Source: a virus. Taken from it: a DNA stretch of 64,000 nt. Both the position numbers and the translations under genes were made by a program. How positions within the stretch are numbered: position 1 is the first letter of the stretch; each line of letters begins with the position of its first letter. The notes under the pieces were generated by a model. The model had not been told where the DNA came from. It searched no databases and saw nothing but the letters and a program-made list of their open reading frames with translations. Shown piece after piece: positions 1-64,000 of this stretch. Location of the stretch: the IMG/VR virus record IMGVR_UViG_3300028394_000001, positions 96,001 to 160,000 of that record. One strand, 5' to 3'.

Positions 1-277
1 ATATTTCTGGTGTTTATCCCACAGCAGAATTAGCACAGGTTCGTGTCGATTTCATGCTAACTGATGGGATGGACTTGGTATGGTATGACGAAGTAAAGGT
101 TGGCCCTGATGGTGCTGATTGTATGCTTTGCAATCGTTAATTTTATATTTGGAGAACAGGCATGAAAGAGTTTGGATTTTTTCTTGAAGCGTATCGCTTT
201 TGTATAACGGCAGGTATTCCGACAACGAATATTGCACGCCGTGATTGGAAAACTTGGACTGTGAAAGTGATTGTAAA

Positions 278-502
278 ATGAAAATGGATATATCTACTAC
301 TATTGGTGCCTTTGTTGCCTTGGTGATATTTGCTATCGTCCTTGGTTTCCTGCTGAGTTGGCCAATAATGTGGTTGTGGAATAATGCACTGGTTGGTGCC
401 GTTGATGGTGTCAACGAAATTGGTTGGTTGCAGGCCTGGGGTATTAACATTCTCTCCGGTTTCTTGCTCAAGAGCTCATTGACCCACAAAACCAAAGAAT
501 GA
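278..502 (+). CDS. small membrane protein
   Basis: Hydrophobic ORF in the early-gene run; ATG at 278 preferred over TTG at 245. Confidence 0.6.
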   Translation: MKMDISTTIGAFVALVIFAIVLGFLLSWPIMWLWNNALVGAVDGVNEIGWLQAWGINILSGFLLKSSLTHKTKE

Positions 503-618
503 TATTCTTAGGCACTGTACTGGCGGTTTTGTTCGCATTGGAACTGACCATAGGCGTTTTAATTACGATTTTGATACGCCGCTATGGTGTCTATAGGGAT
601 TTTATTTACTCAGCATAA
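499..618 (+). CDS. 39-aa membrane peptide (MIFLGTVLAVLFALELTIGVLITILIRRYG...), not in the ORF track
   Basis: ATGA overlap with the upstream stop; a single TM segment; fills the gap to the next gene. Confidence 0.5.
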   Translation: MIFLGTVLAVLFALELTIGVLITILIRRYGVYRDFIYSA

Positions 619-627
619 GGATAATAT

Positions 628-1470
628 ATGAAAGTGGCATTGTGTAGTGATTTGCATTTGGAATTTCAGGACATTAACATTCAGAATACTGAGGGTGCAG
701 ATGTTTTGATTCTATCTGGTGATATTCTTGTCGCCGAGGACCTGCACAACCACCCGGAAATCCATCCAATGGATCCTGTGAATATTCCTAATTTGGGTCG
801 CAGGCAAGCAATAGCTTTGCGTTTCCGTGACTTTATCAAGCGTTGTAGTTTTCAATTTCCTCATGTTGTGGTAATTGCAGGCAATCATGAATTCTATCAT
901 GGCCGGTGGAAAGGTACTATTCAACACCTGCGGGATGAATACAGTAAGTTTCCAAATGTGTATTTTCTGGAACAGGACTTCAAGGTTATTGATGATGTTA
1001 CATTCATTGGTGGTACACTATGGACCGATTGCAATAATGGTGACCCCTTGACAATCAATGCATTATCTGGTATGATGAATGACTTTAGGGTTATCCGCAA
1101 TGATGAGAAAGCTTATATAAAGTTGAAGCCTGAGAACACCGTATTCAGGCACCGACAGACCGTTGGTTATTTCAAAACAGTATTGGCTGACAGAAAAGAT
1201 AGTAAAGTGGTTGTTGTCGGACACCATGCACCGACATTTAATAGTGTGCATGAAAAATACCGTAATGAGCAATTGATGAATGGTGGTTATGCTAGTGACC
1301 TGAGTGAATTTATCTTGGATAATCCACAGATTGTATTGTGGACCCATGGTCATATGCATGATCCTTGTGATTACATGGTTGGTACCACCCGTGTTGTTTG
1401 TAACCCCCGCGGTTATGCAGGACATGATGCACAGGCCGATGTATTTCAAGTGAAGTTTTTGGAGATTTGA
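628..1470 (+). CDS. calcineurin-like metallophosphoesterase
   Basis: Motifs SDLHLE, GDI, GNHE, GHH, HGHMH, NPRGY; SD AAGGA. Confidence 0.9.
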   Translation: MKVALCSDLHLEFQDINIQNTEGADVLILSGDILVAEDLHNHPEIHPMDPVNIPNLGRRQAIALRFRDFIKRCSFQFPHVVVIAGNHEFYHGRWKGTIQHLRDEYSKFPNVYFLEQDFKVIDDVTFIGGTLWTDCNNGDPLTINALSGMMNDFRVIRNDEKAYIKLKPENTVFRHRQTVGYFKTVLADRKDSKVVVVGHHAPTFNSVHEKYRNEQLMNGGYASDLSEFILDNPQIVLWTHGHMHDPCDYMVGTTRVVCNPRGYAGHDAQADVFQVKFLEI

Positions 1471-1817
1471 TAATGAGTTTAGATGTTGATTTGATGGTGA
1501 TGCAACCTGTATCTGTTTACAGTAGAAACATCACACATAATTTGAATGTAATGGCTAGTCAGGTTGTGGTCGGTGAAAACAATCTCACCCTCTATGACAT
1601 TCTATGGCAGCCCGAAGAACATGGGTTTACCCATGCTCGGATGATTGTTGATTACTTGGATGAAGGATGGAACATTCTAATGTCTGATCCAGAATTCTTC
1701 AAGCAATTTGATCCAGAGAATGGTTGGGGTTCTTATGAAGGACTATGTGATTTTGTATACACATACAGAAACGCTTGTAGAGACAATATGGAAGCAGAAT
1801 TGGAGGTGAGTAAATGA
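1470..1817 (+). CDS. conserved phage hypothetical protein
   Basis: MSLDV...NITHNL...PENGWGSYEG motif common in phages; coupled to neighbours. Confidence 0.7.
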   Translation: MMSLDVDLMVMQPVSVYSRNITHNLNVMASQVVVGENNLTLYDILWQPEEHGFTHARMIVDYLDEGWNILMSDPEFFKQFDPENGWGSYEGLCDFVYTYRNACRDNMEAELEVSK

Positions 1818-2032
1818 AAACAATTGAATTAAGTGCGGAAGTTGCTGATGGTATTACCTTGTCTAATCTCAAAGAACACCGAGAATATCTCGCTAATGGA
1901 TTGCAAAAATGGAAGGACAACCCTAAGTCAGATTCCAATCCGAATGGTTATTGGATGCATCCAGAAGATGTGCTAGGTGATGCGGTAATCATCAAAGCTT
2001 TAGATACTGTTATCAGTTATTACGGAGGTTAA
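1814..2032 (+). CDS. hypothetical protein
   Basis: SD GGAGG, ATGA overlap. Confidence 0.7.
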   Translation: MKTIELSAEVADGITLSNLKEHREYLANGLQKWKDNPKSDSNPNGYWMHPEDVLGDAVIIKALDTVISYYGG

Positions 2033-2428
2033 ATGATTGATTGTTTGATTCTTGGTGATAGTATTGCAGTTGGCACACAGCAATTTCGGCCTAGGTGTAT
2101 TGCATATGCAGAAGGTGGTATCAATAGTTCTCAATGGAACAAACGGAATGCGAATAAGAATCTGAATGCTAATACAGTCATTATCAGCCTAGGGTCAAAT
2201 GACCATGAGGGTGTTAGGACGCTGTGGGAACTACAGCAATTAAGGACTAAGGTCAATGCTGAACGAGTGTTTTGGATACTGCCTGCAATCAAACCTGATG
2301 TTCAGAAGATGGTTGAATTGGTAGCAAAAGACCACGGAGATATTGTATTACCAATTGAAAAACTTGCGAAAGACAAAATACATCCAAGTTGGTCGGGTTA
2401 TAGGAAACTAGCAGAGGAAACAAGATGA
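2033..2428 (+). CDS. SGNH/GDSL hydrolase-like protein
   Basis: GDSIA block I, GSND block III, DKIHP (DxxH) block V. Confidence 0.75.
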   Translation: MIDCLILGDSIAVGTQQFRPRCIAYAEGGINSSQWNKRNANKNLNANTVIISLGSNDHEGVRTLWELQQLRTKVNAERVFWILPAIKPDVQKMVELVAKDHGDIVLPIEKLAKDKIHPSWSGYRKLAEETR

Positions 2429-2646
2429 TTGAAATTTTTATACCGGTACTATTCATGTGCCTAAATGGCAACTGCAATTTTATGCAGGCGCAAACACATT
2501 ATAAGAGTGAAGTACAATGCAGAGCATCTATCGATACACAAAAGAAAGTGATGATTCAAAATGCCGAGAAATCAGGATTTCCTATTGAGACATTGGAAGG
2601 CACCTGTATCAATGCAAAAGTGGACGGCCTAAAAGGACAAGTCTAA
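2425..2646 (+). CDS. small 4-Cys exported/membrane-anchored protein
   Basis: Hydrophobic N-terminus; C..C..C..C pattern shared with 9144..9647. Confidence 0.65.
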   Translation: MIEIFIPVLFMCLNGNCNFMQAQTHYKSEVQCRASIDTQKKVMIQNAEKSGFPIETLEGTCINAKVDGLKGQV

Positions 2647-2647
2647 C

Positions 2648-2713
2648 TGTTGTATAAAAACAACAAAAATCACAACTGTGGTTGCTTGACATTTCTGCCA
2701 GTCCTGATATAAT
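2648..2713 (+). promoter_or_regulatory. early sigma70-type promoter with upstream palindrome TGTTG-N8-CAACA
   Basis: TTGACA 2686-2691, 16-nt spacer, TGn-TATAAT 2708-2713; palindrome 2648-2665. Confidence 0.8.
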
Positions 2714-2745
2714 AGACTCTTAATTGATACACAACTGGAGATTTT

Positions 2746-3612
2746 ATGTCTAATATTTTCACTATCGGCGACAAGTTTGCAGCTATTATCGACGGCAAGA
2801 CCGTCAAGCGTTCCAACCGCCGTGCTTTAGAGCGTATGCTCAAGCGTACCGATGCGGCAGAACCTGTCGTTGAATCTAAATTCACAATCAACCAGCGTTT
2901 TGGTTTTGTGAAAGATATGGTCACTATGCTCGCTAACGGCGACCAAGCGTCCGTTGTTGTTACTGGTCCTGGTGGTCTCGGTAAATCTCATACTGTGTCG
3001 GCTGCTTTGCGTGACGCCGGTTTCAATGATGTATCTGTGCTCGATGAGCTCGATGTTGGCGACAATATCCCCAAGAATTCATATCGTGTTATCAAAGGTT
3101 ACTCTACACCTAAAGGTCTGTATCGCGTCCTGTATGAGAACCGCAATTCGGTTATCGTGTTCGATGATTGTGACTCTGTGCTCAAGGATCCTGTGTCCTT
3201 GAATCTGCTCAAAGCTGCTCTCGATTCTTACTCTCGCCGTATCATTTCTTGGCGTGCAGATATTAAAGATGAAGACCTGCCTAATGTCTTTGAATTCAAA
3301 GGCCGCGTGGTGTTTATCTCTAACCTGTCCTCAGGTTCTATGGACCAAGCAATCATCACTCGGTCGCTTGCTGTTGACCTGACTATGACTGCTAAGCAGA
3401 AGGTCGAGCGTATGCGTTTCCTGTTGACTCAAGCAGACTTCATGGAAGATTTTGCTATGACTCACAAGTCGGATGCAATGGAGCTGATTGATACTCTGTG
3501 TGAGAAAATCAAAGAATTGTCCTTGCGTACTCTTATGCAAGTGATTAAGATTCGGAAATCTAATCCGAATGGTAAGTGGAAAGAATTGGCGGAATACGCT
3601 ATCTGCGGTTAA
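2746..3612 (+). CDS. P-loop AAA-type ATPase
   Basis: Walker A GPGGLGKS, Walker B IVFDDCD, sensor FISN; SD GGAG. Confidence 0.85.
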   Translation: MSNIFTIGDKFAAIIDGKTVKRSNRRALERMLKRTDAAEPVVESKFTINQRFGFVKDMVTMLANGDQASVVVTGPGGLGKSHTVSAALRDAGFNDVSVLDELDVGDNIPKNSYRVIKGYSTPKGLYRVLYENRNSVIVFDDCDSVLKDPVSLNLLKAALDSYSRRIISWRADIKDEDLPNVFEFKGRVVFISNLSSGSMDQAIITRSLAVDLTMTAKQKVERMRFLLTQADFMEDFAMTHKSDAMELIDTLCEKIKELSLRTLMQVIKIRKSNPNGKWKELAEYAICG

Positions 3613-3624
3613 TAGGAGTTTATT

Positions 3625-3801
3625 ATGACTGACGATAAGAAAGATGAAATGTTCGATTTCCTGGACGCTGTCCGAGAATCTGGTGCCGTCAATATGTTTG
3701 AGGGTGCCAAATTGATCCAATATGAATATGGACTCAGCCGGTATGAAGCTCGAGACATTCTAGTGGAGTGGATGAAAACATACCCTAGGACTGTTGCCTA
3801 A
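3625..3801 (+). CDS. 58-aa conserved phage protein (MTDDKKDEMFDFLDAVRESGAVNMF...), not in the ORF track
   Basis: SD AGGAG; RESGxxNMF motif recurrent in phage small proteins. Confidence 0.7.
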   Translation: MTDDKKDEMFDFLDAVRESGAVNMFEGAKLIQYEYGLSRYEARDILVEWMKTYPRTVA

Positions 3802-3844
3802 AAACAACACATACCATTGACATTTATGCCGAATAGTGTATAAT
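3792..3844 (+). promoter_or_regulatory. early sigma70-type promoter with upstream palindrome TGTTG-N8-CAACA
   Basis: Palindrome 3792-3809, TTGACA 3817-3822, 16-nt spacer, TATAAT 3839-3844. Confidence 0.8.
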
Positions 3845-3874
3845 ACCACTATTGACTCAGTAAATAGGATTTTT

Positions 3875-4123
3875 ATGCGTACTAAACAAATTGTTCCCGG
3901 TTTCAAAAACAAACAGCGGGTTCGTGCTATCGTCAATGGTGTTGGTTATATTACAACAATTCAAGACCTTGTGTGTGGTCCTTTCAGCACACAAACTACA
4001 GCATTGCTGAATGTCCTGCACATAATGAAAAATGAAAACTGTGGCGGTGTTGGTACTACAATACGAACATTCGACCATGAAATGAAAGAGCATTCATTTC
4101 AAATTCAATTAAACTTGATATGA
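3875..4123 (+). CDS. hypothetical early protein
   Basis: ATG at 3875 after SD AGGA, downstream of the promoter. Confidence 0.65.
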   Translation: MRTKQIVPGFKNKQRVRAIVNGVGYITTIQDLVCGPFSTQTTALLNVLHIMKNENCGGVGTTIRTFDHEMKEHSFQIQLNLI

Positions 4124-4458
4124 GAAAACCAATTTCAGATATTGACCAGGTGCTTATTGCAAGTAACCTGATTGCTTGTGCAACCCAAGATATTGAATTT
4201 ATGACCAAAAGGTCGTATGATTTTATTTCCAATAGAGTTGGATTTACTAAACACACTGACCGTGAAACTTTCATTAAGGTTTATAAATTACCAATAGATT
4301 TAGCCTGTGATATTTTGGATCTTCGAACATTTAATCAATATGAGCATGTTCAACCCGGTGATTTGAATTACGAATACTATATGTCAGTTCGTAAGGTTTA
4401 CAATGCTATCGTTGAAGGTATTATGAGTTATGTATCACATTTTGAAAGAAACAACTAA
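4120..4458 (+). CDS. hypothetical protein
   Basis: Coupled ORF. Confidence 0.65.
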   Translation: MRKPISDIDQVLIASNLIACATQDIEFMTKRSYDFISNRVGFTKHTDRETFIKVYKLPIDLACDILDLRTFNQYEHVQPGDLNYEYYMSVRKVYNAIVEGIMSYVSHFERNN

Positions 4459-4642
4459 TTGGAAAATGGCCGGTTCGGCCTGCAACCATGTATATCTGTT
4501 TGAAGATAAACCTAAAGGTAAAACCGTGAAGGCTGTAGGTTACATTCGGCAAGATAGTGATGAGGTAGCATTTTTCAAAAATGGTTTGACAATGAACCTG
4601 AAGAACAGGACCTTTGTCGAGGTAAAAAAGGTGAAGATATGA
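4430..4642 (+). CDS. hypothetical protein
   Basis: Coupled ORF; LKETT.W...NH.Y...R.F motif seen in phage small proteins. Confidence 0.6.
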   Translation: MYHILKETTNWKMAGSACNHVYLFEDKPKGKTVKAVGYIRQDSDEVAFFKNGLTMNLKNRTFVEVKKVKI

Positions 4643-4914
4643 ACGAACGAATTAAAGAACTGGCTCTACAGGCTAACATAGATTTCATTTATGATCCAAC
4701 AGAAACGCCAATGAGGGCATTTGCTGAATGTTGGGAAGATGAACTGGAAAAGTTCGCCGAGTTGATTATACAGGAATGTATCAGCATTGTGGAAGAACAG
4801 AAAGAATGTCTGTGTGAAGAACAGCAATACTGGTCCGACCATGACTATGGATACGAAATGGCTGTGAATGATGCCAGCAAGGGTATCAAACAATTTTTCG
4901 GAGTTGAAGAATGA
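4639..4914 (+). CDS. MNERI-family small protein, copy 1
   Basis: MNERIKEL...KFAELIIQECI...FGVEE; paralog of 5174..5401. Confidence 0.75.
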   Translation: MNERIKELALQANIDFIYDPTETPMRAFAECWEDELEKFAELIIQECISIVEEQKECLCEEQQYWSDHDYGYEMAVNDASKGIKQFFGVEE

Positions 4915-5177
4915 AAGTTAAACTGACTATTGAACTTGAGTTGCCCGATGAAACTCCAGGAATGCTAAAAGCACAACAAGAAGATTTGGGACAGTTGTTG
5001 TTTGATGTATATATCAACTATGCTACTTTAAGACATTTTCGGGATTCGCTAGAATGGTGTGCTAGGGGCAAAGTCGGTTCTGACAATGAAGATCCCAGAG
5101 CAAAACTAATCTACCAACACCACGACACTTGGGGTAAGATTTGCCAAAACGCCAAATGGGATTTTGAGGTAGTATGA
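4911..5177 (+). CDS. hypothetical protein
   Basis: ATGA-coupled ORF. Confidence 0.65.
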   Translation: MKVKLTIELELPDETPGMLKAQQEDLGQLLFDVYINYATLRHFRDSLEWCARGKVGSDNEDPRAKLIYQHHDTWGKICQNAKWDFEVV

Positions 5178-5401
5178 TGAACGAACGAATTCGAGAACTT
5201 TGGCGTGACTGTGTGTTGAAACATACAAAGGATCCTATGAACTGGCAGACAGTCGCCGATGAATTCGCCGAGTTGATTGTTAGGGAATGTATTGAGATAG
5301 TTGAATACAAAGGTCGCAAGATTGGGACAAAACATCCGGTTGGGTTCAATCTCATGGATGCTGCATGGGATATAAAAGAACATTTTGGAGTTGAAGAATG
5401 A
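5174..5401 (+). CDS. MNERI-family small protein, copy 2
   Basis: MNERIREL...EFAELIVRECI...HFGVEE. Confidence 0.75.
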   Translation: MMNERIRELWRDCVLKHTKDPMNWQTVADEFAELIVRECIEIVEYKGRKIGTKHPVGFNLMDAAWDIKEHFGVEE

Positions 5402-5529
5402 GTGAGAAGCAATACACCCACAGCTTCACTCGCAAAATTGTGGGTTTCGTTTATTGTGCTCATTGTGGTCTGATACGGTTAAACAATGATGCAACATTTA
5501 AGTTAGTTAGAACAAGTTGTCCGAGGTAA
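5398..5529 (+). CDS. 43-aa putative Zn-binding protein (H..CAHC..C), not in the ORF track
   Basis: ATGA overlap; MSEKQYTHSF...YCAHCGLIRLNN...SCPR. Confidence 0.55.
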   Translation: MSEKQYTHSFTRKIVGFVYCAHCGLIRLNNDATFKLVRTSCPR

Positions 5530-5531
5530 TT

Positions 5532-6077
5532 ATGAATTATTTGTATATGTTAGTTGGTGTTCCAGGTTCAGGTAAATCTACTTGGGCTAAACAACAAAAA
5601 TGGTCTAATTCTCCTAATCCCTGTAGTTATATTTCTACAGACAAACACATTGATAGGTGGGCTGAAGAACTAGGTCGAGATTATACTGATATTTTCTCTA
5701 CTTTCATGCCAGCAGCCGTAGAGTTGATGACTTGTGAAGTTATCTATGCTCGCGAAAACAACCAAGATATTATTTGGGATCAAACCTCCACTACTGTGTA
5801 CAGTCGGCGTAAAAAGTTTGATATGTTGCCTGATTACTATGCTATCGCTGTGGTATTTCCTACACCTGACCGGTTGGAACTGAATGAAAGACTCAAACTT
5901 CGGCGAGGTAAAATTATTCCTGTGGATGTAATTGATAATATGATCCAAGGATATGAACCTCCTACATTGAAGGAAGGTTTTAAGGAAATCTGGACATGGA
6001 AAGAAACCACTACAGCACCTATGTTCAATCAAGGACACCGCCATCCTATACTGAGTTTCGATATTGTCAAGGGCTGA
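5532..6077 (+). CDS. AAA_33-type P-loop kinase (polynucleotide-kinase-like)
   Basis: GVPGSGKSTW, ISTD, IIWDQT, EPPTLKEGF; SD GAGG favours ATG 5532. Confidence 0.8.
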   Translation: MNYLYMLVGVPGSGKSTWAKQQKWSNSPNPCSYISTDKHIDRWAEELGRDYTDIFSTFMPAAVELMTCEVIYARENNQDIIWDQTSTTVYSRRKKFDMLPDYYAIAVVFPTPDRLELNERLKLRRGKIIPVDVIDNMIQGYEPPTLKEGFKEIWTWKETTTAPMFNQGHRHPILSFDIVKG

Positions 6078-6091
6078 AACCAAAAAAGTGC

Positions 6092-6120
6092 TTGACATAT
6101 ACCACAAAGTGGTGTATAAT
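6092..6120 (+). promoter_or_regulatory. consensus sigma70 promoter with an inverted repeat in the spacer
   Basis: TTGACA-17-TATAAT; A-tract upstream; ACCAC-aaa-GTGGT in the spacer. Confidence 0.85.
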
Positions 6121-6142
6121 GTAATTTTTAACTGGAGATTGT

Positions 6143-6292
6143 ATGGCAAGGATGAAAGATGTTTATGCAGAGATTCAAGACATGGCTGATAATGGCTATG
6201 ATACTGATGAAATTGCATTGATGTTGGAAGTTGATATTAAACAAGTGCAGGCTACATTGGGTCTGACAGTAGATGGAGAAAATGATGAATAA
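6143..6292 (+). CDS. 49-aa acidic HTH-like protein (MARMKDVYAEIQDMADNGYDTDEIALML...), not in the ORF track
   Basis: SD GGAG directly after the promoter; G-Y-x-x-x-E-I-A-x-x-L HTH-like pattern. Confidence 0.6.
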   Translation: MARMKDVYAEIQDMADNGYDTDEIALMLEVDIKQVQATLGLTVDGENDE

Positions 6293-7460
6293 GAATCAAA
6301 AAGAGTTTATTGCAGCAGCTACACAAAAGTATGGTGTCGGTGCAATTATTTCCCGTGACCAAATTTCTGATGTTGTAGAAGAATCTGGTTGCACCTATCC
6401 CTTCTGGTTGGTAACTAAGACTGAACACCGTGCAGGTCGTGGTCAGTATATTGTTCCCTACATTGCAGGTCTTGTACCTGTGAAAGCAAAAGAACCTGAA
6501 CCTGAACTTGCTACTGTTGACATGGCAGTTGGTCAAGTCCTTTCATTTCGCCAACCTAAACTGGTTGATGAATCTGACACCTCTATTCCCGTAAAGTATC
6601 CTGATTATGTCCCTTTTGGTTTCTTTAAAGACCTTCGCAATATTGTTAAGTCTTCTATGTTTTATCCCGTGTTCGTTACTGGTCATTCTGGCAACGGCAA
6701 AACACTTATGGTTGAACAAGTATGCGCTGAGCTCCAGCGTGAGTGCATCCGTGTTAACATTTCTATTGAAACTGATGAATCAGACCTGTTGGGTGGTCCT
6801 ACTCTTGTCAACGGCAATGTCGTCAACCGTGATGGTCCTGTCATTATTGCTATGAAACGTGGTGCAGTCCTTCTAATCGATGAAGTTGACCGTGGTTCAA
6901 ACAAACTAATGTGCTTGCAAGGTATTCTTGAAGGCAAACCTTATTACAACAAAAAATCTGGTGAGTTGGTACATCCTAAAACCGGTTTCAATATCATTGC
7001 TACTGCAAACACCAAAGGTCGTGGTTCAGATGAAGGTAAGTATCTGTCACAAATTCTTGATGATGCATTCCTTGAACGCTTTCCTATTACAGTCGAACAG
7101 GACTATCCTGATGTTAAGACTGAAACAAAGATTCTGAAGCCTTTGATTGCTGAAGAAGATTTCGTTACCTGCTTGGTTACATGGGCTGATACAGTTCGTA
7201 AGACATTCAAAGAGGGTGGTACAGATGAAATCATTTCTACTCGCCGTTTGGTCCACATTGCACGAGCATATACGATTTTCAATGACCGCATGAAGGCTAT
7301 TACACTCTGTGTTAATCGTTTCGATGAAGAAACTAAGACTGCATTCCTTGACCTGTATAGCAAAGTCGATGCAAAAGTCCATGCACCTGAACCAGTGCCA
7401 GATCCGGCGCCTGCAAAACCAATTGCACCGGCACCTGATGATGAAGAAATTCCCTTTTAA
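6282..7460 (+). CDS. cobS: MoxR/CobS-like AAA+ ATPase
   Basis: GHSGNGKT, LLIDEVD, ATANTKG, AFLERF, ISTRRL; typical of T4-like aquatic phages; start 6273-6285 uncertain. Confidence 0.85.
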   Translation: MMNKNQKEFIAAATQKYGVGAIISRDQISDVVEESGCTYPFWLVTKTEHRAGRGQYIVPYIAGLVPVKAKEPEPELATVDMAVGQVLSFRQPKLVDESDTSIPVKYPDYVPFGFFKDLRNIVKSSMFYPVFVTGHSGNGKTLMVEQVCAELQRECIRVNISIETDESDLLGGPTLVNGNVVNRDGPVIIAMKRGAVLLIDEVDRGSNKLMCLQGILEGKPYYNKKSGELVHPKTGFNIIATANTKGRGSDEGKYLSQILDDAFLERFPITVEQDYPDVKTETKILKPLIAEEDFVTCLVTWADTVRKTFKEGGTDEIISTRRLVHIARAYTIFNDRMKAITLCVNRFDEETKTAFLDLYSKVDAKVHAPEPVPDPAPAKPIAPAPDDEEIPF

Positions 7461-7475
7461 TTGAAAGAATATATT

Positions 7476-7829
7476 ATGGCTACAAAACTTAAAGTACGCA
7501 CTGGCAAACAAAATCGCCACGAAAAAATCGCAGTTGTGATGTTGTCAGGCCTGCCTGTATCACCAGATAATATTAAGGCCTGTTTCAAGGGCACCGACCA
7601 AGAGGCAGTCCTGTATCGGTTGCCGACTAATATATACAATATCCGTCGTGATGGAGGCGTGATTAAAGTGTTCAAGACAGGTCGTAATGTCACTGCTTAT
7701 CAACTAATGAATCGTAACGAGTTTAATGCAGAAGGACGATACATTGGTCGACCTACTACTGTGACACCTGTTACTGAAAGAGAAAATATCGTAACGCAAA
7801 TTGTAACGGAAGAATTGGAGACTGCATGA
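7476..7829 (+). CDS. hypothetical protein, possibly winged-helix
   Basis: ATG at 7476; basic, helix-turn-helix plus wing-like pattern. Confidence 0.6.
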   Translation: MATKLKVRTGKQNRHEKIAVVMLSGLPVSPDNIKACFKGTDQEAVLYRLPTNIYNIRRDGGVIKVFKTGRNVTAYQLMNRNEFNAEGRYIGRPTTVTPVTERENIVTQIVTEELETA

Positions 7830-8062
7830 GTGGATGGAGAAAACGGCAGATTGCCGACAAGATTGAAGATGATACGACCAATTCGAGGAGTATCTCGCAA
7901 TGGTATATTGAAAACAATGTAGAGATTACCTGGTATGTACTTGGCATCTTAACAATGTCTGTGATGGATTCCTTAATCAAGCGTCAATATTCGGCAGCAG
8001 GATTTATTTTTGTCCTTATGGTTGCTAACTATCTACTACGAAAACATGGATTCCGTAAATGA
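7826..8062 (+). CDS. small membrane protein
   Basis: Two hydrophobic segments. Confidence 0.6.
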   Translation: MSGWRKRQIADKIEDDTTNSRSISQWYIENNVEITWYVLGILTMSVMDSLIKRQYSAAGFIFVLMVANYLLRKHGFRK

Positions 8063-8289
8063 AAAAAAGAGACCGCAAAAACCTACATTACCTATTGAGT
8101 TTGGATGAAATGACACTACTTGCGTGGTGGCTGTCAGCCCCTATGCCGGACAAAGAATATGCAACCGAACTTTTGAAAATGTACAGCGAAGAGCTTGACA
8201 ACCGTAAGATTTTGTGTTATGATGGTCCCGAGGACGGGGATTTTGCCCAGGCAAATGACCTAATCAATAGTATTAAGAGTAAATTGTAA
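8059..8289 (+). CDS. hypothetical protein
   Basis: Coupled ORF. Confidence 0.65.
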   Translation: MKKRDRKNLHYLLSLDEMTLLAWWLSAPMPDKEYATELLKMYSEELDNRKILCYDGPEDGDFAQANDLINSIKSKL

Positions 8290-8300
8290 ATAGAGGATAT

Positions 8301-8558
8301 ATGATGAATCGTAAATGGTTTGAAGAATTGCTAACTGACCAAGTTGTGACAGTGGCTTTTGTTAAGAAAGATGGAACTGAACGCAATATGCGTTGTACAC
8401 TTATGCCTGAATGGATGCCTGATACAGCGGTGCCTGCTCGTGAGGGAACTACTCAGCGTGCTAAATCTGAAAAATCGGTTTCTGTGTATGACCTAGATAT
8501 TAACAGCTGGCGTGCATTCAGTATTGAATCTGTTAAGTCGATTACATTCGGAGCATAA
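8301..8558 (+). CDS. WYL_2/Sm-like SH3-barrel protein
   Basis: V.F.KKDGT.R.M.CTL...V.VYDLD...WRAF signature. Confidence 0.75.
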   Translation: MMNRKWFEELLTDQVVTVAFVKKDGTERNMRCTLMPEWMPDTAVPAREGTTQRAKSEKSVSVYDLDINSWRAFSIESVKSITFGA

Positions 8559-8560
8559 TC

Positions 8561-8794
8561 ATGCCTTATGTTAGTGTTGATGTTGATGTTGAATTAGATG
8601 ATTTCGATAATGAAGATATTGTTGATTATATGGAGCGTCAAGGTTATGAAGTATCTAAAACTATTGCTGTTGTCGGTGACCTAGGTGATCCAAAAGAAGA
8701 ATTGCGTTTGATTTGGGAAGCAATGTATCTAGGTAAACCTTATGATGCAATGGTTCGAAAGTTTGTTAGTGACCATACTGGTCGTTTTTTGTGA
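8561..8794 (+). CDS. acidic hypothetical protein
   Basis: SD GGAG; VDVELDDFD motif. Confidence 0.65.
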   Translation: MPYVSVDVDVELDDFDNEDIVDYMERQGYEVSKTIAVVGDLGDPKEELRLIWEAMYLGKPYDAMVRKFVSDHTGRFL

Positions 8795-8808
8795 AAAGTG
8801 AGTATATT

Positions 8809-9141
8809 ATGAAAGTTAAATTATTGTCGGCTATTGCTGCTGTTGTCCTTGTTACCGGCTGTTCTACAGCACATAAAACAGCATGGGAAGTAAGTGTACC
8901 TGCAAAACAACCAGATGCACCTACTGTTATTGTTAACATGCCTAAACCTGTTGAAACAGATACCTACAAGTTGCAAAACTATAAAGGTCCTGAAGCAATG
9001 GACTCTAACGAACTAGCAATGCATTCCCGTGAATGTGTTCTTTCTAAATTGCGTCCTCGCGTGACCTATGTTTCTGTCCGTGCAGAAGCAGGTAAGATTT
9101 TGGTGCCTGTGTCTGTTAACTGCGAACCTTACATCCAATAA
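8809..9141 (+). CDS. lipoprotein
   Basis: MKVKLLSAIAAVVLVTG-C: type II signal peptide/lipobox. Confidence 0.7.
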   Translation: MKVKLLSAIAAVVLVTGCSTAHKTAWEVSVPAKQPDAPTVIVNMPKPVETDTYKLQNYKGPEAMDSNELAMHSRECVLSKLRPRVTYVSVRAEAGKILVPVSVNCEPYIQ

Positions 9142-9143
9142 AA

Positions 9144-9647
9144 ATGGGAACCATCTACATGCCCGTGTTCTGGATGTGTTTCATTTCATCTGGTGGTGAT
9201 TGTCAATTCATGCAACCTGTAATTTCAAATTATTACAGGACACCCTCTGCTTGTGCAAGGGTGATGGAGAAGGACAAAATATCTCTTTTGCAGAAAATTA
9301 AAAAAGAAAAGAAACAACCAGATATTTTCGAATCAACTTGTATTTCTTTTACTGTGGAATCACCTAGATACACAAATGAAGAAGTGGGTAACACATACGA
9401 AAGTAAAAACATTGAAAATTATTTGGCTTTAGATGTAAGTACCTACAAAACTAAAGTGATTAAACCGATTGATTTTGAAGAACTGGAAAAAGATGTTGAG
9501 GATACAATTGTAACTAAAAAACCTGTTGTAAAAAATAAAGAATCAGATTATTCTATAAATGAAGCACCTCGATCCTTTATTATTGATTGTATGCGTTTTA
9601 TGAGCCTCTCAAAAAATGATTGTGAGAAGAGCTGGTTCATAAAATAA
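9144..9647 (+). CDS. Cys-containing exported protein, N-terminal paralog of 2425..2646
   Basis: IYMPVFWMC...CQFMQ...C...ESTCIS vs IFIPVLFMC...CNFMQ...C...EGTCIN. Confidence 0.65.
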   Translation: MGTIYMPVFWMCFISSGGDCQFMQPVISNYYRTPSACARVMEKDKISLLQKIKKEKKQPDIFESTCISFTVESPRYTNEEVGNTYESKNIENYLALDVSTYKTKVIKPIDFEELEKDVEDTIVTKKPVVKNKESDYSINEAPRSFIIDCMRFMSLSKNDCEKSWFIK

Positions 9648-9672
9648 AATTTGTTTATGCGATTAAATGTCG

Positions 9673-9680
9673 TATAAATA
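9673..9680 (+). promoter_or_regulatory. T4-type late promoter TATAAATA
   Basis: Exact T4 gp55 consensus in an intergenic gap. Confidence 0.65.
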
Positions 9681-9732
9681 TTTGTACACCAATTAGTTGG
9701 TGATTTTTTTATTTTTAATTAATGGAGCACTT

Positions 9733-9918
9733 ATGAGTGATAATTCTACAGAAAAACTTACAATTTCTTCGGCACTGTTGAACACAGTCTTTCAATATTT
9801 GGGAACAAAACCTTTTCAGGAAGTTTTTCAAATGATTCAAGATATACAAAAAGAGGTAGGTCCTCAGTTACCTGAAAATCAAGGTTCTAATGTTACCACA
9901 TTGACGCCTAAAAAATAA
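9733..9918 (+). CDS. small hypothetical protein
   Basis: SD GGAG before ATG 9733. Confidence 0.65.
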   Translation: MSDNSTEKLTISSALLNTVFQYLGTKPFQEVFQMIQDIQKEVGPQLPENQGSNVTTLTPKK

Positions 9919-10595
9919 TGAAAATTAAAATTGGTCCTTACATCAATTGGATTGGCCCATATCAAATTGCAGATATGCTTTGCTTTTGGGTCAAACCAGT
10001 AAAAGATGAACATGGCTTTAAAGATAAACCAGATTGGGTACACCAATTCGGTAAACGATTGAGTAAAAATAGTAAAGGTGAAGAATCACTTCTATCTAAA
10101 TTTTGCCACTGGGTACATTCTAAAAGAAGCCAAACTGTCAAGATAAAGATTGACCGTTGGGATACTTGGAACATGGATGGAACATTGGCTTTGATTATTC
10201 TGCCAATGTTGAAACAACTAAGAGACAAAAAACACGGCGCACCATATGTTCGTGATGAAGATGTACCTGAAGGTTTGAATCTTCGTTCTACTGAAGCACC
10301 ACCTAAAGAAAATGAATGGGACACCGATGAAAACCATTTCAAGCGTTGGGATTGGGTGCTTGATGAAATCATTTGGGGTTTTGAACAGGAACATCCTGAT
10401 TATGATTGGGATGCCCAATACCATACAGGTGTAATTGACACTGAATGGATTGAATTGGAAAATGGAATGTTTGAAATGAAGAAAACAGATAAAGACACCA
10501 GCCATTTCGACATTGAAGGTTACAAGGCCCATGCGGACCGTATTGACAATGCTATGCTTCTATTTGGTCGTTACTATAGAGGTCTTTGGGACTGA
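9918..10595 (+). CDS. conserved T4-like phage protein
   Basis: Trp-rich; KIDRWDTWNMD.TLA.II.PML...RWDWVLDE...LFGRYYRGLWD. Confidence 0.75.
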   Translation: MKIKIGPYINWIGPYQIADMLCFWVKPVKDEHGFKDKPDWVHQFGKRLSKNSKGEESLLSKFCHWVHSKRSQTVKIKIDRWDTWNMDGTLALIILPMLKQLRDKKHGAPYVRDEDVPEGLNLRSTEAPPKENEWDTDENHFKRWDWVLDEIIWGFEQEHPDYDWDAQYHTGVIDTEWIELENGMFEMKKTDKDTSHFDIEGYKAHADRIDNAMLLFGRYYRGLWD

Positions 10596-10738
10596 TGGAC
10601 TACGATACAATTGGTCGTGAGTTGGTTGAAATGTTTGGTGATAAACTGCCTGATCCCATACATGAACCAATTCGTTTTGCGTACTATATAAAATTATATA
10701 ACTATGAAAAGGCGGTGAAAGATGAGCCACGAGGATGA
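10595..10738 (+). CDS. 47-aa protein (MDYDTIGRELVEMFGDKLPDPIHEPIRFAYY...), not in the ORF track
   Basis: TGATG coupling; fills the gap between genes. Confidence 0.6.
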   Translation: MDYDTIGRELVEMFGDKLPDPIHEPIRFAYYIKLYNYEKAVKDEPRG

Positions 10739-11012
10739 CAAATTCAAACATAGCAAACGCCTACTCAAAGATGAGAATGCTGTAAACAAGCAGACTAAAA
10801 TTGCCAAAGCATTTGGTGTACAGGTTAAAGAACCACATAAATTTGCCAAGAAACATGCAATGAATTGTGGCAATCCAAATTGTGTAATGTGTGGTAATCC
10901 GCGCAAAGTGTTTAAAGAACCAACACAACAAGAAAAGCGCCTGTTTCAGGACGTTGATGCACAAACAAACAAACATAGTAATGGTTTGAATATAAATGAA
11001 GAAAACATATGA
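10722..11012 (+). CDS. basic protein with a CxxxxCxxC motif
   Basis: HAMNCGNPNCVMCGNPRK. Confidence 0.7.
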   Translation: MSHEDDKFKHSKRLLKDENAVNKQTKIAKAFGVQVKEPHKFAKKHAMNCGNPNCVMCGNPRKVFKEPTQQEKRLFQDVDAQTNKHSNGLNINEENI

Positions 11013-11515
11013 GTAATTTAGTTAAGCACGCTGAGAAAGAGTTGGACCTTCTAGGTTTGACTGATAGTGATGAATACAATGCTTCGATGCGTAAACATGT
11101 TCTACACATGGTTAAAGAATTTGCAGCTGAAGGACATTCTGGTTTCTCTGCGATTTATGCAATTAGTGTTCTGACAAAATTACTAAAGTATGAACCACTA
11201 ACACCATTGATTGGTGAAGATTCTGAATGGACTGATGTAACACCTTACGGAGATGGAGGTCCACATTGGCAAAATAACCGACATGGTTCTGTATTTAAAG
11301 ATGCTGATGGTTTTTGTTATGATATTGATGGTAAGGTATTCTGGGACTGGGCCAAAGATGGTGACGGTAAACCATATAAATGCCATTACACATGTTTTGA
11401 ATCTCGTACTCCTGTGACATTTCCTTATAATATACCTGATGAACCAATCTATGAATATCGACATACCGTTGATGATGGTAGTATTCCTCTGCAAAACGAA
11501 GATGGTTTTATCTGA
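11009..11515 (+). CDS. conserved phage protein
   Basis: GHSGFSA...PLTPL.GED.EW...QN.R...VF motif. Confidence 0.75.
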   Translation: MSNLVKHAEKELDLLGLTDSDEYNASMRKHVLHMVKEFAAEGHSGFSAIYAISVLTKLLKYEPLTPLIGEDSEWTDVTPYGDGGPHWQNNRHGSVFKDADGFCYDIDGKVFWDWAKDGDGKPYKCHYTCFESRTPVTFPYNIPDEPIYEYRHTVDDGSIPLQNEDGFI

Positions 11516-11772
11516 TGAAATCGATATTTAATTATTTTGAGGCAAAGAATAGGTTGCGTGAAGCTAAAAAAACTATCCTAATGATGGGTGGTGAAGATGA
11601 ATGTCAACCTATGCTTCTAGGCCAAAGAGACTTCTTGGAATTAGAAGTTGATTATTACCGTGATGAAATGGTATCCTTAGGATATGTGACCTTGACAATC
11701 GTTTGTCTTTGTGTTATACTGTATTTTGTAAATAACTTTTTAGGACTATATGAAAATCCCTTCCACTTTTAA
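11515..11772 (+). CDS. membrane-anchored hypothetical protein
   Basis: C-terminal TM segment. Confidence 0.6.
   Translation: MKSIFNYFEAKNRLREAKKTILMMGGEDECQPMLLGQRDFLELEVDYYRDEMVSLGYVTLTIVCLCVILYFVNNFLGLYENPFHF
11692..11720 (+). promoter_or_regulatory. sigma70 promoter inside the upstream CDS
   Basis: TTGACA-17-TGtTATACT. Confidence 0.7.
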
Positions 11773-11929
11773 ACTATCTAAAAGAAACAAGACTATGCTT
11801 GCGCTGTTGCCATTCTCAAATAGAGAACAACGTGAGGCTATGAAACGAAACATGATTCAAGCTCAATACATTGCATCAACATCTGAACGATATATGATGG
11901 GTGTGAATGCTAAGGGCAAAGACGAATAA
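11750..11929 (+). CDS. 59-aa basic protein (MKIPSTFKLSKRNKTML...), not in the ORF track
   Basis: SD AGGA; follows the promoter. Confidence 0.65.
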   Translation: MKIPSTFKLSKRNKTMLALLPFSNREQREAMKRNMIQAQYIASTSERYMMGVNAKGKDE

Positions 11930-11961
11930 ATACAACCTAATCACTAACTTGAAAGAATATT

Positions 11962-12261
11962 ATGAGCACATTTATCGAAGTATTTTCTGTTGAAAAAAAC
12001 ACCAAAGTAATTATCAATCTAGATTCAATTCTAGAAATTGCACCGCTGCGTGATGGTGGATGTAATTTGTTTTTCCCTGATGCTGCGGCCGTCGGTGGTA
12101 AAAACTCTATGAAGGTTACAGATTCTTATTCAATGTTCCAGCAATTTGCATTGCAAACAGTATCAACTGAAGATATTGCAGCACGAATTCAAAGGATGCA
12201 ACCGCAAGAAGAACGTCGTGGTCCAGGTCGACCACCAAAAGTAACTTCTAGTGTTGAATAA
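11962..12261 (+). CDS. hypothetical protein with a C-terminal AT-hook-like motif
   Basis: RRGPGRPPK. Confidence 0.65.
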   Translation: MSTFIEVFSVEKNTKVIINLDSILEIAPLRDGGCNLFFPDAAAVGGKNSMKVTDSYSMFQQFALQTVSTEDIAARIQRMQPQEERRGPGRPPKVTSSVE

Positions 12262-12533
12262 TGGAAAAAAACCGAGAAGTATTGTTAATTGCACAAGAAG
12301 AATGTGCAGAGGTAATACAAGCGATTAGTAAATGTTTTAGGTTTGGCCTCGATAATATTAAACCAGGTAAACCTAAAACTAATCGTGAACACCTAGAAGA
12401 AGAAATTGGCGATGTAATGGCAATGATTTATATGTGTTATGATTTAAAAATTATTGATCCTGTTAAAGTGCGTGAAGCACAAGAAAACAAAATTGAAAAA
12501 CTTAAACAATGGTCTACCTTATTTGATGAGTAA
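12261..12533 (+). CDS. MazG-like NTP pyrophosphohydrolase
   Basis: EECAEV...LEEEIGDV all-alpha NTP-PPase motif. Confidence 0.75.
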   Translation: MEKNREVLLIAQEECAEVIQAISKCFRFGLDNIKPGKPKTNREHLEEEIGDVMAMIYMCYDLKIIDPVKVREAQENKIEKLKQWSTLFDE

Positions 12534-12801
12534 CATTTTAAAATGGATTGGTAATGATTACAAAAGTAATAGAATACGTTTTTGTTTTGAGGTCCTTGCT
12601 TGGGCTATATCTATTGGTTGTTCTATCACTATGGCCCTCACCGTGCCTAATCCCCCCCTTCTTATCATGTACCCAATCTGGATTACAGGTTGTTTTATAT
12701 ACGCTGGGTGCGCTTATAGTCGGCGTTCCTTTGGTATGCTCGCTAATTATTGCTTATTGGTCACCATCGACTTTATCGGATTACTAAGGATGATACTGTG
12801 A
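12526..12801 (+). CDS. small multi-pass membrane protein
   Basis: ATG at 12526; three hydrophobic segments. Confidence 0.65.
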   Translation: MSNILKWIGNDYKSNRIRFCFEVLAWAISIGCSITMALTVPNPPLLIMYPIWITGCFIYAGCAYSRRSFGMLANYCLLVTIDFIGLLRMIL

Positions 12802-13031
12802 AATTAACTACAGGTTCATTTACTATTCCACCAGTTCAAACACCACCACCATCTCAGGTTTTTGTGATGCCTGATCCAGTCAGTTATGAGTTTCGAGTGG
12901 TTGAGTTTATGAAAGATGGAAAAATAGATAAGGTTGCTTTACAGTTTTGTATGCATACACATGACCAATACGGAAACATTAAACTACACGGAACTTGGGA
13001 AGGAGTTCCAAGAATTCAATTACCGCTATGA
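12798..13031 (+). CDS. hypothetical protein
   Basis: GTG at 12798 after SD AAGGA. Confidence 0.55.
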   Translation: MKLTTGSFTIPPVQTPPPSQVFVMPDPVSYEFRVVEFMKDGKIDKVALQFCMHTHDQYGNIKLHGTWEGVPRIQLPL

Positions 13032-13597
13032 ATATCTTTTACCTCGACCATGATCCAAAAGTGTGTGCAGAAATGCACAATGACAAACATTGTATTAAAA
13101 TGATTCTTGAATATGCACAACTACTCTCAACTGCTCATCGTGTTCTTGACGGGACTATTATCGACCGCCTCAGTTCTTCTGGTCGTAAACAAAAAGCATA
13201 TGTACTTGCCGATAACCGTGACGCCACTCTTTACTCTGCTACTCATATCAATCACCCATCGGCAGTTTGGGTAAGACAATCCCGTGACAATTATGCATGG
13301 TTGTGGGATCTTTTAAAAGCTTTGTGTAAAGAATACACATATCGTTATGGTAAAGTGCATAAAGTTGAGCGTGATGGTCTACTTTGGGAATTATGGCATG
13401 TTCCTACAAAAATTCACCAACAAGAACATCCTACTTTTACTGAACCAACACCAGCTATGCCTGATGAAGTAAAAATTGCCGGTGATTCTATTGCATCATA
13501 TCGGAATTATTATATAAATAATAAGACGCACCTAGCCTCATGGCGTGGTAAGATTAACTCTCGTAATGTTCCAGGATGGTATAATGCCCAGCTATGA
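13028..13597 (+). CDS. pyrimidine-dimer DNA glycosylase family protein
   Basis: MNIFYLD...DKH..KMILEYAQLLSTAH...THINHPS..W...EYTYRYGKVH. Confidence 0.8.
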   Translation: MNIFYLDHDPKVCAEMHNDKHCIKMILEYAQLLSTAHRVLDGTIIDRLSSSGRKQKAYVLADNRDATLYSATHINHPSAVWVRQSRDNYAWLWDLLKALCKEYTYRYGKVHKVERDGLLWELWHVPTKIHQQEHPTFTEPTPAMPDEVKIAGDSIASYRNYYINNKTHLASWRGKINSRNVPGWYNAQL

Positions 13598-13862
13598 TTT
13601 CTTAAACAAAGATACAAACGAAGTAGAAGAACACCGTATGAGAATTGCGGAACTAGATTCGTTTGTTGAAAACAATCCACATCTTGAACGCTATCACACA
13701 GCACATAATCTTCCAATTATGTCCGACGGCTCTCGTATGTCTGTTCCTGGTATTGGTCAGGCACATATGGCCTTTGAGCGTGGTGTCATCCAGCGCATGA
13801 AAGAATCCATTCCAGGAAACACAATGTCAGGTCATAAAACAAAGTTGCCTAGAGAATGGTAA
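13584..13862 (+). CDS. FmdB-like small protein conserved upstream of phoH in T4-like phages
   Basis: MPSYDF.NK.T.EV.E start; gene context. Confidence 0.65.
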   Translation: MPSYDFLNKDTNEVEEHRMRIAELDSFVENNPHLERYHTAHNLPIMSDGSRMSVPGIGQAHMAFERGVIQRMKESIPGNTMSGHKTKLPREW

Positions 13863-14011
13863 TCAATCGTCCTTATCGCATTCCCGCACTTCTTGGTACT
13901 GGCTTTTACAAACAGCCACAAAAACAACAAGCACAACCCAAGAAAGTCCCACAAACCAAAGTAGCTGCTTTACTAAAGAAGGATTCTGCAACAACAAAAA
14001 CCTCCAAATAA
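13856..14011 (+). CDS. 51-aa K/Q-rich basic peptide (MVINRPYRIPALLGTGFYKQPQKQQ...), not in the ORF track
   Basis: Open frame filling the gap before phoH. Confidence 0.45.
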   Translation: MVINRPYRIPALLGTGFYKQPQKQQAQPKKVPQTKVAALLKKDSATTKTSK

Positions 14012-14037
14012 TCCCGCAACAACAACAAGGATGTTTC

Positions 14038-14802
14038 ATGGCAAGCAATAGAAAAACAGCAATACAAAAACGTGATGATTCAATTGAAGGTGATGAGGTA
14101 ACACACAGACACCAACCCGTTTCAAACTCACTAAAAATAAAATTAGACCATTTAAAAACATTTGAAGCACTAACACAAAATCAACAAAAGTTCTTTGACG
14201 CATACAAAACAGGTGATTACTTTATTGGCCTATTAGGATCACCAGGTGTAGGTAAAACATTCTTAGCATTGTATCGTGCAATCGAAGAAGTATTAAACAA
14301 GGATAATCCTTTTACACATATTGTAGTTGTTCGTTCCGCTGTACAGGTAAGAGACCAAGGTTTTGTTCCTGGTACATTGGATGAAAAGATGGAGATTTAT
14401 GAAGTGCCTTACAAAGAAATTTGTGAGACACTTTTTGGTCGTTCTGATGCATGGGAAAGATTAAAGGAACAAGGTTACGCTAGATTCATTTCAACTACCG
14501 CTATTCGTGGTATCTCTATTGACAACTCTATCATTATTGTAGATGAATGCCAGTCAATGACATTTCATGAATTGAGTTCGGTTATCTCCCGTGTTGGCCA
14601 TCGTTCAAAGATTATATTTGTTGGTGACCTGAAACAGAATGACCTAATTAAGAGTAAACATGATATATCGGGCCTTGCTGAGTTTTTGAATGTTGCAAGA
14701 CATATGGATGAGTTTACTGAAATTTTATTTACACCAAACGACATTGTTCGCAGCAGTTTGGTCAAATCATGGATTGTTGCCTGCGATAAATTAGGAATAT
14801 AA
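14038..14802 (+). CDS. phoH: PhoH-like ATPase
   Basis: GSPGVGKT, GFVPG, RGISIDNSIIIVDECQ, GDLKQND, DIVRS. Confidence 0.9.
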   Translation: MASNRKTAIQKRDDSIEGDEVTHRHQPVSNSLKIKLDHLKTFEALTQNQQKFFDAYKTGDYFIGLLGSPGVGKTFLALYRAIEEVLNKDNPFTHIVVVRSAVQVRDQGFVPGTLDEKMEIYEVPYKEICETLFGRSDAWERLKEQGYARFISTTAIRGISIDNSIIIVDECQSMTFHELSSVISRVGHRSKIIFVGDLKQNDLIKSKHDISGLAEFLNVARHMDEFTEILFTPNDIVRSSLVKSWIVACDKLGI

Positions 14803-15398
14803 TGATTGATGATGTGTTATGTATTGAAGGTATCTTTGATGATCCGCAAGAAATTATAAATTTGGCGAAGAAACAAAGATACTATTCTTGTGAAGATAAT
14901 CCTACAGTAAAAAATACAAATATCAAGTATAGTGGTGAGAGAACCGACCATTTAGCCAACATATTGAGTGATGGTGAATACTATGAATTAACTAAGAAAA
15001 TCATAAGTAAAATATTCAAAAATGTACCATCGTCAAATATAAAGGCTCAAATTATTTGTTTGTTTCACTATCTAACTGAAATGGACATACCGAACAGTTC
15101 TTGGATACACAAAGATACATCATTGTATTCTGGTGTGATATATTTAAGTGAAGGTTTCAATGATAAATATAATAACCATGGTACCAAAATAATCATAGGC
15201 CGTGACGTTTTAAATTACCGCAATGAATTCAATAAGTTAATCCTATATCGTGGAGACTACTCACATTCGGCTAATTTTGGTTTTGGTCAAACTATAGATA
15301 ATTCAAGACTAACATTAAATTTCTTCATAAATGAAATAATGATTGATATGAAAAATGAAAATAAGGTAAAAGAGAAATACTATGATTACAAAACATGA
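14802..15398 (+). CDS. 2OG-Fe(II) oxygenase (HxD type, DUF6445-like)
   Basis: WIHKD...SGVIYL...FNKLILYRG..SHS...SRLTLNFF. Confidence 0.75.
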   Translation: MIDDVLCIEGIFDDPQEIINLAKKQRYYSCEDNPTVKNTNIKYSGERTDHLANILSDGEYYELTKKIISKIFKNVPSSNIKAQIICLFHYLTEMDIPNSSWIHKDTSLYSGVIYLSEGFNDKYNNHGTKIIIGRDVLNYRNEFNKLILYRGDYSHSANFGFGQTIDNSRLTLNFFINEIMIDMKNENKVKEKYYDYKT

Positions 15399-15966
15399 AT
15401 GGTGGTCAACACCTGTTTGGGAGATTGAAACAGGATTTGATGAATATTTTAATTTGTGTTTTAGAAATGAATTACTTGATTTGATTTGTGCAAGTGAACA
15501 TAACAAATATGTCGATATTTGGACAGTAGATTCCGACTATTGCAGACAATTGAAGAATAAAATATATGAAATGATGGATTTAATTTTACCTGAATATTTT
15601 TCAAACTACCACGAATCAAAACCCTTTATATCAAATGGATGGGTGAATCAGCAAAAACCAGGACAATCATTTCCACTACACAGTCATGGTGAAAGTGTGG
15701 TGGCTTGCGTGTATTATATAGAAACTTATGAGAATAGTGGTGACCTTCTGATAGTAGATCCAAGGGGTTCTGTTGTTTGGGATTTGAATGTTGAGAATGG
15801 TGTAAACTCAGTAAAATATAAAAGAATTACACCAAAGGCAGGTAAAATGGTCTTATTTCCATCGTATCTATTACATTCAGTTGAAGAAAATAAGTCAGAA
15901 AAAACAAGATTTGGCATTGCTACAAATATACATATTCCCACGAAACACTATATAAATGACAGATAA
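15382..15966 (+). CDS. 2OG-Fe(II) oxygenase (TIGR02466-like)
   Basis: WVN...HSH...VYYI...DPRG...FPSYLLHSVEEN...R. Confidence 0.85.
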   Translation: MITKHEWWSTPVWEIETGFDEYFNLCFRNELLDLICASEHNKYVDIWTVDSDYCRQLKNKIYEMMDLILPEYFSNYHESKPFISNGWVNQQKPGQSFPLHSHGESVVACVYYIETYENSGDLLIVDPRGSVVWDLNVENGVNSVKYKRITPKAGKMVLFPSYLLHSVEENKSEKTRFGIATNIHIPTKHYINDR

Positions 15967-15969
15967 ATA
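15963..15969 (+). promoter_or_regulatory. putative late promoter (ATAAATA) for the Cys-rich gene
   Basis: Same element precedes gp48 (33390), gp25 (39432), gp8 (45601) and 59454 (59416). Confidence 0.5.
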
Positions 15970-15993
15970 GACCATATCTTCGGAGAACAAAAA

Positions 15994-16395
15994 ATGACAT
16001 TACCAAACACATCTCAAGGAATATCTTTTCAAAATATAAGAGATGAAACGGGCCAACCTGCGGGTTTTTCCGCATCTATGCAATGGGTCAAGGACAACAG
16101 CAAACTCACAAAAGGCGGCGCCACTGGTGTTATTAATGACATGGGATCCCTACGCGATAAGGCATATTATAGAGATAATACTTCAGGCAATTGTAGTAAT
16201 GGTAATTGTACATCTAATTGTAATTGCGGTAATAAAAATTGCAGTAATTGTATTATTACTGGCACCGTAAATTGTGCAAATTGCGATGCTTCGGCTTTTA
16301 TCCAACCGAATTGTAATTGCAATTGTACATATAATTGTACCACTTCGTCAACATCTTTTAACTGTGATTGTTGGATCTGTGCTTGTACTTGGTAA
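15994..16395 (+). CDS. Asn-Cys-rich protein: putative rSAM substrate/RiPP-like precursor with a fibre-tip anchor-like N-terminus
   Basis: 16 Cys in residues 67-131, 13 as NC; ends CWICACTW; immediately upstream of the rSAM/SPASM gene; SD GGAG. Confidence 0.75.
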   Translation: MTLPNTSQGISFQNIRDETGQPAGFSASMQWVKDNSKLTKGGATGVINDMGSLRDKAYYRDNTSGNCSNGNCTSNCNCGNKNCSNCIITGTVNCANCDASAFIQPNCNCNCTYNCTTSSTSFNCDCWICACTW

Positions 16396-16416
16396 TTTAA
16401 TAAACTAGGAAAAAAT

Positions 16417-17901
16417 ATGATTTTTGAAATTAATGCGGAGCGTAGTGCTTCAGACGTAAAGACTTTTTATTATGATAATGAAAAAAATATACTTTCAGAT
16501 TCTACTGGATTTGTTTATGAGTATCCGGAACCACAGATTCCACAACCCGTAACAGGTACAGGCTTGGAGTTATTCCATAAATGTGAAGAGGTTAAACCCT
16601 TTGATAAAAATACTCCACTAAAAAAATCAAAAGATGTTACTGTCATTAAAATCCAATTAGGTTTATCATGCAACTACTCTTGTGATTACTGCTCACAAAG
16701 GTTTGTTGAAAGGCCACCAGAAACTAGTAAAAAGGATATTGAATCTTTCATCTCTAAGTTGGATAATCTAAACATTACAGAAAAAGCTGGACTAAGAGTT
16801 GAATTTTGGGGTGGTGAACCACTTGTCTATTGGAAAACATTAAAACCTCTCGCTGAAACAATTGCTGAGAAATTTTCTCATTGGAAAAAGAAACCATCTT
16901 TTGGCATGGTGACTAATGGATCACTATTGACAAGAGAAATATGTTCTTGGTTATATTATATGGGTTTTGGTGTTGGTATTAGTCATGATGGTCCAGGTCA
17001 ACATGCTCGTGGTCCTGATCCATTTGAAGATCCAGAAAAAAAGAAAATCATCTTAGAGTTTTATAAAGTAATGCATTCCCAAAATCGTATTAGTTTTAAT
17101 TCTATGATGAATAGAAAGAATACTAGCCGCAAACAAATCCATGATTGGTTTGTTAATTTAACAGGTGATCCTACTGTTCCAATTGGTGAGGGTGGTTTTA
17201 TTGATGCATATGATGAAGCCGCTATCAATAGTTCATTAGAAACAAAACAAGAACATTTTGAATACCGAAGAAATGCATTTAATGATATTTATAGTACAGA
17301 TAATACAGATGAACAAATTAATTTTGGTATTATTAATGACAAAACAGACATGTTTGTTCGTGGTGTTTTGAATCACACTGAATCTAAATTTGTTGGTCAA
17401 AAATGCGGAATGGACAACGAAGGAACAATTTCTGTAGACCTCAAAGGTAACATCACAACTTGCCAAAATGTTTCTATAATGGAAACCAGTAAAAACGGTG
17501 AGTCACACTTAGGTGGTAACTTAGATGATTACGAAAATGTTGAACTGAAATCTGTTACTCATTGGATGAACCGAGCAGGTTGTAAGGATTGTCCTGTGTT
17601 GCATTTATGTAAAGGTTCTTGTATGTACCTTGACGGTAAATTTTGGGATATAACTTGCAATAATGCTTATAGTGATAATGTTGTTTTCTTTGCTTTAGCT
17701 CTGGAAAGAATTACAAATGGTTACATACCAACTAAAATTAAAGGTGATGGATTAGCTTTAGAAAGACAAGACATTTGGGGAACACTATATGAACACAAAG
17801 AAGTTGAAAAGAAAAAAATGATACCAATTAAAATTATAGCAGAAAAAATTGGTATGTTAAATGATGTTGAAATTTACGGACAATCAAGAGTAGAGGCATA
17901 A
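16417..17901 (+). CDS. radical SAM/SPASM peptide maturase
   Basis: CNYSCDYC (CX3CX2C), WGGEP, VTNG, SHDG; SPASM KCG...GNITTC...CKDCPVLHLCKGSC...C. Confidence 0.9.
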   Translation: MIFEINAERSASDVKTFYYDNEKNILSDSTGFVYEYPEPQIPQPVTGTGLELFHKCEEVKPFDKNTPLKKSKDVTVIKIQLGLSCNYSCDYCSQRFVERPPETSKKDIESFISKLDNLNITEKAGLRVEFWGGEPLVYWKTLKPLAETIAEKFSHWKKKPSFGMVTNGSLLTREICSWLYYMGFGVGISHDGPGQHARGPDPFEDPEKKKIILEFYKVMHSQNRISFNSMMNRKNTSRKQIHDWFVNLTGDPTVPIGEGGFIDAYDEAAINSSLETKQEHFEYRRNAFNDIYSTDNTDEQINFGIINDKTDMFVRGVLNHTESKFVGQKCGMDNEGTISVDLKGNITTCQNVSIMETSKNGESHLGGNLDDYENVELKSVTHWMNRAGCKDCPVLHLCKGSCMYLDGKFWDITCNNAYSDNVVFFALALERITNGYIPTKIKGDGLALERQDIWGTLYEHKEVEKKKMIPIKIIAEKIGMLNDVEIYGQSRVEA

Positions 17902-17902
17902 A

Positions 17903-18538
17903 ATGAAAGTTACAATCACACAAGAATTGCAGAATTGCATTAACCTTTTAAATTCTATTCCTGCTGTAAAATCAGTTGCAGTATCTGAAGCTTCAGACAT
18001 TATTAAATCACAAATTAAAAATGTAGACTCTTTCGTATTCAGTTTAACTAACGAGATGGGTAATACAATTAAATATATTATTCCTAAAAATGCGATTATT
18101 CGTGCAACAACTCATCCAGTGGAAGATTTTATGGATATTGTTAATGTTATAACACAAAGACTACAATTCTTAGATGAAAATACGAATCCAGATTGGATTG
18201 AACCTTGTTATTATAATAATATCGAAACAACTAGAGTTGAAGTGGTCAGAGAAGATATAGCACCAATTGCCGCAAATACTGAATTGCAATTATTAGTGAA
18301 TAGTTTGGAGGATCTACCTGGACTATTTAATGTTAATGTTTATTCATTAACATCAGGCAATGCCGATAGTGTATTTTTTACTTGTGATATTATTGAACAT
18401 CCTCGAGGTGGAAAAATTAATTTTGTGGTGCCTTTTAGTACATGCACAAATCTCGAAATGCATTCACAACTGATTGATAATGCAAATGAGTTATTCGAAC
18501 AAGCAAAAACAGGAAATACAACAACTAGTCAATCTTAA
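17903..18538 (+). CDS. orphan protein with an internal two-fold repeat
   Basis: ELQNCINLLNSIPAVKSV...KYIIP vs ELQLLVNSLEDLPGLFNV...NFVVP. Confidence 0.65.
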   Translation: MKVTITQELQNCINLLNSIPAVKSVAVSEASDIIKSQIKNVDSFVFSLTNEMGNTIKYIIPKNAIIRATTHPVEDFMDIVNVITQRLQFLDENTNPDWIEPCYYNNIETTRVEVVREDIAPIAANTELQLLVNSLEDLPGLFNVNVYSLTSGNADSVFFTCDIIEHPRGGKINFVVPFSTCTNLEMHSQLIDNANELFEQAKTGNTTTSQS

Positions 18539-18544
18539 AATATT

Positions 18545-19201
18545 ATGAGAATCGAGAATATTTTTGGTTATAACATAACAAGAATACAATGTACAAATGA
18601 ATCTCTCTATAGAGATAATGAAATAACCAAAACGGTTAACAATGTATTTAATTTTCCAAAAGTTCAAAGTAGAGATAGAACACTCAAGGGAGATTCTCAT
18701 AAAGGTGCAGGTCTAACCACGGTTAGTGAATCATACCTTTCTTTAGTAAATCTACCGGGTTTTGGTAATTTAACTGAATGGATTACACAGCAATTTTTAT
18801 TGGCAAAAGAACCTTTGGGGCTTGACAATAAAGGAAATATCGTGTATTATAAGAGAAGTTGGGCAAATAGGTTATTTCGTGGCGGCCATGGATTATGCCA
18901 TAATCACAATAAAGTGGATAACTATATTGCGAGTCTTACGGATTATACAAATGAAAATTTTAGACCAGATGCTGTTGGTATTTTTTATCTTGATGTGCCG
19001 GAAGCTTCATCAAATTTAGTCATAGTTAAAGATGGCAAACCTGAGACTTGGATTGATGATTATGTAGAAGAAGATACTCATTGGATACAACCAATAGAAG
19101 GAGAGTTATTAATACACTCTCCTGATGTATATCATGCTGTGAGTGTTCATCACAATAATTTACCTCGTAATGTTTTTGTTTTTGATATTGAATATGTTTA
19201 A
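18545..19201 (+). CDS. 2OG-Fe(II) oxygenase
   Basis: SWAN...HNH...GIFYL...EGELLIH...YHAV...R.VFVFD. Confidence 0.75.
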   Translation: MRIENIFGYNITRIQCTNESLYRDNEITKTVNNVFNFPKVQSRDRTLKGDSHKGAGLTTVSESYLSLVNLPGFGNLTEWITQQFLLAKEPLGLDNKGNIVYYKRSWANRLFRGGHGLCHNHNKVDNYIASLTDYTNENFRPDAVGIFYLDVPEASSNLVIVKDGKPETWIDDYVEEDTHWIQPIEGELLIHSPDVYHAVSVHHNNLPRNVFVFDIEYV

Positions 19202-19718
19202 AAAGAATCTTTTTGCAACACCAATTTGGCAAAGAATATTGCCAATTGAATTGAACAATGGATTATTAGAAGAATCTACTCAATTTGATGGTAATATATT
19301 TGATATGAACCTAACATATACAAATAAACTAAAAAACATTATTAGAGAATTATACATCAACATCAACTATGAATACATACTTGAAGAACGCACAATTCAT
19401 GGTAGACTGAATATAATAAATTATGGAGAAAATGATACACCACACAGTCACATAGGTAAATCACTTTTAGTTGGTGTCTATTATTTGGATGTTGAGATTG
19501 ATACGGGTGACCTTTTGTTACACGATCCCAGAGGTGGTGTTGTTTGGGATAATTTAGATTTTGAACCGAATGACCCTATAAAAGGAAAAACTTCCAGAAC
19601 TTATCATAGAATTAAACCTGTAAACGGATTATTAATTATGTTTCCTGGATATTTGGTACATTCAGTAGAAAACAATATGAATAAAAAACCAAGAAAGTCG
19701 ATAGTTATTAACATATGA
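19194..19718 (+). CDS. 2OG-Fe(II) oxygenase (TIGR02466-like)
   Basis: ATG at 19194; PHSH...GVYYL...DPRG...FPGYLVHSVENN...RKSI. Confidence 0.85.
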   Translation: MFKKNLFATPIWQRILPIELNNGLLEESTQFDGNIFDMNLTYTNKLKNIIRELYININYEYILEERTIHGRLNIINYGENDTPHSHIGKSLLVGVYYLDVEIDTGDLLLHDPRGGVVWDNLDFEPNDPIKGKTSRTYHRIKPVNGLLIMFPGYLVHSVENNMNKKPRKSIVINI

Positions 19719-21235
19719 AATATACAATATTGGGTGGCGGAAGTGCTGGTTGGTTAACTGCATTGTTCATTAGAAAAATTTGTCCAGATGATGAGGTAAC
19801 TGTCATTGCTAGCTCCGAAATTGGAATTTTAGGTGCAGGTGAAGGCACTACACCTCAATTTCCTATGTTTCTTAAAAAGATTGATATATCGGTTCATGAT
19901 ATAATTAAAAACGCTAAAGGAACATTTAAGAATGGAATTAAATTTACTAATTGGAATGGAGATGGTGAACATTACTATCATAACTTTCAAGATTCATTAG
20001 TAAATTTCGAAGATTACAAACACATTGATGTTAATCCCTATGCTTTAAATAACATTTCAAACCATGAAAATTTAGATAGCTTGAATTTTACTCCACTCAT
20101 ATCTGAAAAAAATAAAGTAAAATATATAAAATCTAATGATAAAGAATGTGGATCGGATGCGTTACATTTTGATGCAAATTTATTAGCCAAATATTTTCAA
20201 ACTGTTGGTTTAGAAAGAAATATTAAACTTGTTGATGATGAAGTTATTTCTGTTGATTCAAAGGACAATAAGATTGTTGGATTTAATTTAAAATCAAATA
20301 ATAAGATAGATACGGATTTTGTTTTTGATTGTTCTGGTTTTAAAAGATTTCTAATTGGTGGCCACTACAAAGGTAAATGGAATTCTTATAATGACCATTT
20401 ACCAATGAAACGAGCGATGCCTTTCTTTGTTCAGAACGACACTAAAGAGATTCCACCATACACAGAAAGTATTGCTATGAAGTATGGTTGGGTTTGGAAG
20501 ATTCCGGTACAAGGTCGATTTGGTTGTGGTTATGTGTTTGATTCGGATTTGGTGTCTGATGAAGAAATCAAAAAAGAGTTGGAGGAATATTTTGGACATG
20601 AAATTATAAGTCCAAGAACATTCACTTTTAATCCAGGTTGTTTTGAAGAGGTGTGTATAGGTAACTGTATTGCTATTGGTTTATCAGCCGCTTTTATTGA
20701 ACCACTTGAAGCGACAAGCATATGGGTTACCATTATGCAATTGACTGAATTTGAAGCGAATAAAAACAAAATCTTAAACGACTCTGGTGATTCTATTGAA
20801 TCATATAATCAAACTATTAAGGCAATAAACAGAGACATTTTAAACTTTATACAATTACACTATTTAACTAATCGTAATGATAGTGTTTTTTGGAATACTT
20901 TTAAAGTAAAAAACAAGGTATTACCGCAAATAGAAGGTCTTAAAGAATTGTGTCAAGATAAAATTCCAGAATCTCACAATTTAAAATACCTTACATTAAC
21001 AGAAAATATTAACATAGGTTGTTCGCGTAGTAACCATCGGGGTATTTTTTCCGAAACAAGTTGGCATCAAGTTGGTGCCGGCATAAAATTCTTTAAAGAA
21101 GATATTGCAAGAAAAGTTTTGGATACTGAATATCCAAATTTTAAAAATGAGGTTATATTTCAGGACTTTTTTGAAAAAAATAGTGAACTGTTATATGACC
21201 ATTACGATTACATAGAGAAATTAAAAAATGTTTAA
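19715..21235 (+). CDS. flavin-dependent tryptophan halogenase (PrnA/RebH family)
   Basis: GGGSAGW, GAGEGT, catalytic K in TFKNGIKF, GWVWKIP (WxWxIP), FIEPLEATS. Confidence 0.9.
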   Translation: MKYTILGGGSAGWLTALFIRKICPDDEVTVIASSEIGILGAGEGTTPQFPMFLKKIDISVHDIIKNAKGTFKNGIKFTNWNGDGEHYYHNFQDSLVNFEDYKHIDVNPYALNNISNHENLDSLNFTPLISEKNKVKYIKSNDKECGSDALHFDANLLAKYFQTVGLERNIKLVDDEVISVDSKDNKIVGFNLKSNNKIDTDFVFDCSGFKRFLIGGHYKGKWNSYNDHLPMKRAMPFFVQNDTKEIPPYTESIAMKYGWVWKIPVQGRFGCGYVFDSDLVSDEEIKKELEEYFGHEIISPRTFTFNPGCFEEVCIGNCIAIGLSAAFIEPLEATSIWVTIMQLTEFEANKNKILNDSGDSIESYNQTIKAINRDILNFIQLHYLTNRNDSVFWNTFKVKNKVLPQIEGLKELCQDKIPESHNLKYLTLTENINIGCSRSNHRGIFSETSWHQVGAGIKFFKEDIARKVLDTEYPNFKNEVIFQDFFEKNSELLYDHYDYIEKLKNV

Positions 21236-21893
21236 CTATTGCGCTGTACCTACACTAAAAGATATTAAGGCTGAGACTTTCCCAGATGGCCGATACTATG
21301 TAATGGAAGACGGTGCAAGATTGCCGTCAATTACGACTGTACTGGGTGCTTTAAGTAAGGCTGACATACTTGCATGGCGTAAGCGTGTTGGTTATGAAGA
21401 AGCCAATAAAATCTCACGCAAAGCATCTGGTCGTGGTACCAATATGCATAGCATCTGTGAAGCATATCTAAACAACAATATAGAGTATTCAAAGAAGGCT
21501 ATGCCTGATGCATTGGAAATGTTCAAGAGCCTCAAACCAATTATAGATGCAAATGTGTCTGATATTTGGTACCAAGAATGTGCATTGTTTTCCAAAAAAC
21601 TTGGTGTTGCAGGTCGTGTTGACTTGATTGCACATTGGGACGGAAAACTATCTATCATTGATTTCAAGACCAGTAGCAGGATTAAAACCAGAGATAAGGT
21701 TATGTCCTATTTTTGGCAAGAAACTGCATATGCATTGATGTTAGAAGAAATGATTGATATACCTGTTGACCAGATTGTTACCGTTATGGCAGTAGATGGT
21801 TCTGAACCATTGGTGTTCATTGAAAAGACTCAAGACCATATCGATGGACTAGTAAAAGCCATACAATTCTATAAAGATTCTTTGGTGGCTTGA
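21228..21893 (+). CDS. PD-(D/E)XK Cas4-like exonuclease of T4-like phages
   Basis: LPSITTVL, RGTNMH, AGRVDL, IIDFKTS, YFWQ..AYA. Confidence 0.85.
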   Translation: MFNYCAVPTLKDIKAETFPDGRYYVMEDGARLPSITTVLGALSKADILAWRKRVGYEEANKISRKASGRGTNMHSICEAYLNNNIEYSKKAMPDALEMFKSLKPIIDANVSDIWYQECALFSKKLGVAGRVDLIAHWDGKLSIIDFKTSSRIKTRDKVMSYFWQETAYALMLEEMIDIPVDQIVTVMAVDGSEPLVFIEKTQDHIDGLVKAIQFYKDSLVA

Positions 21894-21918
21894 CAAGTCT
21901 CTAATCCTGTGATACAAT
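21890..21918 (+). promoter_or_regulatory. sigma70 promoter for the RNA locus
   Basis: TTGACA-17-TGaTACAAT; +1 falls near 21925, at the first RNA stem. Confidence 0.8.
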
Positions 21919-21926
21919 ATATAATT

Positions 21927-22023
21927 AACACACTTATGAACTGGGACATGGCTCGGCTGTGCAATTAGACTAAGTTCCCACTTTGTGGGTACGGGAGGGT
22001 GGATCTCCCTGAGTGTGTTTTTT
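21927..22023 (+). ncRNA. unknown structured RNA 1
   Basis: Closing stem AACACACTTA/TGAGTGTGTT; internal hairpins CCCAC-ttt-GTGGG and GGGAG..CTCCC; U-run after. Confidence 0.55.
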
Positions 22024-22121
22024 AACACTATAGAAGATTAGATAATATCAAATCTCAGGGCTGGTACACCAGATTACTCTAGGGAAACCTAAAAGTGCAG
22101 ATAGACCGTATAGTGTTTTTT
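22024..22121 (+). ncRNA. unknown structured RNA 2
   Basis: Closing stem AACACTATA/TATAGTGTT; hairpins AGATT..AATCT, CTGG-taca-CCAG, TAGG-GAAA-CCTA; U-run after. Confidence 0.55.
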
Positions 22122-22440
22122 ATTGCTGTATGAAGCAAAGAGAAAAGTGTTCTGGACGGGGGTGCGAATCCCCCCAGGTCCACCATAAGGATTGTAATGA
22201 AAGAAAAAATATTAACTGCTATTGAAATGATTGCAGAGTTCCTAAAAGGAATAGCACAATCTTTATGATGGGCCTGCATAGTTTCGACAGGGCAAAGAGT
22301 AACAGAGTGGACAGCACGGTAGGCGATGACCGTTAATCAAGCAAAAAACGTAAATGCAAACGACTCCGCATATCGCCTAGCTGCTTAAGCTAAGCTGAGG
22401 TTTCGCCGACTGTCCTTATTATCCAATCAGTCGGCAATTT
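22122..22440 (+). ncRNA. ssrA: circularly permuted (two-piece) tmRNA
   Basis: Acceptor piece: T-arm GGGGG-TGCGAAT-CCCCC plus CAGGTCC-A-CCA ending 22185. Coding piece starts GGGCCTG at 22270 (G3:U70 pair), then TTTCGAC. Helix 2 CAGGGCA/TGTTCTG. Tag 22356-22388 = ANDSAYRLAA*. Outer ends approximate. Confidence 0.92.
22197..22268 (+). CDS. 23-aa amphipathic peptide in the tmRNA intervening segment (MKEKILTAIEMIAEFLKGIAQSL)
   Basis: SD AAGGA 22187-22191, ATG 22197, TGA ending 2 nt before the tmRNA 5' G. Confidence 0.5.
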   Translation: MKEKILTAIEMIAEFLKGIAQSL

Positions 22441-22461
22441 GTTCAACAAAAGGAGAAAATT

Positions 22462-22905
22462 TTGATTAAAAAACTCGTACTTATCGCATCCCTTATGGGT
22501 GTATTTGCAAGCGCACAGGCTTTAGAAGTTGGTATCAATGATGGTACTAATCTTAGCTCAACGCAAAATGTTTGGGGTGTTACAGTAGGTGAAACTGTGA
22601 AAGGTTATAACTTAACCGCAGGCTTCAATCGTTCTACAACTGCCGACTCTTATAGTTTGGTAAATGCTGTAGAGGTAGCAAAATTTGGACCTGTATCACT
22701 TGATGCTAAATTTGGTGCTGTCTTTGTTGACAGTCAATCAGGTTCAGCTTATGATGGTTATGCCGCTACGGTTGGTGTCGGTGCTCGTATGCCTATCACT
22801 AAATCAGTTTCAGCAGGCCTTGATTACAGTTACCAAGCTGGTCAAGACCGTGTTGTTGCAGAAAACGGTAGCCGTATCACTGCTGGCGTTAAATTTAGTT
22901 TCTAA
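22462..22905 (+). CDS. outer-membrane beta-barrel protein (OmpA/OmpX/Ail-like)
   Basis: SD AAGGAG plus TTG; signal peptide ending AQA; amphipathic strands; C-terminal AGVKFSF beta-signal. Confidence 0.8.
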   Translation: MIKKLVLIASLMGVFASAQALEVGINDGTNLSSTQNVWGVTVGETVKGYNLTAGFNRSTTADSYSLVNAVEVAKFGPVSLDAKFGAVFVDSQSGSAYDGYAATVGVGARMPITKSVSAGLDYSYQAGQDRVVAENGSRITAGVKFSF

Positions 22906-22981
22906 ACTAAAAAGGGTTTAATAGGTTTTCCCTGGCGGCCGACCCGTCCAAATAACCTATCAATTTTTCGAAAGGAAACCC

Positions 22982-23533
22982 ATGCGAAGTAAAGCAATAC
23001 TTTTCAGCATAGTAGTTTCCGCAATAGTTCTTTGCCTCTCCATGGTAAACATTAATTTTAGGATGCCCCTAAAAGCTGATTACCAAAATCTTACTGAGGC
23101 AACAAAAAGGCAGGTTACATGCCTTGCAGAGAACATTTACTTTGAGGCTGGACATGAACCATTGAGTGGTAAACAAGCTGTTGCTTTTGTTACCATGAAT
23201 CGTGTACAAGCCGGTTACAGTAAAGATATTTGCGGAGTTGTTCATCAGAAGACGGGGGATACCTGTCAGTTTTCCTGGTTGTGTGACAAAAACATTACCA
23301 GTAAACGCTTGACAATTAGAGATAGTTCATTGTATAATGAAGTTCGTGAGTTGGCTGTGGACATGATTCTAAATCGTGACCTCAAGGAAGATGTTACACA
23401 AGGTGCAACATACTACCATGCCGACTATGTAAATCCACAGTGGAAATTAGAAAAAGTGAAGAAAATAGGTCATCACATTTTCTATAGAAGCCGTGTGGAT
23501 AATATTGACAGAAATAGGAATTTTTATGAATAA
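22982..23533 (+). CDS. SleB-like cell wall hydrolase (Hydrolase_2) with an N-terminal anchor
   Basis: CLAENIYFEAG.E...AVA.VT.NR...CQFSW...GATYYHADYV.P.W...IGHHIFY. Confidence 0.9.
   Translation: MRSKAILFSIVVSAIVLCLSMVNINFRMPLKADYQNLTEATKRQVTCLAENIYFEAGHEPLSGKQAVAFVTMNRVQAGYSKDICGVVHQKTGDTCQFSWLCDKNITSKRLTIRDSSLYNEVRELAVDMILNRDLKEDVTQGATYYHADYVNPQWKLEKVKKIGHHIFYRSRVDNIDRNRNFYE
23309..23338 (+). promoter_or_regulatory. sigma70-type promoter inside the hydrolase gene, driving gp33-gp59
   Basis: TTGACA-18-TATAAT. Confidence 0.6.
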
Positions 23534-23741
23534 AGAATTAGTGACATATATTGTTTGTGTGAGCATTTTAATTGGTTCTGCTATTGCAGGTTTCACCGTT
23601 TACAACCTAAATGAACGCAACAACTTTGCAAAGAACATGGAATCAGCAATCGCCAAAGGTGTTGATCCATTGTCGGTGAAGTGTGCTTATGAACAATTAC
23701 CCACTGCAACCTGCATCACATTTGCACTAGGTAAACGATAA
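23526..23741 (+). CDS. small membrane protein
   Basis: ATG at 23526; TM segment; KGVDPLSVKCAY. Confidence 0.65.
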   Translation: MNKELVTYIVCVSILIGSAIAGFTVYNLNERNNFAKNMESAIAKGVDPLSVKCAYEQLPTATCITFALGKR

Positions 23742-23962
23742 TGGCAACTAGAGAAGAAATATCTGATTTCTCCACTAGAATATTGGAGATGGCTGATGAA
23801 CAAGGTCAACCTTGTATGGATGTCATTATCCAATATTGTGATGAAACAGGTATCGAGGTAGAAATTGCAGCAACAATGATTTCTTCATTTCTAAAAGCTC
23901 GTATCCGTGAAGAAGCACAGTCGGTTAATCTAATCAAGAAGGCCGCAAAGCTACCGTTATGA
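23741..23962 (+). CDS. 33: late transcription coactivator gp33
   Basis: MDVIIQYCDETGIEVE....IS..LK.RI.EEA; gp33-59-32 synteny. Confidence 0.85.
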   Translation: MATREEISDFSTRILEMADEQGQPCMDVIIQYCDETGIEVEIAATMISSFLKARIREEAQSVNLIKKAAKLPL

Positions 23963-24561
23963 ATGAAGGTACAGGCTTTGCGGCCTTTGCGTTATATAAT
24001 GCATTGAAGTTACATTTCACATCTTCCTATGATTACTTTAAGTATCATGGGAAGACTAATGTGAGTAAAGATACCTTTTTGAGGCGTAAAGATAAATATA
24101 GCTTCTACAAGTTATCACGCAAATACTCGTTGGATGAACTCAGGAACTTCTTTGTGGCTAATTTTGTATACGGTGACTCAACTTGGGTTGGTGAAATGAC
24201 TGGACCGAATGGTGAAGATGTATATAAAAAGTGGCAAAAGATTTCTCAGAGCTTGACATATAATTTTGAATCTGATATAGTACGCATCTTAGAACAGGTA
24301 AATAGTCCTGATGAATTGATGAAGGTAAGGTCTGGTGAGTATCCTGACCTACTAGTTGGTGCGATGCAGAATTCAATTTCGATTGAAACACTGGTGATAC
24401 TGAATGATATGATGAACTTCTTTTCCATGTGGGACAAAAAGATAAGTGATGACATTATTTGGCCGTCCTGGAAATTGAAGTGTGAAAAGTATGCACCATT
24501 TATTACATACGATAAAGTTAAGTTTAAGAATATTTTAAAAGAGGCAATTACAAATGAGTAA
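23959..24561 (+). CDS. 59: helicase loader gp59
   Basis: Y.ALKLHF...YDYFKY.GK...F..RKDKY.F.KL...ISIETL. Confidence 0.9.
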   Translation: MNEGTGFAAFALYNALKLHFTSSYDYFKYHGKTNVSKDTFLRRKDKYSFYKLSRKYSLDELRNFFVANFVYGDSTWVGEMTGPNGEDVYKKWQKISQSLTYNFESDIVRILEQVNSPDELMKVRSGEYPDLLVGAMQNSISIETLVILNDMMNFFSMWDKKISDDIIWPSWKLKCEKYAPFITYDKVKFKNILKEAITNE

Positions 24562-25045
24562 ATATACAAAAATCTATTTGGACATGGACGGCGTAATTGC
24601 TGACTTTGCCAAGAGATATAAGGAATTGTTCCTTATTACACCTGAACAAGCAGATAGGAGCCGCAATTTTGCTGGTTACTTTAAGTCTTTTATTGATACT
24701 AAACAATTCGCAAACCTTGATATGATGCCAGATGCAAGGATGCTATTGGATCATTTGAACACATTAGATATTCCTGTAGAGATTCTTTCTTCTACAGCAA
24801 AACAAGATTCACATGTGGACATTTCAGACCAAAAAAGAGTATGGTTGATTTCACAAGGTATCAATTATCCACGCAATTTTGTACCAGGTAAAAGCCTGAA
24901 GTACACCTTTGCGGCACCAGAATCCATTATCATTGATGACACACTTTCTGTTATTAGTGACTGGGTTGAGGCAGGTGGTACAGCAATCCATCACACGGAT
25001 GCTGCATCTACTATTGCTTCATTAGACGCTTTATTGAGCGCCTAA
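24554..25045 (+). CDS. HAD-family 5'(3')-deoxyribonucleotidase
   Basis: YLDMDGVIADF, ILSS, K..W, IIIDD...W..AGG. Confidence 0.8.
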   Translation: MSKYTKIYLDMDGVIADFAKRYKELFLITPEQADRSRNFAGYFKSFIDTKQFANLDMMPDARMLLDHLNTLDIPVEILSSTAKQDSHVDISDQKRVWLISQGINYPRNFVPGKSLKYTFAAPESIIIDDTLSVISDWVEAGGTAIHHTDAASTIASLDALLSA

Positions 25046-25117
25046 ATACACTTATATTATGTATAAAGTGGATAATCCGTTTTAATTTTTTACACTCCGT
25101 TATATAAAGGAAAAATC

Positions 25118-26008
25118 ATGGTAGATTTCGCAAATCTTAAACGCTCTTCGGGCAATCTTGACAAACTCTCTAAAGCTATTGAAGCTTTAAACACTACAGA
25201 GGGTTCTGACAACAAAGACAATTATTGGAAACCTGAAGTAGACAAAGCTGGTAACGGCATGGCTGTTATTCGTTTTCTTCCAGCTCCGGCTGTAGATGGT
25301 GATGACGCACTTCCGTGGGTCAAACTATTCTCACACGGCTTTCAAGGTCCTGGTGGTTGGCTTATTGACAACTGCTTGACAACCAAGAACCAACAATGTC
25401 CTGTGTGTGAACACAATTCTTCATTGTGGAATACTGGTATCGAAGCCAACAAAGACATTGTACGCAAACAAAAGCGTAAACTGAACTACATTGCAAATGT
25501 CTATATCGTTTCGGATCCAAAACATCCTGAGAACGAAGGACAAATCAAGTTGTTCCGTTTCGGTAAGAAAATCTTTGACAAAATCTCAGAAGCAATGAAC
25601 CCACAGTTTGCTGATGAACAGGCAATCAACCCATTCGACCTGTGGGCTGGCGCTAACTTCAAGTTGAAGATTCGTAAAGTTGAGGGTTACCAAAACTATG
25701 ACAAGTCTGAATTTGAATCTCCTGCACCATTGTCTACAGATGATGCAAAGCTTGAGAAAATCTGGAAATCAGAACACTCTTTGAAAGAGATGACTGCTGA
25801 TAAGGAATTCAAGACATATGATGAACTATCGACTCGCTTGAATCGTGTTCTTGGTTTGAATGGTGAGACTATTAAACCTAAGACTACTGTTGAACAAATG
25901 AAGGCAACACCTGAGGCATTTAGACCTAAGGCTGTTGAACCTGAATTGTCACTGTCTGGTGATGATGACGATATGGCCTACTTCTCAAAGTTGGCTGAAG
26001 AAGACTAA
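25118..26008 (+). CDS. 32: ssDNA-binding protein gp32
   Basis: DKAGNG.AVIRFLP, HGFQGPGGW, CPVCE, GANFKLKIRKV, acidic tail. Confidence 0.95.
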   Translation: MVDFANLKRSSGNLDKLSKAIEALNTTEGSDNKDNYWKPEVDKAGNGMAVIRFLPAPAVDGDDALPWVKLFSHGFQGPGGWLIDNCLTTKNQQCPVCEHNSSLWNTGIEANKDIVRKQKRKLNYIANVYIVSDPKHPENEGQIKLFRFGKKIFDKISEAMNPQFADEQAINPFDLWAGANFKLKIRKVEGYQNYDKSEFESPAPLSTDDAKLEKIWKSEHSLKEMTADKEFKTYDELSTRLNRVLGLNGETIKPKTTVEQMKATPEAFRPKAVEPELSLSGDDDDMAYFSKLAEED

Positions 26009-26033
26009 AATTCTTTCTTTCATGGAACTTGAT

Positions 26034-26057
26034 ACCCCGCCTAGTGCGGGGTTTTTT
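26034..26057 (+). terminator. intrinsic terminator between convergent blocks
   Basis: ACCCCGC-ctagt-GCGGGGT followed by a T-run. Confidence 0.85.
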
Positions 26058-27834
26058 ATGCCATCGCAATAGGTGGTCCACTAAATCTACGATTAGCTTT
26101 AAGTATTGCTACTAGAGTTTCATTTGTTGTTCGGACAGGAGTTGACACAGCAAAATCAATGCCGCCGGTGCCAGTTTTTACAACATTCTTACTTGCATCA
26201 ATTATAGTAGGCTTTGTACTTCCACCACTATCATTTAAATTTAAACTAGCATAAAGATTTTGATTTTGTAAAAAACTTTGAGCCGCTCTACTGGCTGCCG
26301 GCATTGTTGGAGAAAAACTACTTTTACCACTTTGATTTGGTACTAAGTTTAAGTCTGTTCCAGCAGGTTTATCTACACTTCTTAGAGGCATACTTTCACC
26401 AATAGGAGGTGGAAGACCTACTGTACCACTGGCCGACCCAAACTCGCGGGTTGCTGTTGTCGCACCACCACTAGAATTAGATGTACCTATTGTTGATGTA
26501 CGAGAACCACTCCTATCAACTGCGACAGCTGTAGAACCTGGTGATTGTGCAGTTACTGGTCTCACAGAAACTGATGATGTATCTGGTTGGCTTGACATTT
26601 GATTTGCCTCTGCGCCGCCCGGAGCAATCTGAACCTGTGTCGGATCAGGTGGTCCTGCATTAGTAATGACCGGTACAGGCGCCGGTGGTGCAACATATTT
26701 TGGACTTCTTGGATTTGTGTTAGGAACAACTAAATTTTCACCTACACCACCAGAAAGAATAACCAATTTTCCAGCTCTATTTGTAACTTCACCTTGAAAT
26801 TGAGCCCTTTGATTACCCTGCGTTCTCGCTAACCAATCTGTCACTTGTTGTAAATTTTGAACAGATAACTCTTGCTTTTTTTCTGCTTCAGTAAAAAGAG
26901 GATTAGTCATTATTGATTCGACTAAATCTCTAGGTTTTTGTTTTCCTATTTTTTGAGCGTTTAATGCTCCAGCTTCAGTATTATTGGAAGCTTCACCCCT
27001 CTGAATCATTGCGTATGGATCACTTAAATACTCCGCTTTGTAAGGATTAATCCTTACAGCGGCTTGACGTTCTTCAACTTCTCTTGTTGTTACCACTACT
27101 GCGCCAATGGCTGCTGCACCTAAAAAAGTTAAAGGATTTGCTAAAGCTAATGATGCAATACTTCGCAAGGTGCTCAAGTCTTTACCCATGGCAATCGATT
27201 TTATCATCGTTTTCAAAAATTTTAATAAAGGTTTTAGTTTTAGAAATACCGCGGCCAACATTTTTTTGACTATTTCAATTATTCTTTCCAGGAATCCTTT
27301 ACCTTTATCTTGTTTAGTTGCAGTACCTCCACCTAAATGACCAAGTGCATCAATCAATTCTTTATGTCTTAATTCTCTTTCAAATTCTCGTTCTTCTTCA
27401 AAATTTGCAGTAATTTCATTCTGCTTCTTTTCATCCAATATTTGTTTTTTTAACAAATTGAAAATACGAGCCATAATGGTAGAAAGACCTTCACCTCTCC
27501 TTACTGGCCTGTTTTCGCCGTCAGATACTTTTGAAATTAATGGATTGTTTTTAATTGCTGTTATAGCCGAATTTCTTTTGCCGGTAAAGTAATCAATGTC
27601 TTCCTGACTTCTGCCTGCAATTTTACCATAAGCATATGCACCTAATCTTCCTCCAATTGCTCTAGAGATATTCATTGGATCAAATTTCTCTTTGAGGCCT
27701 GTTAGTTTGGCTTTAGTCTTATCTTTTATTGAACTGGAAATAGATTTACCAAAACCTTGGCCATCTAAAGTTCTATCGATAATTAGAGTTTTGAGGCTTT
27801 GATTTCTTATTCCTCTTGCTGATCTGTAGTCCAT
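26056..27834 (-). CDS. tape-measure/hub-like virion protein B
   Basis: Position after gp26/51; helical N-half, hydrophobic segments, P/S/T-rich C-half; shares a motif with 27850..30786. Confidence 0.55.
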   Translation of the reverse strand: MDYRSARGIRNQSLKTLIIDRTLDGQGFGKSISSSIKDKTKAKLTGLKEKFDPMNISRAIGGRLGAYAYGKIAGRSQEDIDYFTGKRNSAITAIKNNPLISKVSDGENRPVRRGEGLSTIMARIFNLLKKQILDEKKQNEITANFEEEREFERELRHKELIDALGHLGGGTATKQDKGKGFLERIIEIVKKMLAAVFLKLKPLLKFLKTMIKSIAMGKDLSTLRSIASLALANPLTFLGAAAIGAVVVTTREVEERQAAVRINPYKAEYLSDPYAMIQRGEASNNTEAGALNAQKIGKQKPRDLVESIMTNPLFTEAEKKQELSVQNLQQVTDWLARTQGNQRAQFQGEVTNRAGKLVILSGGVGENLVVPNTNPRSPKYVAPPAPVPVITNAGPPDPTQVQIAPGGAEANQMSSQPDTSSVSVRPVTAQSPGSTAVAVDRSGSRTSTIGTSNSSGGATTATREFGSASGTVGLPPPIGESMPLRSVDKPAGTDLNLVPNQSGKSSFSPTMPAASRAAQSFLQNQNLYASLNLNDSGGSTKPTIIDASKNVVKTGTGGIDFAVSTPVRTTNETLVAILKANRRFSGPPIAMA

Positions 27835-27849
27835 TTTTATTCTCTTTGG

Positions 27850-30786
27850 TTAAGCATACGCATAGTATACATTGTGGTCAGGATCGGTTGGTATTGAAAT
27901 GGTTTCTCTCTTGTTTGATCCTATTATAGTTGTACTATTATTTACAAAGATAATAGATGCCATATTTTTACTTTTCTTCATCGATGAATTTAACGATGAC
28001 ATTTGATTTAAAGCCAAACCATCTAAAATATTTTCCGAATTTAAACTAGAACTTCTGCGTGGTGTTTGTTGTATTATTATTTTATCTTTTCTATCTTTTG
28101 TTTCTTGTTCAGATAAATCTTTTAATGTTTGTAAAGGAATAAGTTTTCTTGATAAATATCCCAATTCATTTTTATATTCACCTATAGTTTTTGGAAAATT
28201 TTCATCATTATTCTTATAAACAAGGTAATGGTTTGCTCTAATTTCAGCAGGTGTAAGAAAGTCTTTTAAAAGCTTATCATCTTCACCTTCATCAAATGCT
28301 TTTTTTATTGCCTTAGCATAAGTTATTCCGTTAAAGTGAGCCAGTCTTAGAGTTAATTCGGAAATGCTGGATCCTAAATTTTTAGCATTTTCAATCGTAT
28401 GTTCATTCATCAACAATTCTTGGACATCTTCAGAATATACTGTGTCCATGTAATTTGGTCCTAAAACATCTCTAGCTCTAAATAAAAGTGTATCTGGCAT
28501 GAATTGATATTTACCCATGGCTGAGCCAGCACCTTTTGCATTGAAGTATCTACTTCTACTTTTTTGTAGTTCATTAACTTCTCGTATTGTCATGTCAGTT
28601 AAGTCTTTTTCAAAATTAACTCTTTTTTCCCAAACCAATTTTCCTTTAGGATATTTTTTATAATTATCAGGATCTGTTCTTTTATCAAATGTTATTAATT
28701 TTAATTTTGAACCAGGATCACTTATGTCACCCTCACCTTTTTTAATTATACTTGTAAGAATAGGTTCTTGGGAATTTTCATTAGACCACACAAAACGGTC
28801 TTTTGAAGCTTGATTTGCACCTAAATATTCATCGGGAACTTTAGCGGATTCACCTCTTGAGATATTGGCTTTTGCTGCTTTTAATACATCTGAAGACTGT
28901 TCTTCAACTCTAGGAACAGGCACTGCGGTTTGTTCTCTTGGTGGAATTGGTGTAACAGTAACAGGTCTCGCTGGTTGAGGCCTTGGTGCTACCGGCGCAG
29001 GTTCAGGAACAGGTTGCGCTGTTACTGGTTGACCATGACGATTCTTTAATGACTCATCATTGGATGCACTTCTTTCAGCTATTTTTTGTTCTTCTTGGCG
29101 TTTTCTTTCAGCTGCAGCTTCAGTGACTTGACGCCTCCTCTCAATTTCAGCCTCACGAGCAGCTTCAAAATCTTGGCGTCTTCTCTCAGCCAAAGCCGCC
29201 GCTTCATCATCTTTACGTTTTTTCTCAGTTTCAGCTGCTATACGAGCTTTTTCAGCTTCAATAGCTGCAGTTTCTTCTCTCTGTCTTCTATCATCATCTT
29301 CTTTTTGTTTTCTTCTTCGAGCAACCTCAGCTGCATTTTGTTCCGTTTGTTGCCTTTGATTGTCTTCTCTTTGCTTTCTTTCCGTTTCTTCCCTCTGTCT
29401 TTTTTCATCATCTTGACGTTTTTTGTCAGCTTCTTCTTTTTGTTTTATTTCTTGTAAACGACGAGCTTCAGCTTTTGCAGATTCAGCTGCAGCTTGTTCT
29501 CTTTGTTGCCTTATTTGATTTTCTGCGGCCGCACGTTTTTCTTCTTCTGCTCGAGCAGCATCACTCTCTCTTTCTTTTTGTCTACTTTCAGACTTAGCTT
29601 TTTCTCTGTTTCTTTCATCTTCAGCGGCTTTTTCTTCTTTCAACTTTCTTTCTTGTCTTGCTTTATCTTCTATTTCCCTTTGTCGTTCAGCTTCAGCGTT
29701 GGTTCTTTGTATTCTTCTTTCTTCAACAATAGCCTCCGATTTAGCATCAGCTTCATTTTTTAGCCTTAATCTATCAGCTTCTCTTTGTTTTTCTTCTTGT
29801 TCAGCTCGTCTTCTTTCAACATCTTCTCTTGCTTTTTTTTCTTTTTCTTGTTCAGCTTTTAAACGTATCCTTTCTTCAAACGCTGCGCTTTGTCTTTCCA
29901 ATTCATCTTGTTCTTTTTGTGCTTGTTCTCTGTTAGGTGGTGTTGGAGAAGGTGCTGGTGGCGGTGCTGGAGGAGGTGTTGGAGTTGTTTGAGCAGCTGC
30001 GGCACCAGCCATACCAAGTGCAGCTGCACCTAAACCTAATGCAAGTATTAACTCTTTTGCACCTTTAGAAACAATATCATCATCTTTTTCATTTGATTTA
30101 ACATTTTTATTTCCACCAGTATGGCTTAATGCCTCCATCAATTCTTTATGTCTTCTTTTTTCATTCTCTAGCTTGGTGTCACCAAAGTTTTCCTTTAAAT
30201 CTTTGATTAATTTTTTTTCTGCTATATCATTTTTTAGAATAGAATAGATTTTAGCAGCCACGGTGGCTGGGCCATCACCCTTACGCAGTTTAGGCCTTGT
30301 AGATAATCCAACCTTAGTATATAACTCTGCATTAACTTTAGATGTTATTGATTTAGCTGTATTTGTTTTATTACCCAAAAACATCTTATTCATTCTTTTG
30401 GGAGCAAACTTCTTAGCTATTTTGTTAGATTTATTAGACATTGGTCCTATGTTTGGACCTTCATTGTCTTGTTCATCGTCCTGTTCTTCAGGTTTTTCTT
30501 TTTTTACATAACGACCAGTTTTTGGATCACGAGCACGACCTTGTTCAGCAAGAATCTTTTGAATTAAGGGAACAAGTATATGCTCTCTATAACCAGGTTG
30601 TTTAGATAATTCCAGTTGCCTTTTCTTTAGCTCACTCTTTGACATTTTTTTACCGAGGTCAACAAGTTGGTCTACCTGTTTTTTAGACAAATTTCCAACA
30701 CTCAACAATTCGTTGATTTTATTTTCGTTGAACATCTGCTCAAATTCTCCCGATTTAAGCATACTGTCGAAGACTTTTTGTTCCAT
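27850..30786 (-). CDS. tape-measure-like protein A with a charged helical rod and a lysozyme-like domain
   Basis: ~290-aa E/R/K/Q/A rod; MTIREV..LQ...SAMGKYQFMPDTL muramidase-like motif. Confidence 0.6.
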   Translation of the reverse strand: MEQKVFDSMLKSGEFEQMFNENKINELLSVGNLSKKQVDQLVDLGKKMSKSELKKRQLELSKQPGYREHILVPLIQKILAEQGRARDPKTGRYVKKEKPEEQDDEQDNEGPNIGPMSNKSNKIAKKFAPKRMNKMFLGNKTNTAKSITSKVNAELYTKVGLSTRPKLRKGDGPATVAAKIYSILKNDIAEKKLIKDLKENFGDTKLENEKRRHKELMEALSHTGGNKNVKSNEKDDDIVSKGAKELILALGLGAAALGMAGAAAAQTTPTPPPAPPPAPSPTPPNREQAQKEQDELERQSAAFEERIRLKAEQEKEKKAREDVERRRAEQEEKQREADRLRLKNEADAKSEAIVEERRIQRTNAEAERQREIEDKARQERKLKEEKAAEDERNREKAKSESRQKERESDAARAEEEKRAAAENQIRQQREQAAAESAKAEARRLQEIKQKEEADKKRQDDEKRQREETERKQREDNQRQQTEQNAAEVARRRKQKEDDDRRQREETAAIEAEKARIAAETEKKRKDDEAAALAERRRQDFEAAREAEIERRRQVTEAAAERKRQEEQKIAERSASNDESLKNRHGQPVTAQPVPEPAPVAPRPQPARPVTVTPIPPREQTAVPVPRVEEQSSDVLKAAKANISRGESAKVPDEYLGANQASKDRFVWSNENSQEPILTSIIKKGEGDISDPGSKLKLITFDKRTDPDNYKKYPKGKLVWEKRVNFEKDLTDMTIREVNELQKSRSRYFNAKGAGSAMGKYQFMPDTLLFRARDVLGPNYMDTVYSEDVQELLMNEHTIENAKNLGSSISELTLRLAHFNGITYAKAIKKAFDEGEDDKLLKDFLTPAEIRANHYLVYKNNDENFPKTIGEYKNELGYLSRKLIPLQTLKDLSEQETKDRKDKIIIQQTPRRSSSLNSENILDGLALNQMSSLNSSMKKSKNMASIIFVNNSTTIIGSNKRETISIPTDPDHNVYYAYA

Positions 30787-30788
30787 TT

Positions 30789-30977
30789 TTATTTCTTAGT
30801 TGCGTTTCGTTGTTTTATTTTCTCATTTTCTTCTTCAATATATTGTGTAAGCAAAGTAATATAAATGTCTCTTTCCCAAGGTAACATGGTTTCTAGTTCG
30901 GTTAGACTGTATTTGTGATGCTGCATCAATGCAAAATTGGTTGTATAATAATTTCGCAGAGTATCATGCCGCATCAC
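30789..30977 (-). CDS. 51: gp51-like baseplate hub assembly protein (probably the -1 frame extension of gp26)
   Basis: NYY.TNFALMQHHKYSLTELE.M.PWERDIY. Confidence 0.85.
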   Translation of the reverse strand: MMRHDTLRNYYTTNFALMQHHKYSLTELETMLPWERDIYITLLTQYIEEENEKIKQRNATKK

Positions 30978-31702
30978 TACCCGAAAAAATTTTCAAGGCC
31001 CTCCACATCAATGGTATGATGGAAACCACATTTCTTACAGTCCATTTCAATCTTCTTATTCAATACAGGAAGATTGTCAAAAAAGTCTTCAATTCTTGAA
31101 AACTGTTCTTGATTCAAAGATTCAATAAATTCAACCATTTCTTCTTTTGAACTTTCATTTGCATAATAGAATTGTTCACCGTCAAAAATGTATTCAACAC
31201 TATTGACAATCATTTCAAAAGCCATATCGGTAGAACTTTGTGTGTCCTTCACTAAATCGAGTGCAGAAAACTTTGGATAAGATAGTTTAATCATAATCTT
31301 ATCTGTAAGTTGAATTTCAGATTTACTTTCTTGTGTTTCAGTAATTTGAATATCTAATAAGTTTATACTAACTTCCATCAAATTACCACAAGCTTTTTCT
31401 TCTACTATGTTCTCGCAGCGGTATTTGTTTTCTACTACTTCACCGACGGATCGTGCTCGCAGTTGGATAAAGTAGTATTCAATATCAATGATTGGTAAAT
31501 TATCAATATCAATGTTCTCTGTCAGGGTACAATTGTGTAGAACTTGCTTAATGTTCTTTTCAATTGTTTCTCTTTCATTTGCCTCCATAGCCATCATTAG
31601 GTTCCTCTGTTCTTTCACTAAGAAAGGACGGAAGCGCACCAGTTTCTTGCTCATAGGTAAAGTCAATTCAAAGATTGGTGAATCTATTTTAGGTAAAGCC
31701 AT
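30977..31702 (-). CDS. 26: gp26-like baseplate hub assembly protein
   Basis: MALPKI..P...RPFLVKE...RARSVGE...C..C...EGLENFF. Confidence 0.9.
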   Translation of the reverse strand: MALPKIDSPIFELTLPMSKKLVRFRPFLVKEQRNLMMAMEANERETIEKNIKQVLHNCTLTENIDIDNLPIIDIEYYFIQLRARSVGEVVENKYRCENIVEEKACGNLMEVSINLLDIQITETQESKSEIQLTDKIMIKLSYPKFSALDLVKDTQSSTDMAFEMIVNSVEYIFDGEQFYYANESSKEEMVEFIESLNQEQFSRIEDFFDNLPVLNKKIEMDCKKCGFHHTIDVEGLENFFG

Positions 31703-31732
31703 AGTTTATTTCCTTTTCATTAATTATATAAG

Positions 31733-32320
31733 TTAACGGGTTCTCCAGCGAGTGAAAGCGAAAGTTACATTTAATTTGTGGTAACCATCATTTGACCAAT
31801 CTAAATCTAGTTGGTTGACTGAAATTGGAAAAGCATCTAATAATTCACAGGTAAAAACTCTTTGACCGGAATTTGAAATTTGGTTAATTTTTATGTCACT
31901 AACATAATCTTTTTTATATCTAAAATCGTAAGAATCTACTGGATTAATCCAATTCATCCATTCATCAAATAATCTTTTTTCTTTTAGGCCAAATTCTTCG
32001 AAGCTCGGCAGATTTCGTTTCATGTTGGGAATGAGTCTAGAATCCTCTGTAATAATAAAAGTCATATCAACATCATTATATGTGGTGTGATATGCATGTT
32101 TTTCAGCCGGGTTAGATCCAAATTTTTGTTCTGTGGTTGCAAATGTTCTTCCTGGTATATTTGTAGATTCACATTTGAAATTTAATTTTAAATTATCTAA
32201 CACAGAATCATTTTTTTGCAAATATGTACTAAATCCAACAGGAAGGATAATTCCAACATCAAAAAGTTTAGGTCTTGCGACATCTTTAATATTGTATAAA
32301 AAGTCGGTTATTGATGCCAT
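31733..32320 (-). CDS. 54: gp54-like tail tube initiator
   Basis: ARPKLF, CEST.IPGR, F.EW...I, AFPISV..LDL.W, L.VTF.F; true start ATG 32320. Confidence 0.8.
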   Translation of the reverse strand: MASITDFLYNIKDVARPKLFDVGIILPVGFSTYLQKNDSVLDNLKLNFKCESTNIPGRTFATTEQKFGSNPAEKHAYHTTYNDVDMTFIITEDSRLIPNMKRNLPSFEEFGLKEKRLFDEWMNWINPVDSYDFRYKKDYVSDIKINQISNSGQRVFTCELLDAFPISVNQLDLDWSNDGYHKLNVTFAFTRWRTR

Positions 32321-32321
32321 T

Positions 32322-32945
32322 TTATTCTTCTTCCTGATTAAAGTGTGCCATATGGTCTTTGTAATGTTGCATAGAATCTTTCCACACTGTAGAGGTTCTA
32401 GCCCCCTTAAATTGTTGTAGAGGTAACATCGATGCCACATCCCATTCGTTTGGTTGAACCATTAGTAATTTAGACCTAAGGCGACCAAATAGGTATCTTT
32501 TTAACATTGGTTTGAACTCCGCATATCTCTTGGCAGAGTTTAGAATCTCATAGGATATACGCAGGCGTTTAATATCATCTTCTGGTGTCAGTTGTGCAAA
32601 CTTCATCAATTTGGATAGAAATAACATCCTGAACTTTACCGGCAGATAATGCAGGTTTAATCCTAGGAAACCATCACTATACTTCTCTAACACCAAAACT
32701 ACCGGAAATTTATCCCAATATGGTAAATCTGCCTTTGTTTTTGGATCATAGAAAAAACAATACATCATTCCTACTCTGAATTGATTAGCTTTTCTAAAAG
32801 TCTCACCCCTAATGGCCGCAGATATTTTATCTGGTCTTTTGATTTCGACAATCTTTTCTCTTAACCAAGCGATAGAATCCCTCGACATGGTCTTATGACC
32901 TGCCTGTTTCTTTTCTTCTGCCAATGTTGTTAATTTAGATTCCAT
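32322..32945 (-). CDS. 2: DNA end protector gp2
   Basis: YDPKTKADLPYWDKFP...GFLGLNLHYLP...KRYL. Confidence 0.9.
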   Translation of the reverse strand: MESKLTTLAEEKKQAGHKTMSRDSIAWLREKIVEIKRPDKISAAIRGETFRKANQFRVGMMYCFFYDPKTKADLPYWDKFPVVLVLEKYSDGFLGLNLHYLPVKFRMLFLSKLMKFAQLTPEDDIKRLRISYEILNSAKRYAEFKPMLKRYLFGRLRSKLLMVQPNEWDVASMLPLQQFKGARTSTVWKDSMQHYKDHMAHFNQEEE

Positions 32946-32956
32946 GTACTATTTAG

Positions 32957-33391
32957 TTAGAGGCCTAAATGGTCTTCCGTTATCACCATAAATTCCCAAC
33001 CTCGATCCAGTGCATATTCTGTTGCGGCTTTCCATTTAGCTTGATTTACACCCCATGTCATAACTTCTTGAATGTACTGCTTTGTGACCTTTTTCTTTTT
33101 TTCAGGTTCAATAGATTGTTTTTTTGGTTTAACTTCAATGATAATCGTCTTTAGTTTATTATCTTTTGTCTTAGATTTAACTATGAAATCCGGAAAATAC
33201 CTGTGTTTTCTGCCATCCACCGGTGATATATAAGGGATAATAAGTTCTTCTGAAGCCCATGAGACAATATTTGGGTTTGAATCTAACCAATACATCACCT
33301 TACACTCCCAAGAAGAGCGATAAATAATATTGGTGTAATCACCCACATACTTCTGTGGATATTTGGGGATAAATTTGCCTGAGTATGCCAT
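32957..33391 (-). CDS. 4: head completion nuclease gp4
   Basis: Y.GKF.P..P.KY.GD...YRSSWE...W.SEE...HRYFPDF...EVKP...NQAKWKAA. Confidence 0.95.
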   Translation of the reverse strand: MAYSGKFIPKYPQKYVGDYTNIIYRSSWECKVMYWLDSNPNIVSWASEELIIPYISPVDGRKHRYFPDFIVKSKTKDNKLKTIIIEVKPKKQSIEPEKKKKVTKQYIQEVMTWGVNQAKWKAATEYALDRGWEFMVITEDHLGL

Positions 33392-33423
33392 AAATAGTAT
33401 GTATATTCTTTTTAGGAAAATAA

Positions 33424-34491
33424 ATGGCAGAAGTAATTATAGCGCCGGCATCGACACCAAGCACTAAAGGTAGTGGTCCATTGGCCGTTTTAAAAGACGC
33501 TAACGGGAGAGGCGGCGCCAAAACAATCAATTATCCATTAAAGTTGGGTGATAAAAATTTAAACCATTATGTGATATTTTTTATTAAAGACATTGCATCA
33601 CAAGATTTCGATAAAAAATTACAAGCACAAATTAGTTCAGCTTCAAATGCTTACAATAACATCACTAGAGAAGCTCAATTGAAAGAAACAGAAATACCAG
33701 ATCCAATGACATTAGGCCAAAGTGATTTTGGTACATCTATTCGAGCTGTAACTGAAAACTTGTCAATACAGCACAACAGACAAGAAGCTAAAGCATATAT
33801 CGGTTTATATATGCCAGATTCTTTGAAAGATTCCTATCAATCCGACTATGCTTCAATTAGTATAAGGGATGAATTGGGTTCAACATTGGGTGCAATAAGA
33901 ACAGCCGCGTCAGTAGCTGATACAATTAAAACATCAGGTGAACCCTTTGCTCAAGCCATAGCATCCGATCCAGCAGCCATAAAATTTACAATTGATACTT
34001 TTGTTAACGCTCTGGGTGGTGGAGGTGGAATAGGTGAAGCTTTATTGCAAGCTCAAGGATATACATCGAATCCACAATTACAGATGATTTATAGGGGATC
34101 ACATTTTAGACAATTTTCTTTGGAATTTTTATTTACACCCACATCAGCTCCCGAAGCGGAAGTAGTAAGGGAAATTATATATTTGTTCAAATTTTTTGCA
34201 GCACCTACATTAAGTGTAGGTCAAAAAGCAAAAGGTGCTATGTTTTTAACTCCACCCAGTCTTTTTGAAATTAAATTCATGAATGGTAAGTATGAAAACA
34301 TAAATCTGCCAAAATATACAGATTGTGTGTTAGAAGATGTTTCTGTGGATTATGCACCTAATGGTTTTGCTGCACATAGTGATGGTGCTCCAGTACAAAC
34401 ACATCTAACATTGACATTCCAAGAGGTTGAAATATTAGATAGAGATAGATTGACATCTGGTTTTGAAGGCAAAGATGGGGGATTAAGATAA
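33424..34491 (+). CDS. 48: baseplate tail-tube cap gp48
   Basis: YP..L, LYMP, NP.LQMIY.G..FR.F...F.F.P.S..EA, L.LTFQE.EIL. Confidence 0.85.
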   Translation: MAEVIIAPASTPSTKGSGPLAVLKDANGRGGAKTINYPLKLGDKNLNHYVIFFIKDIASQDFDKKLQAQISSASNAYNNITREAQLKETEIPDPMTLGQSDFGTSIRAVTENLSIQHNRQEAKAYIGLYMPDSLKDSYQSDYASISIRDELGSTLGAIRTAASVADTIKTSGEPFAQAIASDPAAIKFTIDTFVNALGGGGGIGEALLQAQGYTSNPQLQMIYRGSHFRQFSLEFLFTPTSAPEAEVVREIIYLFKFFAAPTLSVGQKAKGAMFLTPPSLFEIKFMNGKYENINLPKYTDCVLEDVSVDYAPNGFAAHSDGAPVQTHLTLTFQEVEILDRDRLTSGFEGKDGGLR

Positions 34492-35150
34492 TGAACTATT
34501 TTGAAACTTTACCTAAAGTAACAACCATTGATTATAATGGAAATAATATATTAATGACAAATCTGATGGTTAGGTCTGAAATCCTACCTAGTTTATTGAA
34601 AAATCCTTTGTTATTTTATTCTTATGATATACAAGATGGTGATTCACCTGAAATAATTGCAACCAAATACTATGATAATCCTTATCGTTATTGGATTGTT
34701 CTGTTTGCAAATCAAATGATTGACCCACAATGGGATTGGCCGATGAATTCTAGTGTATTCGGTAGTTATATTAAAAATAAATATACTTCAGATTGTGCGA
34801 CATTTTATAATGTTTCAGAAAGTTCAGTAACTTCTGCTCAAATTTTATCATATACACAAGGCCAGATAAAATATTATGTTAAATCAATTTCAACCCTAGA
34901 CAATAGCACAAACAAAAAAAATATATTGAATTACCGAATTGATTTCGATGAATATCAATCCACTCAAGAGAATACTATAGTAAAAACTTTTACAACTGGT
35001 GCTCAGGTAACACAAACGGTTAGTAAGTATACAGAATCATATTATGATTATGAAATGAATTTAAATGAGTCTCGAAGGTCAATTTATTTGGTGAACGCAA
35101 TATATGTTTCAGAATTTGAATTGCAGTTTTATAATTTAATGAAGATGTGA
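34491..35150 (+). CDS. 53: baseplate wedge gp53 (LysM-like)
   Basis: YF..LP...Y.IQDGD.PEIIA.KYY...YWIVL..N...DP..DWP. Confidence 0.9.
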   Translation: MNYFETLPKVTTIDYNGNNILMTNLMVRSEILPSLLKNPLLFYSYDIQDGDSPEIIATKYYDNPYRYWIVLFANQMIDPQWDWPMNSSVFGSYIKNKYTSDCATFYNVSESSVTSAQILSYTQGQIKYYVKSISTLDNSTNKKNILNYRIDFDEYQSTQENTIVKTFTTGAQVTQTVSKYTESYYDYEMNLNESRRSIYLVNAIYVSEFELQFYNLMKM

Positions 35151-35151
35151 T

Positions 35152-36510
35152 ATGGCAACAGGTATAAAATATTCAGGTGATTTTAAATTAATTAGTGTAA
35201 TTGTCCATTCGGCGGCAGGCGATGTTGATTTATCTTTCAATGTTAAAGAAATCTCTTATAATGAAGACCTGTTTAATAACACAACGTCTGGTTATGTAAT
35301 GATTGAAGATTCTATGGGATATATTAATAAACTTAGTTTGTCCGGCAATGAATTTATGTATTTACATATTGGTAAAGATAATAACACCACAAATATCATT
35401 AAAAAGAGTTTTCGCATCTTCACAATAAAGAAAAGAGAACCGTTAATTGATGGAAATACAGAAACGTATTCAATTTACTTTTGTTCTGAAGAACTATTTC
35501 TTTCCGAACAATACAAAATAAGTAAATCATATAAAAATTCAGACATTACCACAAATATAAAAGACATATTAAAAACATATTTGAAGGTGCCGGCCAATAG
35601 AATGGCGCAAATAGATAAAACATATGGTGTTTACGATTTCATAATTCCATTCTTAAAACCTTTTGATGCTATCAATTGGTTGTCTTCATATGCAAGACCT
35701 GGTGCCTTTGGTTCCACTACTATGGTTGGAGCTGATATGTTGTTCTATGAAAATAAATTTGGATATAATTTTAGGTCTTTGCAGAATTTATATGAACAAA
35801 GTCCAATGAGGGAGTATAGTTATTCTCCTAAAAATATGGACATTACAGACATGGCTAATAACCTAACGAATGCTCTTTCATATGAGATAATGGACTCTTT
35901 CGATACATTGGCTGGAGTTAATCAAGGTATTTTTGCAAATCGTTTATTGTCTCTTGATCCTTTATTGAGAAGATATAAAGTAACAGATTTTAATTATGCT
36001 AGTTACAGCAATAAAGTTGAAAAATTAAACTCTTGGCCAATAACAAATAATTATAAGAATCGTATGGGTGACAACTTATATGAAACCCCGGAAGCAGCTT
36101 TCAAGATGGCTTTCTCAAATTCAAACCAAAACGATTCTGCTCTCATTAAAAATAGTCCAGGTTCAGTTGCACATGACATATTTGCAGAGACCTACATACC
36201 AAATAGAACCGCACAAATACCTTTGGCAAATTATAATAGAATGAAAATTTCAGTTTGGGGTGATCCTGCATTGACTGTTGGCACTGTCATTAAGTTCAAT
36301 TTACTTTCAAAAGATCCAGTTGAAGAAAAAAAAGGTCTTGATGATTTTTATTCTGGTAATTATTTGGTTACCGCGGTAAGACACATATTAAATCCTCCAT
36401 TTCAATATAGAACTATTTTGGAAATATGCAAAGAAAGTGTTCCTACACCATATGCTGATCCAAAAAATGATAAAGTTGGTTGGAGTAATGCGGTTAAAGG
36501 AGTTATATAA
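35152..36510 (+). CDS. baseplate hub gp27-like protein
   Basis: Position between gp53 and gp5; EDLF, FYEN..GYNFRSL, SGNYLVTAVRH. Confidence 0.7.
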   Translation: MATGIKYSGDFKLISVIVHSAAGDVDLSFNVKEISYNEDLFNNTTSGYVMIEDSMGYINKLSLSGNEFMYLHIGKDNNTTNIIKKSFRIFTIKKREPLIDGNTETYSIYFCSEELFLSEQYKISKSYKNSDITTNIKDILKTYLKVPANRMAQIDKTYGVYDFIIPFLKPFDAINWLSSYARPGAFGSTTMVGADMLFYENKFGYNFRSLQNLYEQSPMREYSYSPKNMDITDMANNLTNALSYEIMDSFDTLAGVNQGIFANRLLSLDPLLRRYKVTDFNYASYSNKVEKLNSWPITNNYKNRMGDNLYETPEAAFKMAFSNSNQNDSALIKNSPGSVAHDIFAETYIPNRTAQIPLANYNRMKISVWGDPALTVGTVIKFNLLSKDPVEEKKGLDDFYSGNYLVTAVRHILNPPFQYRTILEICKESVPTPYADPKNDKVGWSNAVKGVI

Positions 36511-36839
36511 TGTCTAAGATGACTAGTAATTTTGCAGGTTTGAATGGATTCGTTTGGTGGGTAGGTGTTATTAAAGACCGAACCGACCCATTAGGTCTTG
36601 GAAGATGTAGGGTTAGAATATTTGGTTGGCATACAGATAATGTTACCTTGATACCAGATGACCATTTACCTTGGGCCACGCCGATGAACGCCATAAATGC
36701 TTCAAAAACATTTGGTGTACCTGAACTTAATGATTGGGTTGTTGGTTTCTTTTTGGATGGTGAGAGTGGCCAATACCCTGTAATGATGGGTGTTATGCCG
36801 GGAATAACACCAGAACAAAAAGCTGGATATTCAACTTAA
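36510..36839 (+). CDS. 5: gp5 N-terminal OB-fold domain (stand-alone)
   Basis: FVWWVGV..DR.DPLGLGRCRVRIFGWH...LPWA...WVVGFFLDG. Confidence 0.9.
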   Translation: MSKMTSNFAGLNGFVWWVGVIKDRTDPLGLGRCRVRIFGWHTDNVTLIPDDHLPWATPMNAINASKTFGVPELNDWVVGFFLDGESGQYPVMMGVMPGITPEQKAGYST

Positions 36840-36850
36840 TAGGAGGAAGT

Positions 36851-37726
36851 ATGGCGATTCAAGCTCAATTTGCGTTAGATTATGTCAACAGTGCTCCTGG
36901 ATCATATGATCCTGTTACTAGAACAATTAATGCACCAATACAAGCTGAATGGAAATGGGGAGGAGAGTTTTTAACTAAAGGAGTTCAAACTACTCCAGGT
37001 ATTGCTAGAGGTGCGTTACTAAACACAGGTGTTTATATCACCAATAGTCAAGTCGCCCACGTTTGTGATTTCACATTTAATTTGAATACAGACTTTTCAC
37101 TTACAGCTTTGATTCCAAATTTAGGTCTAATAACAGGTGCAATTAAGAATGGTAAAAATGCAGCTGCTAATATCATGCGAGCCGCAATCGCTCAACTAAA
37201 CAGAATATTTAGAATTGCAATTGATGCCATTTTAGGTGCATTAAATTTTGATGCAACAGGAACATTATCATTTGCATTTTCTGCACTAAAAAACATAGCA
37301 AGAAAAATTAACGAGAAACTGGAAGAAGCCGCTCAAATTATAGCCGACATTGCAATGGTCTATTTTCTTATTGAAGAATTGAAACAAATTGAAGAATGGA
37401 TTAATTCACTTGAGGGTAGAGTAAAGCAAATATTATTAAATTGTTTATTCAATTTTCAACAAGTAGGAGAATCCGTTTCAAATCAATTTAAAACTAGTTT
37501 AGCGGCCGCACAAGCTGCTGCAACAGTTAATTTAGAAACTGAAGAACAAGCACCACAAGCAAATACAAAAGAAGTAGAAAAATTTATCGAAAGTTTGGTT
37601 TATGAACCTGCCAATTTAGATACTGCTCAGGTAACGGGACAAATTGACGCGAATGTTGCTGAGTCTCAAGTTGCCACAGCAGATGTTAGTTTTGCTGATA
37701 AAATAGATAATTCAGAAAGTGTATGA
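36851..37726 (+). CDS. helical protein inserted between the gp5 halves
   Basis: SD AGGAGG; amphipathic helices; HVCD motif. Confidence 0.7.
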   Translation: MAIQAQFALDYVNSAPGSYDPVTRTINAPIQAEWKWGGEFLTKGVQTTPGIARGALLNTGVYITNSQVAHVCDFTFNLNTDFSLTALIPNLGLITGAIKNGKNAAANIMRAAIAQLNRIFRIAIDAILGALNFDATGTLSFAFSALKNIARKINEKLEEAAQIIADIAMVYFLIEELKQIEEWINSLEGRVKQILLNCLFNFQQVGESVSNQFKTSLAAAQAAATVNLETEEQAPQANTKEVEKFIESLVYEPANLDTAQVTGQIDANVAESQVATADVSFADKIDNSESV

Positions 37727-37739
37727 GGAATAATTTATA

Positions 37740-38594
37740 ATGACAATACAAAAACCAGAATTTGTTCGACTGTGGAATGAACCTTTTTCTCCCGCTGACC
37801 TAGAGAATGGAACTCCACCCATTTACCCATTTAACAATGCAACATCAACACCTAGTGGTCATGCATTTGAGTTGGATGACACTCCAACAAGAGAAAGAAT
37901 CAGATTACAACATCGTACAGGTACATTTATCGAAATGCATCCTAATGGTGATGAGGTTCATAAGGTATACGGTGATGGTTATGAGATTACAATCAAAGAT
38001 AAAAACATACTGATTGGCGCATCAGGTAAAGGAAATTTAACTGTAGAAATCAAAGGTGATGTATACATGAACGTACATGGTAATTACATTCATAATGTTG
38101 GAGGTGACTATGAACTTTCTGTAAAAGGACATTATACAACAGCAGTCGAAGGCCAAATCAGTACAAATTCAAAAGGTAAACAAGTTATTTCATCAGCTGG
38201 TCGTCTTGAATTAAATACAGGAGAAGGTGTTATTCCTGGCCAAGGAGGTTATATCAATATTAATGGTGATTTGGCGGTACGCGGTGAATTTGTTGCTGAT
38301 AAAATAACATCGACCGGTAGAATCGATTCCGCACTTGGAATAACCAGTCAAAAAATTGGTTTTTCAACTCCATTTGGTGGTTTAGCTGTCGGTTTAGCGT
38401 ACCCAATTCCATTGTCTATCAATTGTACAGGTCCGATTAATTCACAAACTATGGTCTCTGCGCCATACATAACATCATCTTTATCATCTACGATGTTAGG
38501 ATTAGATACAATCAATGGTAATTTGCGTAATATGCAATTCCATATTGCACCAAACGGCGCAACAAGTCCACCAATACCATCTGAAATAGCTTAA
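37740..38594 (+). CDS. 5: gp5 C-terminal spike (beta-helix) part
   Basis: YPFN....SGH.FELDDTP..ERI...HRTGTF.E.HPNG, followed by VxGxxxxx repeats. Confidence 0.85.
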   Translation: MTIQKPEFVRLWNEPFSPADLENGTPPIYPFNNATSTPSGHAFELDDTPTRERIRLQHRTGTFIEMHPNGDEVHKVYGDGYEITIKDKNILIGASGKGNLTVEIKGDVYMNVHGNYIHNVGGDYELSVKGHYTTAVEGQISTNSKGKQVISSAGRLELNTGEGVIPGQGGYININGDLAVRGEFVADKITSTGRIDSALGITSQKIGFSTPFGGLAVGLAYPIPLSINCTGPINSQTMVSAPYITSSLSSTMLGLDTINGNLRNMQFHIAPNGATSPPIPSEIA

Positions 38595-38604
38595 GGATTA
38601 TATT

Positions 38605-39426
38605 ATGAGTATTTACGGAAGACTAGGGTTTAATTCATCAGACCCAACCACAAATGCAACAATTACAAATTACAGTAGTGCTGTTGCCAATAATGTTGCT
38701 TTGATGCCACCACTATTAAAAAAATGGCAAACTCAAGATATTGGAGATTCGAATGTTGGTGGTTATTTTGTTAATCCGGTTGCAGCCGTGACCGCAACAA
38801 TATCTTCTACTATGAATTCCATTAATAGTGCAACTATTGGTGTTAATGTACAATCAACCATTTCAGGTACAGTAACACAAGCTTTGCGAGATTTAGGTAA
38901 TAGTGCGGCTTCATGTGTATCGACTGCTGCAAATTATTTGTATGTGACAAATAGAGAATCTAATGTTGTTGATCCAGGTACTGATACAACAACAGTTCAC
39001 TATAAAATGGCCATGGGCTATGGAAAAATTCTATCTTACTTAACATATCAATCCGATGGGGTGCAAAACAATTCTCCAATTATGGGTAATTTTACCAGTA
39101 TAACTTTAGGTAATACATTAAGTACCCTGAGTAGTTCACTGTCCTCACAACAAACTGCACTTTCATCTAGTATAACAATGGGTTCACCCAATACATCCTC
39201 TTTCTCTTTAGCACAAACACAAGCTCTACAAACTACTGTCAGTTCAATTAATACTTTAATGACCACTTATCCTGCACAAGATAATGCTTTTTTTACAAAT
39301 TCTAAAGCGGTAATAAGTGACTATTCGACCGTTTCTCCTCTAGGTGAATTGGGATCCGCAGAAAAAACACTGGTCAATAACTATATTGGAACCGAGAAGT
39401 TAAAAACCAGAATAAACTCCCAATAA
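38605..39426 (+). CDS. S/T-rich virion protein
   Basis: Position in the baseplate operon; ends IGTEKLK.RI. Confidence 0.65.
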   Translation: MSIYGRLGFNSSDPTTNATITNYSSAVANNVALMPPLLKKWQTQDIGDSNVGGYFVNPVAAVTATISSTMNSINSATIGVNVQSTISGTVTQALRDLGNSAASCVSTAANYLYVTNRESNVVDPGTDTTTVHYKMAMGYGKILSYLTYQSDGVQNNSPIMGNFTSITLGNTLSTLSSSLSSQQTALSSSITMGSPNTSSFSLAQTQALQTTVSSINTLMTTYPAQDNAFFTNSKAVISDYSTVSPLGELGSAEKTLVNNYIGTEKLKTRINSQ

Positions 39427-39442
39427 GAGTAATAAATAGAAG

Positions 39443-39835
39443 ATGGCAACATTAAAGAAATTATATTCAGATTTAGACCTCACATTCAAACGTGTGCCAG
39501 GTACGAATGATGTTGCGCTCCGTTATGATGAAAATGCCGTAATAGCCTCAATTAGAAATCTGTTGTTGACTAATTTTTACGAGAGGCCTTTTCAACCAGA
39601 TGTTGGTTCCAATTTAACCCAATTACTGTTTGAACCAGCAACAGCAATTACCGCATCAATTTTAGATATGGAAATAAGAAATACCATTAAAAATTATGAA
39701 CCAAGGGTTGCGATTAATGAATTGACAGTAACACTTAATGAAGATGGAAATGCATTTTCAGTATATTTGAGTTTTTATGTTGGAAACAATTCAGTACCAA
39801 CGGCAGTTAACCTAATTCTTCAAAGGTCCAGATAA
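39443..39835 (+). CDS. 25: baseplate wedge gp25
   Basis: YSDLDL.F...AV..SIRNL.LT...ERPF.P..G...YEPRV. Confidence 0.92.
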   Translation: MATLKKLYSDLDLTFKRVPGTNDVALRYDENAVIASIRNLLLTNFYERPFQPDVGSNLTQLLFEPATAITASILDMEIRNTIKNYEPRVAINELTVTLNEDGNAFSVYLSFYVGNNSVPTAVNLILQRSR

Positions 39836-41910
39836 TGGCATCAAATACAAACATACAAATAGCTAATCTAGATTTTGCTGATATTAAGCAAAATTTCATT
39901 ACCTATTTGAAATCACAAGATACATTTAAAGACTACAACTTTACAGGTTCAGCTCTTTCCACACTAATGGACGTTCTTGCATATAATACACAGTACAACG
40001 CTTTCTATTTAAATATGGTTGCAAATGAAATGTTTTTAGATTCAGCCTTGCAGCGTTCTTCAGTTGTATCTCATGCAAAATTAATGAATTATGTTCCAAG
40101 GTCAGCGATTGGACCCATTGCAGAAATAAATGTTATTTTTAGTGGTGTAACAACTACAAACTTTACAATTCCAAAATATACAAACTTTCTTTCAGAACCA
40201 ATGGATGGTGTAAATTATAATTATGTAACAACCTCAGAAACGACAGTTGGTGTAATTGGTACTGTTGCAAAATTTCCACTTATTGAATTGAAACAAGGAA
40301 GTATTTCATCATATAGTTTCACTGTAAACTCAACAAACAATCCAAATTATACATACGAAATTCCAGATTCCAACATTGATTTATCCACAATTGAAGTATT
40401 AGTCCAACAGTCCAGTACAAATACCTATTATGATATTTACAATAGTCAAACCAGTTATTTGGAATTAGGTCCAACAGACAAAGTATATTTTGTTCAAGAA
40501 GCTGTAAATGGAAATTATCAGATTTATTTTGGTGATGGTGTTTTAGGAAATAAACTGTCTGATGGAAATATTATAAGTGTTACTTATCTGACAACATCGG
40601 GAACTGCTGGTGGATTAGCTAATAATTTCGTACTTATGGATAATATTGGTTCTTATTCCGCTTTAACCATAAATCCAATCATGGCGGCAACACAAGGTAC
40701 AGAAAAAGAATCAATTGCTTCTATTAAATTTCAAGCACCAAAGGCCTTTGCATCACAAGGTCGTGCAGTAAGTAAAAATGATTATATTACAGCAGTTCAA
40801 CAAAACTCCTTAGGTATTTCTTTTGATGCTGTTTCGGTTTGGGGCGGTCAGGAAAATAAACCGCCTGTTTATGGTCAAGTGTTTATTGCATTAAAACCAG
40901 CCGGTGCTTATGATTTGACAACAACACAAAAAGAATTAATCATGTCTCAGGTTCTCAAACCAATCAGTATGATGACGGTTGAACCTGTGATTGTAAATCC
41001 TGATTATACTTACATTCAAGTATCTGCAAATGTACTCTACAATTCAGCGCAAACCACTTTGTCTTCAGGTACAATGCAAACAGGAATACAAACTGCAATT
41101 TACAATTATGCATCTACAAAATTAAACACTTTCAATTCAACATTTAGTTCTTATGACGTTTTGAATACAATAAACTCATACAATAAATCTATTCTTTCTT
41201 CCGATTTCACTATTAAGGTTCAAAAGAAGTTTTATCCCACAATAGGTACTGCAACAACTTATAATCTTTATTTTAACAGTTCATTGAAACGAGGAATGTT
41301 TGGTAGTTCTTTGACCACTTATCCAGGAATAACAATTGTAAATCCTAGTAACATTACAACAAATTTAACAGGTATTTACTTTGAGGAAGTACCAACTCTA
41401 ACCGTTGGTGTAGATTCCATTTCAGTAATTAACACAGGTTATAATTATACCAAAACACCAACCGTTGTAATTAATGGTGACGGAACAGGTGCAACAGCTA
41501 CTGCCAAAATCGTCAACAACAAGTTATATTCTGTCACCGTAACAAATGCAGGCGTTGGTTATACAACTGCATTGGCCACAATTGTTCCCGCTACTGGAGA
41601 CGCAACAGGAACAGGAGCTGGTGTGGTTTTAAAACTACAAGGTCAATATGGTACAATTAGAAGTTACTATAATGATACAGTAAAAGGTAAGATTGTGGTT
41701 TCTGAAAATGCTGGTACAATTGATTATGAGAATGGAGTAATTTCTCTAGTGAATATGAATCCAGTAGCTATTGAAAATGATTTAGGACAATTAACTGTTT
41801 CAATTGAACCAACGACAACCATCATTTCTTCTTCGTTAAATAGAATAATTACAATTGATCCATACGACCCATCTGCGGTAACTATTTCTATTACAGCTAA
41901 GAGAAGTTAA
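39835..41910 (+). CDS. 6: baseplate wedge gp6
   Basis: LDF..IK..F..YL..Q..FKDYNF.GS...LAYNT.YN.FY.NM..NE.FLDSA..R.SVVS.AK. Confidence 0.95.
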   Translation: MASNTNIQIANLDFADIKQNFITYLKSQDTFKDYNFTGSALSTLMDVLAYNTQYNAFYLNMVANEMFLDSALQRSSVVSHAKLMNYVPRSAIGPIAEINVIFSGVTTTNFTIPKYTNFLSEPMDGVNYNYVTTSETTVGVIGTVAKFPLIELKQGSISSYSFTVNSTNNPNYTYEIPDSNIDLSTIEVLVQQSSTNTYYDIYNSQTSYLELGPTDKVYFVQEAVNGNYQIYFGDGVLGNKLSDGNIISVTYLTTSGTAGGLANNFVLMDNIGSYSALTINPIMAATQGTEKESIASIKFQAPKAFASQGRAVSKNDYITAVQQNSLGISFDAVSVWGGQENKPPVYGQVFIALKPAGAYDLTTTQKELIMSQVLKPISMMTVEPVIVNPDYTYIQVSANVLYNSAQTTLSSGTMQTGIQTAIYNYASTKLNTFNSTFSSYDVLNTINSYNKSILSSDFTIKVQKKFYPTIGTATTYNLYFNSSLKRGMFGSSLTTYPGITIVNPSNITTNLTGIYFEEVPTLTVGVDSISVINTGYNYTKTPTVVINGDGTGATATAKIVNNKLYSVTVTNAGVGYTTALATIVPATGDATGTGAGVVLKLQGQYGTIRSYYNDTVKGKIVVSENAGTIDYENGVISLVNMNPVAIENDLGQLTVSIEPTTTIISSSLNRIITIDPYDPSAVTISITAKRS

Positions 41911-41914
41911 TTAA

Positions 41915-44900
41915 ATGTTACAAAGTACCAATAAAACATCGTTACTGGTTCCCTTTCAGCTTCCTAAATTCATTAGTGAGGACCCAAACTACGCCAATTT
42001 TGTTCTATTCATACAGGCATACTATGAATGGTTAGAGGAACAAAATAACACATTAGATTTTTCCAAAAATTTACTCAATTACATGGATGTGGACACAACC
42101 ACAGAACAGTTTTTACAGTATTATGTGAATGATTTTATGTCATATTTCCCACAGGAAATATTGGCAGATAAAACAAAAGCAATCAAGATAGCAAAGGAAT
42201 TGTATCAAAGTAAAGGTACACCTGCATCCTATAAGTTTTTATTTAGGACACTTTACAATACTGATGTGGATTTTTTCTACACAAAAGACGCCGTTCTTAA
42301 AGCTTCCTCAGGTAAATGGTATGTTTCTAAAAGTTTGAAATTGGCGACCAGTGATAAAAACTTTTTATCCATTCAGAATCTTAGATTGTTTGGTCAAACC
42401 TCGAAATCTATAGGAACAGTTGAATCTGCAATATATGATGGTCTTAAAACTGAAGTATTCATTTCAAATATCGAAAGACTTTTCGAATCAGGTGAAAAAG
42501 TAATAGTTGTAAATTCTTCAAATCAGCCTGTATATTTCTTGAACGGTGAAATTGTACCGGCAGGAACAGCAGGATCCGAAACATTAACAGCACAGATTGT
42601 TGGCCAAATTAGTCAAGTTAAGATTGATCCAAAAAATAGGGGCCTTTCATATCAAACAAAAGACCCAGTTGTTGTTTATGGTGGATTAAATTCAAATGTA
42701 GCAAATCCTCTTGGAGCTACTGTTGAAGTTGGTTCAGTTACTTCAGGTTCCATACAAAGGGTTACTGTTATCACAGAAGGTTATGGTTACACAACCAGTG
42801 AAGCTAACACACAAGTGGGTGGATCAAATACCTATATCAATATAACAAATTTGGTAGGTACAAGTCCGCAAGCACCTATTATTGTTGTTGGTTCTCTAAA
42901 TCCTGTAGGTATTGCAAATGTGACATTTATACCTAAAGATAGTATTCAATTAAAACGATACCACTATCTAGGTAACATTGCAGGTAGCTCAGGTGCAAAT
43001 ACTTTTAATTCATCCACAGGACTTTGGACACAACAATCTTATCAGTTTGCTAATTTAGCTTTTTCAAATGCAAACACAACTTTAGTTAATGCATTTAGTT
43101 TTGGTAGTTTTTCTACATTTCCACTATCTTCTGTTATTGTTCAAAATCAAGGTGGTGGTATCACAGTTCCACCAGATATTCAAGCAATTTCAGAATATAC
43201 TACCGATGTATACTCTCAAACAACCCTATCAAACTTGGCAATTCTTGCACCAATTCAAATTATTAAACCGGGTTCAGGTTATTCTAATAATGACCAGATT
43301 GTATTTATTGGTGGTACCGGTTATGGTGCGTTTGCGAATGTAACTGTCAATGGTACAGGATCAATTATTTCTGTTGATTATGTAAGCAATTCAACAAACA
43401 AAATGACATTAGGTGGAATGGGTTATTTTAATTTACCTAAAGTTGTAGTTGGCCGAACAGGTGGTGGTAATGTGACCGTTTCGACCACAAGCAATGTAGT
43501 TACAGGAAACGGAACAAGCTTCACCACACAATTTAGTAATGGTGCTTTACTGGTGTCTAATACTAATATTATTATTGGAACAGTTCAATCTATTGTAAAT
43601 TCTAATTCAATGATATTGACTGCTAATTCTAATTATACGTTAAATGCAAATTCATACTATCTGGGAACAGCAATATTATCAGTTGATAGTATTTTAGGAA
43701 CAGGCGCAACATTTTCCCAAGTATTGAATCGTGTTGGTTCAATTACATCATTTAATATTATAGAAAACGGTGAAGATTATATTGGTGCACCTAAAGTATC
43801 TCTTAAAGTACAAGATTTAATTGTATCTAATGTTTCTCCTTCAATAATTCCTTCAATCGGTGACATTATTTACCAAGGTGCAAACACTAATACAGCAACA
43901 TATACAGCTTTAGTAGACTCTATTAATGTTTTGGAAAATTCCATTCCTGCAACCAATAGCATCTATCAGCTAAGAGTATATAATTATAATTCAATACCAC
44001 AAAAATCATTACCTTTGAAAATTGATTCAAAAGGCGCGTCAGTTAAATTAGTTGGAGGTTATACAAATAATTTTAATACAACTTTCGATAACTCAGTTGA
44101 TAACAAAAGATTTGATTCAGCTAACGGTGTTATTACTTACGGTGACGGTTTTGCAAAAGCGAATGCAACTTTCTTGTCAGGTTTAGTCATAGGAAACGGT
44201 CAATACTTAGACAAAACGGGCCAACCGAGTTCGTTTGATGTATTGCAAAGTGAAGATTATAATAACTATACCTATCAAATTACTTTATCAAAAGAGATAG
44301 AAAAATATCGTGATGTACTATTAAACCTATTACATCCATCTGGAACAAAAGTTCTTGGTCGAGTTGTTATGACTTCAAATAATAATATGGACTTTGAGAC
44401 AAAATATGCATTGGATACAGGATATACACTAGGTTATTATGCAGGAAATACTGCTACCGTAACAATTCCAGCTGGCACTTCAACGAGTACAAGTAACAAT
44501 ATTATCAAATTTAACAATTTGTATGGTGCAAATGTTTCAGATTTTATTACCGCAAATTCTACAGAATTAGTCTTCACATACGGAACAGAAGTTAATGATG
44601 TCTTTCATGGTTTAGTTGTTAAGGTAGATAATGCATCCAATACTGTAACAATGGAAGATAATGTTTGGACATATTTTGCTAATGTGGCTATCGGTTCATC
44701 AGCAAATGGTAATAACCAAGTCATAAATATACAGTCATTGACATGGAGTTATAACATTATCAACAATGGCCATTACAGCAACACCGCATATCCTGTAAAG
44801 GATATTATTCGTGTTGGAGATAAGATTACAGTTAATGGAGTGGCTCAAACAGTAACAGCATTTGGTTCACCTTTTACTTCAGCTACTCTAAGTGGTCCTC

Positions 44901-45067
44901 TGACAAGTGGTGCAAACGGTTACATTTCAGTGGGAAGAAGTATAACTTCATTATACAATCAAGTCCAAATTATTGGACCAGTGGGAACACAATATCTCTC
45001 GGAACTAGGAACAGAAAACGGTGATATATTAACTTCAGAAACAGGCGCATGGTTATTAATAGGATAA
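41915..45067 (+). CDS. 7: baseplate wedge initiator gp7-like
   Basis: Y.SKGT..SYKFLFR.LY; LQ...YN.Y.Y...LLHPSG; position after gp6. Confidence 0.8.
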   Translation: MLQSTNKTSLLVPFQLPKFISEDPNYANFVLFIQAYYEWLEEQNNTLDFSKNLLNYMDVDTTTEQFLQYYVNDFMSYFPQEILADKTKAIKIAKELYQSKGTPASYKFLFRTLYNTDVDFFYTKDAVLKASSGKWYVSKSLKLATSDKNFLSIQNLRLFGQTSKSIGTVESAIYDGLKTEVFISNIERLFESGEKVIVVNSSNQPVYFLNGEIVPAGTAGSETLTAQIVGQISQVKIDPKNRGLSYQTKDPVVVYGGLNSNVANPLGATVEVGSVTSGSIQRVTVITEGYGYTTSEANTQVGGSNTYINITNLVGTSPQAPIIVVGSLNPVGIANVTFIPKDSIQLKRYHYLGNIAGSSGANTFNSSTGLWTQQSYQFANLAFSNANTTLVNAFSFGSFSTFPLSSVIVQNQGGGITVPPDIQAISEYTTDVYSQTTLSNLAILAPIQIIKPGSGYSNNDQIVFIGGTGYGAFANVTVNGTGSIISVDYVSNSTNKMTLGGMGYFNLPKVVVGRTGGGNVTVSTTSNVVTGNGTSFTTQFSNGALLVSNTNIIIGTVQSIVNSNSMILTANSNYTLNANSYYLGTAILSVDSILGTGATFSQVLNRVGSITSFNIIENGEDYIGAPKVSLKVQDLIVSNVSPSIIPSIGDIIYQGANTNTATYTALVDSINVLENSIPATNSIYQLRVYNYNSIPQKSLPLKIDSKGASVKLVGGYTNNFNTTFDNSVDNKRFDSANGVITYGDGFAKANATFLSGLVIGNGQYLDKTGQPSSFDVLQSEDYNNYTYQITLSKEIEKYRDVLLNLLHPSGTKVLGRVVMTSNNNMDFETKYALDTGYTLGYYAGNTATVTIPAGTSTSTSNNIIKFNNLYGANVSDFITANSTELVFTYGTEVNDVFHGLVVKVDNASNTVTMEDNVWTYFANVAIGSSANGNNQVINIQSLTWSYNIINNGHYSNTAYPVKDIIRVGDKITVNGVAQTVTAFGSPFTSATLSGPLTSGANGYISVGRSITSLYNQVQIIGPVGTQYLSELGTENGDILTSETGAWLLIG

Positions 45068-45070
45068 AAA

Positions 45071-45601
45071 ATGTCAACAATTAAAATTTCAGAATTACCT
45101 AAATTCAATACAATCAATGCAAACACAGCAAACACTTTGTTTGTTGGTGTTGATATACCGTCTGCACAAACATTCCATTATACTGCTGGAACATTAGCAG
45201 CTGGTCTATTTGCGAATACTGAATTGGTTGTTGGTAACAGCAAGAACTTAACTATTACAGGCAATACATTTCCACAAAAAGGATTCATTTTTACACCTAG
45301 AATTTTACAAGGTGCTCAGACAGCTATCACAATCGATTTTGCAACAGATTCTGTGATCCGTGCTACTTTTGCAGCTACAGTAACAAATACATTATCAAAT
45401 TATGTTGCAGGTAAGGTTGTTGAAGTGTGGTTAACAAACACAGCAGGCAATACCCAAAGTTTGACACACGGTTGTTTGGCAAATAATTCAACAACAGGAA
45501 CAACTTCAACAAATGTCTCAGCTGGACACACTATCTATTTAAAATACTTTAGTATTGCTGGAGACCTTGCAAATACTTTTGTTTCTGTTGTAAAATCATA
45601 A
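45071..45601 (+). CDS. virion protein (short fibre/connector-like)
   Basis: MSTIKISELP N-terminal motif of fibre-type proteins. Confidence 0.6.
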   Translation: MSTIKISELPKFNTINANTANTLFVGVDIPSAQTFHYTAGTLAAGLFANTELVVGNSKNLTITGNTFPQKGFIFTPRILQGAQTAITIDFATDSVIRATFAATVTNTLSNYVAGKVVEVWLTNTAGNTQSLTHGCLANNSTTGTTSTNVSAGHTIYLKYFSIAGDLANTFVSVVKS

Positions 45602-45611
45602 TAAATAAATC

Positions 45612-47036
45612 ATGGCTACAAATAAAAACATTCTTACAAATCAAGCAAAAGTAATCAGAGTCAAGACGGATTATTATAATCCGTCCTTAGAACTTAATGG
45701 CGATTCAATTAATTCAACTTATATATTTCTTAGCCAAGAAGATACATGGCCAACAATATCTTCCGTAGAAACTCCGACACAACCACAAGAAGACCAATTA
45801 TCATTAAAGAAAATATTTAAGAATATGTTTGCGGTTAAATTGATAAATTCCAGCAATATTCATCCAGTAATCCAAAGAATCAATTGGAAAAATAACACGA
45901 ATTTTTTTGCCTATTCCGACACTGTGAATTTGAATGCAAAAGATGCAAATGGCTTTCCACTGTATAATTTTTATGTAAAAAATAGATATGACCAAGTATT
46001 TAAATGCTTAGCAAATAACAACGGTGGTTTGTCCACATCTGAACCATATTTTGAACCTGGTTCATATGGAACAAATAATATTTACCAAGGCAATGACTTA
46101 TACAAGTGGAAATATATTTATACCATTGATGCAGGCCTCAAGAAAACCTTCTTGGATACTGTTTGGATGCCTATTCCTGTCGGTGTAAACACACCACAAC
46201 CATACTTGACTGATGCAGGTGTTGGAGACATTCAGGTAATTAATGTAACAAATGGTGGTACAGGTTATGATGCAGTAAACACATTCATTGTTGTTTCCGT
46301 CACCGGAGATGGTACAGGATGTGTTGCTAATATAACCAGTTCTGAAATAACATCTGGTGTAATTAAAGATATTGTGGTAAAACCTGGTTTTTCAGGTAAA
46401 AACTACACTAACGCAAATGTCACAATAACTGCATATACTTCCGCAAATATGGTTGTGGTTTCTTCCTCAGGCACAGGAGCAACAGCAGTTGCACCAATTT
46501 CACCAGTAGGGGGACATGCATATGATCCAATATCTGAATTGGGATGTAACCATGTTATGTACGCAGCTGAATTTAACGGAACAGAAAATGGAATTTTACC
46601 TACAACTGGTGTAAACTATCATCAAGTTGGTATACTTGTCAATCCACAAACTTATGGAACATCAGGTCCTGTGTTAGCAAATGGCGCAATTTATAATACA
46701 ACTACACAATTTTTACTTTCTTCTGGTCAAGGAAATGTATATACATCCGGTGAGATTGTGCAACAAAAAGATGCAAATGGTAATGTAACTTACTATGGAA
46801 CAGTTTTAAATTTTAACACATCAAGTAATATTTTACAGTTGATAAATACAAGTGGAAATTATACTGTTGGCCAAACAATTCTTGGTGTAACCACAGGCGC
46901 TTCTAGGGTTGTTTTCAATGTAACTGAACCTTCTCTCATTCCATTCTCAGGATATATAACCTATGTTGATAATAGAGTTGGTGTTCAAAGAAGTAATGAT
47001 GGCATCGAACAATTTAAATTTGTACTAGGATACTAA
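45612..47036 (+). CDS. 8: baseplate wedge gp8
   Basis: R.NW, FYV.N...VFKCL.N, Y.WKY.YTI, GGH..DP..ELG, SG.I.Y.DNR. Confidence 0.88.
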   Translation: MATNKNILTNQAKVIRVKTDYYNPSLELNGDSINSTYIFLSQEDTWPTISSVETPTQPQEDQLSLKKIFKNMFAVKLINSSNIHPVIQRINWKNNTNFFAYSDTVNLNAKDANGFPLYNFYVKNRYDQVFKCLANNNGGLSTSEPYFEPGSYGTNNIYQGNDLYKWKYIYTIDAGLKKTFLDTVWMPIPVGVNTPQPYLTDAGVGDIQVINVTNGGTGYDAVNTFIVVSVTGDGTGCVANITSSEITSGVIKDIVVKPGFSGKNYTNANVTITAYTSANMVVVSSSGTGATAVAPISPVGGHAYDPISELGCNHVMYAAEFNGTENGILPTTGVNYHQVGILVNPQTYGTSGPVLANGAIYNTTTQFLLSSGQGNVYTSGEIVQQKDANGNVTYYGTVLNFNTSSNILQLINTSGNYTVGQTILGVTTGASRVVFNVTEPSLIPFSGYITYVDNRVGVQRSNDGIEQFKFVLGY

Positions 47037-47045
47037 AGGAAAAAA

Positions 47046-50000
47046 ATGTCTTTAAATTTCAATGTTAGCCCATATTTTGACGATTTTGATCCATCAAAAA
47101 ACTTTCACCGTATACTTTTCAAACCAGGTTCTGCGGTCCAAGCTCGTGAATTAACGCAATCTCAAACCATTCTGCAAAATCAAATTTCAAATTTTGCATC
47201 ATCGATCTTTTCCACAAATACTCCAGTTTCTGGTGGCCAAGTAACGGTTAACCAAAATTGTTATTTTATTAAATTGAATAACACATATAATGGAATAACT
47301 GTTGTTGCAGAAAATTTTGCAGGTCAATTAATTCAAGATGCAAGTGGAACAATTCTCGCTAGAGTTTTAGCCACATCCGAGTCAACAGCCAGTGGTTCCG
47401 TTGCTGGTGATCCTCCAACATTAATCATATCATATCTGTCGGGTGCTAAATTTACAGATGAAGTTGTTCTTACAACAGCAAGTGGTCCAACATATTTCGC
47501 TTCTGTTATAACATCTACAACAACAAATATATCAACAGGATCATCTTCTGTTGCCTCAATTTCTAGTGGTGTTTTCTATGTAGTTAATGGTTATTCCGTT
47601 TCAGACACCACAGGTATTAAATATTCAATTGGTAATTTTGTTCAAGTTGATCCACAAACAATCATACTAAACAAATATGATAATACACCATCTTATAGAA
47701 TTGGTCTGCAAATTACAGAAACAATTTATGATTATATAAATGATTCTTCTCTATTAGATCCGGCGGTTGGTGCTTCAAATTATCAAGCGCCAGGTGCAGA
47801 CCGTTATGTTATTACCTTAACACTCGTAACACTGCCATTAACACTAGGTAATGATGACAATTTTATTGAATTGGTTCGTATTGAAAATGGTAAAATCTCA
47901 AAACAAGTTGATGGTACAGTATATTCAACCATCGATGATTACTTTGCAAAACGTGATTATGAAACAAACGGTGATTATATCGTTAATGATTTTAAACTGA
48001 CACCATCAGCAAACTCAATATCACCAACGGAATATGATTTAAACATTAGTAAAGGTGTTGCATATGTTCACGGTTATAGAGTTGAGAGCCAATCTGATAT
48101 TAAATTAACAAACGACAGAGCTCAATCTGTTGCAAATATTAGTAATAATCCCGTCTTTATTGATTATGGAAATTATTTTGTTGTCGATACTGCAAATGGC
48201 GTTTTCGACATTTCAACAATGCCGCAAGTTGATTTGCATTGTGTTCCTGCAGCTAACGTCATTTCGACCAATACCAAAACTTATTCAGCCACTTTGGCGG
48301 GTACAGCTTTTATTCGCAATCTAAAATACGCTTCAGGAACTGGAACAAATACAAAATCTTATGTTTACAATGCATATATTTCAGATTTTTCCGCAAACAA
48401 ATTAACCGGAAATGTTACTTCAGGTACCACAAATACATTTACCATTACAGATACAACTGGTTCTTTTTCACCTGTTGCAAATGCATATTATGATATGACC
48501 GTCAGTATGAATACAGGTGGTCTAATTGATGTTAGAAATATTGTTAGTTATAATGGTTCCACCAAAACAGCAACTGTTGATTATCCGTTTACAGTTTCAC
48601 CTACAGCAAGTTCAATATTTTCATTAATATTCAGAGGCACTGATGTTGAGTCTATTATTAAAACCGCAGGTTCAGGTTCATATGCAACAACTGCAAATGT
48701 TAATATTAACTCCACCAGTGGAAAAGTTAACGGCCTTGCAAATTCTCAAACAATATTATTCTCTCAAGTATCACCTGAAGTAATATATCAAATTGGATAT
48801 CCTTATGTTGCTCAGTTGATTACAACATCATATTACACACAAAGAGTATACCGATCAAAAACATTTACTGGTACAACATTAACGCTACAATCTACTTCCG
48901 GAAATGCAAGCAATCCATTAAAATTTACAGGTTCTGGAACCTTAGACAGTTCATCAGCTCAACAACTGTTCATGGTTATTGATAATTCAACAGGAAGTGT
49001 TATGGATTTTACCACATCAGGTAATACAATTTCCATTTCAGGCGATAAAACCACAGCAACCTTCACTGTTGGATCAGGCGTTGGAACAAATAAAAATGTT
49101 ACAATTATCGCACAAGTTCAAGTGAGTAGTGGTGATTCTTCGAGTTATGTTTTAAAATCTAAGAGTTTAGTTACAGGAAATACCACAATTGTTGGTACAC
49201 TCGCATCAATTGCGGGTACAAATTCTTATCAGGACTTAACAAAAGGTCAAATTACAATTAAAAATTCAGATGTTACCACAACTGGAAAAATATCTTTATA
49301 TGTAAATGACGTTAAGAAAATTACAAAAGTTTTTGATTCGGGTGTAGCAGGAACAAACCCAACTGGTTCATTGTCAAATTACACAGATGTTACTTCCTAC
49401 TATAAATTAGACAACGGCCAAAGAGACAATTTTTATGACCATGCATCTGTATCATTAATTCCAGGTGCACCTCGCCCAGTAGGCAACATCTTAGTTGTTG
49501 TGGACTACTATTCACATAGTCAAGCTTCATCTGGTGATGGTTACTTTAGCATTCAATCATACAATACTTCAGGATCAACATACGGTGGCGTATCGAGTTC
49601 AGCTGAAGCTTATGCACAAATTGGAACATACACAGCTAATGACGGTGTTAAATATACATTAGGTGATTGTATTGATTTCAGGCCTTGCCGTGTAAATAGC
49701 CAGACTGCCTATATTTGGGAATATTCAGGATCTCAAACTTCCAGTAATGATATTGGTATGTTAATACCGAATAATTTATCAAATTTTTCAGGATTCTATC
49801 AATATTATTTGGCTAGAAAAGATAAATTGGTATTAACAAAAGATAAGAGTTTCAATATTATTCAAGGAACACCTTCTGTCAATCCTTCTTTTCCAAATCA
49901 ACCTGCCGGTTCTCTAGTAATAGCAAATCTCTCACATGACGCTTATACAGCTTTTGTTCCAGGTGAAGGTACTCCAGGTACAATTTCTAACCTATCTATT

Positions 50001-53000
50001 AATAAGATTATTCACAAGCGTTGGGCTAAAGAAGACATTACAGATTTAGAAACCCGTATTAATAATTTGGAATACTATACATCTTTAAGTATTTTAGAAT
50101 CGAAAGCAAGTTCTCAACAAATTCCTGATGCTAATGGTTTGAATAGATTTAAAAATGGTATTTTAGTTGATGATTTTTCATCATTTGGAACAGCAGATAC
50201 TTATAATCCAGACTACGCTGCAAACATTAATGTACGCAAAAATCAAATGTCGGCGTTGCAAACTGTTGAAAATTTTCAATTACAAAATCCTGTCGTTCTT
50301 GCTGGTTTAGGTACGATAGCAAATACAGGCAGTTATAGCATTAGTGGCATCAATAATGCTCAAACTAATCTATTCACATTACCATTTACAACTGAAAATG
50401 TTGCATATCAACCACTTGCAAGCAGTACAGTTTCGGTTAATCCTTTCAATGTTTCAGTAACTGAAGGTATTCTAAATTTAAATCCTCCAATGGATAATTG
50501 GGTAGATAACAACGAATCTCCTGCAATTCTAATAACTGATCCTAATTTCCAAGTTTATCAATCCAGTAATGGCGTTAACTTATTAAGTTCAGGTGACTAT
50601 CAAACAATACCAGGAACAACAACCTTTAAAAGCACTACATCAACAAGTACAACAGGAAATCAAGTTGTGGGGTCAGCAACAACAACCATAGTAACCGACA
50701 CTTATGTTAATCAGATAAAAAATACTCTTTCAGGTGCTTATAATCCATCATCTTCAACTTTTGCAATGAATAATGGTTATTTGACAAATGTTGCAATATT
50801 ACCATACATTAGAAGTCAAAGAATTGTTATTAGTGCAACAAATATGTTAGTTAATTCAAATGTATCAACATATTTTGATGGTGTAGATGTATCTAAATAT
50901 TTGTCTAATCCAAATACCATCGAATTAACTGCTGTATCTGGAACATTCAACAAAGATGATATTGTTGGTTTCTACATAGCAAATGTTTTTTATCCAGTTG
51001 CTCGAGTAATTAACGTATATTATTATCCAAATACATCAAAAGTTCGTTTATATGTTGCAGATATAGTTGGCGCACCAAATGCAGTAGGATCAACAATATT
51101 AAGAAATGCATTTTTCGACGTTAGTGGTAATTATGTTTCTTCTTCTGCATCAGGAACCGTGCCGGCTGGAGCAATAGTAAACATAAGTCAATCAGGATCA
51201 ATCAGTGGTGTTGGAGGAGGTTGGTCTAACACATTAAATAGTGGAACAACAACTCAATTATATGGAACACCAGTAGTACAAAACTATTCAACTCTACTTA
51301 ACAATTATGGTATTTGGGGTGATGCAACTAACGGAACAACATTTAATTTCACTTCGCCGGTAACATTCACAACGGCAGGAACATATACCATAGAAGTTGG
51401 TGCATCTGGCAGCGCTTTTGTTTATGCAAATGGAACAAGTATTGGTGCATCCTTATCAAGCACACCCGCATCTACGACAACATTCACATATACAGTCGCA
51501 ACTGCTCCAGCTACAGTAAGAATTGGTTTTTCTGCGACAAGTTCAGGTACAACAACCTCAGCTTTTGGTATGACGATCAAAGATTCTGGAAGTAATATTG
51601 TTTATTCAACAATCAATCCACCAATCTCATATGTAAATGCAGGTACAAAATCTATATTGCCTGGTGGTGGTGAATGGTTCATTGATGCCACACAATTAAG
51701 ATTAGATCCATCAACTGCGTCCAATATTTCAGATTATTATGTAGGCTCAACTATAAGTGTAACTTCAAAATATGTTTATATATTCAATAACAGATATTAC
51801 AGTAAAACTCAGACATTCAATTCAACTATTACCGCCTACAGTAACGCAACAAAATTAGTCACATTATCCACACCTGTTAATTTATCATTAGGAACAAATT
51901 CACAAATAGGTGGAGATATAACTTCTGTTTATTCAATTAGTGGTAATTTAAGTAAAATTAATGCTGCAGTTCAAGCAGGAACTTCACTAGCTAAACCATC
52001 CACAGATGAAGCTGGTAATTTTGTTGCTGTTTTCAATATACCACCTGGAGTATTCAAAACAGGTAGCAGAGTGTTTCGTATAGATAACAGAACTGTTGCA
52101 ACTCAGCCATCAACCGCAACAACAATAGCTGAAGCTACATTTGTTGCTTCCGGTTTATCGACAGTATCACAACAAGTAAATTTTGCACCTTCATTAGATT
52201 CATCCAGCTCAGTGTTTACACAGGTGAGTGAGTTATCAAATCAATTTATTAGTTCAAATAGAAGTAGCACCACAAGAAGTTGGGACTTGACGCCTCCACC
52301 GCCGCCGCCACCACCACCGCCACCGCCGCCACAGAATTCAGATCCACTTGCCCAGACTTTTATTGTTTCTAAAGAAAATTATCCTAATGGAATTTTCTTA
52401 TATTCAGTTAAATTATTTTTCTATTCAAAAGCTACAGATAATTCTCCAGTCAGACTTACTGTTGTTCCCACACTTAATGGTTATCCAACAGGAGATACGT
52501 TGGACTATTCAACTGTATACCTAGAACCAAGTAAGGTTAATGTTTCAACTACACCACATTATTTGGATCCATCTTCTTATACTGAATTTATTTTCCCTGC
52601 ACCTGTTTATATTCAATCGGGTGTTATGTATGCTTTCATTGTAAAATCTTCTTCGAAAGATTATTTGGTTTATTACGGTCAACAAAATCAAATTGCTATA
52701 CCTTCTACAGCGAAGGCTAAAGTGTCTGATCCAAATCCAGCCAGTCCGACAAAAATTACGGCTTCACCTTATATTGGTTCTCTATTTGAATCACAAAATA
52801 GTATAACATGGTCAGCAGACCAAACTAAATCTATGATGTTTGTTATGGAAAAATGTGTATTCTCAACTGACAGAGTTTCAATACCTTTTATTATTCCTAA
52901 AAATCTACCATATAGAAAAATGGGAAGTCAAGAAATTTTGAATAAGTTAGATGCAAATAGTGCTTCAAACCTATTTGGAAACTATTCACTAGATAAAAAT

Positions 53001-54017
53001 TATCATGCATTAAACATCACTACAACAGATTTCACACCTTCAGGAACTGATATTAATTATACATATGCTACAACATTAAGTACCGGAAATGTTCCGACAG
53101 GTGTTAAATCAGTCAATCCTGGAAAATTAGGAAGTCCCACATATGAAGACATTTATCTGTCCGATGGTAATGGAGAAAGAGTCCTATTGAGATCCTCAAA
53201 TAGTTCATTCTCTTTGTATGCATCATTAGTTACAAATGATTCCGATGTGTCTCCAATCATTTCCGATGATGGTCTTACACTGTATACTGTTTCCTATAAC
53301 ATTAACAACATGGGTATTGGTAATAACATTATTTCAATTAGCAATCCAGGTTATGGTTATAATGTTAATACAACAACAATATCAATTTCAAGTCCTGATA
53401 TTGGTTCCAATACTGCATCATTAGGATTTACTGCAAATGCAAATGGTGCAATTACTTCAGTTTATACCATCACATCAGGAGCTGGTTACATTAACACACC
53501 AACAATTACAATTTCCGATGCTGCAACTCGCGGCGGAAATGCAAATGTTGTTATAACTGTTGCAGGTGAAACCTCACCTTCAGGTGGTAATTCAATTGCA
53601 AAATACTTCACAAAGAAAGTTGTACTTGCACCAGGAAATGATTCAGGTGATTTGCGTGTATACTATACAGCTTATAAACCACCTGGGACAGCTGTTTATG
53701 TTTACTACAAAATTCTAAACGCTGACGATACTTCAACATTTGAATCTGGAAATTGGCAATTAATGACCACTCTCCAAAATCCAAATACATACTCCAAATC
53801 TAGGACTGACCTATATGAATATGAGTGTGCTCCTGGAATTTTTGCAAGTAATCAAGCTGATAACAGTATAAGTTACACCAATTCCACAACAGGCCAGACG
53901 TATAATTCATTCATCCAATTTGCAATCAAGGTAGTTTTGGCAACAAGTGATAATACCATTGTTCCATTCCTAACAGATATTCGCGCATTAGCATTACCGG
54001 CAGGAACAGGAATCTAA
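47046..54017 (+). CDS. large virion structural protein (VrlC/DUF4815-like)
   Basis: FNVSPYFDDFD..KNF.RILFKPG.AVQARELTQ.Q; APGADR; RFKNG.LVDDF; DPLAQTF. Confidence 0.85.
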   Translation: MSLNFNVSPYFDDFDPSKNFHRILFKPGSAVQARELTQSQTILQNQISNFASSIFSTNTPVSGGQVTVNQNCYFIKLNNTYNGITVVAENFAGQLIQDASGTILARVLATSESTASGSVAGDPPTLIISYLSGAKFTDEVVLTTASGPTYFASVITSTTTNISTGSSSVASISSGVFYVVNGYSVSDTTGIKYSIGNFVQVDPQTIILNKYDNTPSYRIGLQITETIYDYINDSSLLDPAVGASNYQAPGADRYVITLTLVTLPLTLGNDDNFIELVRIENGKISKQVDGTVYSTIDDYFAKRDYETNGDYIVNDFKLTPSANSISPTEYDLNISKGVAYVHGYRVESQSDIKLTNDRAQSVANISNNPVFIDYGNYFVVDTANGVFDISTMPQVDLHCVPAANVISTNTKTYSATLAGTAFIRNLKYASGTGTNTKSYVYNAYISDFSANKLTGNVTSGTTNTFTITDTTGSFSPVANAYYDMTVSMNTGGLIDVRNIVSYNGSTKTATVDYPFTVSPTASSIFSLIFRGTDVESIIKTAGSGSYATTANVNINSTSGKVNGLANSQTILFSQVSPEVIYQIGYPYVAQLITTSYYTQRVYRSKTFTGTTLTLQSTSGNASNPLKFTGSGTLDSSSAQQLFMVIDNSTGSVMDFTTSGNTISISGDKTTATFTVGSGVGTNKNVTIIAQVQVSSGDSSSYVLKSKSLVTGNTTIVGTLASIAGTNSYQDLTKGQITIKNSDVTTTGKISLYVNDVKKITKVFDSGVAGTNPTGSLSNYTDVTSYYKLDNGQRDNFYDHASVSLIPGAPRPVGNILVVVDYYSHSQASSGDGYFSIQSYNTSGSTYGGVSSSAEAYAQIGTYTANDGVKYTLGDCIDFRPCRVNSQTAYIWEYSGSQTSSNDIGMLIPNNLSNFSGFYQYYLARKDKLVLTKDKSFNIIQGTPSVNPSFPNQPAGSLVIANLSHDAYTAFVPGEGTPGTISNLSINKIIHKRWAKEDITDLETRINNLEYYTSLSILESKASSQQIPDANGLNRFKNGILVDDFSSFGTADTYNPDYAANINVRKNQMSALQTVENFQLQNPVVLAGLGTIANTGSYSISGINNAQTNLFTLPFTTENVAYQPLASSTVSVNPFNVSVTEGILNLNPPMDNWVDNNESPAILITDPNFQVYQSSNGVNLLSSGDYQTIPGTTTFKSTTSTSTTGNQVVGSATTTIVTDTYVNQIKNTLSGAYNPSSSTFAMNNGYLTNVAILPYIRSQRIVISATNMLVNSNVSTYFDGVDVSKYLSNPNTIELTAVSGTFNKDDIVGFYIANVFYPVARVINVYYYPNTSKVRLYVADIVGAPNAVGSTILRNAFFDVSGNYVSSSASGTVPAGAIVNISQSGSISGVGGGWSNTLNSGTTTQLYGTPVVQNYSTLLNNYGIWGDATNGTTFNFTSPVTFTTAGTYTIEVGASGSAFVYANGTSIGASLSSTPASTTTFTYTVATAPATVRIGFSATSSGTTTSAFGMTIKDSGSNIVYSTINPPISYVNAGTKSILPGGGEWFIDATQLRLDPSTASNISDYYVGSTISVTSKYVYIFNNRYYSKTQTFNSTITAYSNATKLVTLSTPVNLSLGTNSQIGGDITSVYSISGNLSKINAAVQAGTSLAKPSTDEAGNFVAVFNIPPGVFKTGSRVFRIDNRTVATQPSTATTIAEATFVASGLSTVSQQVNFAPSLDSSSSVFTQVSELSNQFISSNRSSTTRSWDLTPPPPPPPPPPPPPQNSDPLAQTFIVSKENYPNGIFLYSVKLFFYSKATDNSPVRLTVVPTLNGYPTGDTLDYSTVYLEPSKVNVSTTPHYLDPSSYTEFIFPAPVYIQSGVMYAFIVKSSSKDYLVYYGQQNQIAIPSTAKAKVSDPNPASPTKITASPYIGSLFESQNSITWSADQTKSMMFVMEKCVFSTDRVSIPFIIPKNLPYRKMGSQEILNKLDANSASNLFGNYSLDKNYHALNITTTDFTPSGTDINYTYATTLSTGNVPTGVKSVNPGKLGSPTYEDIYLSDGNGERVLLRSSNSSFSLYASLVTNDSDVSPIISDDGLTLYTVSYNINNMGIGNNIISISNPGYGYNVNTTTISISSPDIGSNTASLGFTANANGAITSVYTITSGAGYINTPTITISDAATRGGNANVVITVAGETSPSGGNSIAKYFTKKVVLAPGNDSGDLRVYYTAYKPPGTAVYVYYKILNADDTSTFESGNWQLMTTLQNPNTYSKSRTDLYEYECAPGIFASNQADNSISYTNSTTGQTYNSFIQFAIKVVLATSDNTIVPFLTDIRALALPAGTGI

Positions 54018-54018
54018 C

Positions 54019-54240
54019 ATGCAACTAGTAAAAGTTACCAATACAAATTTTGTTCGTGATATTGAAAGTAGAGCTCTAATGCCTACTGATAATACAGAAA
54101 AAAATGAGTATTATGCTAAGCTTAGGTTGGTTAAGATGCAAAAAGATGAAATAAATAAAGTAAAGTCAGAAATAGATTGCATCAAATCGGATATGTGTGA
54201 AATAAAATCCCTGTTGCAACAATTACTAATAAAAGGTTAA
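54019..54240 (+). CDS. small coiled-coil protein following the VrlC-like gene
   Basis: VRD..S.A...EI..LK.E...IK.LL; conserved position in T4-like aquatic phages. Confidence 0.75.
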   Translation: MQLVKVTNTNFVRDIESRALMPTDNTEKNEYYAKLRLVKMQKDEINKVKSEIDCIKSDMCEIKSLLQQLLIKG

Positions 54241-54241
54241 G

Positions 54242-57200
54242 ATGGCAAATACAGTTAATATTTTAGGCTACGCCAACACATTTGGTGATTGGATCGTTGC
54301 AACTAATGCAGGTTCCAATGAAATCAATTCTATTGGTAAATACGATTGGACCAAAGATTCTGGCACATTGACTTTAAATGGTACAGGTACTGCTTTAACT
54401 GTTGCTAATAATGTCATTGTTGCAGGTCAATTACTGGTTACAGGTACAGCTTCTTCAGCAACTATCGACAATAATTTAACTGTAGGTAAACAAGTATATT
54501 TTACAAACACTACACAAAGCTTGGTTGCAAGTGGTTCTGTTACTGCAAATGGTACAGTTTATGCTAGCAATACAGGAACAAGTTTAGCCGTTGCAAACAA
54601 TACTACAATTGGAGGTTCTTTAACGGTAGGTGGTGTAACATTAATCTCAAATACATTAACTGTTACTAAATCAACAGTTCTTCAAAATACTTTGAGTGTT
54701 GGTAAAGACACAATAATTACAGGTAATTTAAATGCAACATTAGAAACTTATACTAACTTATTAGTATCTAATACGGCTATCAGAGCAGCAGTTTTATCAG
54801 TTCTTGGTACCACTTATACTAACACACTTCAGGCCAATACAAACATTTTAACTGGGGTAATTCAATCTAACACTTCAGTAAATACCGCAACACTATCTGT
54901 AACAGGCACATCCTTTACAGATAAACTACAATCTAACACCGCAGTTAATACTGCCACAATATCCGTTACTGGTGCAAGTTTTACCAATACTTTACAAGCT
55001 AACACCGCCGTAAATACAGCCACGTCTTCAGTAACAGGCGCAAGTTTTACCAATACTTTACAAGCTAACACCGCTGTAAATACAGCCACACTATCTGTTA
55101 CCAATATTTCATATACCGATAAACTACAAGCTAATGCCGTTGTAAATACTGCGACTTCTTCGGTGACAGGTATTTCTTACACAGATAAGTTACAATCTAA
55201 TACAGCAGTTAATACTGCCACAATATCCGTTACTGGTGCAAGTTTTACTAACACACTTCAATCTAATACGGCAGTTAATACTGCGACTTCTTCAGTGACT
55301 GGTATTTCTCATACTGATAGATTACAAGCTAATAGTTCAGTTAATACGGCTACAATATCTGTTACTAATATTTCTCACACAGATAGATTACAGGCTAATA
55401 GTTCAGTAAATACCGCAACACTATCTGTTACCAATATTTCTCATATCGATAAAGTGCAAGCTAATAGCGTTGTAAATACAGCCACATTATCTGTTACCAA
55501 CATTGCTTATACTGATAAGTTACAAGCTAATAGTGTTGTAAATACCGCCACACTATCGGTCACAGGTGTTTCGTATACTAACACACTTCAGGCCAATACG
55601 AATGTTTTAACTGGAGTAATTCAGTCTAATACTGCTGTTAATACGGCTACAATATCTGTTACTAATATTTCTCATACAGATAGATTACAGGCTAATAGTT
55701 CAGTTAATACTGCTATTTTATCTGTTACCAATATTTCTCATATCGATAAAGTACAAGCTAATAGCGTTGTTAATACAGCCACATTATCGGTTACCAATAT
55801 TTCGTTTACAGATAAGTTACAGGCTAATAGCGTTGTAAATACAGCCACATTATCTGTTACTAACATTGCTTATACCGATAAGTTACAAGCTAATAGCGTT
55901 GTAAATACAGCCACATTATCCGTGGTTGGCAATACTTGGACTAATAGAGTTCAAGCTAATGCTTCCGTAAATACAGCCACATTATCCGTGGTTGGCAATA
56001 CTTGGACTAATGCATTACAAGCTAACGCGACAGTTAATACGGTTACAATGTCTGTGGTTGGCACTAGTTACACAGGATATTTGCAATCTAATAATACTGT
56101 AAACACTACTACAATTTCAGCAACAGGAAATACATATACTAGTTATCTTATTGCAAATAATGATATTTCTGTATCTAAACTGTATGTTACGAGTACACTT
56201 CTTTCGGCAACAAATGCTGTAGGTGCATTCCAATCTCTAACAACATCGGCCGGTTTGACTGTTGGTGGTACGTTTACAATTAACGGAACAACAGTTTATA
56301 CAACAAATAATTTTGTAATAAACGCAAACACTTATACACCAATCACAAGTTATTTTAGTGTTAATAGGGGTACTGCAAATAATCAACCCACTGGTATTCC
56401 AAATGCAAATGCATCCATTCGTTGGAACGAATCAAACAAATATTGGGATATTTTAGATTCAAATAATGGCATTTACTATTCGCAAATTATGACTGCGAAT
56501 ATGATTTCTGATAGTGCAACATCTACAAGTATTTCAACTGTTCCAACAAGTAAAATTTCAACCGCAATTTATGCTCATGCGAACGCGGCCTTTGAGCAAG
56601 CTAATGTAGCAATACCAGCTAGCTCGTATGCTAACTCAGCTTACCTGCAAGCTAATTCAGCCTATGTGTCACAGAATACAACCGGTCAATATGCTAACTC
56701 GGCCTATGGTGTATCCAATTCAGCTAGTTCGTATGCTAATTCAGCTTACCGTGGCGCAAATTCAGCCAGTTCGTATGCTAATTCAGCATTTATTACTGCT
56801 AACAATGCTTTAGCTAATGTTGGTTCCATGGTTACGTCTAATAGCAGTACCATGTATACTTTTGCCAACAATTCGGCATCCACTTCGAATGTCACAGGTT
56901 CCGTTGTTATTGCGGGCGGCCTTGGTGTAGGTGGTAGTGTATACACTGGCAATGTTGTGATTAGAGGTTCTGGTAATGGTATTACCTTTGTTGATGGTTC
57001 GGTTCAATTCACAGCAGGTTCACCTGCAGCATCTGTATATGCTAATGCCGGTTTTGCACAGGCTAATACAGGTACTCTAAATGCAGCGTCAGCCAGTTCA
57101 TACGCTAATGGTGCATTCTTAGTAGCTAATACAGGTACTTTAAATGCTGCAGCAGGAAGTTCATATGCCAACTCAGCTTATGGTGTAGCTAATAATGCAT

Positions 57201-59413
57201 TGGCTAATACTGGCACATCAGTAACAGCTAACAGCTTAACAGTATACACTTTCTCAAATGCAACAGCATCTTCTTCAAACACAACTGGTGCTGTTGTTAT
57301 TGCAGGCGGTCTTGGTGTAAGTGGCAGTGTGTATTCTGGTAATGTTGTTATTAGAGGTACTGGCAATGGTATCACCTTTACTGATGGTTCAGTTCAATTT
57401 ACGGCAGGTTCACCTGCAGCATCCGTATATGCTAATGCCGCTTTTGCTGCAGCTAATACAGGTACTTTAAATGCAGCATCAGCCAGTTCATATGCTAATT
57501 CAGGTTACCGTGATGCAAATTCAGCCAGTACCTATGCCAACTCTGCATTTGCTGGAGCTAATACAAGTACTCTAAATGCGGCTTCTGCTAGTTCTTATGC
57601 TAATTCAGGATACCGTGATGCCAATTCAGCTAGTTCATATGCTAACTCTGCTTTTGCTGGAGCTAATACAAGTACTCTAAATGCGGCTTCTGCTAGTTCT
57701 TATGCTAACTCTGCATTTGGTATTGCTAATACATCCATTTTAAATGCTGCATCTGCTAGTTCCTATGCTAATGGTGCATTTGCTAGAGCTAATACAACTG
57801 GCCTTTACGCTAATGCTGCGTATGTACAAGCTAATACAGGTACATTAAATGCTGCATCTGCTAGTTCCTATGCTAACTCTGCATATGGTAAAGCAAATAC
57901 TGCACTAACCACTGCGGGTGGTCAAATCATAGGTGATTTGGGTATTACTGGTAGTTTAACTGTTAATGGTCCATTAACTTACATAAATGTTGCAACATAC
58001 CAAACAGTCGATTCTCTAATTGAATTAGCTGCAAACAATTTAGGAGATGTGGTTGATATTGGTTTTTATGGCCAATATGTAAACTCAGGTACAAAATATA
58101 CAGGACTAGTAAGAACAGCTTCGAGTGATTGGACTCTATTCCAAGGAATAACAACGAATCCAACAAGTAATAGCATTGGTGCTATATCGTTTGCAAATTA
58201 TGGAACATTAAACACAAATATTGCTGCAGGACAAATAACCAGTTCACAGGCAATTCCGGTTGCTTCCGGTGGTACTGGCGTCAAAACATCTACAGGATCA
58301 GGTTCAGTTGTATTGAGTGCTTCACCTTCATTAACATCACCTTCATTTACAGGCAACATTGGTGGTGATATTGGATTTAATGGCGTAGGGGTATCTCAGT
58401 GGAATCTTACTCTTGGTAAAACAGTTACAGGTACGAACACGGGTGGTGGTATATTGGCGCAAGGAACCGCCGGTGGTGGTATGACTGGTTGGTATACAAG
58501 TTTCTATAGTAATATAAACACCGCCGCCGGTTTACTTATGGATAACGCTTATCATTTCATAGCCGGAAGTGTAGCTGCAGGTGGTGGAAGTGTTGTATCT
58601 AATACTACGGGTTTATATATTTCCGATTTGTCCACAGGAACAGTATCTAATCACGGTATTAAAGGACTTGTTTCAGCTGGCGCAGGTAAATATAATCTAT
58701 ATCTCTCAGGAACCGCAGACAATTATTTACAAGGCAACGTAGCAATTGGTGGAACAACACCTGCGTCTGCTCCTAAATTGTCTTTATATGGCAGTATGCG
58801 ATTCTTGACTAATCAAGCGCCATCTGCAACTTATACAGGTATTGGTTCTGTTAGAACTGATGAAGTTTCTATATCTACATCAGGCAACGAAAGATTTAGA
58901 ATTACCTCTACCGGCGCAGTATATTTTGGAACAAATGGAAATGGTAGTGGAAGTGTTAATCCTGATAATATATTCCAAAGTGATTTAACGAACACGGTCC
59001 AGAATGCAACTTCAGGTATATTTCATCGAATAAACGGAGCAGATAGGCTCGTTACAGCTAATGCAGGTGTAACTGCTACAGGTGTCCTAACAGCTACAGG
59101 TAACGTCGTTGCATTCTCTGACATAAAGCTTAAAACAAATATAACAAATATTGATAATGCATTGCAAAAAACTTTACAATTGCGTGGTGTTTATTACAAC
59201 AAAAAAGACGATATTGAAACGAAAAAGGTCGGTGTAATTGCACAAGAAGTTTTAGAAGTATTGCCTGAAGTTGTAATGTCACATGTGGATCAGACAACGA
59301 AAGAAGAAACACTAACTGTTGACTATGGTAATATAGTAGGATTGTTAATCGAGGCTATTAAAGAATTGAACGAAGAAGTTCAATACTTAAAATCAAAAAT
59401 ACCAAACCAATAA
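54242..59413 (+). CDS. long tail fibre with a C-terminal peptidase S74 intramolecular chaperone
   Basis: NTF..W...TN N-terminus; repeat shaft; FSDIKLK.NI...LRGV...GVIAQEV..VLPEVV...VDYGN.VGLLIEAIKEL. Confidence 0.88.
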   Translation: MANTVNILGYANTFGDWIVATNAGSNEINSIGKYDWTKDSGTLTLNGTGTALTVANNVIVAGQLLVTGTASSATIDNNLTVGKQVYFTNTTQSLVASGSVTANGTVYASNTGTSLAVANNTTIGGSLTVGGVTLISNTLTVTKSTVLQNTLSVGKDTIITGNLNATLETYTNLLVSNTAIRAAVLSVLGTTYTNTLQANTNILTGVIQSNTSVNTATLSVTGTSFTDKLQSNTAVNTATISVTGASFTNTLQANTAVNTATSSVTGASFTNTLQANTAVNTATLSVTNISYTDKLQANAVVNTATSSVTGISYTDKLQSNTAVNTATISVTGASFTNTLQSNTAVNTATSSVTGISHTDRLQANSSVNTATISVTNISHTDRLQANSSVNTATLSVTNISHIDKVQANSVVNTATLSVTNIAYTDKLQANSVVNTATLSVTGVSYTNTLQANTNVLTGVIQSNTAVNTATISVTNISHTDRLQANSSVNTAILSVTNISHIDKVQANSVVNTATLSVTNISFTDKLQANSVVNTATLSVTNIAYTDKLQANSVVNTATLSVVGNTWTNRVQANASVNTATLSVVGNTWTNALQANATVNTVTMSVVGTSYTGYLQSNNTVNTTTISATGNTYTSYLIANNDISVSKLYVTSTLLSATNAVGAFQSLTTSAGLTVGGTFTINGTTVYTTNNFVINANTYTPITSYFSVNRGTANNQPTGIPNANASIRWNESNKYWDILDSNNGIYYSQIMTANMISDSATSTSISTVPTSKISTAIYAHANAAFEQANVAIPASSYANSAYLQANSAYVSQNTTGQYANSAYGVSNSASSYANSAYRGANSASSYANSAFITANNALANVGSMVTSNSSTMYTFANNSASTSNVTGSVVIAGGLGVGGSVYTGNVVIRGSGNGITFVDGSVQFTAGSPAASVYANAGFAQANTGTLNAASASSYANGAFLVANTGTLNAAAGSSYANSAYGVANNALANTGTSVTANSLTVYTFSNATASSSNTTGAVVIAGGLGVSGSVYSGNVVIRGTGNGITFTDGSVQFTAGSPAASVYANAAFAAANTGTLNAASASSYANSGYRDANSASTYANSAFAGANTSTLNAASASSYANSGYRDANSASSYANSAFAGANTSTLNAASASSYANSAFGIANTSILNAASASSYANGAFARANTTGLYANAAYVQANTGTLNAASASSYANSAYGKANTALTTAGGQIIGDLGITGSLTVNGPLTYINVATYQTVDSLIELAANNLGDVVDIGFYGQYVNSGTKYTGLVRTASSDWTLFQGITTNPTSNSIGAISFANYGTLNTNIAAGQITSSQAIPVASGGTGVKTSTGSGSVVLSASPSLTSPSFTGNIGGDIGFNGVGVSQWNLTLGKTVTGTNTGGGILAQGTAGGGMTGWYTSFYSNINTAAGLLMDNAYHFIAGSVAAGGGSVVSNTTGLYISDLSTGTVSNHGIKGLVSAGAGKYNLYLSGTADNYLQGNVAIGGTTPASAPKLSLYGSMRFLTNQAPSATYTGIGSVRTDEVSISTSGNERFRITSTGAVYFGTNGNGSGSVNPDNIFQSDLTNTVQNATSGIFHRINGADRLVTANAGVTATGVLTATGNVVAFSDIKLKTNITNIDNALQKTLQLRGVYYNKKDDIETKKVGVIAQEVLEVLPEVVMSHVDQTTKEETLTVDYGNIVGLLIEAIKELNEEVQYLKSKIPNQ
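54790..56130 (+). repeat. ~20 tandem 66-bp (22-aa) coding repeats LQANSVVNTATLSVTNISYTDK
   Basis: Directly visible in protein and DNA; boundaries approximate. Confidence 0.85.
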
Positions 59414-59453
59414 ACATAAATATGGTTAACGAATCAAATAAAAGGTACACAAA

Positions 59454-59822
59454 ATGGCCGCAGGATATTCAGACCAATACATGGAACAAGGGTCATCCTT
59501 TAATGCCCGTCTGGCGTTAACAGATGATTCTGGAGTTCCATATGACTTAACAACCTTCACTATAAATTCCAGAGCAAAGAAATCTTACACAACAGCTAAT
59601 GTTGCTTTCACTTTTACTGCACAAATCAGTACGGAAGAAGAAGGTGTAATATTCCTCTCGTTGCCTGCAGCAAATACTGCAAATGTACCTTATGGAAAAT
59701 ACGTCTACGATGTAAATATTAAAGATTCAGTAACTAATTTGGTAACTCGCGTATTGGAAGGACAAATATATGTTTCTCCTGGTGTGACCGGAGTAATTAA
59801 TTCCAATGGTCCTAACGCATAA
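59454..59822 (+). CDS. virion structural/adaptor protein
   Basis: EQG..F...L.D....DLT...G.YVYDV.......RVLEG...V.PGVT motif. Confidence 0.75.
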   Translation: MAAGYSDQYMEQGSSFNARLALTDDSGVPYDLTTFTINSRAKKSYTTANVAFTFTAQISTEEEGVIFLSLPAANTANVPYGKYVYDVNIKDSVTNLVTRVLEGQIYVSPGVTGVINSNGPNA

Positions 59823-62800
59823 TGGCAACTATAGTAAATCCAGTAAATCAGATTAGTGTACGAGTTGGTCCAGGTTCTCCTGCGGCCGTGCAATCAATTA
59901 CGCAATTCACAGGACCAACTCAAACGTCCAATATTGCAAATCTGCAAATTCAAATTACCACTAATGAAGTGGTTGCCAGAGTTTCTTCAAATACGGTGGG
60001 GATGTTCGCTAATGCGGCCTTCAGATTAGCAAATACAATTGCGAATGGAGGTGTTGATGTATTTGCAAGAGAAAATTCAAACAATGCATTATCCGCAGTA
60101 ATAACAACTGGATCATACGCCAATTCAGCTTTTGCTTTAGCTAATTCATTGATAGTATCTGTAACAGATACAGAAGCTAGAGCGAACGCAAATCTTGCTT
60201 TTGCTCGAGCAAATGCTTCATACAATCTAGCTAATATTGTATTTGCACAAGCTAATACTGCATACACACAGGCTAATGCTGCGTTTGCACAAGCTAACAA
60301 TGTAATACCAGCAGCTTCTTATGCCAACGGTGCTTTCGCTAGGTCCAATACAGCATTCAATTTAGCTGGTACTAAATTGAGTAAAAATGGCGATACAATG
60401 CTTGGTGATTTGGTTATAACTGGTAATATTATTCCATCAACAGCCAATACTTATTTCTTGGGATCTAAATTAAAACCATTCAAATCATTGTTTGTTGGTC
60501 CAGGGTCTGTTGACATTGACGGTATTATTTTGAGTAATTCAGGTGGTAGTTTGATTATTACCTCAAACACAGGTGATTCTATTGACCTTACTTCGAGTGC
60601 CAATGGTTCCTTTTTACAAGCTAACGCAGCTTATGATTCACAAAATACAACTGGAGTATATGCGAATGCCGCGTATCTACATGCTAATTCGGCATATGTA
60701 TCGCAGAATTCAACCGGTCAATATGCTAACTCAGCATACATTCACGCCAATTCTTCTTATGTGTCTCAGAATTCAACGGGTCAATACACTAACTCAGCTT
60801 ATATTCATGCCAATTCAGCATATGTGTCACAGAATTCATCCGGTAATTATGCAAACTCAGCTTATTTTCAGGCCAACACAGCTTATGAATCACAGAATAC
60901 AACAGGTCAATATGCAAATACAGCATTTACTAAGGCCAATTCGGCATATGTATCACAGAATACAACAGGTGTATATGCAAATACAGCACATATTCACGCC
61001 AATGCATCTTACATAGCACAGAATACAACAGGCATATATGCAAACACAGCATTTACTCAGGCCAATGCGGCTTTCGCAGCAGCTAATGGAGGTGCTAGTG
61101 TAATTGTTGCAGGATCATATGCAAACTCAGCTTATCTGCAAGCGAATGCATCTTTTATTCGTGCAAATAATTCACTGAATGTACAAACAGGTGGTACAAT
61201 TACAGGTGACATAACAGTTACTGGAAATTTGTTCATCAATGGCACAACAACAACAGTTAACACAACGGTTGTGCAAACAACAGATTCATTAATTAAATTA
61301 GCAAACAATAATGTCCTTAGTGATACCTTGGACATAGGTTTTTATGGTAGTTCATTGACAGCTGGATCAGCTGTACCAACTTATCATGGATTAGTTCGCC
61401 AAGCTGGTTCCAATAATTTCTTGTTGTTTAGGGATATAACACAGGACCCATCATCGAATATACTTTCTCCTGGATCAGCAACTGTTTCAAATGTTGGAAC
61501 ACTTATAGCAAATGTTGCCGGTTATACAATAACTAGTTATGGTACAGATTTATTAAAGTTTTCAAGTTCATCTTATATTCAAGCTAATGCAGCTTTTGAT
61601 GCAGCTAATTCTGGTAGTGGTGTAGTTGCTGCTGGATCATATGCCAATTCAGCATACGGTGCCGCAAATTCAGCCAGTTCTTATGCCAATTCAGCATATA
61701 CACATGCCAATTCGGCTTATGTATCACAGAATACAACAGGTCAATATGCCAATTCATCATATACACATGCCAATTCAGCGTACGGTGCGGCTAACTTAGT
61801 TGGTTCATATGCCAATTCAGCTTACATACAAGCCAATTCAGCATACGACACCGCGAACTCAGCAGGTTCATATGCAAACTCAGGTTACATACAAGCTAAT
61901 TCAGCATACGGCGCAGCTAACTTAGTTGGTTCATATGCCAATTCAGCTTACGGTACTGCAAATTCAGCAGGTTCATATGCTAACTCAGCTTACATACAAG
62001 CCAATTCGGCCTATGTATCACAGAATTCAACCGGTCAATATGCTAACTCAGCATACGGTACTGCAAATTCAGCCAGTTCATATGCCAATGGTTCTTTCAT
62101 AACAGCAAACACATCTAGTTTATATGCAAACTCAGCATATGTTCACGCCAATTCATCATATGATAGTGCCAATTCAGCCAGTTCCTATGCTAATGGTGCA
62201 TTTACTGGATCTAATACGGCAAGTTCCTATGCTAATGGTGCTTTTGCTGGTGCTAATACAGGTATTTTAAATGCTGCTTCAGCTAGTTCCTATGCTAATT
62301 CAGGTTACCGTGATGCTAATTCAGCTAGTTCTTATGCAAATTCGGCATATTTTCACACTAATTCAGCTTTTATTATAGCAAATTCAGCCAGTTCATATGC
62401 CAATGGTGCATTCACTGTAGCCAATACAGCCAGTTCTTATTCTAATAGTGCTTTTGTTCAAGCAAATGCAGCGTTCGAAATGGCTAACACATCGGCTAAT
62501 ACTACGGCGTCCGTAGCCTCCGTTGCTTCATATGCTAATGGTGCATTTGGTGCTGCGAATAATGCTAGTTCTTATGCCAATGGTGCTTTCGTATTAGCAT
62601 TTTCAGCTTTATCTGTTGGCAATTCAGCGAGTATTTATGCTAATGCTGCTTTCGATGCAACAAATACATCCAGTTCCAATGCAGCATCAGCTAGCTTTTA
62701 TTCTAATACTGCTTACATACAAGCCAATGCAGCATATAGCACAGCCAACTCAGCTAGTTCTTATGCCAATGGTGCATTTGCTGGTGCTAATACGGCCAGT

Positions 62801-64000
62801 TCTTATGCTAACTCCGCTAGTTACTATGCAAACTCCGCTTATGTACATGCCAATGCGGCTTTCGCAGCAGCTAATGCAGGTGTTGGTGTAATTATTGCAG
62901 GATCATATGCTAACTCAGCTTACATACAAGCCAATGCATCTTATGGTGCAGTTAACTCAGTAAGTTCATATGCTAATAGTGCTTTTGCTGGTGCTAATGT
63001 ATCCAGTTTGTATGCAAACTCAGCCTACATTAATTCAAACACCAAAGTAAGTAAATCCGGTGATACAATGATTGGATCATTGATACTTTCTGGTGTGGGT
63101 AGTGATGTAAAATTTACTGGTGGTGCTGCATTAGTAGGAAATGAAGCTAACAATTTAATAAAAATTACAGCAAATGCCAATAATGATATAACTGGTGTTG
63201 CTGCTCAGAGCGGTGATGGAGGCCTTGCACAAGTATATTCCAATGGTCGTGTAGAGATAATTACAGATACGGGTGCGGCAGGTGCTCTTTGGACTTTTGC
63301 TAAAGATGGTTCATTAACATTACCGGGAATAATAGGACAAGTTGGACGTAGTGGTTATACTAACGGATTAGATTTATATAATGGTGAAGCTGGTGTTGGG
63401 TATGTACGATTAAACAATGCCGACCAATCTTTTGTATGGGTTGATCCATCTGGCGCACATATTCAAACTACCGGCGGTACATGGAACTTTGATGCAAATG
63501 GCAATATAACATTCCCAGATAGTACAATACAAGCTACCGGTTTTAGAGGTTATGGTATTGATAATGTTGCACGTTATTCAGCAAACTCATCAGGTTCATA
63601 TGCTAATGGTGCTTTTGCTGCATCGAATACGGCTAGTTCATATGCCAATTCATCGTATGTTCAAGCTAATGCAGCATATGGTACTGCAAATTCAGCAAGT
63701 TCATATGCTAATGGTGCTTTTGCTGCATCGAATACGGCTAGTTCCAATGCATCTTCAGCAAGTTCATATGCTAATGGTGCATTTGAAGCTGCAAATACTG
63801 GTTCTGGTGTAGCATCAGCTGGTTCTTTTGCCAACTCAGCTTATGGTGTAGCTAATTCATCCAGTTCATATGCTAATGGTGCTTATGTTACTGCCAATTC
63901 ATCTAGTTCATATGCAAATGGTGCTTTTGCACAATCTAATTTATCTTTCAATTCGGCTAATAGTGCTTCTAATTATGCTAATGCATCTTTCATTCGGGCA
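59822..64000 (+). CDS. giant A/N/S-rich tail fibre (3' end truncated by the window; absent from the ORF track)
   Basis: ATG at 59822 overlapping the upstream TAA; MATIVNPVNQISVRVGPG...; numerous (A/S)SYANSA(F/Y)xxAN repeats and K.GDTM.G.L / GGTITGD motifs. Confidence 0.85.
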   Translation, partial: MATIVNPVNQISVRVGPGSPAAVQSITQFTGPTQTSNIANLQIQITTNEVVARVSSNTVGMFANAAFRLANTIANGGVDVFARENSNNALSAVITTGSYANSAFALANSLIVSVTDTEARANANLAFARANASYNLANIVFAQANTAYTQANAAFAQANNVIPAASYANGAFARSNTAFNLAGTKLSKNGDTMLGDLVITGNIIPSTANTYFLGSKLKPFKSLFVGPGSVDIDGIILSNSGGSLIITSNTGDSIDLTSSANGSFLQANAAYDSQNTTGVYANAAYLHANSAYVSQNSTGQYANSAYIHANSSYVSQNSTGQYTNSAYIHANSAYVSQNSSGNYANSAYFQANTAYESQNTTGQYANTAFTKANSAYVSQNTTGVYANTAHIHANASYIAQNTTGIYANTAFTQANAAFAAANGGASVIVAGSYANSAYLQANASFIRANNSLNVQTGGTITGDITVTGNLFINGTTTTVNTTVVQTTDSLIKLANNNVLSDTLDIGFYGSSLTAGSAVPTYHGLVRQAGSNNFLLFRDITQDPSSNILSPGSATVSNVGTLIANVAGYTITSYGTDLLKFSSSSYIQANAAFDAANSGSGVVAAGSYANSAYGAANSASSYANSAYTHANSAYVSQNTTGQYANSSYTHANSAYGAANLVGSYANSAYIQANSAYDTANSAGSYANSGYIQANSAYGAANLVGSYANSAYGTANSAGSYANSAYIQANSAYVSQNSTGQYANSAYGTANSASSYANGSFITANTSSLYANSAYVHANSSYDSANSASSYANGAFTGSNTASSYANGAFAGANTGILNAASASSYANSGYRDANSASSYANSAYFHTNSAFIIANSASSYANGAFTVANTASSYSNSAFVQANAAFEMANTSANTTASVASVASYANGAFGAANNASSYANGAFVLAFSALSVGNSASIYANAAFDATNTSSSNAASASFYSNTAYIQANAAYSTANSASSYANGAFAGANTASSYANSASYYANSAYVHANAAFAAANAGVGVIIAGSYANSAYIQANASYGAVNSVSSYANSAFAGANVSSLYANSAYINSNTKVSKSGDTMIGSLILSGVGSDVKFTGGAALVGNEANNLIKITANANNDITGVAAQSGDGGLAQVYSNGRVEIITDTGAAGALWTFAKDGSLTLPGIIGQVGRSGYTNGLDLYNGEAGVGYVRLNNADQSFVWVDPSGAHIQTTGGTWNFDANGNITFPDSTIQATGFRGYGIDNVARYSANSSGSYANGAFAASNTASSYANSSYVQANAAYGTANSASSYANGAFAASNTASSNASSASSYANGAFEAANTGSGVASAGSFANSAYGVANSSSSYANGAYVTANSSSSYANGAFAQSNLSFNSANSASNYANASFIRA

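Follow-up and report, generated by a model that had tools for sequence, protein, structure and literature searches.

Several described systems resemble parts of the locus studied here. In QhpD/QhpC/QhpG, a radical SAM (rSAM) enzyme staples a small Cys-rich subunit that remains part of a larger assembly, after which its Trp is modified by a flavoenzyme. In the ranthipeptide systems NxxcB/NxxcA, PapB/freyrasin, and CteB/SCIFF, a seven-Cys SPASM rSAM maturase adjoins a Cys-rich, Asn/Asp-rich ribosomal substrate, and NxxcA and freyrasin are known to contain thioethers to the C-beta of Asn or Asp (PMC8326336). In the T-even phages T2, T6, and S16, the cleaved C-terminus of the gp37 fibre is capped by the small protein gp38, which attaches by an N-terminal domain and varies in its distal one (PMC3157838, PMC12032242). 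Arrays of halogenase and 2OG oxygenase genes in cyanophages (Syn9, VirX1, PrnA-like) were read as metabolic or secondary-metabolite genes, and no substrate was assigned (PMC2938197, PMC3037559).

The window is the whole stretch of 64,000 nucleotides that was analysed (positions 96,001 to 160,000 of IMG/VR record IMGVR_UViG_3300028394_000001). The features discussed below are as follows.

14038..14802, + strand: phoH, left flank of an insertion hotspot (PF02562; empty site in relatives)
14802..15398, + strand: DUF6445-like putative 2OG-Fe(II) oxygenase, accessory (PF20043, 22.5 bits, cut-off 24; HxD...H...R)
15382..15966, + strand: TIGR02466-like 2OG-Fe(II) oxygenase, HxH...H...R (PF13759, 67.5 bits; phrog_81)
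15963..15969, + strand: ATAAATA, a late-promoter motif of the T4 type, 24 nt upstream of the Asn-Cys gene
15994..16395, + strand: 133-aa candidate substrate, residues 1-60 a docking-type cap and 65-133 an Asn-Cys tract (profile match, AlphaFold, fusions)
16417..17901, + strand: radical SAM/SPASM enzyme of phrog_1802, system core (motifs, TIGR04085, phrog_1802)
17903..18538, + strand: partner protein, two tandem alpha/beta domains (family position, hhalign, model)
18545..19201, + strand: 2OG-Fe(II) oxygenase, HxH...H...R (phrog_81, E 8e-11; PF13759, 22.8 bits, below cut-off)
19191..19718, + strand: TIGR02466-like 2OG-Fe(II) oxygenase, HxH...H...R (PF13759, 52.2 bits)
19715..21235, + strand: flavin-dependent Trp-halogenase family enzyme, cassette-specific clade (PF04820, 311 bits; motifs; tree)
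21228..21893, + strand: Cas4-like exonuclease, right flank (phrog_298; empty site in relatives)
54242..59413, + strand: tail fibre of 1723 aa with a C-terminal Peptidase_S74 chaperone (PHROG tail-fibre matches)

The original prediction described eight tightly coupled genes inserted at the junction of phoH and the Cas4-like exonuclease, with neither protease nor transporter, and all of this agreed with our results. The eight ORFs from 14802 to 21235 are all on the + strand, with gaps of -17 to +27 nt (from phoH to the exonuclease: -1, -17, +27, +21, +1, +6, -11, -4, and -8 nt). In the closest relatives, whose PhoH is 96-97% identical, the site is empty and phoH abuts the exonuclease with a gap of -1. 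At this junction, relatives carry a cap together with fibre genes that are Gly-rich or gp53-like. The GC content of the island is 0.317, against 0.372 for the whole genome. No peptidase or exporter was found among the eight island genes or the recurring neighbour families of cassette loci, and a scan of sigma-70 promoters and terminators gave a result at chance level. We believed that the island is, with fair likelihood, one allele of a tail-fibre-tip locus whose content can be swapped.

The rSAM enzyme had been predicted to be complete, and it is: CxxxCxxC lies at residues 85-92, GGEP at 132, and the seven SPASM Cys at 330, 349, 389, 392, 398, 402, and 414, with TIGR04085 above its cut-off. 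Its family has at least 2,679 clusters or relatives at E<=1e-30 and ranges over T4-like, lambdoid, Ackermannviridae, and jumbo phages. The cultured phages JWF, 2-1, RSP15, and RP12 carry it, as do prophages of cultured freshwater Betaproteobacteria. A survey of its neighbourhoods for NC-rich ORFs, which the original prediction had proposed as a check, showed that the rSAM and the Asn-Cys protein are a near-obligate pair. An Asn-Cys gene lay within 4.5 kb in 98/102 rSAM clusters with flanks. In an rSAM-independent DNA-pattern scan, every NCNCNC C-terminal tail with room (31/31) adjoined an rSAM of the phrog_1802 family, against 0/17 among matches with room that were internal or due to chance; two further rSAM loci were left out of this tally because the ORF start was unclear. 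The pairing spans T4-like phages, siphophage prophages, and the cultured JWF and RSP15. One rSAM, on a 12%-complete contig (L026), had no substrate nearby. These neighbourhoods suggest that the rSAM very probably acts on the Asn-Cys tract.

Compared with the curated maturase models, among them PapB, CteB, QhpD, and CcpM, the phage rSAM scored 83.8 bits at best, and none of the cut-offs (340-500) was reached; PapB gave 77.8 against 340, and SCIFF 45.4 against 425. Its PDB profile matches begin only past the RRE of CteB, and no RRE match was seen in these matches or with the model of 17903. The residue preceding Cys in the tracts is Asn, Asp, or Ala. Across the family tracts, Asn stands at -1 of Cys in 71%, Asn at -3 in 37%, and Asp at +4 in 8%, and the alternating NC itself yields NxxC in part of the tract. 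Because Asn directly before Cys is what is conserved, not NxxC or CX3D, the known ranthipeptide registers fit poorly. Unlike the ranthipeptide substrates, the phage substrate has a docking-type cap or is the fibre itself. The rSAM also matches TIGR03906 (73 bits) and NF049967 (E 0.003) weakly, which recalls QhpD, but it is far below the cut-off; the phage flavoenzyme keeps its halogenase motifs, and the product would belong to the virion instead of serving as a redox cofactor.

The gene behind the rSAM (17903..18538), left uninterpreted in the original prediction, encodes a conserved rSAM partner. Its family is directly behind the rSAM in 29/30 loci that contain a member, and it is homologous to a single-domain version in the clade with Gly-Gly tails (hhalign 98.6%). 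The model (pLDDT 90) gave no clear fold match (best Z 5.8) and no PqqD or winged-helix match, and the Atlas feature search was blank.

The Asn-Cys protein has 16 Cys in 133 aa, and 13 are immediately preceded by Asn, a number reached in 0/100,000 shuffles of its core. The 16 Cys and two C-terminal Trp of the original prediction were confirmed, the latter as Trp127 and Trp133; the tract ends in Trp. Its framing as a RiPP-like substrate was not supported as it stood. In the AlphaFold model the cap is a folded domain (pLDDT about 82) and the tract is low. The cap is homologous to proteins that cultured phages encode behind their S74 fibres (profile probability 98.6, E 6e-16), and the matching domains sit directly behind such fibres in 7/8 of these phages. 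Homologues of the window type are fused to the S74 chaperone (PF13884), Hint, or Gly-rich domains, and two (L003 and L004) carry a polyglycine receptor-binding domain, which the window protein does not have. In 14/90 loci the homologous gene lies <=3 genes after an S74 fibre. In the cultured JWF, 2-1, and RSP15 and in prophages, a tail fibre encoded in the tail module ends in the tract, JWF gp028 and RSP15 gp048 among them, and the fibre gene lies 1-3 genes before the rSAM. A prophage of Polynucleobacter sp. JS-Safj-400b-B2 carries a gene of the window type behind its fibre gene. Searches of Pfam, NCBIfam, and PHROG gave no family for the protein, and Foldseek and VIA gave no PDB match with its model. 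A tblastn search against cultured phages was empty, probably because of low-complexity masking. Taken on sequence and models, the protein is probably not a free RiPP whose leader is cut off, and a fibre-tip protein of the virion is the better reading. It is likely to be present in the virion, and the chances that it takes part in host recognition are about even.

The ATAAATA motif before this gene also precedes about a dozen virion genes of the same genome. In T4-like loci it stands before 36/40 homologous Asn-Cys genes, against 50/772 other genes. Two oxygenase genes, 14802..15398 included, lie upstream of this late promoter. The cap is the only one in the genome, and the fibre at 54242..59413 is the only S74 fibre and shares its tip motif with fibres encoded upstream of cap genes; we infer that this fibre is the docking partner. 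Like gp38, the phage protein is small, with an N-terminal docking-type cap and a distinct distal part. However, an Asn-Cys tract stands where gp38 has a polyglycine sandwich as its distal domain, gp38 requires no dedicated modifying enzymes, and the phage gene is 38 kb from its fibre gene instead of directly behind a chaperone-cleaved fibre. The likeness to gp38 itself is weak (BFVD matches to gp38-domain proteins, E 2-3), and clear homology is only to uncharacterised caps behind S74 fibres. The fibre matches S16 gp37 (6F45) weakly (E 0.15). The predicted complex of fibre-tip trimer and cap scored 0.02 and carries no weight as evidence.

The halogenase at 19715..21235 is the only one in the genome. 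It retains the Rossmann motif, WxWxIP, Lys72, and Glu329, as expected of the PrnA-type enzyme that had been predicted, and 6QGM is among its matches. A halogenase accompanies 23/24 Trp-tailed substrates and 0/89 with other tails, and three complete genomes whose tails lack the Trp have none. This ties it to the Trp-tailed substrates, as had been expected, though on the rSAM tree the association comes down to 1-2 independent changes. Since the Trp-tailed halogenase loci share ancestry, the Fisher p of 8e-22 was not counted as evidence. One locus (L243) has a Trp tail and no halogenase nearby; another (L284) was rejected as a halogenase without Trp, being a degenerate match without WxWxIP. The family profile is missing about 45-65 residues of the substrate-binding region of 5HY5, which is suggestive only. 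From these associations, halogenation of Trp in the substrate seems slightly favoured.

Four 2OG oxygenases had been predicted. Those at 15382, 18545, and 19191 were borne out, with the facial triad (HxH, not HxD) and distal Arg and a TIGR02466 score just under the cut-off, and 15382 and 19191 score above the PF13759 cut-off; the one at 14802 is weakly supported, by a sub-threshold DUF6445 match and the residue pattern, and its type occurs in a minority of cassette loci. The prediction that the enzymes act together was not supported as framed: the oxygenases and the halogenase are accessories that differ between lineages, not one fixed set. A halogenase is present in only 23/114 clusters, and elsewhere the cassettes hold different enzymes. 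Whether the oxygenases act on the Asn-Cys protein is an even call, and thioether cross-links and Asn/Asp hydroxylation of it would be plausible.

In this study, we believed that an enzyme-modified Asn-Cys protein at the tail-fibre tip is, with reasonable likelihood, the best explanation of the locus. The protein would be expressed late. Its tract would be modified in the cytoplasm by the rSAM and partner 17903, most likely by stapling Cys-S to the C-beta of Asn or Asp, as by NxxcB or PapB, and lineage-specific enzymes would then decorate it, the halogenase on the terminal Trp, together with the 2OG oxygenases. After self-cleavage of the S74 chaperone of the fibre, the cap would probably dock on the fibre tip in the manner of a T-even gp38 adhesin and display the tract in place of the Gly-rich receptor-binding domain of ordinary caps. 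Thioether staples would rigidify the tip without disulfides.

The thioether chemistry is given a little under an even chance. The substrate could also be a virion-tip protein whose Cys serve as metal ligands or form disulfides after lysis, the rSAM epimerising or oxidising residues of the alternating tract, as in polytheonamide maturation or anSME, instead of forming thioethers, which we regard as somewhat unlikely. Strict Asn-Cys alternation favours this, as do the PDB profile matches of the rSAM, which include anSME and the epimerase YydG besides CteB. The S74 fusions imply trimeric versions of the protein, and CxC of three chains could bind metal there, as at the HxH sites of T4 gp37. Cassettes also hold B12-type rSAM and 2OG accessories, which recall polytheonamide tailoring. 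On the other hand, the best NCBIfam scores go to Cys-rich thioether maturases, although all are far below cut-off, and of the pre-Cys residues Asn and Asp are known C-beta acceptors (PMC8326336). It is unlikely that the system consists of just the rSAM, its partner, and the Asn-Cys protein and that the halogenase and oxygenases merely share the hotspot, with metabolites or other proteins as targets. Both families are common in aquatic phages without the phrog_1802 rSAM, where they form the cyanophage arrays (PMC2938197, PMC3037559), cassette-less relatives have 2OG genes at the phoH-exonuclease junction, and the halogenase-Trp events are few. Against this, in unrelated genome contexts the halogenase clade is found in cassettes only (SH-aLRT 95), even lambdoid prophages have a 2OG gene between the fibre and rSAM genes, and accessory sets vary with the type of tail (a halogenase for Trp, PP-loop and cupin for Gly-Gly, two other families for SKIIC).

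The Asn-Cys protein could instead be a fibre-assembly chaperone or another non-virion helper matured by the rSAM. Genes behind fibres can encode chaperones of the T4 gp38 type (PMC12032242), and late expression is compatible with both roles, but the tract is covalently the fibre C-terminus in prophages, JWF, and RSP15, and this role is quite improbable. Still less probable is a classical RiPP, with the leader removed and the core freed at lysis as a bioactive peptide. The enzyme set is RiPP-like and a 60-residue N-terminal region precedes a Cys-rich core; however, the 'leader' is a folded domain common to fibre-tip proteins, the core is fused to fibres elsewhere, and the peptidase and exporter are missing.

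In the literature searched, mostly outside subscription papers, we found no description of rSAM, halogenase, and oxygenase tailoring of a virion protein. Tentatively, the fibre-tip protein may represent a widespread class of RiPP-like receptor-binding tips, in which a thioether-stapled Asn-Cys scaffold would be combined with interchangeable tailoring enzymes (Trp halogenase, 2OG hydroxylases, B12-type rSAM, and PP-loop enzyme). If so, host range could change by swapped chemistry as well as by sequence, and the abundant phage halogenases and 2OG oxygenases would gain a virion-protein substrate. Such enzymes are routinely classed as auxiliary metabolic genes, with no substrate known for them. 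The cassette shares its enzyme families with the arrays of T4-like aquatic cyanophages, but its halogenase is a separate clade and it adjoins a named candidate protein with a specific residue. The cultured carriers JWF, 2-1, RSP15, and RP12 and the Betaproteobacteria prophages make the question testable now. The source phage of the window is a freshwater phage.

The island lies in the complete genome of a T4-like phage (170.5 kb), between phoH (14038-14802) and a gene for a Cas4-like exonuclease (21228-21893). As described in the original prediction, it consists of eight tightly coupled genes, which are real ORFs spaced -17 to +27 nt apart:

14802 (start), + strand, DUF6445-like protein
15382 (start), + strand, 2OG oxygenase
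15994-16395, + strand, Asn-Cys-rich substrate
16417-17901, + strand, rSAM/SPASM enzyme
17903-18538, + strand, partner protein
18545 (start), + strand, 2OG oxygenase
19191 (start), + strand, 2OG oxygenase
19715-21235, + strand, halogenase

GC content is lower in the island (0.317) than in the genome (0.372). The substrate has 133 aa and the predicted 16 Cys; Asn directly precedes 13 of these, and Trp is located at 127 and 133. The rSAM is complete: its core motif is present, as are seven cysteines of the SPASM domain. It was assigned to phrog_1802 and scored far under every cut-off of the curated maturase models. The halogenase retains all catalytic motifs. Four 2OG oxygenases had been proposed; three are well supported and use HxH, and the 14802 product is only DUF6445-like.

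The family of this rSAM comprises at least 2,679 members. Linkage was analyzed in 312 loci, which were drawn from bacterial genomes, metagenomes and viral contigs and fall into 154 clusters at 90%. Of the 102 clusters with flanks, 98 have an Asn-Cys gene no more than 4.5 kb from the rSAM. Of the four exceptions, RSP15 (a cultured phage) and L284 were detection misses or short tails, L176 had a fibre region left unresolved by ORF calling, and one was on a 12%-complete contig. For the reverse test, DNA was scanned for encoded NCNCNC, and tails were counted where the sequence continued for 2.5 kb or more beyond them. The rSAM was adjacent to 31/31 C-terminal tails and to 0/17 chance or internal matches with room; two more rSAM loci were left unclassified. 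The pairing is the rule in both directions, and the refuting condition given with the original prediction, that rSAM homologs usually lack an adjacent Cys-rich ORF, does not hold.

In prophages of Betaproteobacteria (Limnohabitans and others) and the cultured phages JWF and 2-1, the tract forms the C-terminal end of the side fibre, and the gene order is central fibre J, side fibre with the tract, partner, often a 2OG gene, and rSAM. In RSP15, a short tract ends a side fibre that is encoded three genes ahead of the rSAM. Window-type homologues have a free end or run on into a Peptidase_S74 (S74) chaperone, a Hint domain or a SKIIC domain, and some carry an inserted Gly-rich domain. Residues 1-60 (the cap) were predicted to fold confidently; the tract had no confident fold. 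The cap profile matched N-termini of proteins from cultured phages (probability 98.6, E 6e-16; reversed control, 0.5), whose genes lie directly behind S74 fibres in 7/8 of these phages. No other protein of this genome carries the cap. The genome's one S74 fibre (54242-59413) has at its end the tip motif seen in fibres upstream of cap genes. In 14/90 loci, the Asn-Cys gene lies behind a fibre of this kind. In T4-like loci, a T4 late-promoter motif stands before 36/40 homologues; for other genes the figure is 50/772, and no 2OG or halogenase gene has it.

The SKIIC domain (170 aa, starting with SKIIC; L160:3025-3930 and 35 clusters) takes the place behind the tract that S74 or Hint domains occupy in other homologues. 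It had no Pfam or PHROG match and may be a third module of self-cleaving or chaperone type. SKIIC tails are accompanied by two further families. In the jumbo Ralstonia phage RP12 (L011:3864-10128), a 65-aa Asn-Cys-tailed ORF, absent from the annotation, is located among virion genes, and three radical SAM genes come after it.

We believe that the substrate is most likely a tip protein made late, whose Asn-Cys tract the rSAM would modify before it is decorated. The nearest precedent for the rSAM chemistry would be C-beta thioethers from Cys to Asn/Asp (PMC8326336). Because the dominant register in the tracts places Asn immediately before Cys, the reaction may instead be epimerisation or other chemistry, with the Cys metal- or disulfide-bound. 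The working mode would resemble ranthipeptide or QhpD-type maturation, here applied at a gp38-like position, but the low scores and the lack of a protease and an exporter place the system outside the ranthipeptide families. The order in the loci where the Asn-Cys gene lies behind the fibre is that of gp37/gp38 in T2 and T6 (PMC3157838; PMC12032242). However, homology to gp38 itself is weak, and the substrate, which has no polyglycine domain, falls outside gp38. Iyer et al. (PMC2938197) interpreted cyanophage oxygenase-halogenase arrays as metabolite pathways; for bacterial operons, they also suggested that oxygenases act on tail-collar proteins. No description of the rSAM-fibre pairing was found in the literature searched.

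A TIGR02466-like 2OG family occurs near the rSAM in 98/154 clusters. The 17903 family is directly 3' of the rSAM in 29 of the 30 loci having it. The 17903 protein is a tandem of a domain also found singly; its model folds well, and the fold search gave no clear match. The halogenase is present in 23/24 clusters in which the mature substrate has Trp at or beside its end and in 0/89 others; the single match outside the Trp-tailed set was rejected as degenerate, without motifs. When the search started from the halogenase, all rSAM-linked matches with an intact substrate gene were Trp-tailed. No halogenase is present in three complete genomes with non-Trp tails. Cassette halogenases form one clade (30 rows, SH-aLRT 95), whose sole non-cassette member is on a cut contig. 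Because the halogenase-Trp association comes down to only two changes on the rSAM tree, with one independent pair supported, it is suggestive, not significant.

A sister halogenase clade (L343, L346, L361, L362, L385) lies directly behind an S74 fibre and a cap plus Gly-rich protein, with no rSAM, which suggests that tip-protein halogenation may be more general. Loci with Gly or Gly-Gly ends (L003, L006, L056, L106, L158, L162, L270) carry an asparagine-synthetase-like PP-loop protein (SGGxDS), an uncharacterised 245-aa protein and a cupin, in place of the halogenase; this set might carry out C-terminal activation chemistry. A second, B12-type-looking radical SAM (~505 aa; L007:9231-10748, L008:12067-13599, L126, L292), present in some cassettes, often with Trp-containing tails, and absent from the window, is a candidate methyltransferase.

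The junction was compared in 46 distinct phoH relatives for which both flanks were available. phoH abuts the exonuclease in 17, including 96-97% identical ones, and the other 29 have other inserts, several being cap plus Gly-rich genes or gp53-like fibre genes. The closest relatives thus bear out that the block is an insertion. Both rSAM and substrate are absent in three near-complete relatives. These empty sites, varied inserts and absences together indicate that the junction is a hotspot for swappable fibre-tip modules. Close relatives (L412, L416, L434, L440, L441, L449) have arrays of small fibre-like genes there; in some, a gene for a conserved protein of 92-99 aa comes next. Just 3' of the exonuclease, the window encodes a permuted (two-piece) tmRNA of betaproteobacterial type (22076-22479), a hint of the host that agrees with the Burkholderiales prophage relatives.

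Follow-up and report, generated by a model that had tools for sequence, protein, structure and literature searches.

Is the small cysteine-rich protein P0001, which is encoded among genes for modification enzymes, matured into a diffusible peptide or displayed on the virus particle? The protein belongs to a T4-like phage and lies in a window of 64,000 nucleotides (positions 96,001 to 160,000 of the IMG/VR record IMGVR_UViG_3300028394_000001). The original prediction, made from the letters of the window, read its apparent precursor leader as a docking domain of the tail-fibre tip, and its cysteine-rich part as a late, virion-displayed tip for receptor or metal binding.

P0001 is a 133-aa ORF on the plus strand (15994–16395, ORF list and translation). 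It consists of an N-terminal module and a Cys/Asn-rich domain, with no C-terminal extension. A Shine-Dalgarno-like GGAGAA can be read from the sequence at 15981–15986 (+), 7 nt 5' of the ATG. The gene had been placed from 15963, which is the position of an ATAAATA element and not of the start codon (ATG at 15994). Residues 1–60 (15994–16173, +) contain no cysteine, and residues 67–131 of the translation contain 16, of which 13 occur as Asn-Cys. The C-terminal end is CWICACTW. The cysteine-rich part had been described as an (x)NC-repeat core; the 16 cysteines behind a Cys-free N-terminus bear this out, but residues 65–133 (16186–16392, +) form a conserved domain of fixed length rather than a loose repeat. 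From its conservation and its adjacency to a radical SAM gene, this domain is the presumed substrate of the adjoining enzymes.

In the AF2 model, residues 1–60 are predicted to be folded (pLDDT 73–89), and the Cys core, residues 65–133, has low confidence (pLDDT 33–57). A homotrimer prediction with alignment A1 scored 0.01, in a model where the protein's own fold is uncertain, and counts neither for nor against any reading. P0001 has no Pfam match at E ≤ 0.1, the GP38 and S74 domains included, and hmmscan gave no match in PHROGs or NCBIfam. With tblastn, nothing was found at E ≤ 1 in 50,697 phage records, and no near-identical DNA was found. Fold searches with the monomer model gave nothing at Z ≥ 2 (wide VIA) and an empty list for Foldseek against the PDB.

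The N-terminal module and tail-fibre genes

By BLASTP, HMM and hhalign, residues 1–60 share homology with the N-terminal end of proteins in the gp38 position, whose genes follow those of tail fibres. The module covers about 58 aa from residue 1, with the consensus M[AT]LPxxGxISxxxINxELG...S[LM]...SGxIS[MF]SDxxGK; P0001 carries it, with a divergent second half. BLASTP with the P0001 N-domain reached a protein of Vibrio phage PhiImVa-1 from Met1 (E 9e-5). The 'M.LP..G.IS' resemblance put forward in the original prediction is real: hhalign of the P0001-family profile and the cultured-phage module profile gave an end-to-end match (98.7%, E 3.8e-16, columns 1–58 of both). An HMM from 15 cultured-phage modules found P0001 as its sole match among 1545 genome ORFs (E 0.0027) and matched 131 of the 187 P0001-family members at E ≤ 1e-3. 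This link emerged only with the N-terminus of the relative P0132, and then via profiles. A phmmer search with residues 1–66 against 1.84 billion representatives returned only P0001's own family and three other matches that we judged spurious: two large proteins share a repeated 'LTWVKDI' motif, and the third match came from a low-complexity repeat.

In the proposed HHpred/Foldseek-type check against fibre-cap domains, the profile match to the fibre-adjacent module was obtained; neither module profile matched a solved structure in the PDB profile search, and Foldseek gave no match either. Weak BFVD matches (probability 0.16–0.77, ~52–57 columns) led to Gp38-annotated proteins of Rhizobium phage RL2RES and Agrobacterium phage OLIVR5; these two proteins were not found by tblastn from an alphaproteobacterial phage module.

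At least 480 protein clusters contain the module, and it was found in 48 or more cultured phages. In N4-like, T7-like, T4-like, and jumbo phages, canonical module genes begin at the stop codon of a tail-fibre gene or overlap it, and the fibre on the 5' side ends in an S74 chaperone in 10 of the 15 loci examined. In one locus (L028), a PTR+S74 fibre is directly followed by a module+GP38 protein. The module is followed by an exchangeable C-terminal domain, in many cases a gp38-like Gly-rich domain of adhesin type. Precomputed annotation places PF05268 on about 40 of the best 120 module proteins, and the module protein of HTVC008M has a Gly_rich_2 domain. PHROGs 26817 and 26746, which hold the module family, are annotated 'unknown function'.

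The arrangement in this genome is different from the canonical one. Profile searches of the whole 170.5-kb genome found a single module protein, P0001, and its gene does not directly follow a fibre. It sits in an island with PhoH, oxygenases, and an exonuclease, outside the tail module and 38 kb upstream of the tail fibre at 54242–59413 (+). This fibre (1723 aa) ends in an S74 intramolecular chaperone (aa 1626–1723, nt 59117–59410; Pfam Peptidase_S74 at aa 1626–1678, E 6e-15) and is the sole S74 protein among the ORFs of the genome. As predicted, no module-type cap gene stands beside it: the next ORF (122 aa) lacks the module. We regard the fibre as a candidate docking partner of P0001.

The conserved core, its enzymes, and the upstream element

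About 250 metagenomic relatives, 119 of 73–233 aa and at least 131 of 234–466 aa, retain the same N-module and the conserved Cys/Asn core. Alignments of 77–129 relatives give the core pattern GNCxNGNCTxNCNCGN..CxNCxIxGxVNCxNCD....LQxNCNCxCTYNC....NCxC, where Cys and Asn are both near-invariant and the length is fixed. The C-termini of the relatives are variable: bare, fused to S74, fused to Hint, or extended by a helical hydrophobic tail. In 22 sampled relatives, the protein's own S74 chaperone (PF13884) lies C-terminal to the Cys core; among relatives of close length, about one fifth have one. The junction reads ...C(F/A)W and then SDDxLK, with a Ser...Lys spacing that matches the Ser911/Lys916 dyad of endoNF. 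If S74 cleaves there, the remaining end would be ...C(F/A)W, much as the short forms naturally end in ...CACACW; cleavage and trimerisation are predicted. A Hint domain is fused in some other relatives.

In 99 of the 187 sampled relatives, and in most of the longer ones, the C-terminus is a helical domain whose last helix is hydrophobic, which suggests membrane tethering. For the tail of the ~300-aa relatives, searches of the PDB, Pfam, and NCBIfam found nothing. In BFVD it matches a DUF4815 protein, in the C-terminal portion of that protein (E 1.6e-9, 32% identity, 167 columns). DUF4815 is also present in a 2323-aa ORF beside the baseplate and fibre genes of this genome; the helical tail is not similar to this DUF4815 protein of the window and was not found in the genome. 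A position at the virion tip gives no account of the hydrophobic helical tails on most longer relatives. In one of eight loci (L001), the P0001-family gene lies at the end of the tail module; this gene, P0074, is 5' of the holin and lysozyme genes.

The enzyme genes around P0001 are all on the plus strand. A 2OG-Fe(II) oxygenase (2OG-FeII_Oxy_5 / TIGR02466-like by family searches, with homologues in all cassettes) is encoded at 15382–15966. On the other side of P0001, a 494-aa radical SAM/SPASM peptide-maturase-like enzyme (16417–17901) was assigned by Pfam Radical_SAM, phrog_1802, and NCBIfam SPASM TIGR04085; its nearest named NCBIfam families are geopeptide, PapB, QhpD, and CcpM, all with scores far below the cut-offs. 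Then come a 211-aa ORF with no family match (17903–18538), two more 2OG-Fe(II) oxygenase genes identified by family searches (18545–19201 and 19143–19718, together 18545–19718), and an FAD-dependent tryptophan halogenase (19715–21235; Pfam Trp_halogenase, E 1.6e-92). The radical SAM/SPASM gene, 56–67% identical, adjoins the P0001-family gene in all eight distinct loci. This pair is accompanied by 2OG oxygenases and often by a Trp halogenase, which appears at 47–48% identity in three of the seven other distinct cassettes (L002/L004, L006/L007, and L008). Two loci of relatives contain Asp_Arg_Hydrox (Asp/Asn beta-hydroxylase). The position of the 211-aa ORF is held in L001, L002, L005, L006, and L008 by an ORF of 170–225 aa; BLASTP found no similarity between the 211-aa ORF and these five.

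Upstream of P0001, a T4-type late-promoter-like element, GATAAATA (15961–15968, +; putative promoter function), overlaps the TAA stop of the 5' oxygenase gene. It is separated from the ATG by 24 nt, with the GGAGAA in between. ATAAATA was said to resemble the elements before gp48 (33390), gp25 (39432), and gp8 (45601); the motif is present at all of them, but the gaps differ (24 nt for P0001 and 27, 4, and 4 nt for these genes). It is also found before the S74 fibre (54151) and before the ORF after that fibre (59416). Over the whole window the motif is under-represented (20 observed, 32.7 expected), so we set aside overall enrichment as evidence and count only conserved position. In seven of eight independent loci, an ATAAATA stands no more than 45 nt ahead of the ortholog, where the chance per locus is at most 0.018. 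By its position, it appears to be a conserved late-promoter-like element.

Reading of P0001 and its alternatives

We propose, at a probability of roughly 0.55, that P0001 does not yield a diffusible core peptide cut from a leader but is a fibre-tip protein, made late and cross-linked by enzymes; it would be docked on the fibre and carried by the virion. The homology of the N-module, the S74 domains in relatives, and the conserved late-promoter-like element together favour a late structural protein. The single module protein and single S74 fibre of the genome, the place of P0074 at the end of a tail module, the radical SAM gene adjoining in all eight loci, the predicted fold of the N-domain, and the absence of protease or exporter genes between PhoH and the exonuclease gene also count for this reading. 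Against it count the searches that gave no match to solved gp38, the 38 kb between the gene and the S74 fibre, the hydrophobic helical tails of about half of the sampled relatives, and the low AF2 confidence of the Cys core. On this reading, P0001 would be a tail-fibre accessory protein of the gp38-position type in which the usual C-terminal adhesin domain has been replaced by the Cys/Asn-rich domain. The N-module of gp38-type adhesins is joined here to a core encoded beside genes for radical SAM, oxygenase, and halogenase enzymes, so chemical modification of the phage's own receptor-binding tip is probable.

The proposed mechanism would start with late transcription of P0001 from its own TATAAATA-type promoter. 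In the cytoplasm, the radical SAM/SPASM enzyme may put Cys-derived cross-links into the core, most likely thioethers to Asn/Asp-type carbons, as formed by PapB, QhpD, and CrpC. The 2OG oxygenases may hydroxylate side chains; relatives carry an Asp/Asn beta-hydroxylase. The conserved C-terminal Trp would be the halogenase target. Through the ~58-aa N-module, this modified domain would then become attached distally on the single S74-matured fibre (54242–59413), giving a hardened distal tip that might bind a receptor or a metal.

The neighbourhood of P0001 could also be read as that of a classical RiPP, with the N-domain as a leader that is recognised by the radical SAM enzyme and later removed, and the cross-linked core released as a diffusible toxin, signal, or metallophore. 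The obligate radical SAM/SPASM neighbour, which among named families comes closest to RiPP maturases, agrees with this, as do the tailoring oxygenases and halogenase, which are typical of RiPP clusters. Dioxygenase/halogenase clusters of cyanophages have also been read as secondary-metabolite genes (Iyer et al., 2010; PMC2938197). However, the same module starts hundreds of proteins that follow tail fibres with no radical SAM gene nearby, and the AF2 model predicts a folded N-domain. Conservation is higher in the core than in the central stretch of the P0001-family N-domain, the reverse of the usual RiPP pattern of a disposable leader and a variable core. No protease or exporter/transporter gene lies between PhoH and the exonuclease gene, nor in any relative's cassette, and the S74 trimer-chaperone fusions also argue against a released peptide. 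A diffusible RiPP is in our estimate unlikely. Another alternative is an assembly helper: a module protein would bind the tip during assembly as a chaperone or transient cap and would not, or only loosely, be retained on virions. Genes right after fibre genes often encode chaperones. In Alteromonas phages V22 and A5, the proteins encoded downstream of the fibre serve as chaperones and, it was proposed, as transient caps (PMC10579305). Against this, the fibres on the 5' side already have an intramolecular S74 chaperone, the C-domains of module proteins are adhesin-like (Gly-rich, gp38-like), and the S74 fusions imply that the product is a stable trimer. Why a transient helper should undergo elaborate enzymatic modification is also hard to explain, and we find this role unlikely.

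The composition and location of P0001 raise the further alternative of a non-virion factor, either a metallothionein-like metal/redox buffer inside the cell or a membrane-anchored effector, with the N-module merely reused. CxC-rich composition is typical of metal-binding proteins and fits such a role. In the T4-like phages, the gene is in an auxiliary-gene island beside PhoH, and the hydrophobic terminal helix in about half of the sampled relatives is compatible with an anchor. However, that helical tail matches the DUF4815 protein described above, a domain also encoded beside the baseplate and fibre genes. The self-cleaving S74 and Hint tails, the late-promoter motif conserved upstream, and an N-module homologous to the one in fibre-adjacent proteins likewise speak against this alternative. 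A non-virion factor seems quite improbable. We prefer the modified fibre-tip protein. Its extension, that several morphotypes build the receptor-binding tip by RiPP-type chemistry (radical SAM/SPASM cross-links, 2OG hydroxylation, terminal-Trp halogenation) and that a universal ~58-aa adaptor plugs it onto S74-matured fibres, is more tentative, and we hold it at somewhat below even odds.

A literature search on phage fibre or structural proteins modified by radical SAM enzymes found nothing relevant and no prior description of such a tip protein; a search on virion proteomics of Serratia phage BF found nothing useful. The present analysis defines a widespread, unnamed N-terminal adaptor that marks gp38-position proteins beside S74 fibres, which is a practical handle for finding receptor-binding tips. 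It also provides a protein substrate candidate for the 2OG-oxygenase/Trp-halogenase arrays in T4-like phages of marine and fresh waters, which were noted in 2010 and have lacked an explanation ever since. If P0001 is indeed a tip protein, radical-SAM natural-product chemistry on a structural protein would be a new route to make or diversify adhesins, with a new class of protein-sized radical SAM substrates. Should the more tentative extension hold, this would be the first virion adhesin that enzymes cross-link and halogenate, and the long-sought substrate of the marine T4-like dioxygenase/halogenase clusters would be identified.

Comparison with known systems

The T2/S16-type gp38 (PF05268), which caps the tip of gp37, is likewise small, with an N-terminal part that is conserved and a distal domain that varies. 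The N-module relatives of P0001 sit right after the distal fibre gene, and many have Gly-rich gp38-like C-domains. Unlike gp38, P0001 lacks the Pfam GP38 domain and the Gly-rich sandwich, its C-domain is Cys/Asn-rich, and in this genome its gene does not adjoin that of the fibre. The predicted analogy to T2/S16 gp38 therefore holds for the gene position and the C-domain type of the relatives, with no detectable match to solved gp38. The partner fibres of module proteins end in S74 chaperones, unlike T2/S16 gp37, which is not known to carry one. The phrog_26817/phrog_26746 proteins (for example Vibrio phage PhiImVa-1 UOX40303, Pelagibacter phage HTVC008M AGE60399, and Vibrio phage EniLVp02_0085) start with the same ~58-aa N-module from Met1. 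In contrast to P0001, they follow the fibre gene directly and have neither the Cys/Asn domain nor radical SAM or oxygenase neighbours. The module protein of Providencia phage PSTNGR1 has a Hint tail, as in some P0001 relatives. The 22 relatives with PF13884 resemble S74 endosialidase-type fibres and spikes, whereas P0001 itself has no S74.

On the enzyme side, P0001 resembles CrpA/CrpC of Methanococcus voltae, QhpC/QhpD, and PapA/PapB, where a Cys-rich substrate lies beside a SPASM radical SAM enzyme. Thioether cross-links are made in Cys-rich proteins or peptides by the enzymes of all three (CrpA/CrpC, PMC13692751), and CrpA shows that radical SAM/SPASM substrates are not limited to short peptides but extend to whole proteins (PMC13692751). 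The present system differs from them in that it is phage-encoded, that its chemistry is predicted, and that the putative substrate has a fibre-associated module, with S74 or Hint tails in relatives. The 2OG-dioxygenase/Trp-halogenase clusters of cyanophage Syn9, also a T4-like marine phage, contain the same enzyme families (PMC2938197). Small-molecule products were proposed for those cyanophage clusters and no ribosomal substrate was named (Iyer et al., 2010; PMC2938197). Unlike the Syn9-type clusters, the cluster described here includes both a radical SAM enzyme and a conserved protein substrate candidate.

N-terminal module of P0001

P0001 is encoded on the plus strand at 15994-16395 (133 aa) in a T4-like myovirus, whose 170,520-bp IMG/VR record is complete with terminal repeats. 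Residues 1-60 contain no Cys and residues 67-131 contain 16, of which 13 are preceded by Asn; the protein ends in CWICACTW. It has no match in Pfam, PHROG or NCBIfam, and tblastn found none among 50,697 deposited phage genomes. AlphaFold2 modelled residues 1-60 as a small folded domain (pLDDT 73-89) and the core with low confidence (pLDDT 33-57).

When 1.84 billion representatives were searched by single-sequence phmmer, nothing beyond P0001's own family came up. A BFVD fold search with the model of a relative gave many matches spanning about 50-60 columns at the start of small phage proteins; two of the matched proteins are annotated as Gp38-domain proteins. In tblastn, the N-terminus of the same relative aligned, from their first residue, with small proteins encoded by Pelagibacter phage HTVC008M, by Vibrio phage PhiImVa-1 and by a KVP40-like Vibrio phage. 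These proteins start with MALPSTGSISLAQVNEELGK...ATGAISMSDLRGK, the very pattern of small fibre-adjacent proteins to which the original prediction had likened this N-terminus. BLASTP aligned residues 1-66 of P0001 with the PhiImVa-1 protein from Met1 to Met1 (E 9e-5, 34% identity). An HMM built solely from 15 cultured-phage modules matched only P0001 among 1545 six-frame ORFs of the genome (E 0.0027; next best E 1.1) and, at a threshold of E <= 1e-3, recovered 131 of the 187 family members. Profile-profile comparison aligned columns 1-58 of the canonical module and the P0001 family with 98.7% probability (E 3.8e-16). Neither the module profiles nor the P0001 model matched a solved structure in profile and Foldseek searches of the PDB.

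The canonical module matched 48 phage records, mostly at the junction between a "tail fiber protein" and a "hypothetical protein", and in the annotated regions the module gene starts right at the fibre gene's stop codon or overlaps it. Phages with this arrangement include Schitoviridae, Autographiviridae, Straboviridae (EniLVp02, where the "long tail fiber distal subunit" gene comes first) and Eneladusvirus jumbo phages. The gene immediately upstream was S74-terminated in 10 of 15 fetched loci by HMM. A profile search with the module collected 480 protein clusters, and about 40 of the top 120 carry a precomputed PF05268 (GP38 adhesin) assignment; our own hmmscan of five flagged proteins recovered PF05268 in one, below cut-off. 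The C-domains of the flagged proteins are visibly Gly-rich and gp38-like, the HTVC008M module protein carries Gly_rich_2, and at one locus (L028) a PTR+S74 fibre is immediately followed by a module+GP38 protein. The N-domain is thus a module in wide use, not a RiPP leader peculiar to this family: its other carriers occur without a radical SAM enzyme (rSAM), in the gp38 position after S74-matured fibres.

In HTVC008M (54918-59681), the module and Gly-rich protein follows a 1068-aa S74-terminated protein, and on its other side lie a ferrochelatase-like gene and four 2OG/phytanoyl-CoA dioxygenase genes. That phage, too, thus has an oxygenase array next to fibre-tip genes.

The window's genome has a single S74 protein and a single module protein, and their genes are not adjacent. 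The baseplate module (gp48/gp25/gp6/gp8-type, 33.4-47 kb) is followed by a 2323-aa DUF4815 protein and then by a 1723-aa fibre with a terminal S74 chaperone. DUF4815 is matched by three stretches of the 2323-aa protein (47046-54017; E 8e-60), presumably a very large structural or fibre protein. The S74 fibre gene is followed directly by a 122-aa ORF (59454-59822) with its own upstream CATAAATA; this ORF has no Pfam match and no N-module. The earlier statement that no cap gene accompanies this fibre agrees with the lack of the module in its neighbour.

Core and C-terminal forms

The metagenomic relatives comprise 119 proteins of 73-233 aa and at least 131 of 234-466 aa. Common to all are the N-terminal MTLPxxGxISxSDxNxExG region and a core of fixed length, GNCxNGNCTxNCNCGN..CxNCxIxGxVNCxNCD....LQxNCNCxCTYNC....NCxC. 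The core Asn residues are as conserved as the Cys residues. Together with the fixed length, this indicates a conserved domain rather than a hypervariable RiPP core.

Several C-terminal classes were distinguished among 187 sampled members. Bare ends occur in 54, of which 31 terminate in Trp. In 22 members an S74 chaperone is fused after ...C(F/A)W, at a junction beginning SDDxLK; its Ser...Lys spacing matches the catalytic dyad of endosialidase-type S74 domains. If the S74 domain cuts ahead of the Ser, as we infer, the product would end in an aromatic residue, as the short forms do. Another 12 members carry either a Hint/intein-like domain joined at a Cys or a second type of hydrophobic tail (CVVATEL...). 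Hint/intein-like self-processing domains follow the core in P0123, P0131, P0141 and P0193, the last with two Hint-type stretches; one is also present on the canonical module protein of the cultured T7-like Providencia phage PSTNGR1 (1501-2454 of L021). The second tail type is shorter and continues as ...CVVATEL...RGYH...

The commonest long form (99 of 187) carries an all-helical domain of about 165 aa with a terminal hydrophobic helix (...CNCSKIICAKLY..GLM..IWAADQ.YG...), confidently modelled by AF2 (pLDDT 85-93). It has no match in Pfam, NCBIfam or the PDB, and its one informative match, in BFVD, is to a phage DUF4815 protein, in the C-terminal part of the latter (E 1.6e-9). Examples include P0132, P0144, P0153 and P0198 and the genes at L009 8001-9002 and L010 8001-8900.

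Enzyme cassette and upstream motif

P0001 lies in a tight same-strand block: PhoH, a DUF6445-like protein, a 2OG-Fe(II) oxygenase (2OG), P0001, an rSAM with a SPASM domain, a 211-aa ORF, two 2OG oxygenases, a Trp halogenase and a PD-(D/E)XK exonuclease. The named families nearest the rSAM are the geopeptide, PapB, QhpD and CcpM maturases, every score being far below cut-off. We compared eight distinct loci, the window and seven metagenomic ones, from T4-like phages, one GC-rich phage with an SU10-type adaptor and phages with a GP88 gene. The rSAM adjoins the Cys-rich gene in all eight (56-67% identity to the window's rSAM), and 2OG-FeII_Oxy_5 genes accompany the pair in all eight. Trp halogenases occur in three of the seven metagenomic cassettes and an Asp/Asn beta-hydroxylase in two; none of the eight contains a protease or transporter. 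At L001 the S74-fused relative ends the tail module, immediately 5' of holin and lysozyme.

The hydroxylase genes (PF05118; L009 11810-12613, L010 9795-10574) belong to helical-tail-form cassettes, where the rSAM is upstream of the Cys-rich gene; a fatty-acid desaturase-like gene and TctC-like genes are also near the L009 cassette. The 211-aa ORF (17903-18538) has no family match. Five other cassettes have an ORF of similar size in the same slot, with no BLASTP similarity to it. A rapidly diverging partner is one possibility for its role, for example a specificity factor, chaperone or immunity protein.

As originally noted, an ATAAATA element precedes P0001: GATAAATA (15961-15968) shares bases with the stop codon of the preceding gene, is followed by a GGAGAA ribosome-binding site and stands 24 nt before the ATG. 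Across the window the motif shows no enrichment (20 observed vs 32.7 expected). Seven of eight loci have it in the 45 nt preceding the Cys-rich gene. Among them are L009 and L010, in which the rSAM gene is the first of the two; in L010 the motif lies inside the 3' end of the rSAM coding sequence. The exception is L001, at 63% GC. The chance per locus is at most 0.018, a figure that ignores kinship of the loci; the sequence flanking the motif is otherwise not conserved. Such conservation fits a putative dedicated T4-type late promoter. ATAAATA ends 4-5 nt before the ATG of gp25 (39432-39445) and gp8 (45601-45614), and the same gap is seen at the Cys-rich gene in L005 (6989), L006 (6989) and L009 (7989). 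If these are T4-type late promoters, their mRNAs would be leaderless or nearly so.

A probable modified fibre-associated protein

The shared module, the fusions to S74 and Hint domains, the conserved late-type motif and cassettes free of proteases and exporters favour P0001 as a late, fibre-associated structural protein with an enzymatically modified distal domain; on this reading it would dock on a fibre and be present in the virion. Because an rSAM/SPASM gene is the neighbour at every locus, and because CrpC offers a precedent by acting on the Cys-rich protein CrpA (PMC13692751), thioether-type cross-linking of the Cys core is the most likely predicted chemistry, by analogy. The conserved core Asn, the relatives' Asp/Asn hydroxylase and the conserved terminal Trp suggest Asn and Trp as candidate targets of the oxygenases and halogenase.

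Literature searches found no account of the P0001 family or of an rSAM-modified phage fibre protein. Cyanophage dioxygenase/halogenase clusters were noted by Iyer et al. (2010; PMC2938197), with no protein substrate named. The known kinds to which P0001 relates are the fibre accessory proteins in the gp38 position and the rSAM-modified Cys-rich proteins.

Follow-up and report, generated by a model that had tools for sequence, protein, structure and literature searches.

The locus lies in a window of 64,000 nucleotides (the whole stretch of DNA that we analysed) from a phage genome of 170,520 bases, near T4-like replication genes (exonuclease, helicase loader, single-strand binding protein). 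At about positions 22124-22445 ARAGORN and two covariance models, both scoring above the gathering score (RF04321, 133.9 bits; RF01850, 101.4 bits), detected a complete permuted tmRNA of the Betaproteobacteria type, in which the acceptor piece precedes the coding piece. The acceptor stem carries the G3-U70 pair, CCA is encoded and the tag ends in LAA; judged from its sequence, the RNA belongs to the permuted tmRNA family on every feature that could be checked. The precursor is likely to start at a sigma-70-type promoter, whose function is predicted from its fit to the consensus. The promoter, an upstream element and the two pieces of the gene are as follows.

21890-21918, plus strand: sigma-70-type promoter, 11 of 12 consensus positions, extended -10.
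22045-22115, plus strand: structured non-coding element upstream of the tmRNA, with no match in Rfam.
22124-22185, plus strand: acceptor piece of the permuted tmRNA, with T-arm, acceptor 3' strand (22175-22181), discriminator and CCA.
22270-22445, plus strand: coding piece of the tmRNA, with 5' acceptor strand (22270-22276), tag frame (22356-22388) and 3' hairpin.

Straight after the tmRNA, positions 22462-22905 encode a 147-aa secreted, beta-barrel-like protein with weak matches to YfaZ/DUF5777 (E 0.05), and a cell-wall hydrolase is next; a search for a terminator between the tmRNA and the 22462-22905 gene found none. Positions 16417-21235 hold a likely auxiliary enzyme cluster, assigned by motifs only, with a radical-SAM-type enzyme, two probable 2OG-Fe(II) oxygenases and a probable flavin-dependent halogenase. 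Outside the window, 27 tRNA genes form an array (41384-49035 of G000:C1), the spacers of which hold more tRNA-like or stem-closed elements and some ORFs, one of them continuing through tRNA-Trp. Close relatives were sampled from lake and river. One river metatranscriptome contig covers the tmRNA spacer with allele A8V and, being an assembled contig, attests to the sequence only and not to transcription, strand or processing; other RNA runs had no coverage of the spacer, which is accounted for by relatives carrying different spacers.

The two pieces of the tmRNA are separated by an intervening segment (IVS) between the CCA end at 22185 and the mature 5' G at 22270. The initial annotation described this spacer as almost exactly filled by a Shine-Dalgarno (SD) sequence, an ATG, 23 codons and a TGA, with ends that pair into a processing-proximal stem burying the SD. 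All of these features are present.

22186-22269, plus strand: intervening segment of 84 nt between CCA and mature 5' G, an exchangeable gene cassette.
22187-22191, plus strand: Shine-Dalgarno sequence AAGGA, 5 nt ahead of the ATG.
22197-22268, plus strand: ORF of 23 codons and stop (ATG at 22197, TGA at 22266-22268), encoding a predicted amphipathic helical peptide of net charge 0.
22184-22195, plus strand: 5' arm of the closing stem, including the CA of CCA and the SD, placed by folding and comparison.
22256-22267, plus strand: 3' arm of the closing stem (anti-SD), overlapping the last codons and the stop, placed by folding and comparison.
22238-22252, plus strand: internal 6-bp hairpin at the core of a longer, in-register one, which the homologue from phage BUCT-ZZ01 forms in full (see below).

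A single U separates the TGA from 22270, and no in-frame start was found upstream of the ATG at 22197. The closing stem comprises 12 bp with one G-U; two of its pairs use the CA of CCA, leaving 10 bp in the excised piece. This fold is both the minimum free energy (MFE) and the centroid structure (z -3.1 to -3.8), and opening the SD would cost 6.5 kcal/mol in the excised spacer and 11.7 kcal/mol in the precursor, values that, like all folding energies given here, are predictions. On the evidence of this copy alone the ORF is not convincing. A frame stays open across the spacer in 17% of shuffles (p 0.17), the terminal TGA is part of a TGAT present in 169 of 184 distinct spacers, and AAGGA is one base away from AAGCA, the commonest start of non-coding stems. 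No second copy of the cassette was found elsewhere in the same genome. The doubt that the ORF arose by chance is removed by comparative data, from a family of cassettes and from the BUCT-ZZ01 homologue.

Nine distinct tmRNA genes carry this 84-nt spacer; the spacers are 96-100% identical, and the backbones that hold them 66-100% alike. The changes within this family amount to five synonymous codons and one conservative replacement (A8V). Counting codons 2-21 only, since the search patterns fixed the spacer ends, six of the seven segregating sites that make up the within-slot evidence for selection on this cassette are synonymous, against 20% expected (p 4e-4; 0.012 with transitions only). A tblastn search detected a homologue in the cultured phage BUCT-ZZ01 (ON615601:116482-116553; 65% identity, E 0.02), unannotated, with a Met start at the same position and a stop one codon later. 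Its neighbour on the 5' side, whose CCA it adjoins directly, is a tRNA-like gene with a CAA anticodon that scores below the Rfam cut-off; tRNA-Leu lies on its 3' side, and the permuted tmRNA of the same phage is about 300 bases away. The homologue has neither an SD nor a closing stem. The window ORF and the homologue differ at 12 third, 7 first and 2 second codon positions, and the replacements are mostly hydrophobic-for-hydrophobic. The comparison gives pS 0.78 and pN 0.20 (Fisher p 1.7e-4) and is our strongest test of selection, made with one distant homologue, part of whose divergence may predate entry into the slot. The two remaining frames of this pair showed no such coding signal. The selection check proposed for the spacer ORF thus came out in its favour both within the family and against BUCT-ZZ01, and these substitution patterns indicate that the ORF is a genuine gene under protein-level purifying selection.

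Degenerate codon scans of viral contigs returned only the same four cassette copies and two chance matches inside longer proteins. The SD-ATG pattern, searched with one T-arm pattern in 185,579 prokaryote genomes, returned only six standard tmRNA 3' ends and one contig of a metagenome-assembled genome (MAG), whose cargo is of phage type and which is probably misbinned. A contig in a Bifidobacterium MAG (L314:3955-4002, minus strand) has a permuted tmRNA with a phage-type membrane-peptide spacer and is probably a misbinned phage contig. One tmRNA carrying the same spacer as the window (L199:6280-6470) has an unusually long tag frame of 29 residues ending in LAV. BUCT-ZZ01 itself has a permuted tmRNA of the Betaproteobacteria type, missing from its annotation, and a tRNA whose anticodon is CTA (amber) (L318:653-728, 1763-2163); its recorded host is Synechococcus elongatus, a label that may deserve a check.

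In a sample anchored on the neighbouring exonuclease gene, and drawn regardless of spacer content, an SD-led ORF is present in only 5 of 28 distinct spacers, from three lineages; the rest resemble structured RNAs, and one is about 4 nt long. The ORF, whose conservation in homologous spacers was suggested earlier as a check, is thus absent from most of them. At L034:4210-4213 a permuted tmRNA has a spacer of only about 4 nt and a CCA that is not clearly encoded. Once a spacer has an SD and an ATG, the frame is open to the 3' arm in 83 of 87 cases, compared with 8.5 expected and a maximum of 18 in 500 shuffles. In a scan that did not require an ATG, such an ORF is found in 11 of 16 spacers starting with AAGGAT and in 1 of 66 starting with AAGCAT (p 3.5e-9), and two more use GTG. 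By BLAST, the coding spacers fall into 54 unrelated ORF families of 10-124 aa, which share the same SD-hiding stem. Their cargo includes a CxxCxxCC protein, a PGDYG protein and a thioredoxin, the complete 84-aa gene of which fills the tmRNA spacer at L135:209-476, minus strand (Pfam E 4e-21); membrane-type peptides account for 19 of 53 cargo families. Pooling 14 other cargo pairs gave pS 0.27 and pN 0.06 (pN/pS about 0.22), and pN exceeded pS with more than one change in 2 of the 14 (L003/L004 and L029/L068). The closing stem is common to coding and non-coding spacers and is conserved, and the stem pair at the SD position covaries (C-G 70, G-C 43, G-U 32, of 147). Two spacers with an SD-like start and no ATG (L215, L247) encode a four-cysteine domain, whose reading frame probably opens further upstream and passes through the acceptor piece of the tmRNA.

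An unrelated coding spacer of 174 nt sits in a backbone 99% identical to the one in the window, and a non-coding spacer in one 97% identical; identical or near-identical spacers, in contrast, are held by backbones only 66-92% like it, and the spacer of the window recurs in ones of 66-67%. These comparisons of sequences show that tmRNA backbones exchange the cassette as a whole and that the gene is also present in an inter-tRNA spacer. Because unlike backbones share spacers and like ones differ, exchange must presumably occur close to the spacer edges, where homologies are only short. The non-coding element at 22045-22115 matches the content of the tmRNA spacer of another phage (L028; 89% identity over 64 nt), which suggests that non-coding cargo also moves in and out of the slot. 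Several cargo genes are found outside the slot as well, near a tmRNA gene, with different C-termini and often without an SD. A different end outside the slot was seen for three cargo genes besides the window peptide, and the BUCT-ZZ01 homologue has other final residues as well. Probably, then, SD, final codons and stop are provided by the slot itself. On these sequence comparisons the spacer is a swappable slot and not a conserved partner of the tmRNA. An SD-led ORF with an HNH-like motif, starting straight after a tmRNA CCA (L178, minus strand), was noted as a possible driver of spacer exchange.

The helix of the encoded peptide is predicted, not solved. Its hydrophobic moment of 0.47 exceeds that of shuffled sequences (p 0.003-0.004) and falls in the top 0.8% of 23-mers from the long ORFs of the genome; for the window peptide and the BUCT-ZZ01 homologue together the values are 0.47-0.49 (p about 0.002-0.003). 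The moment bears out the hydrophobic face assigned earlier, with an adjusted membership: L6 sits at its margin, and M1, A8 and F15 are part of it too. The best 17-residue Kyte-Doolittle mean is 1.2, below the transmembrane level. No family match was found in Pfam or PHROGs, and PDB returned only non-significant designed coiled coils. We favour binding of the peptide to a membrane surface over docking to a protein: the inner membrane surface of the host is its most likely target, by what we judge a little better than an even chance, and docking on a host or phage protein as an amphipathic helix is a real possibility, of about one chance in three.

In type I toxin mRNAs the SD is hidden by long-range 5'-3' pairing. 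From the shape of the peptide one could read it as a PSM-like or type I toxin-like membrane-damaging product and the stem as its safety catch. Its length of 23-24 aa, an amphipathicity kept at 65% identity through hydrophobic-for-hydrophobic changes, the long-range pairing over its SD and the share of membrane-type peptides among the cargo families fit such a reading. The likeness that the initial annotation drew to PSM/delta-toxin and type I toxins is in this physicochemical sense sound, but it extends neither to family, as the databases returned no match, nor to transmembrane hydrophobicity. A search of the locus for an antitoxin RNA detected only a minus-strand promoter-like site of 9/12, at chance level, and no terminator. 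Soluble cargo, thioredoxin included, has its SD hidden by this stem too, and the BUCT-ZZ01 homologue has no such stem. We regard a lytic toxin, one sub-case of the roles considered above, as unlikely, at perhaps one chance in five.

Our preferred reading is that the spacer is a swappable cargo slot and that the window copy is a translated passenger gene, giving a short burst of peptide before the stem closes; we consider this probable. The gene would ride the strong early promoter of a stable-RNA transcript, and ribosomes would load before the 3' arm is made, while about 60 nt are transcribed. When successively longer transcripts were folded, the predicted cost of opening the region from SD to AUG was at most 2.4 kcal/mol as far as 22260 and 8-13 kcal/mol thereafter; with a cost that stays low up to 22260, ribosomes could load over this stretch of about 60 nt. 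Formation of the 3' arm and the acceptor stem would then lock the SD and stop translation, and RNase P (at 22270) and 3' processing at CCA would excise the spacer. RNase P cleavage and 3' maturation at CCA are established for two-piece tmRNA generally (PMC11915505). Each transcript would thus yield a short burst of peptide and then mature, and the kinetic off-switch would be a consequence of the slot architecture and not a dedicated feedback circuit.

Judged from geometry and standard footprint sizes, a ribosome at the start of the ORF would sit on the 3' strand of the acceptor stem, and one at the stop on its 5' strand. Because of this overlap with the acceptor strands, a translated molecule could not be processed at that moment, and mutual exclusion of translation and the folded precursor, per molecule, is plausible. 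The earlier proposal that translation and tmRNA maturation are exclusive or coupled keeps its force to this extent, for a single molecule at a given moment; that tmRNA and this peptide are specially matched is not supported, as most homologous spacers lack such an ORF and 54 unrelated families use the stem. Activation of the SD by 3' trimming was rejected, as 8-10 nt would have to be removed and the stop codon would be deleted. A conserved two-state RNA switch likewise found no support: the alternative hairpin is 8 kcal/mol weaker than the closed form and fails the shuffle control.

Of the 87 spacer ORFs, 23 find their stop only within the coding piece of the tmRNA, 20 of them in a single frame; ORFs that run into the coding piece are seen, for example, in L082, L086, L094 and L098. 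These 23 stop beyond the RNase P cleavage, so their excised mRNAs would be stopless and could be tagged by tmRNA, for which arfA provides a precedent as a non-stop mRNA tagged by tmRNA. One could extend such observations to an evolved, coupled expression platform, in which SD and anti-SD would meter a membrane-active peptide and dozens of other cargoes, ribosomes would delay maturation, and cargo with a stop beyond the cleavage would be self-tagged. We hold this combined view to be unlikely, at somewhat less than one chance in six.

Slightly less probable still, at around one chance in eight, is dedicated regulatory coupling, in which translating the spacer ORF controls how fast the tmRNA matures, or maturation controls how much peptide is made, as a feedback on the capacity for ribosome rescue. 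It would make use of the overlap of ribosomes at start and stop with both acceptor strands and of an SD-open fold that employs the same 3' arm (-8.9 vs -16.6 kcal/mol) and is 75% paired in register, compared with 31-49% when slid; by analogy with arfA, the 23 ORFs that excision would turn into non-stop mRNAs could also serve it. The alternative hairpin, though, fails against the shuffle control (51/500), some alleles weaken it, and the stop of the window ORF stays within the excised piece. Most spacers are non-coding and one is about 4 nt, so maturation needs no ORF; the cargo is swapped freely; and the peptide sequence is selected, which control of a pure leader type would not need.

An equally improbable reading is that of a captured silent gene, once selected in its former inter-tRNA place and now hitch-hiking with its SD locked, as argued for Coxiella S23p (PMC4990558). 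The predicted opening cost of the SD in the finished RNA (6.5-11.7 kcal/mol) and the Coxiella precedent are consistent with it, and the very low divergence among in-slot copies would fit a recent spread. The in-slot changes are, however, 6:1 synonymous, and the other in-slot pairs show the same constraint. The SD is present in the slot and absent from the out-of-slot homologue, and across the slot an SD-type stem predicts an intact ORF. Finally, that the spacer is a structured small RNA and its coding signal a by-product of hairpin conservation is very improbable and largely refuted: the BUCT-ZZ01 homologue does fold as a 24-bp hairpin (z -3.8) and one compensatory double change explains two amino-acid replacements, but the differences are codon-periodic, and remain so in codons 2-7, which lie beyond the hairpin; the window copy has lost most of the long hairpin and kept the helix pattern, and the start and stop positions are conserved.

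Intervening segments of tmRNA are usually treated as disposable; under the preferred reading of a translated passenger in an exchangeable slot, a segment regarded as waste from a stable RNA probably has a second role as a messenger. Genes so small and so nested escape annotation, as did the BUCT-ZZ01 homologue. If the spacers are translated, the precursor of a stable RNA in aquatic T4-like phages conceals a store of accessory genes that is rapidly exchanged and comes with its own translational off-switch, and competition between ribosome loading and RNase P-type processing becomes testable on one short RNA. Particular to the window locus are its amphipathic cargo, the inter-tRNA homologue in a cultured phage and the contrast between a copy with an SD and one without. 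The cultured-phage homologue offers an experimental handle and shows a likely route between inter-tRNA and tmRNA spacers, with no direction implied.

The tRNA clusters of T4-like phages have small ORFs between tRNA genes (T4 tRNA.2-tRNA.4, ipI region). These are alike to the spacer gene in being small genes on a stable-RNA transcript, released by tRNA processing, and the BUCT-ZZ01 homologue is such a gene. The gene in the window differs in its position, flanked by the halves of a single RNA which have to pair with each other over it, and in having its SD and stop built into the closing stem. PSM-alpha and delta-toxin (hld in RNAIII), TisB, Hok and AapA combine a short amphipathic helix, a transcript with a second RNA function and an SD hidden by long-range pairing, and the window gene resembles them in all three respects. 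In the window the ORF is cut away from the functional RNA and is not part of it; there is no sequence match, no antitoxin was found at the locus and the peptide is not transmembrane-hydrophobic. Its 23 aa fall within the 20-26 aa of PSM-type amphipathic helices, but it has no PSM homology and sits in a phage genome instead of a staphylococcal context; with type I toxins it shares SD sequestration, a feature common to non-toxin cargo, and lacks their transmembrane helix. Nor does the RNA belong with dual-function RNAs of the RNAIII or SgrS type, since the ORF lies wholly outside the mature tmRNA pieces: the dual function proposed in the initial annotation can apply to the precursor, but not to the mature tmRNA.

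With the known permuted tmRNA of the Betaproteobacteria type the gene shares its order of pieces, the G3-U70 acceptor stem, CCA, the LAA tag end and an aquatic T4-like phage carrier; it differs in that the IVS carries an SD-led, selected protein gene exchanged as a cassette. Phage-borne two-piece tmRNAs are known, for example in the OM43 phage Melnitz (PMC9004378; PMC11915505). In the passages searched, PMC11915505 names a tRNA gene and a repetitive element as the sole contents of IVSs, and no ORFs, and PMC9004378 does not discuss the IVS content of the Melnitz tmRNA. We found no description of protein-coding tmRNA spacers in the literature, although older key papers on two-piece tmRNA may mention them. 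The nearest analogue is the ORF in the IVS of 23S rRNA (S23p; Coxiella, Leptospira; PMC4990558), likewise a protein ORF in a stem-closed segment excised from a stable-RNA precursor. Those segments lie in 23S rRNA, are removed by RNase III and encode one protein family, whereas the slot described here lies in tmRNA, is expected to undergo tRNA-type processing and has at least 54. The terminal complementary arms are shared; the 23S rRNA location and the S23p family are absent, the window peptide having 23 aa and no Pfam match, so that the spacer element resembles an S23p IVS in layout and is not a member. In Coxiella excision deprives the IVS ORF of its SD, and the ORF is decaying and probably goes untranslated in vivo (PMC4990558), whereas in the tmRNA slot the SD is kept in the spacer and the ORF is under selection.
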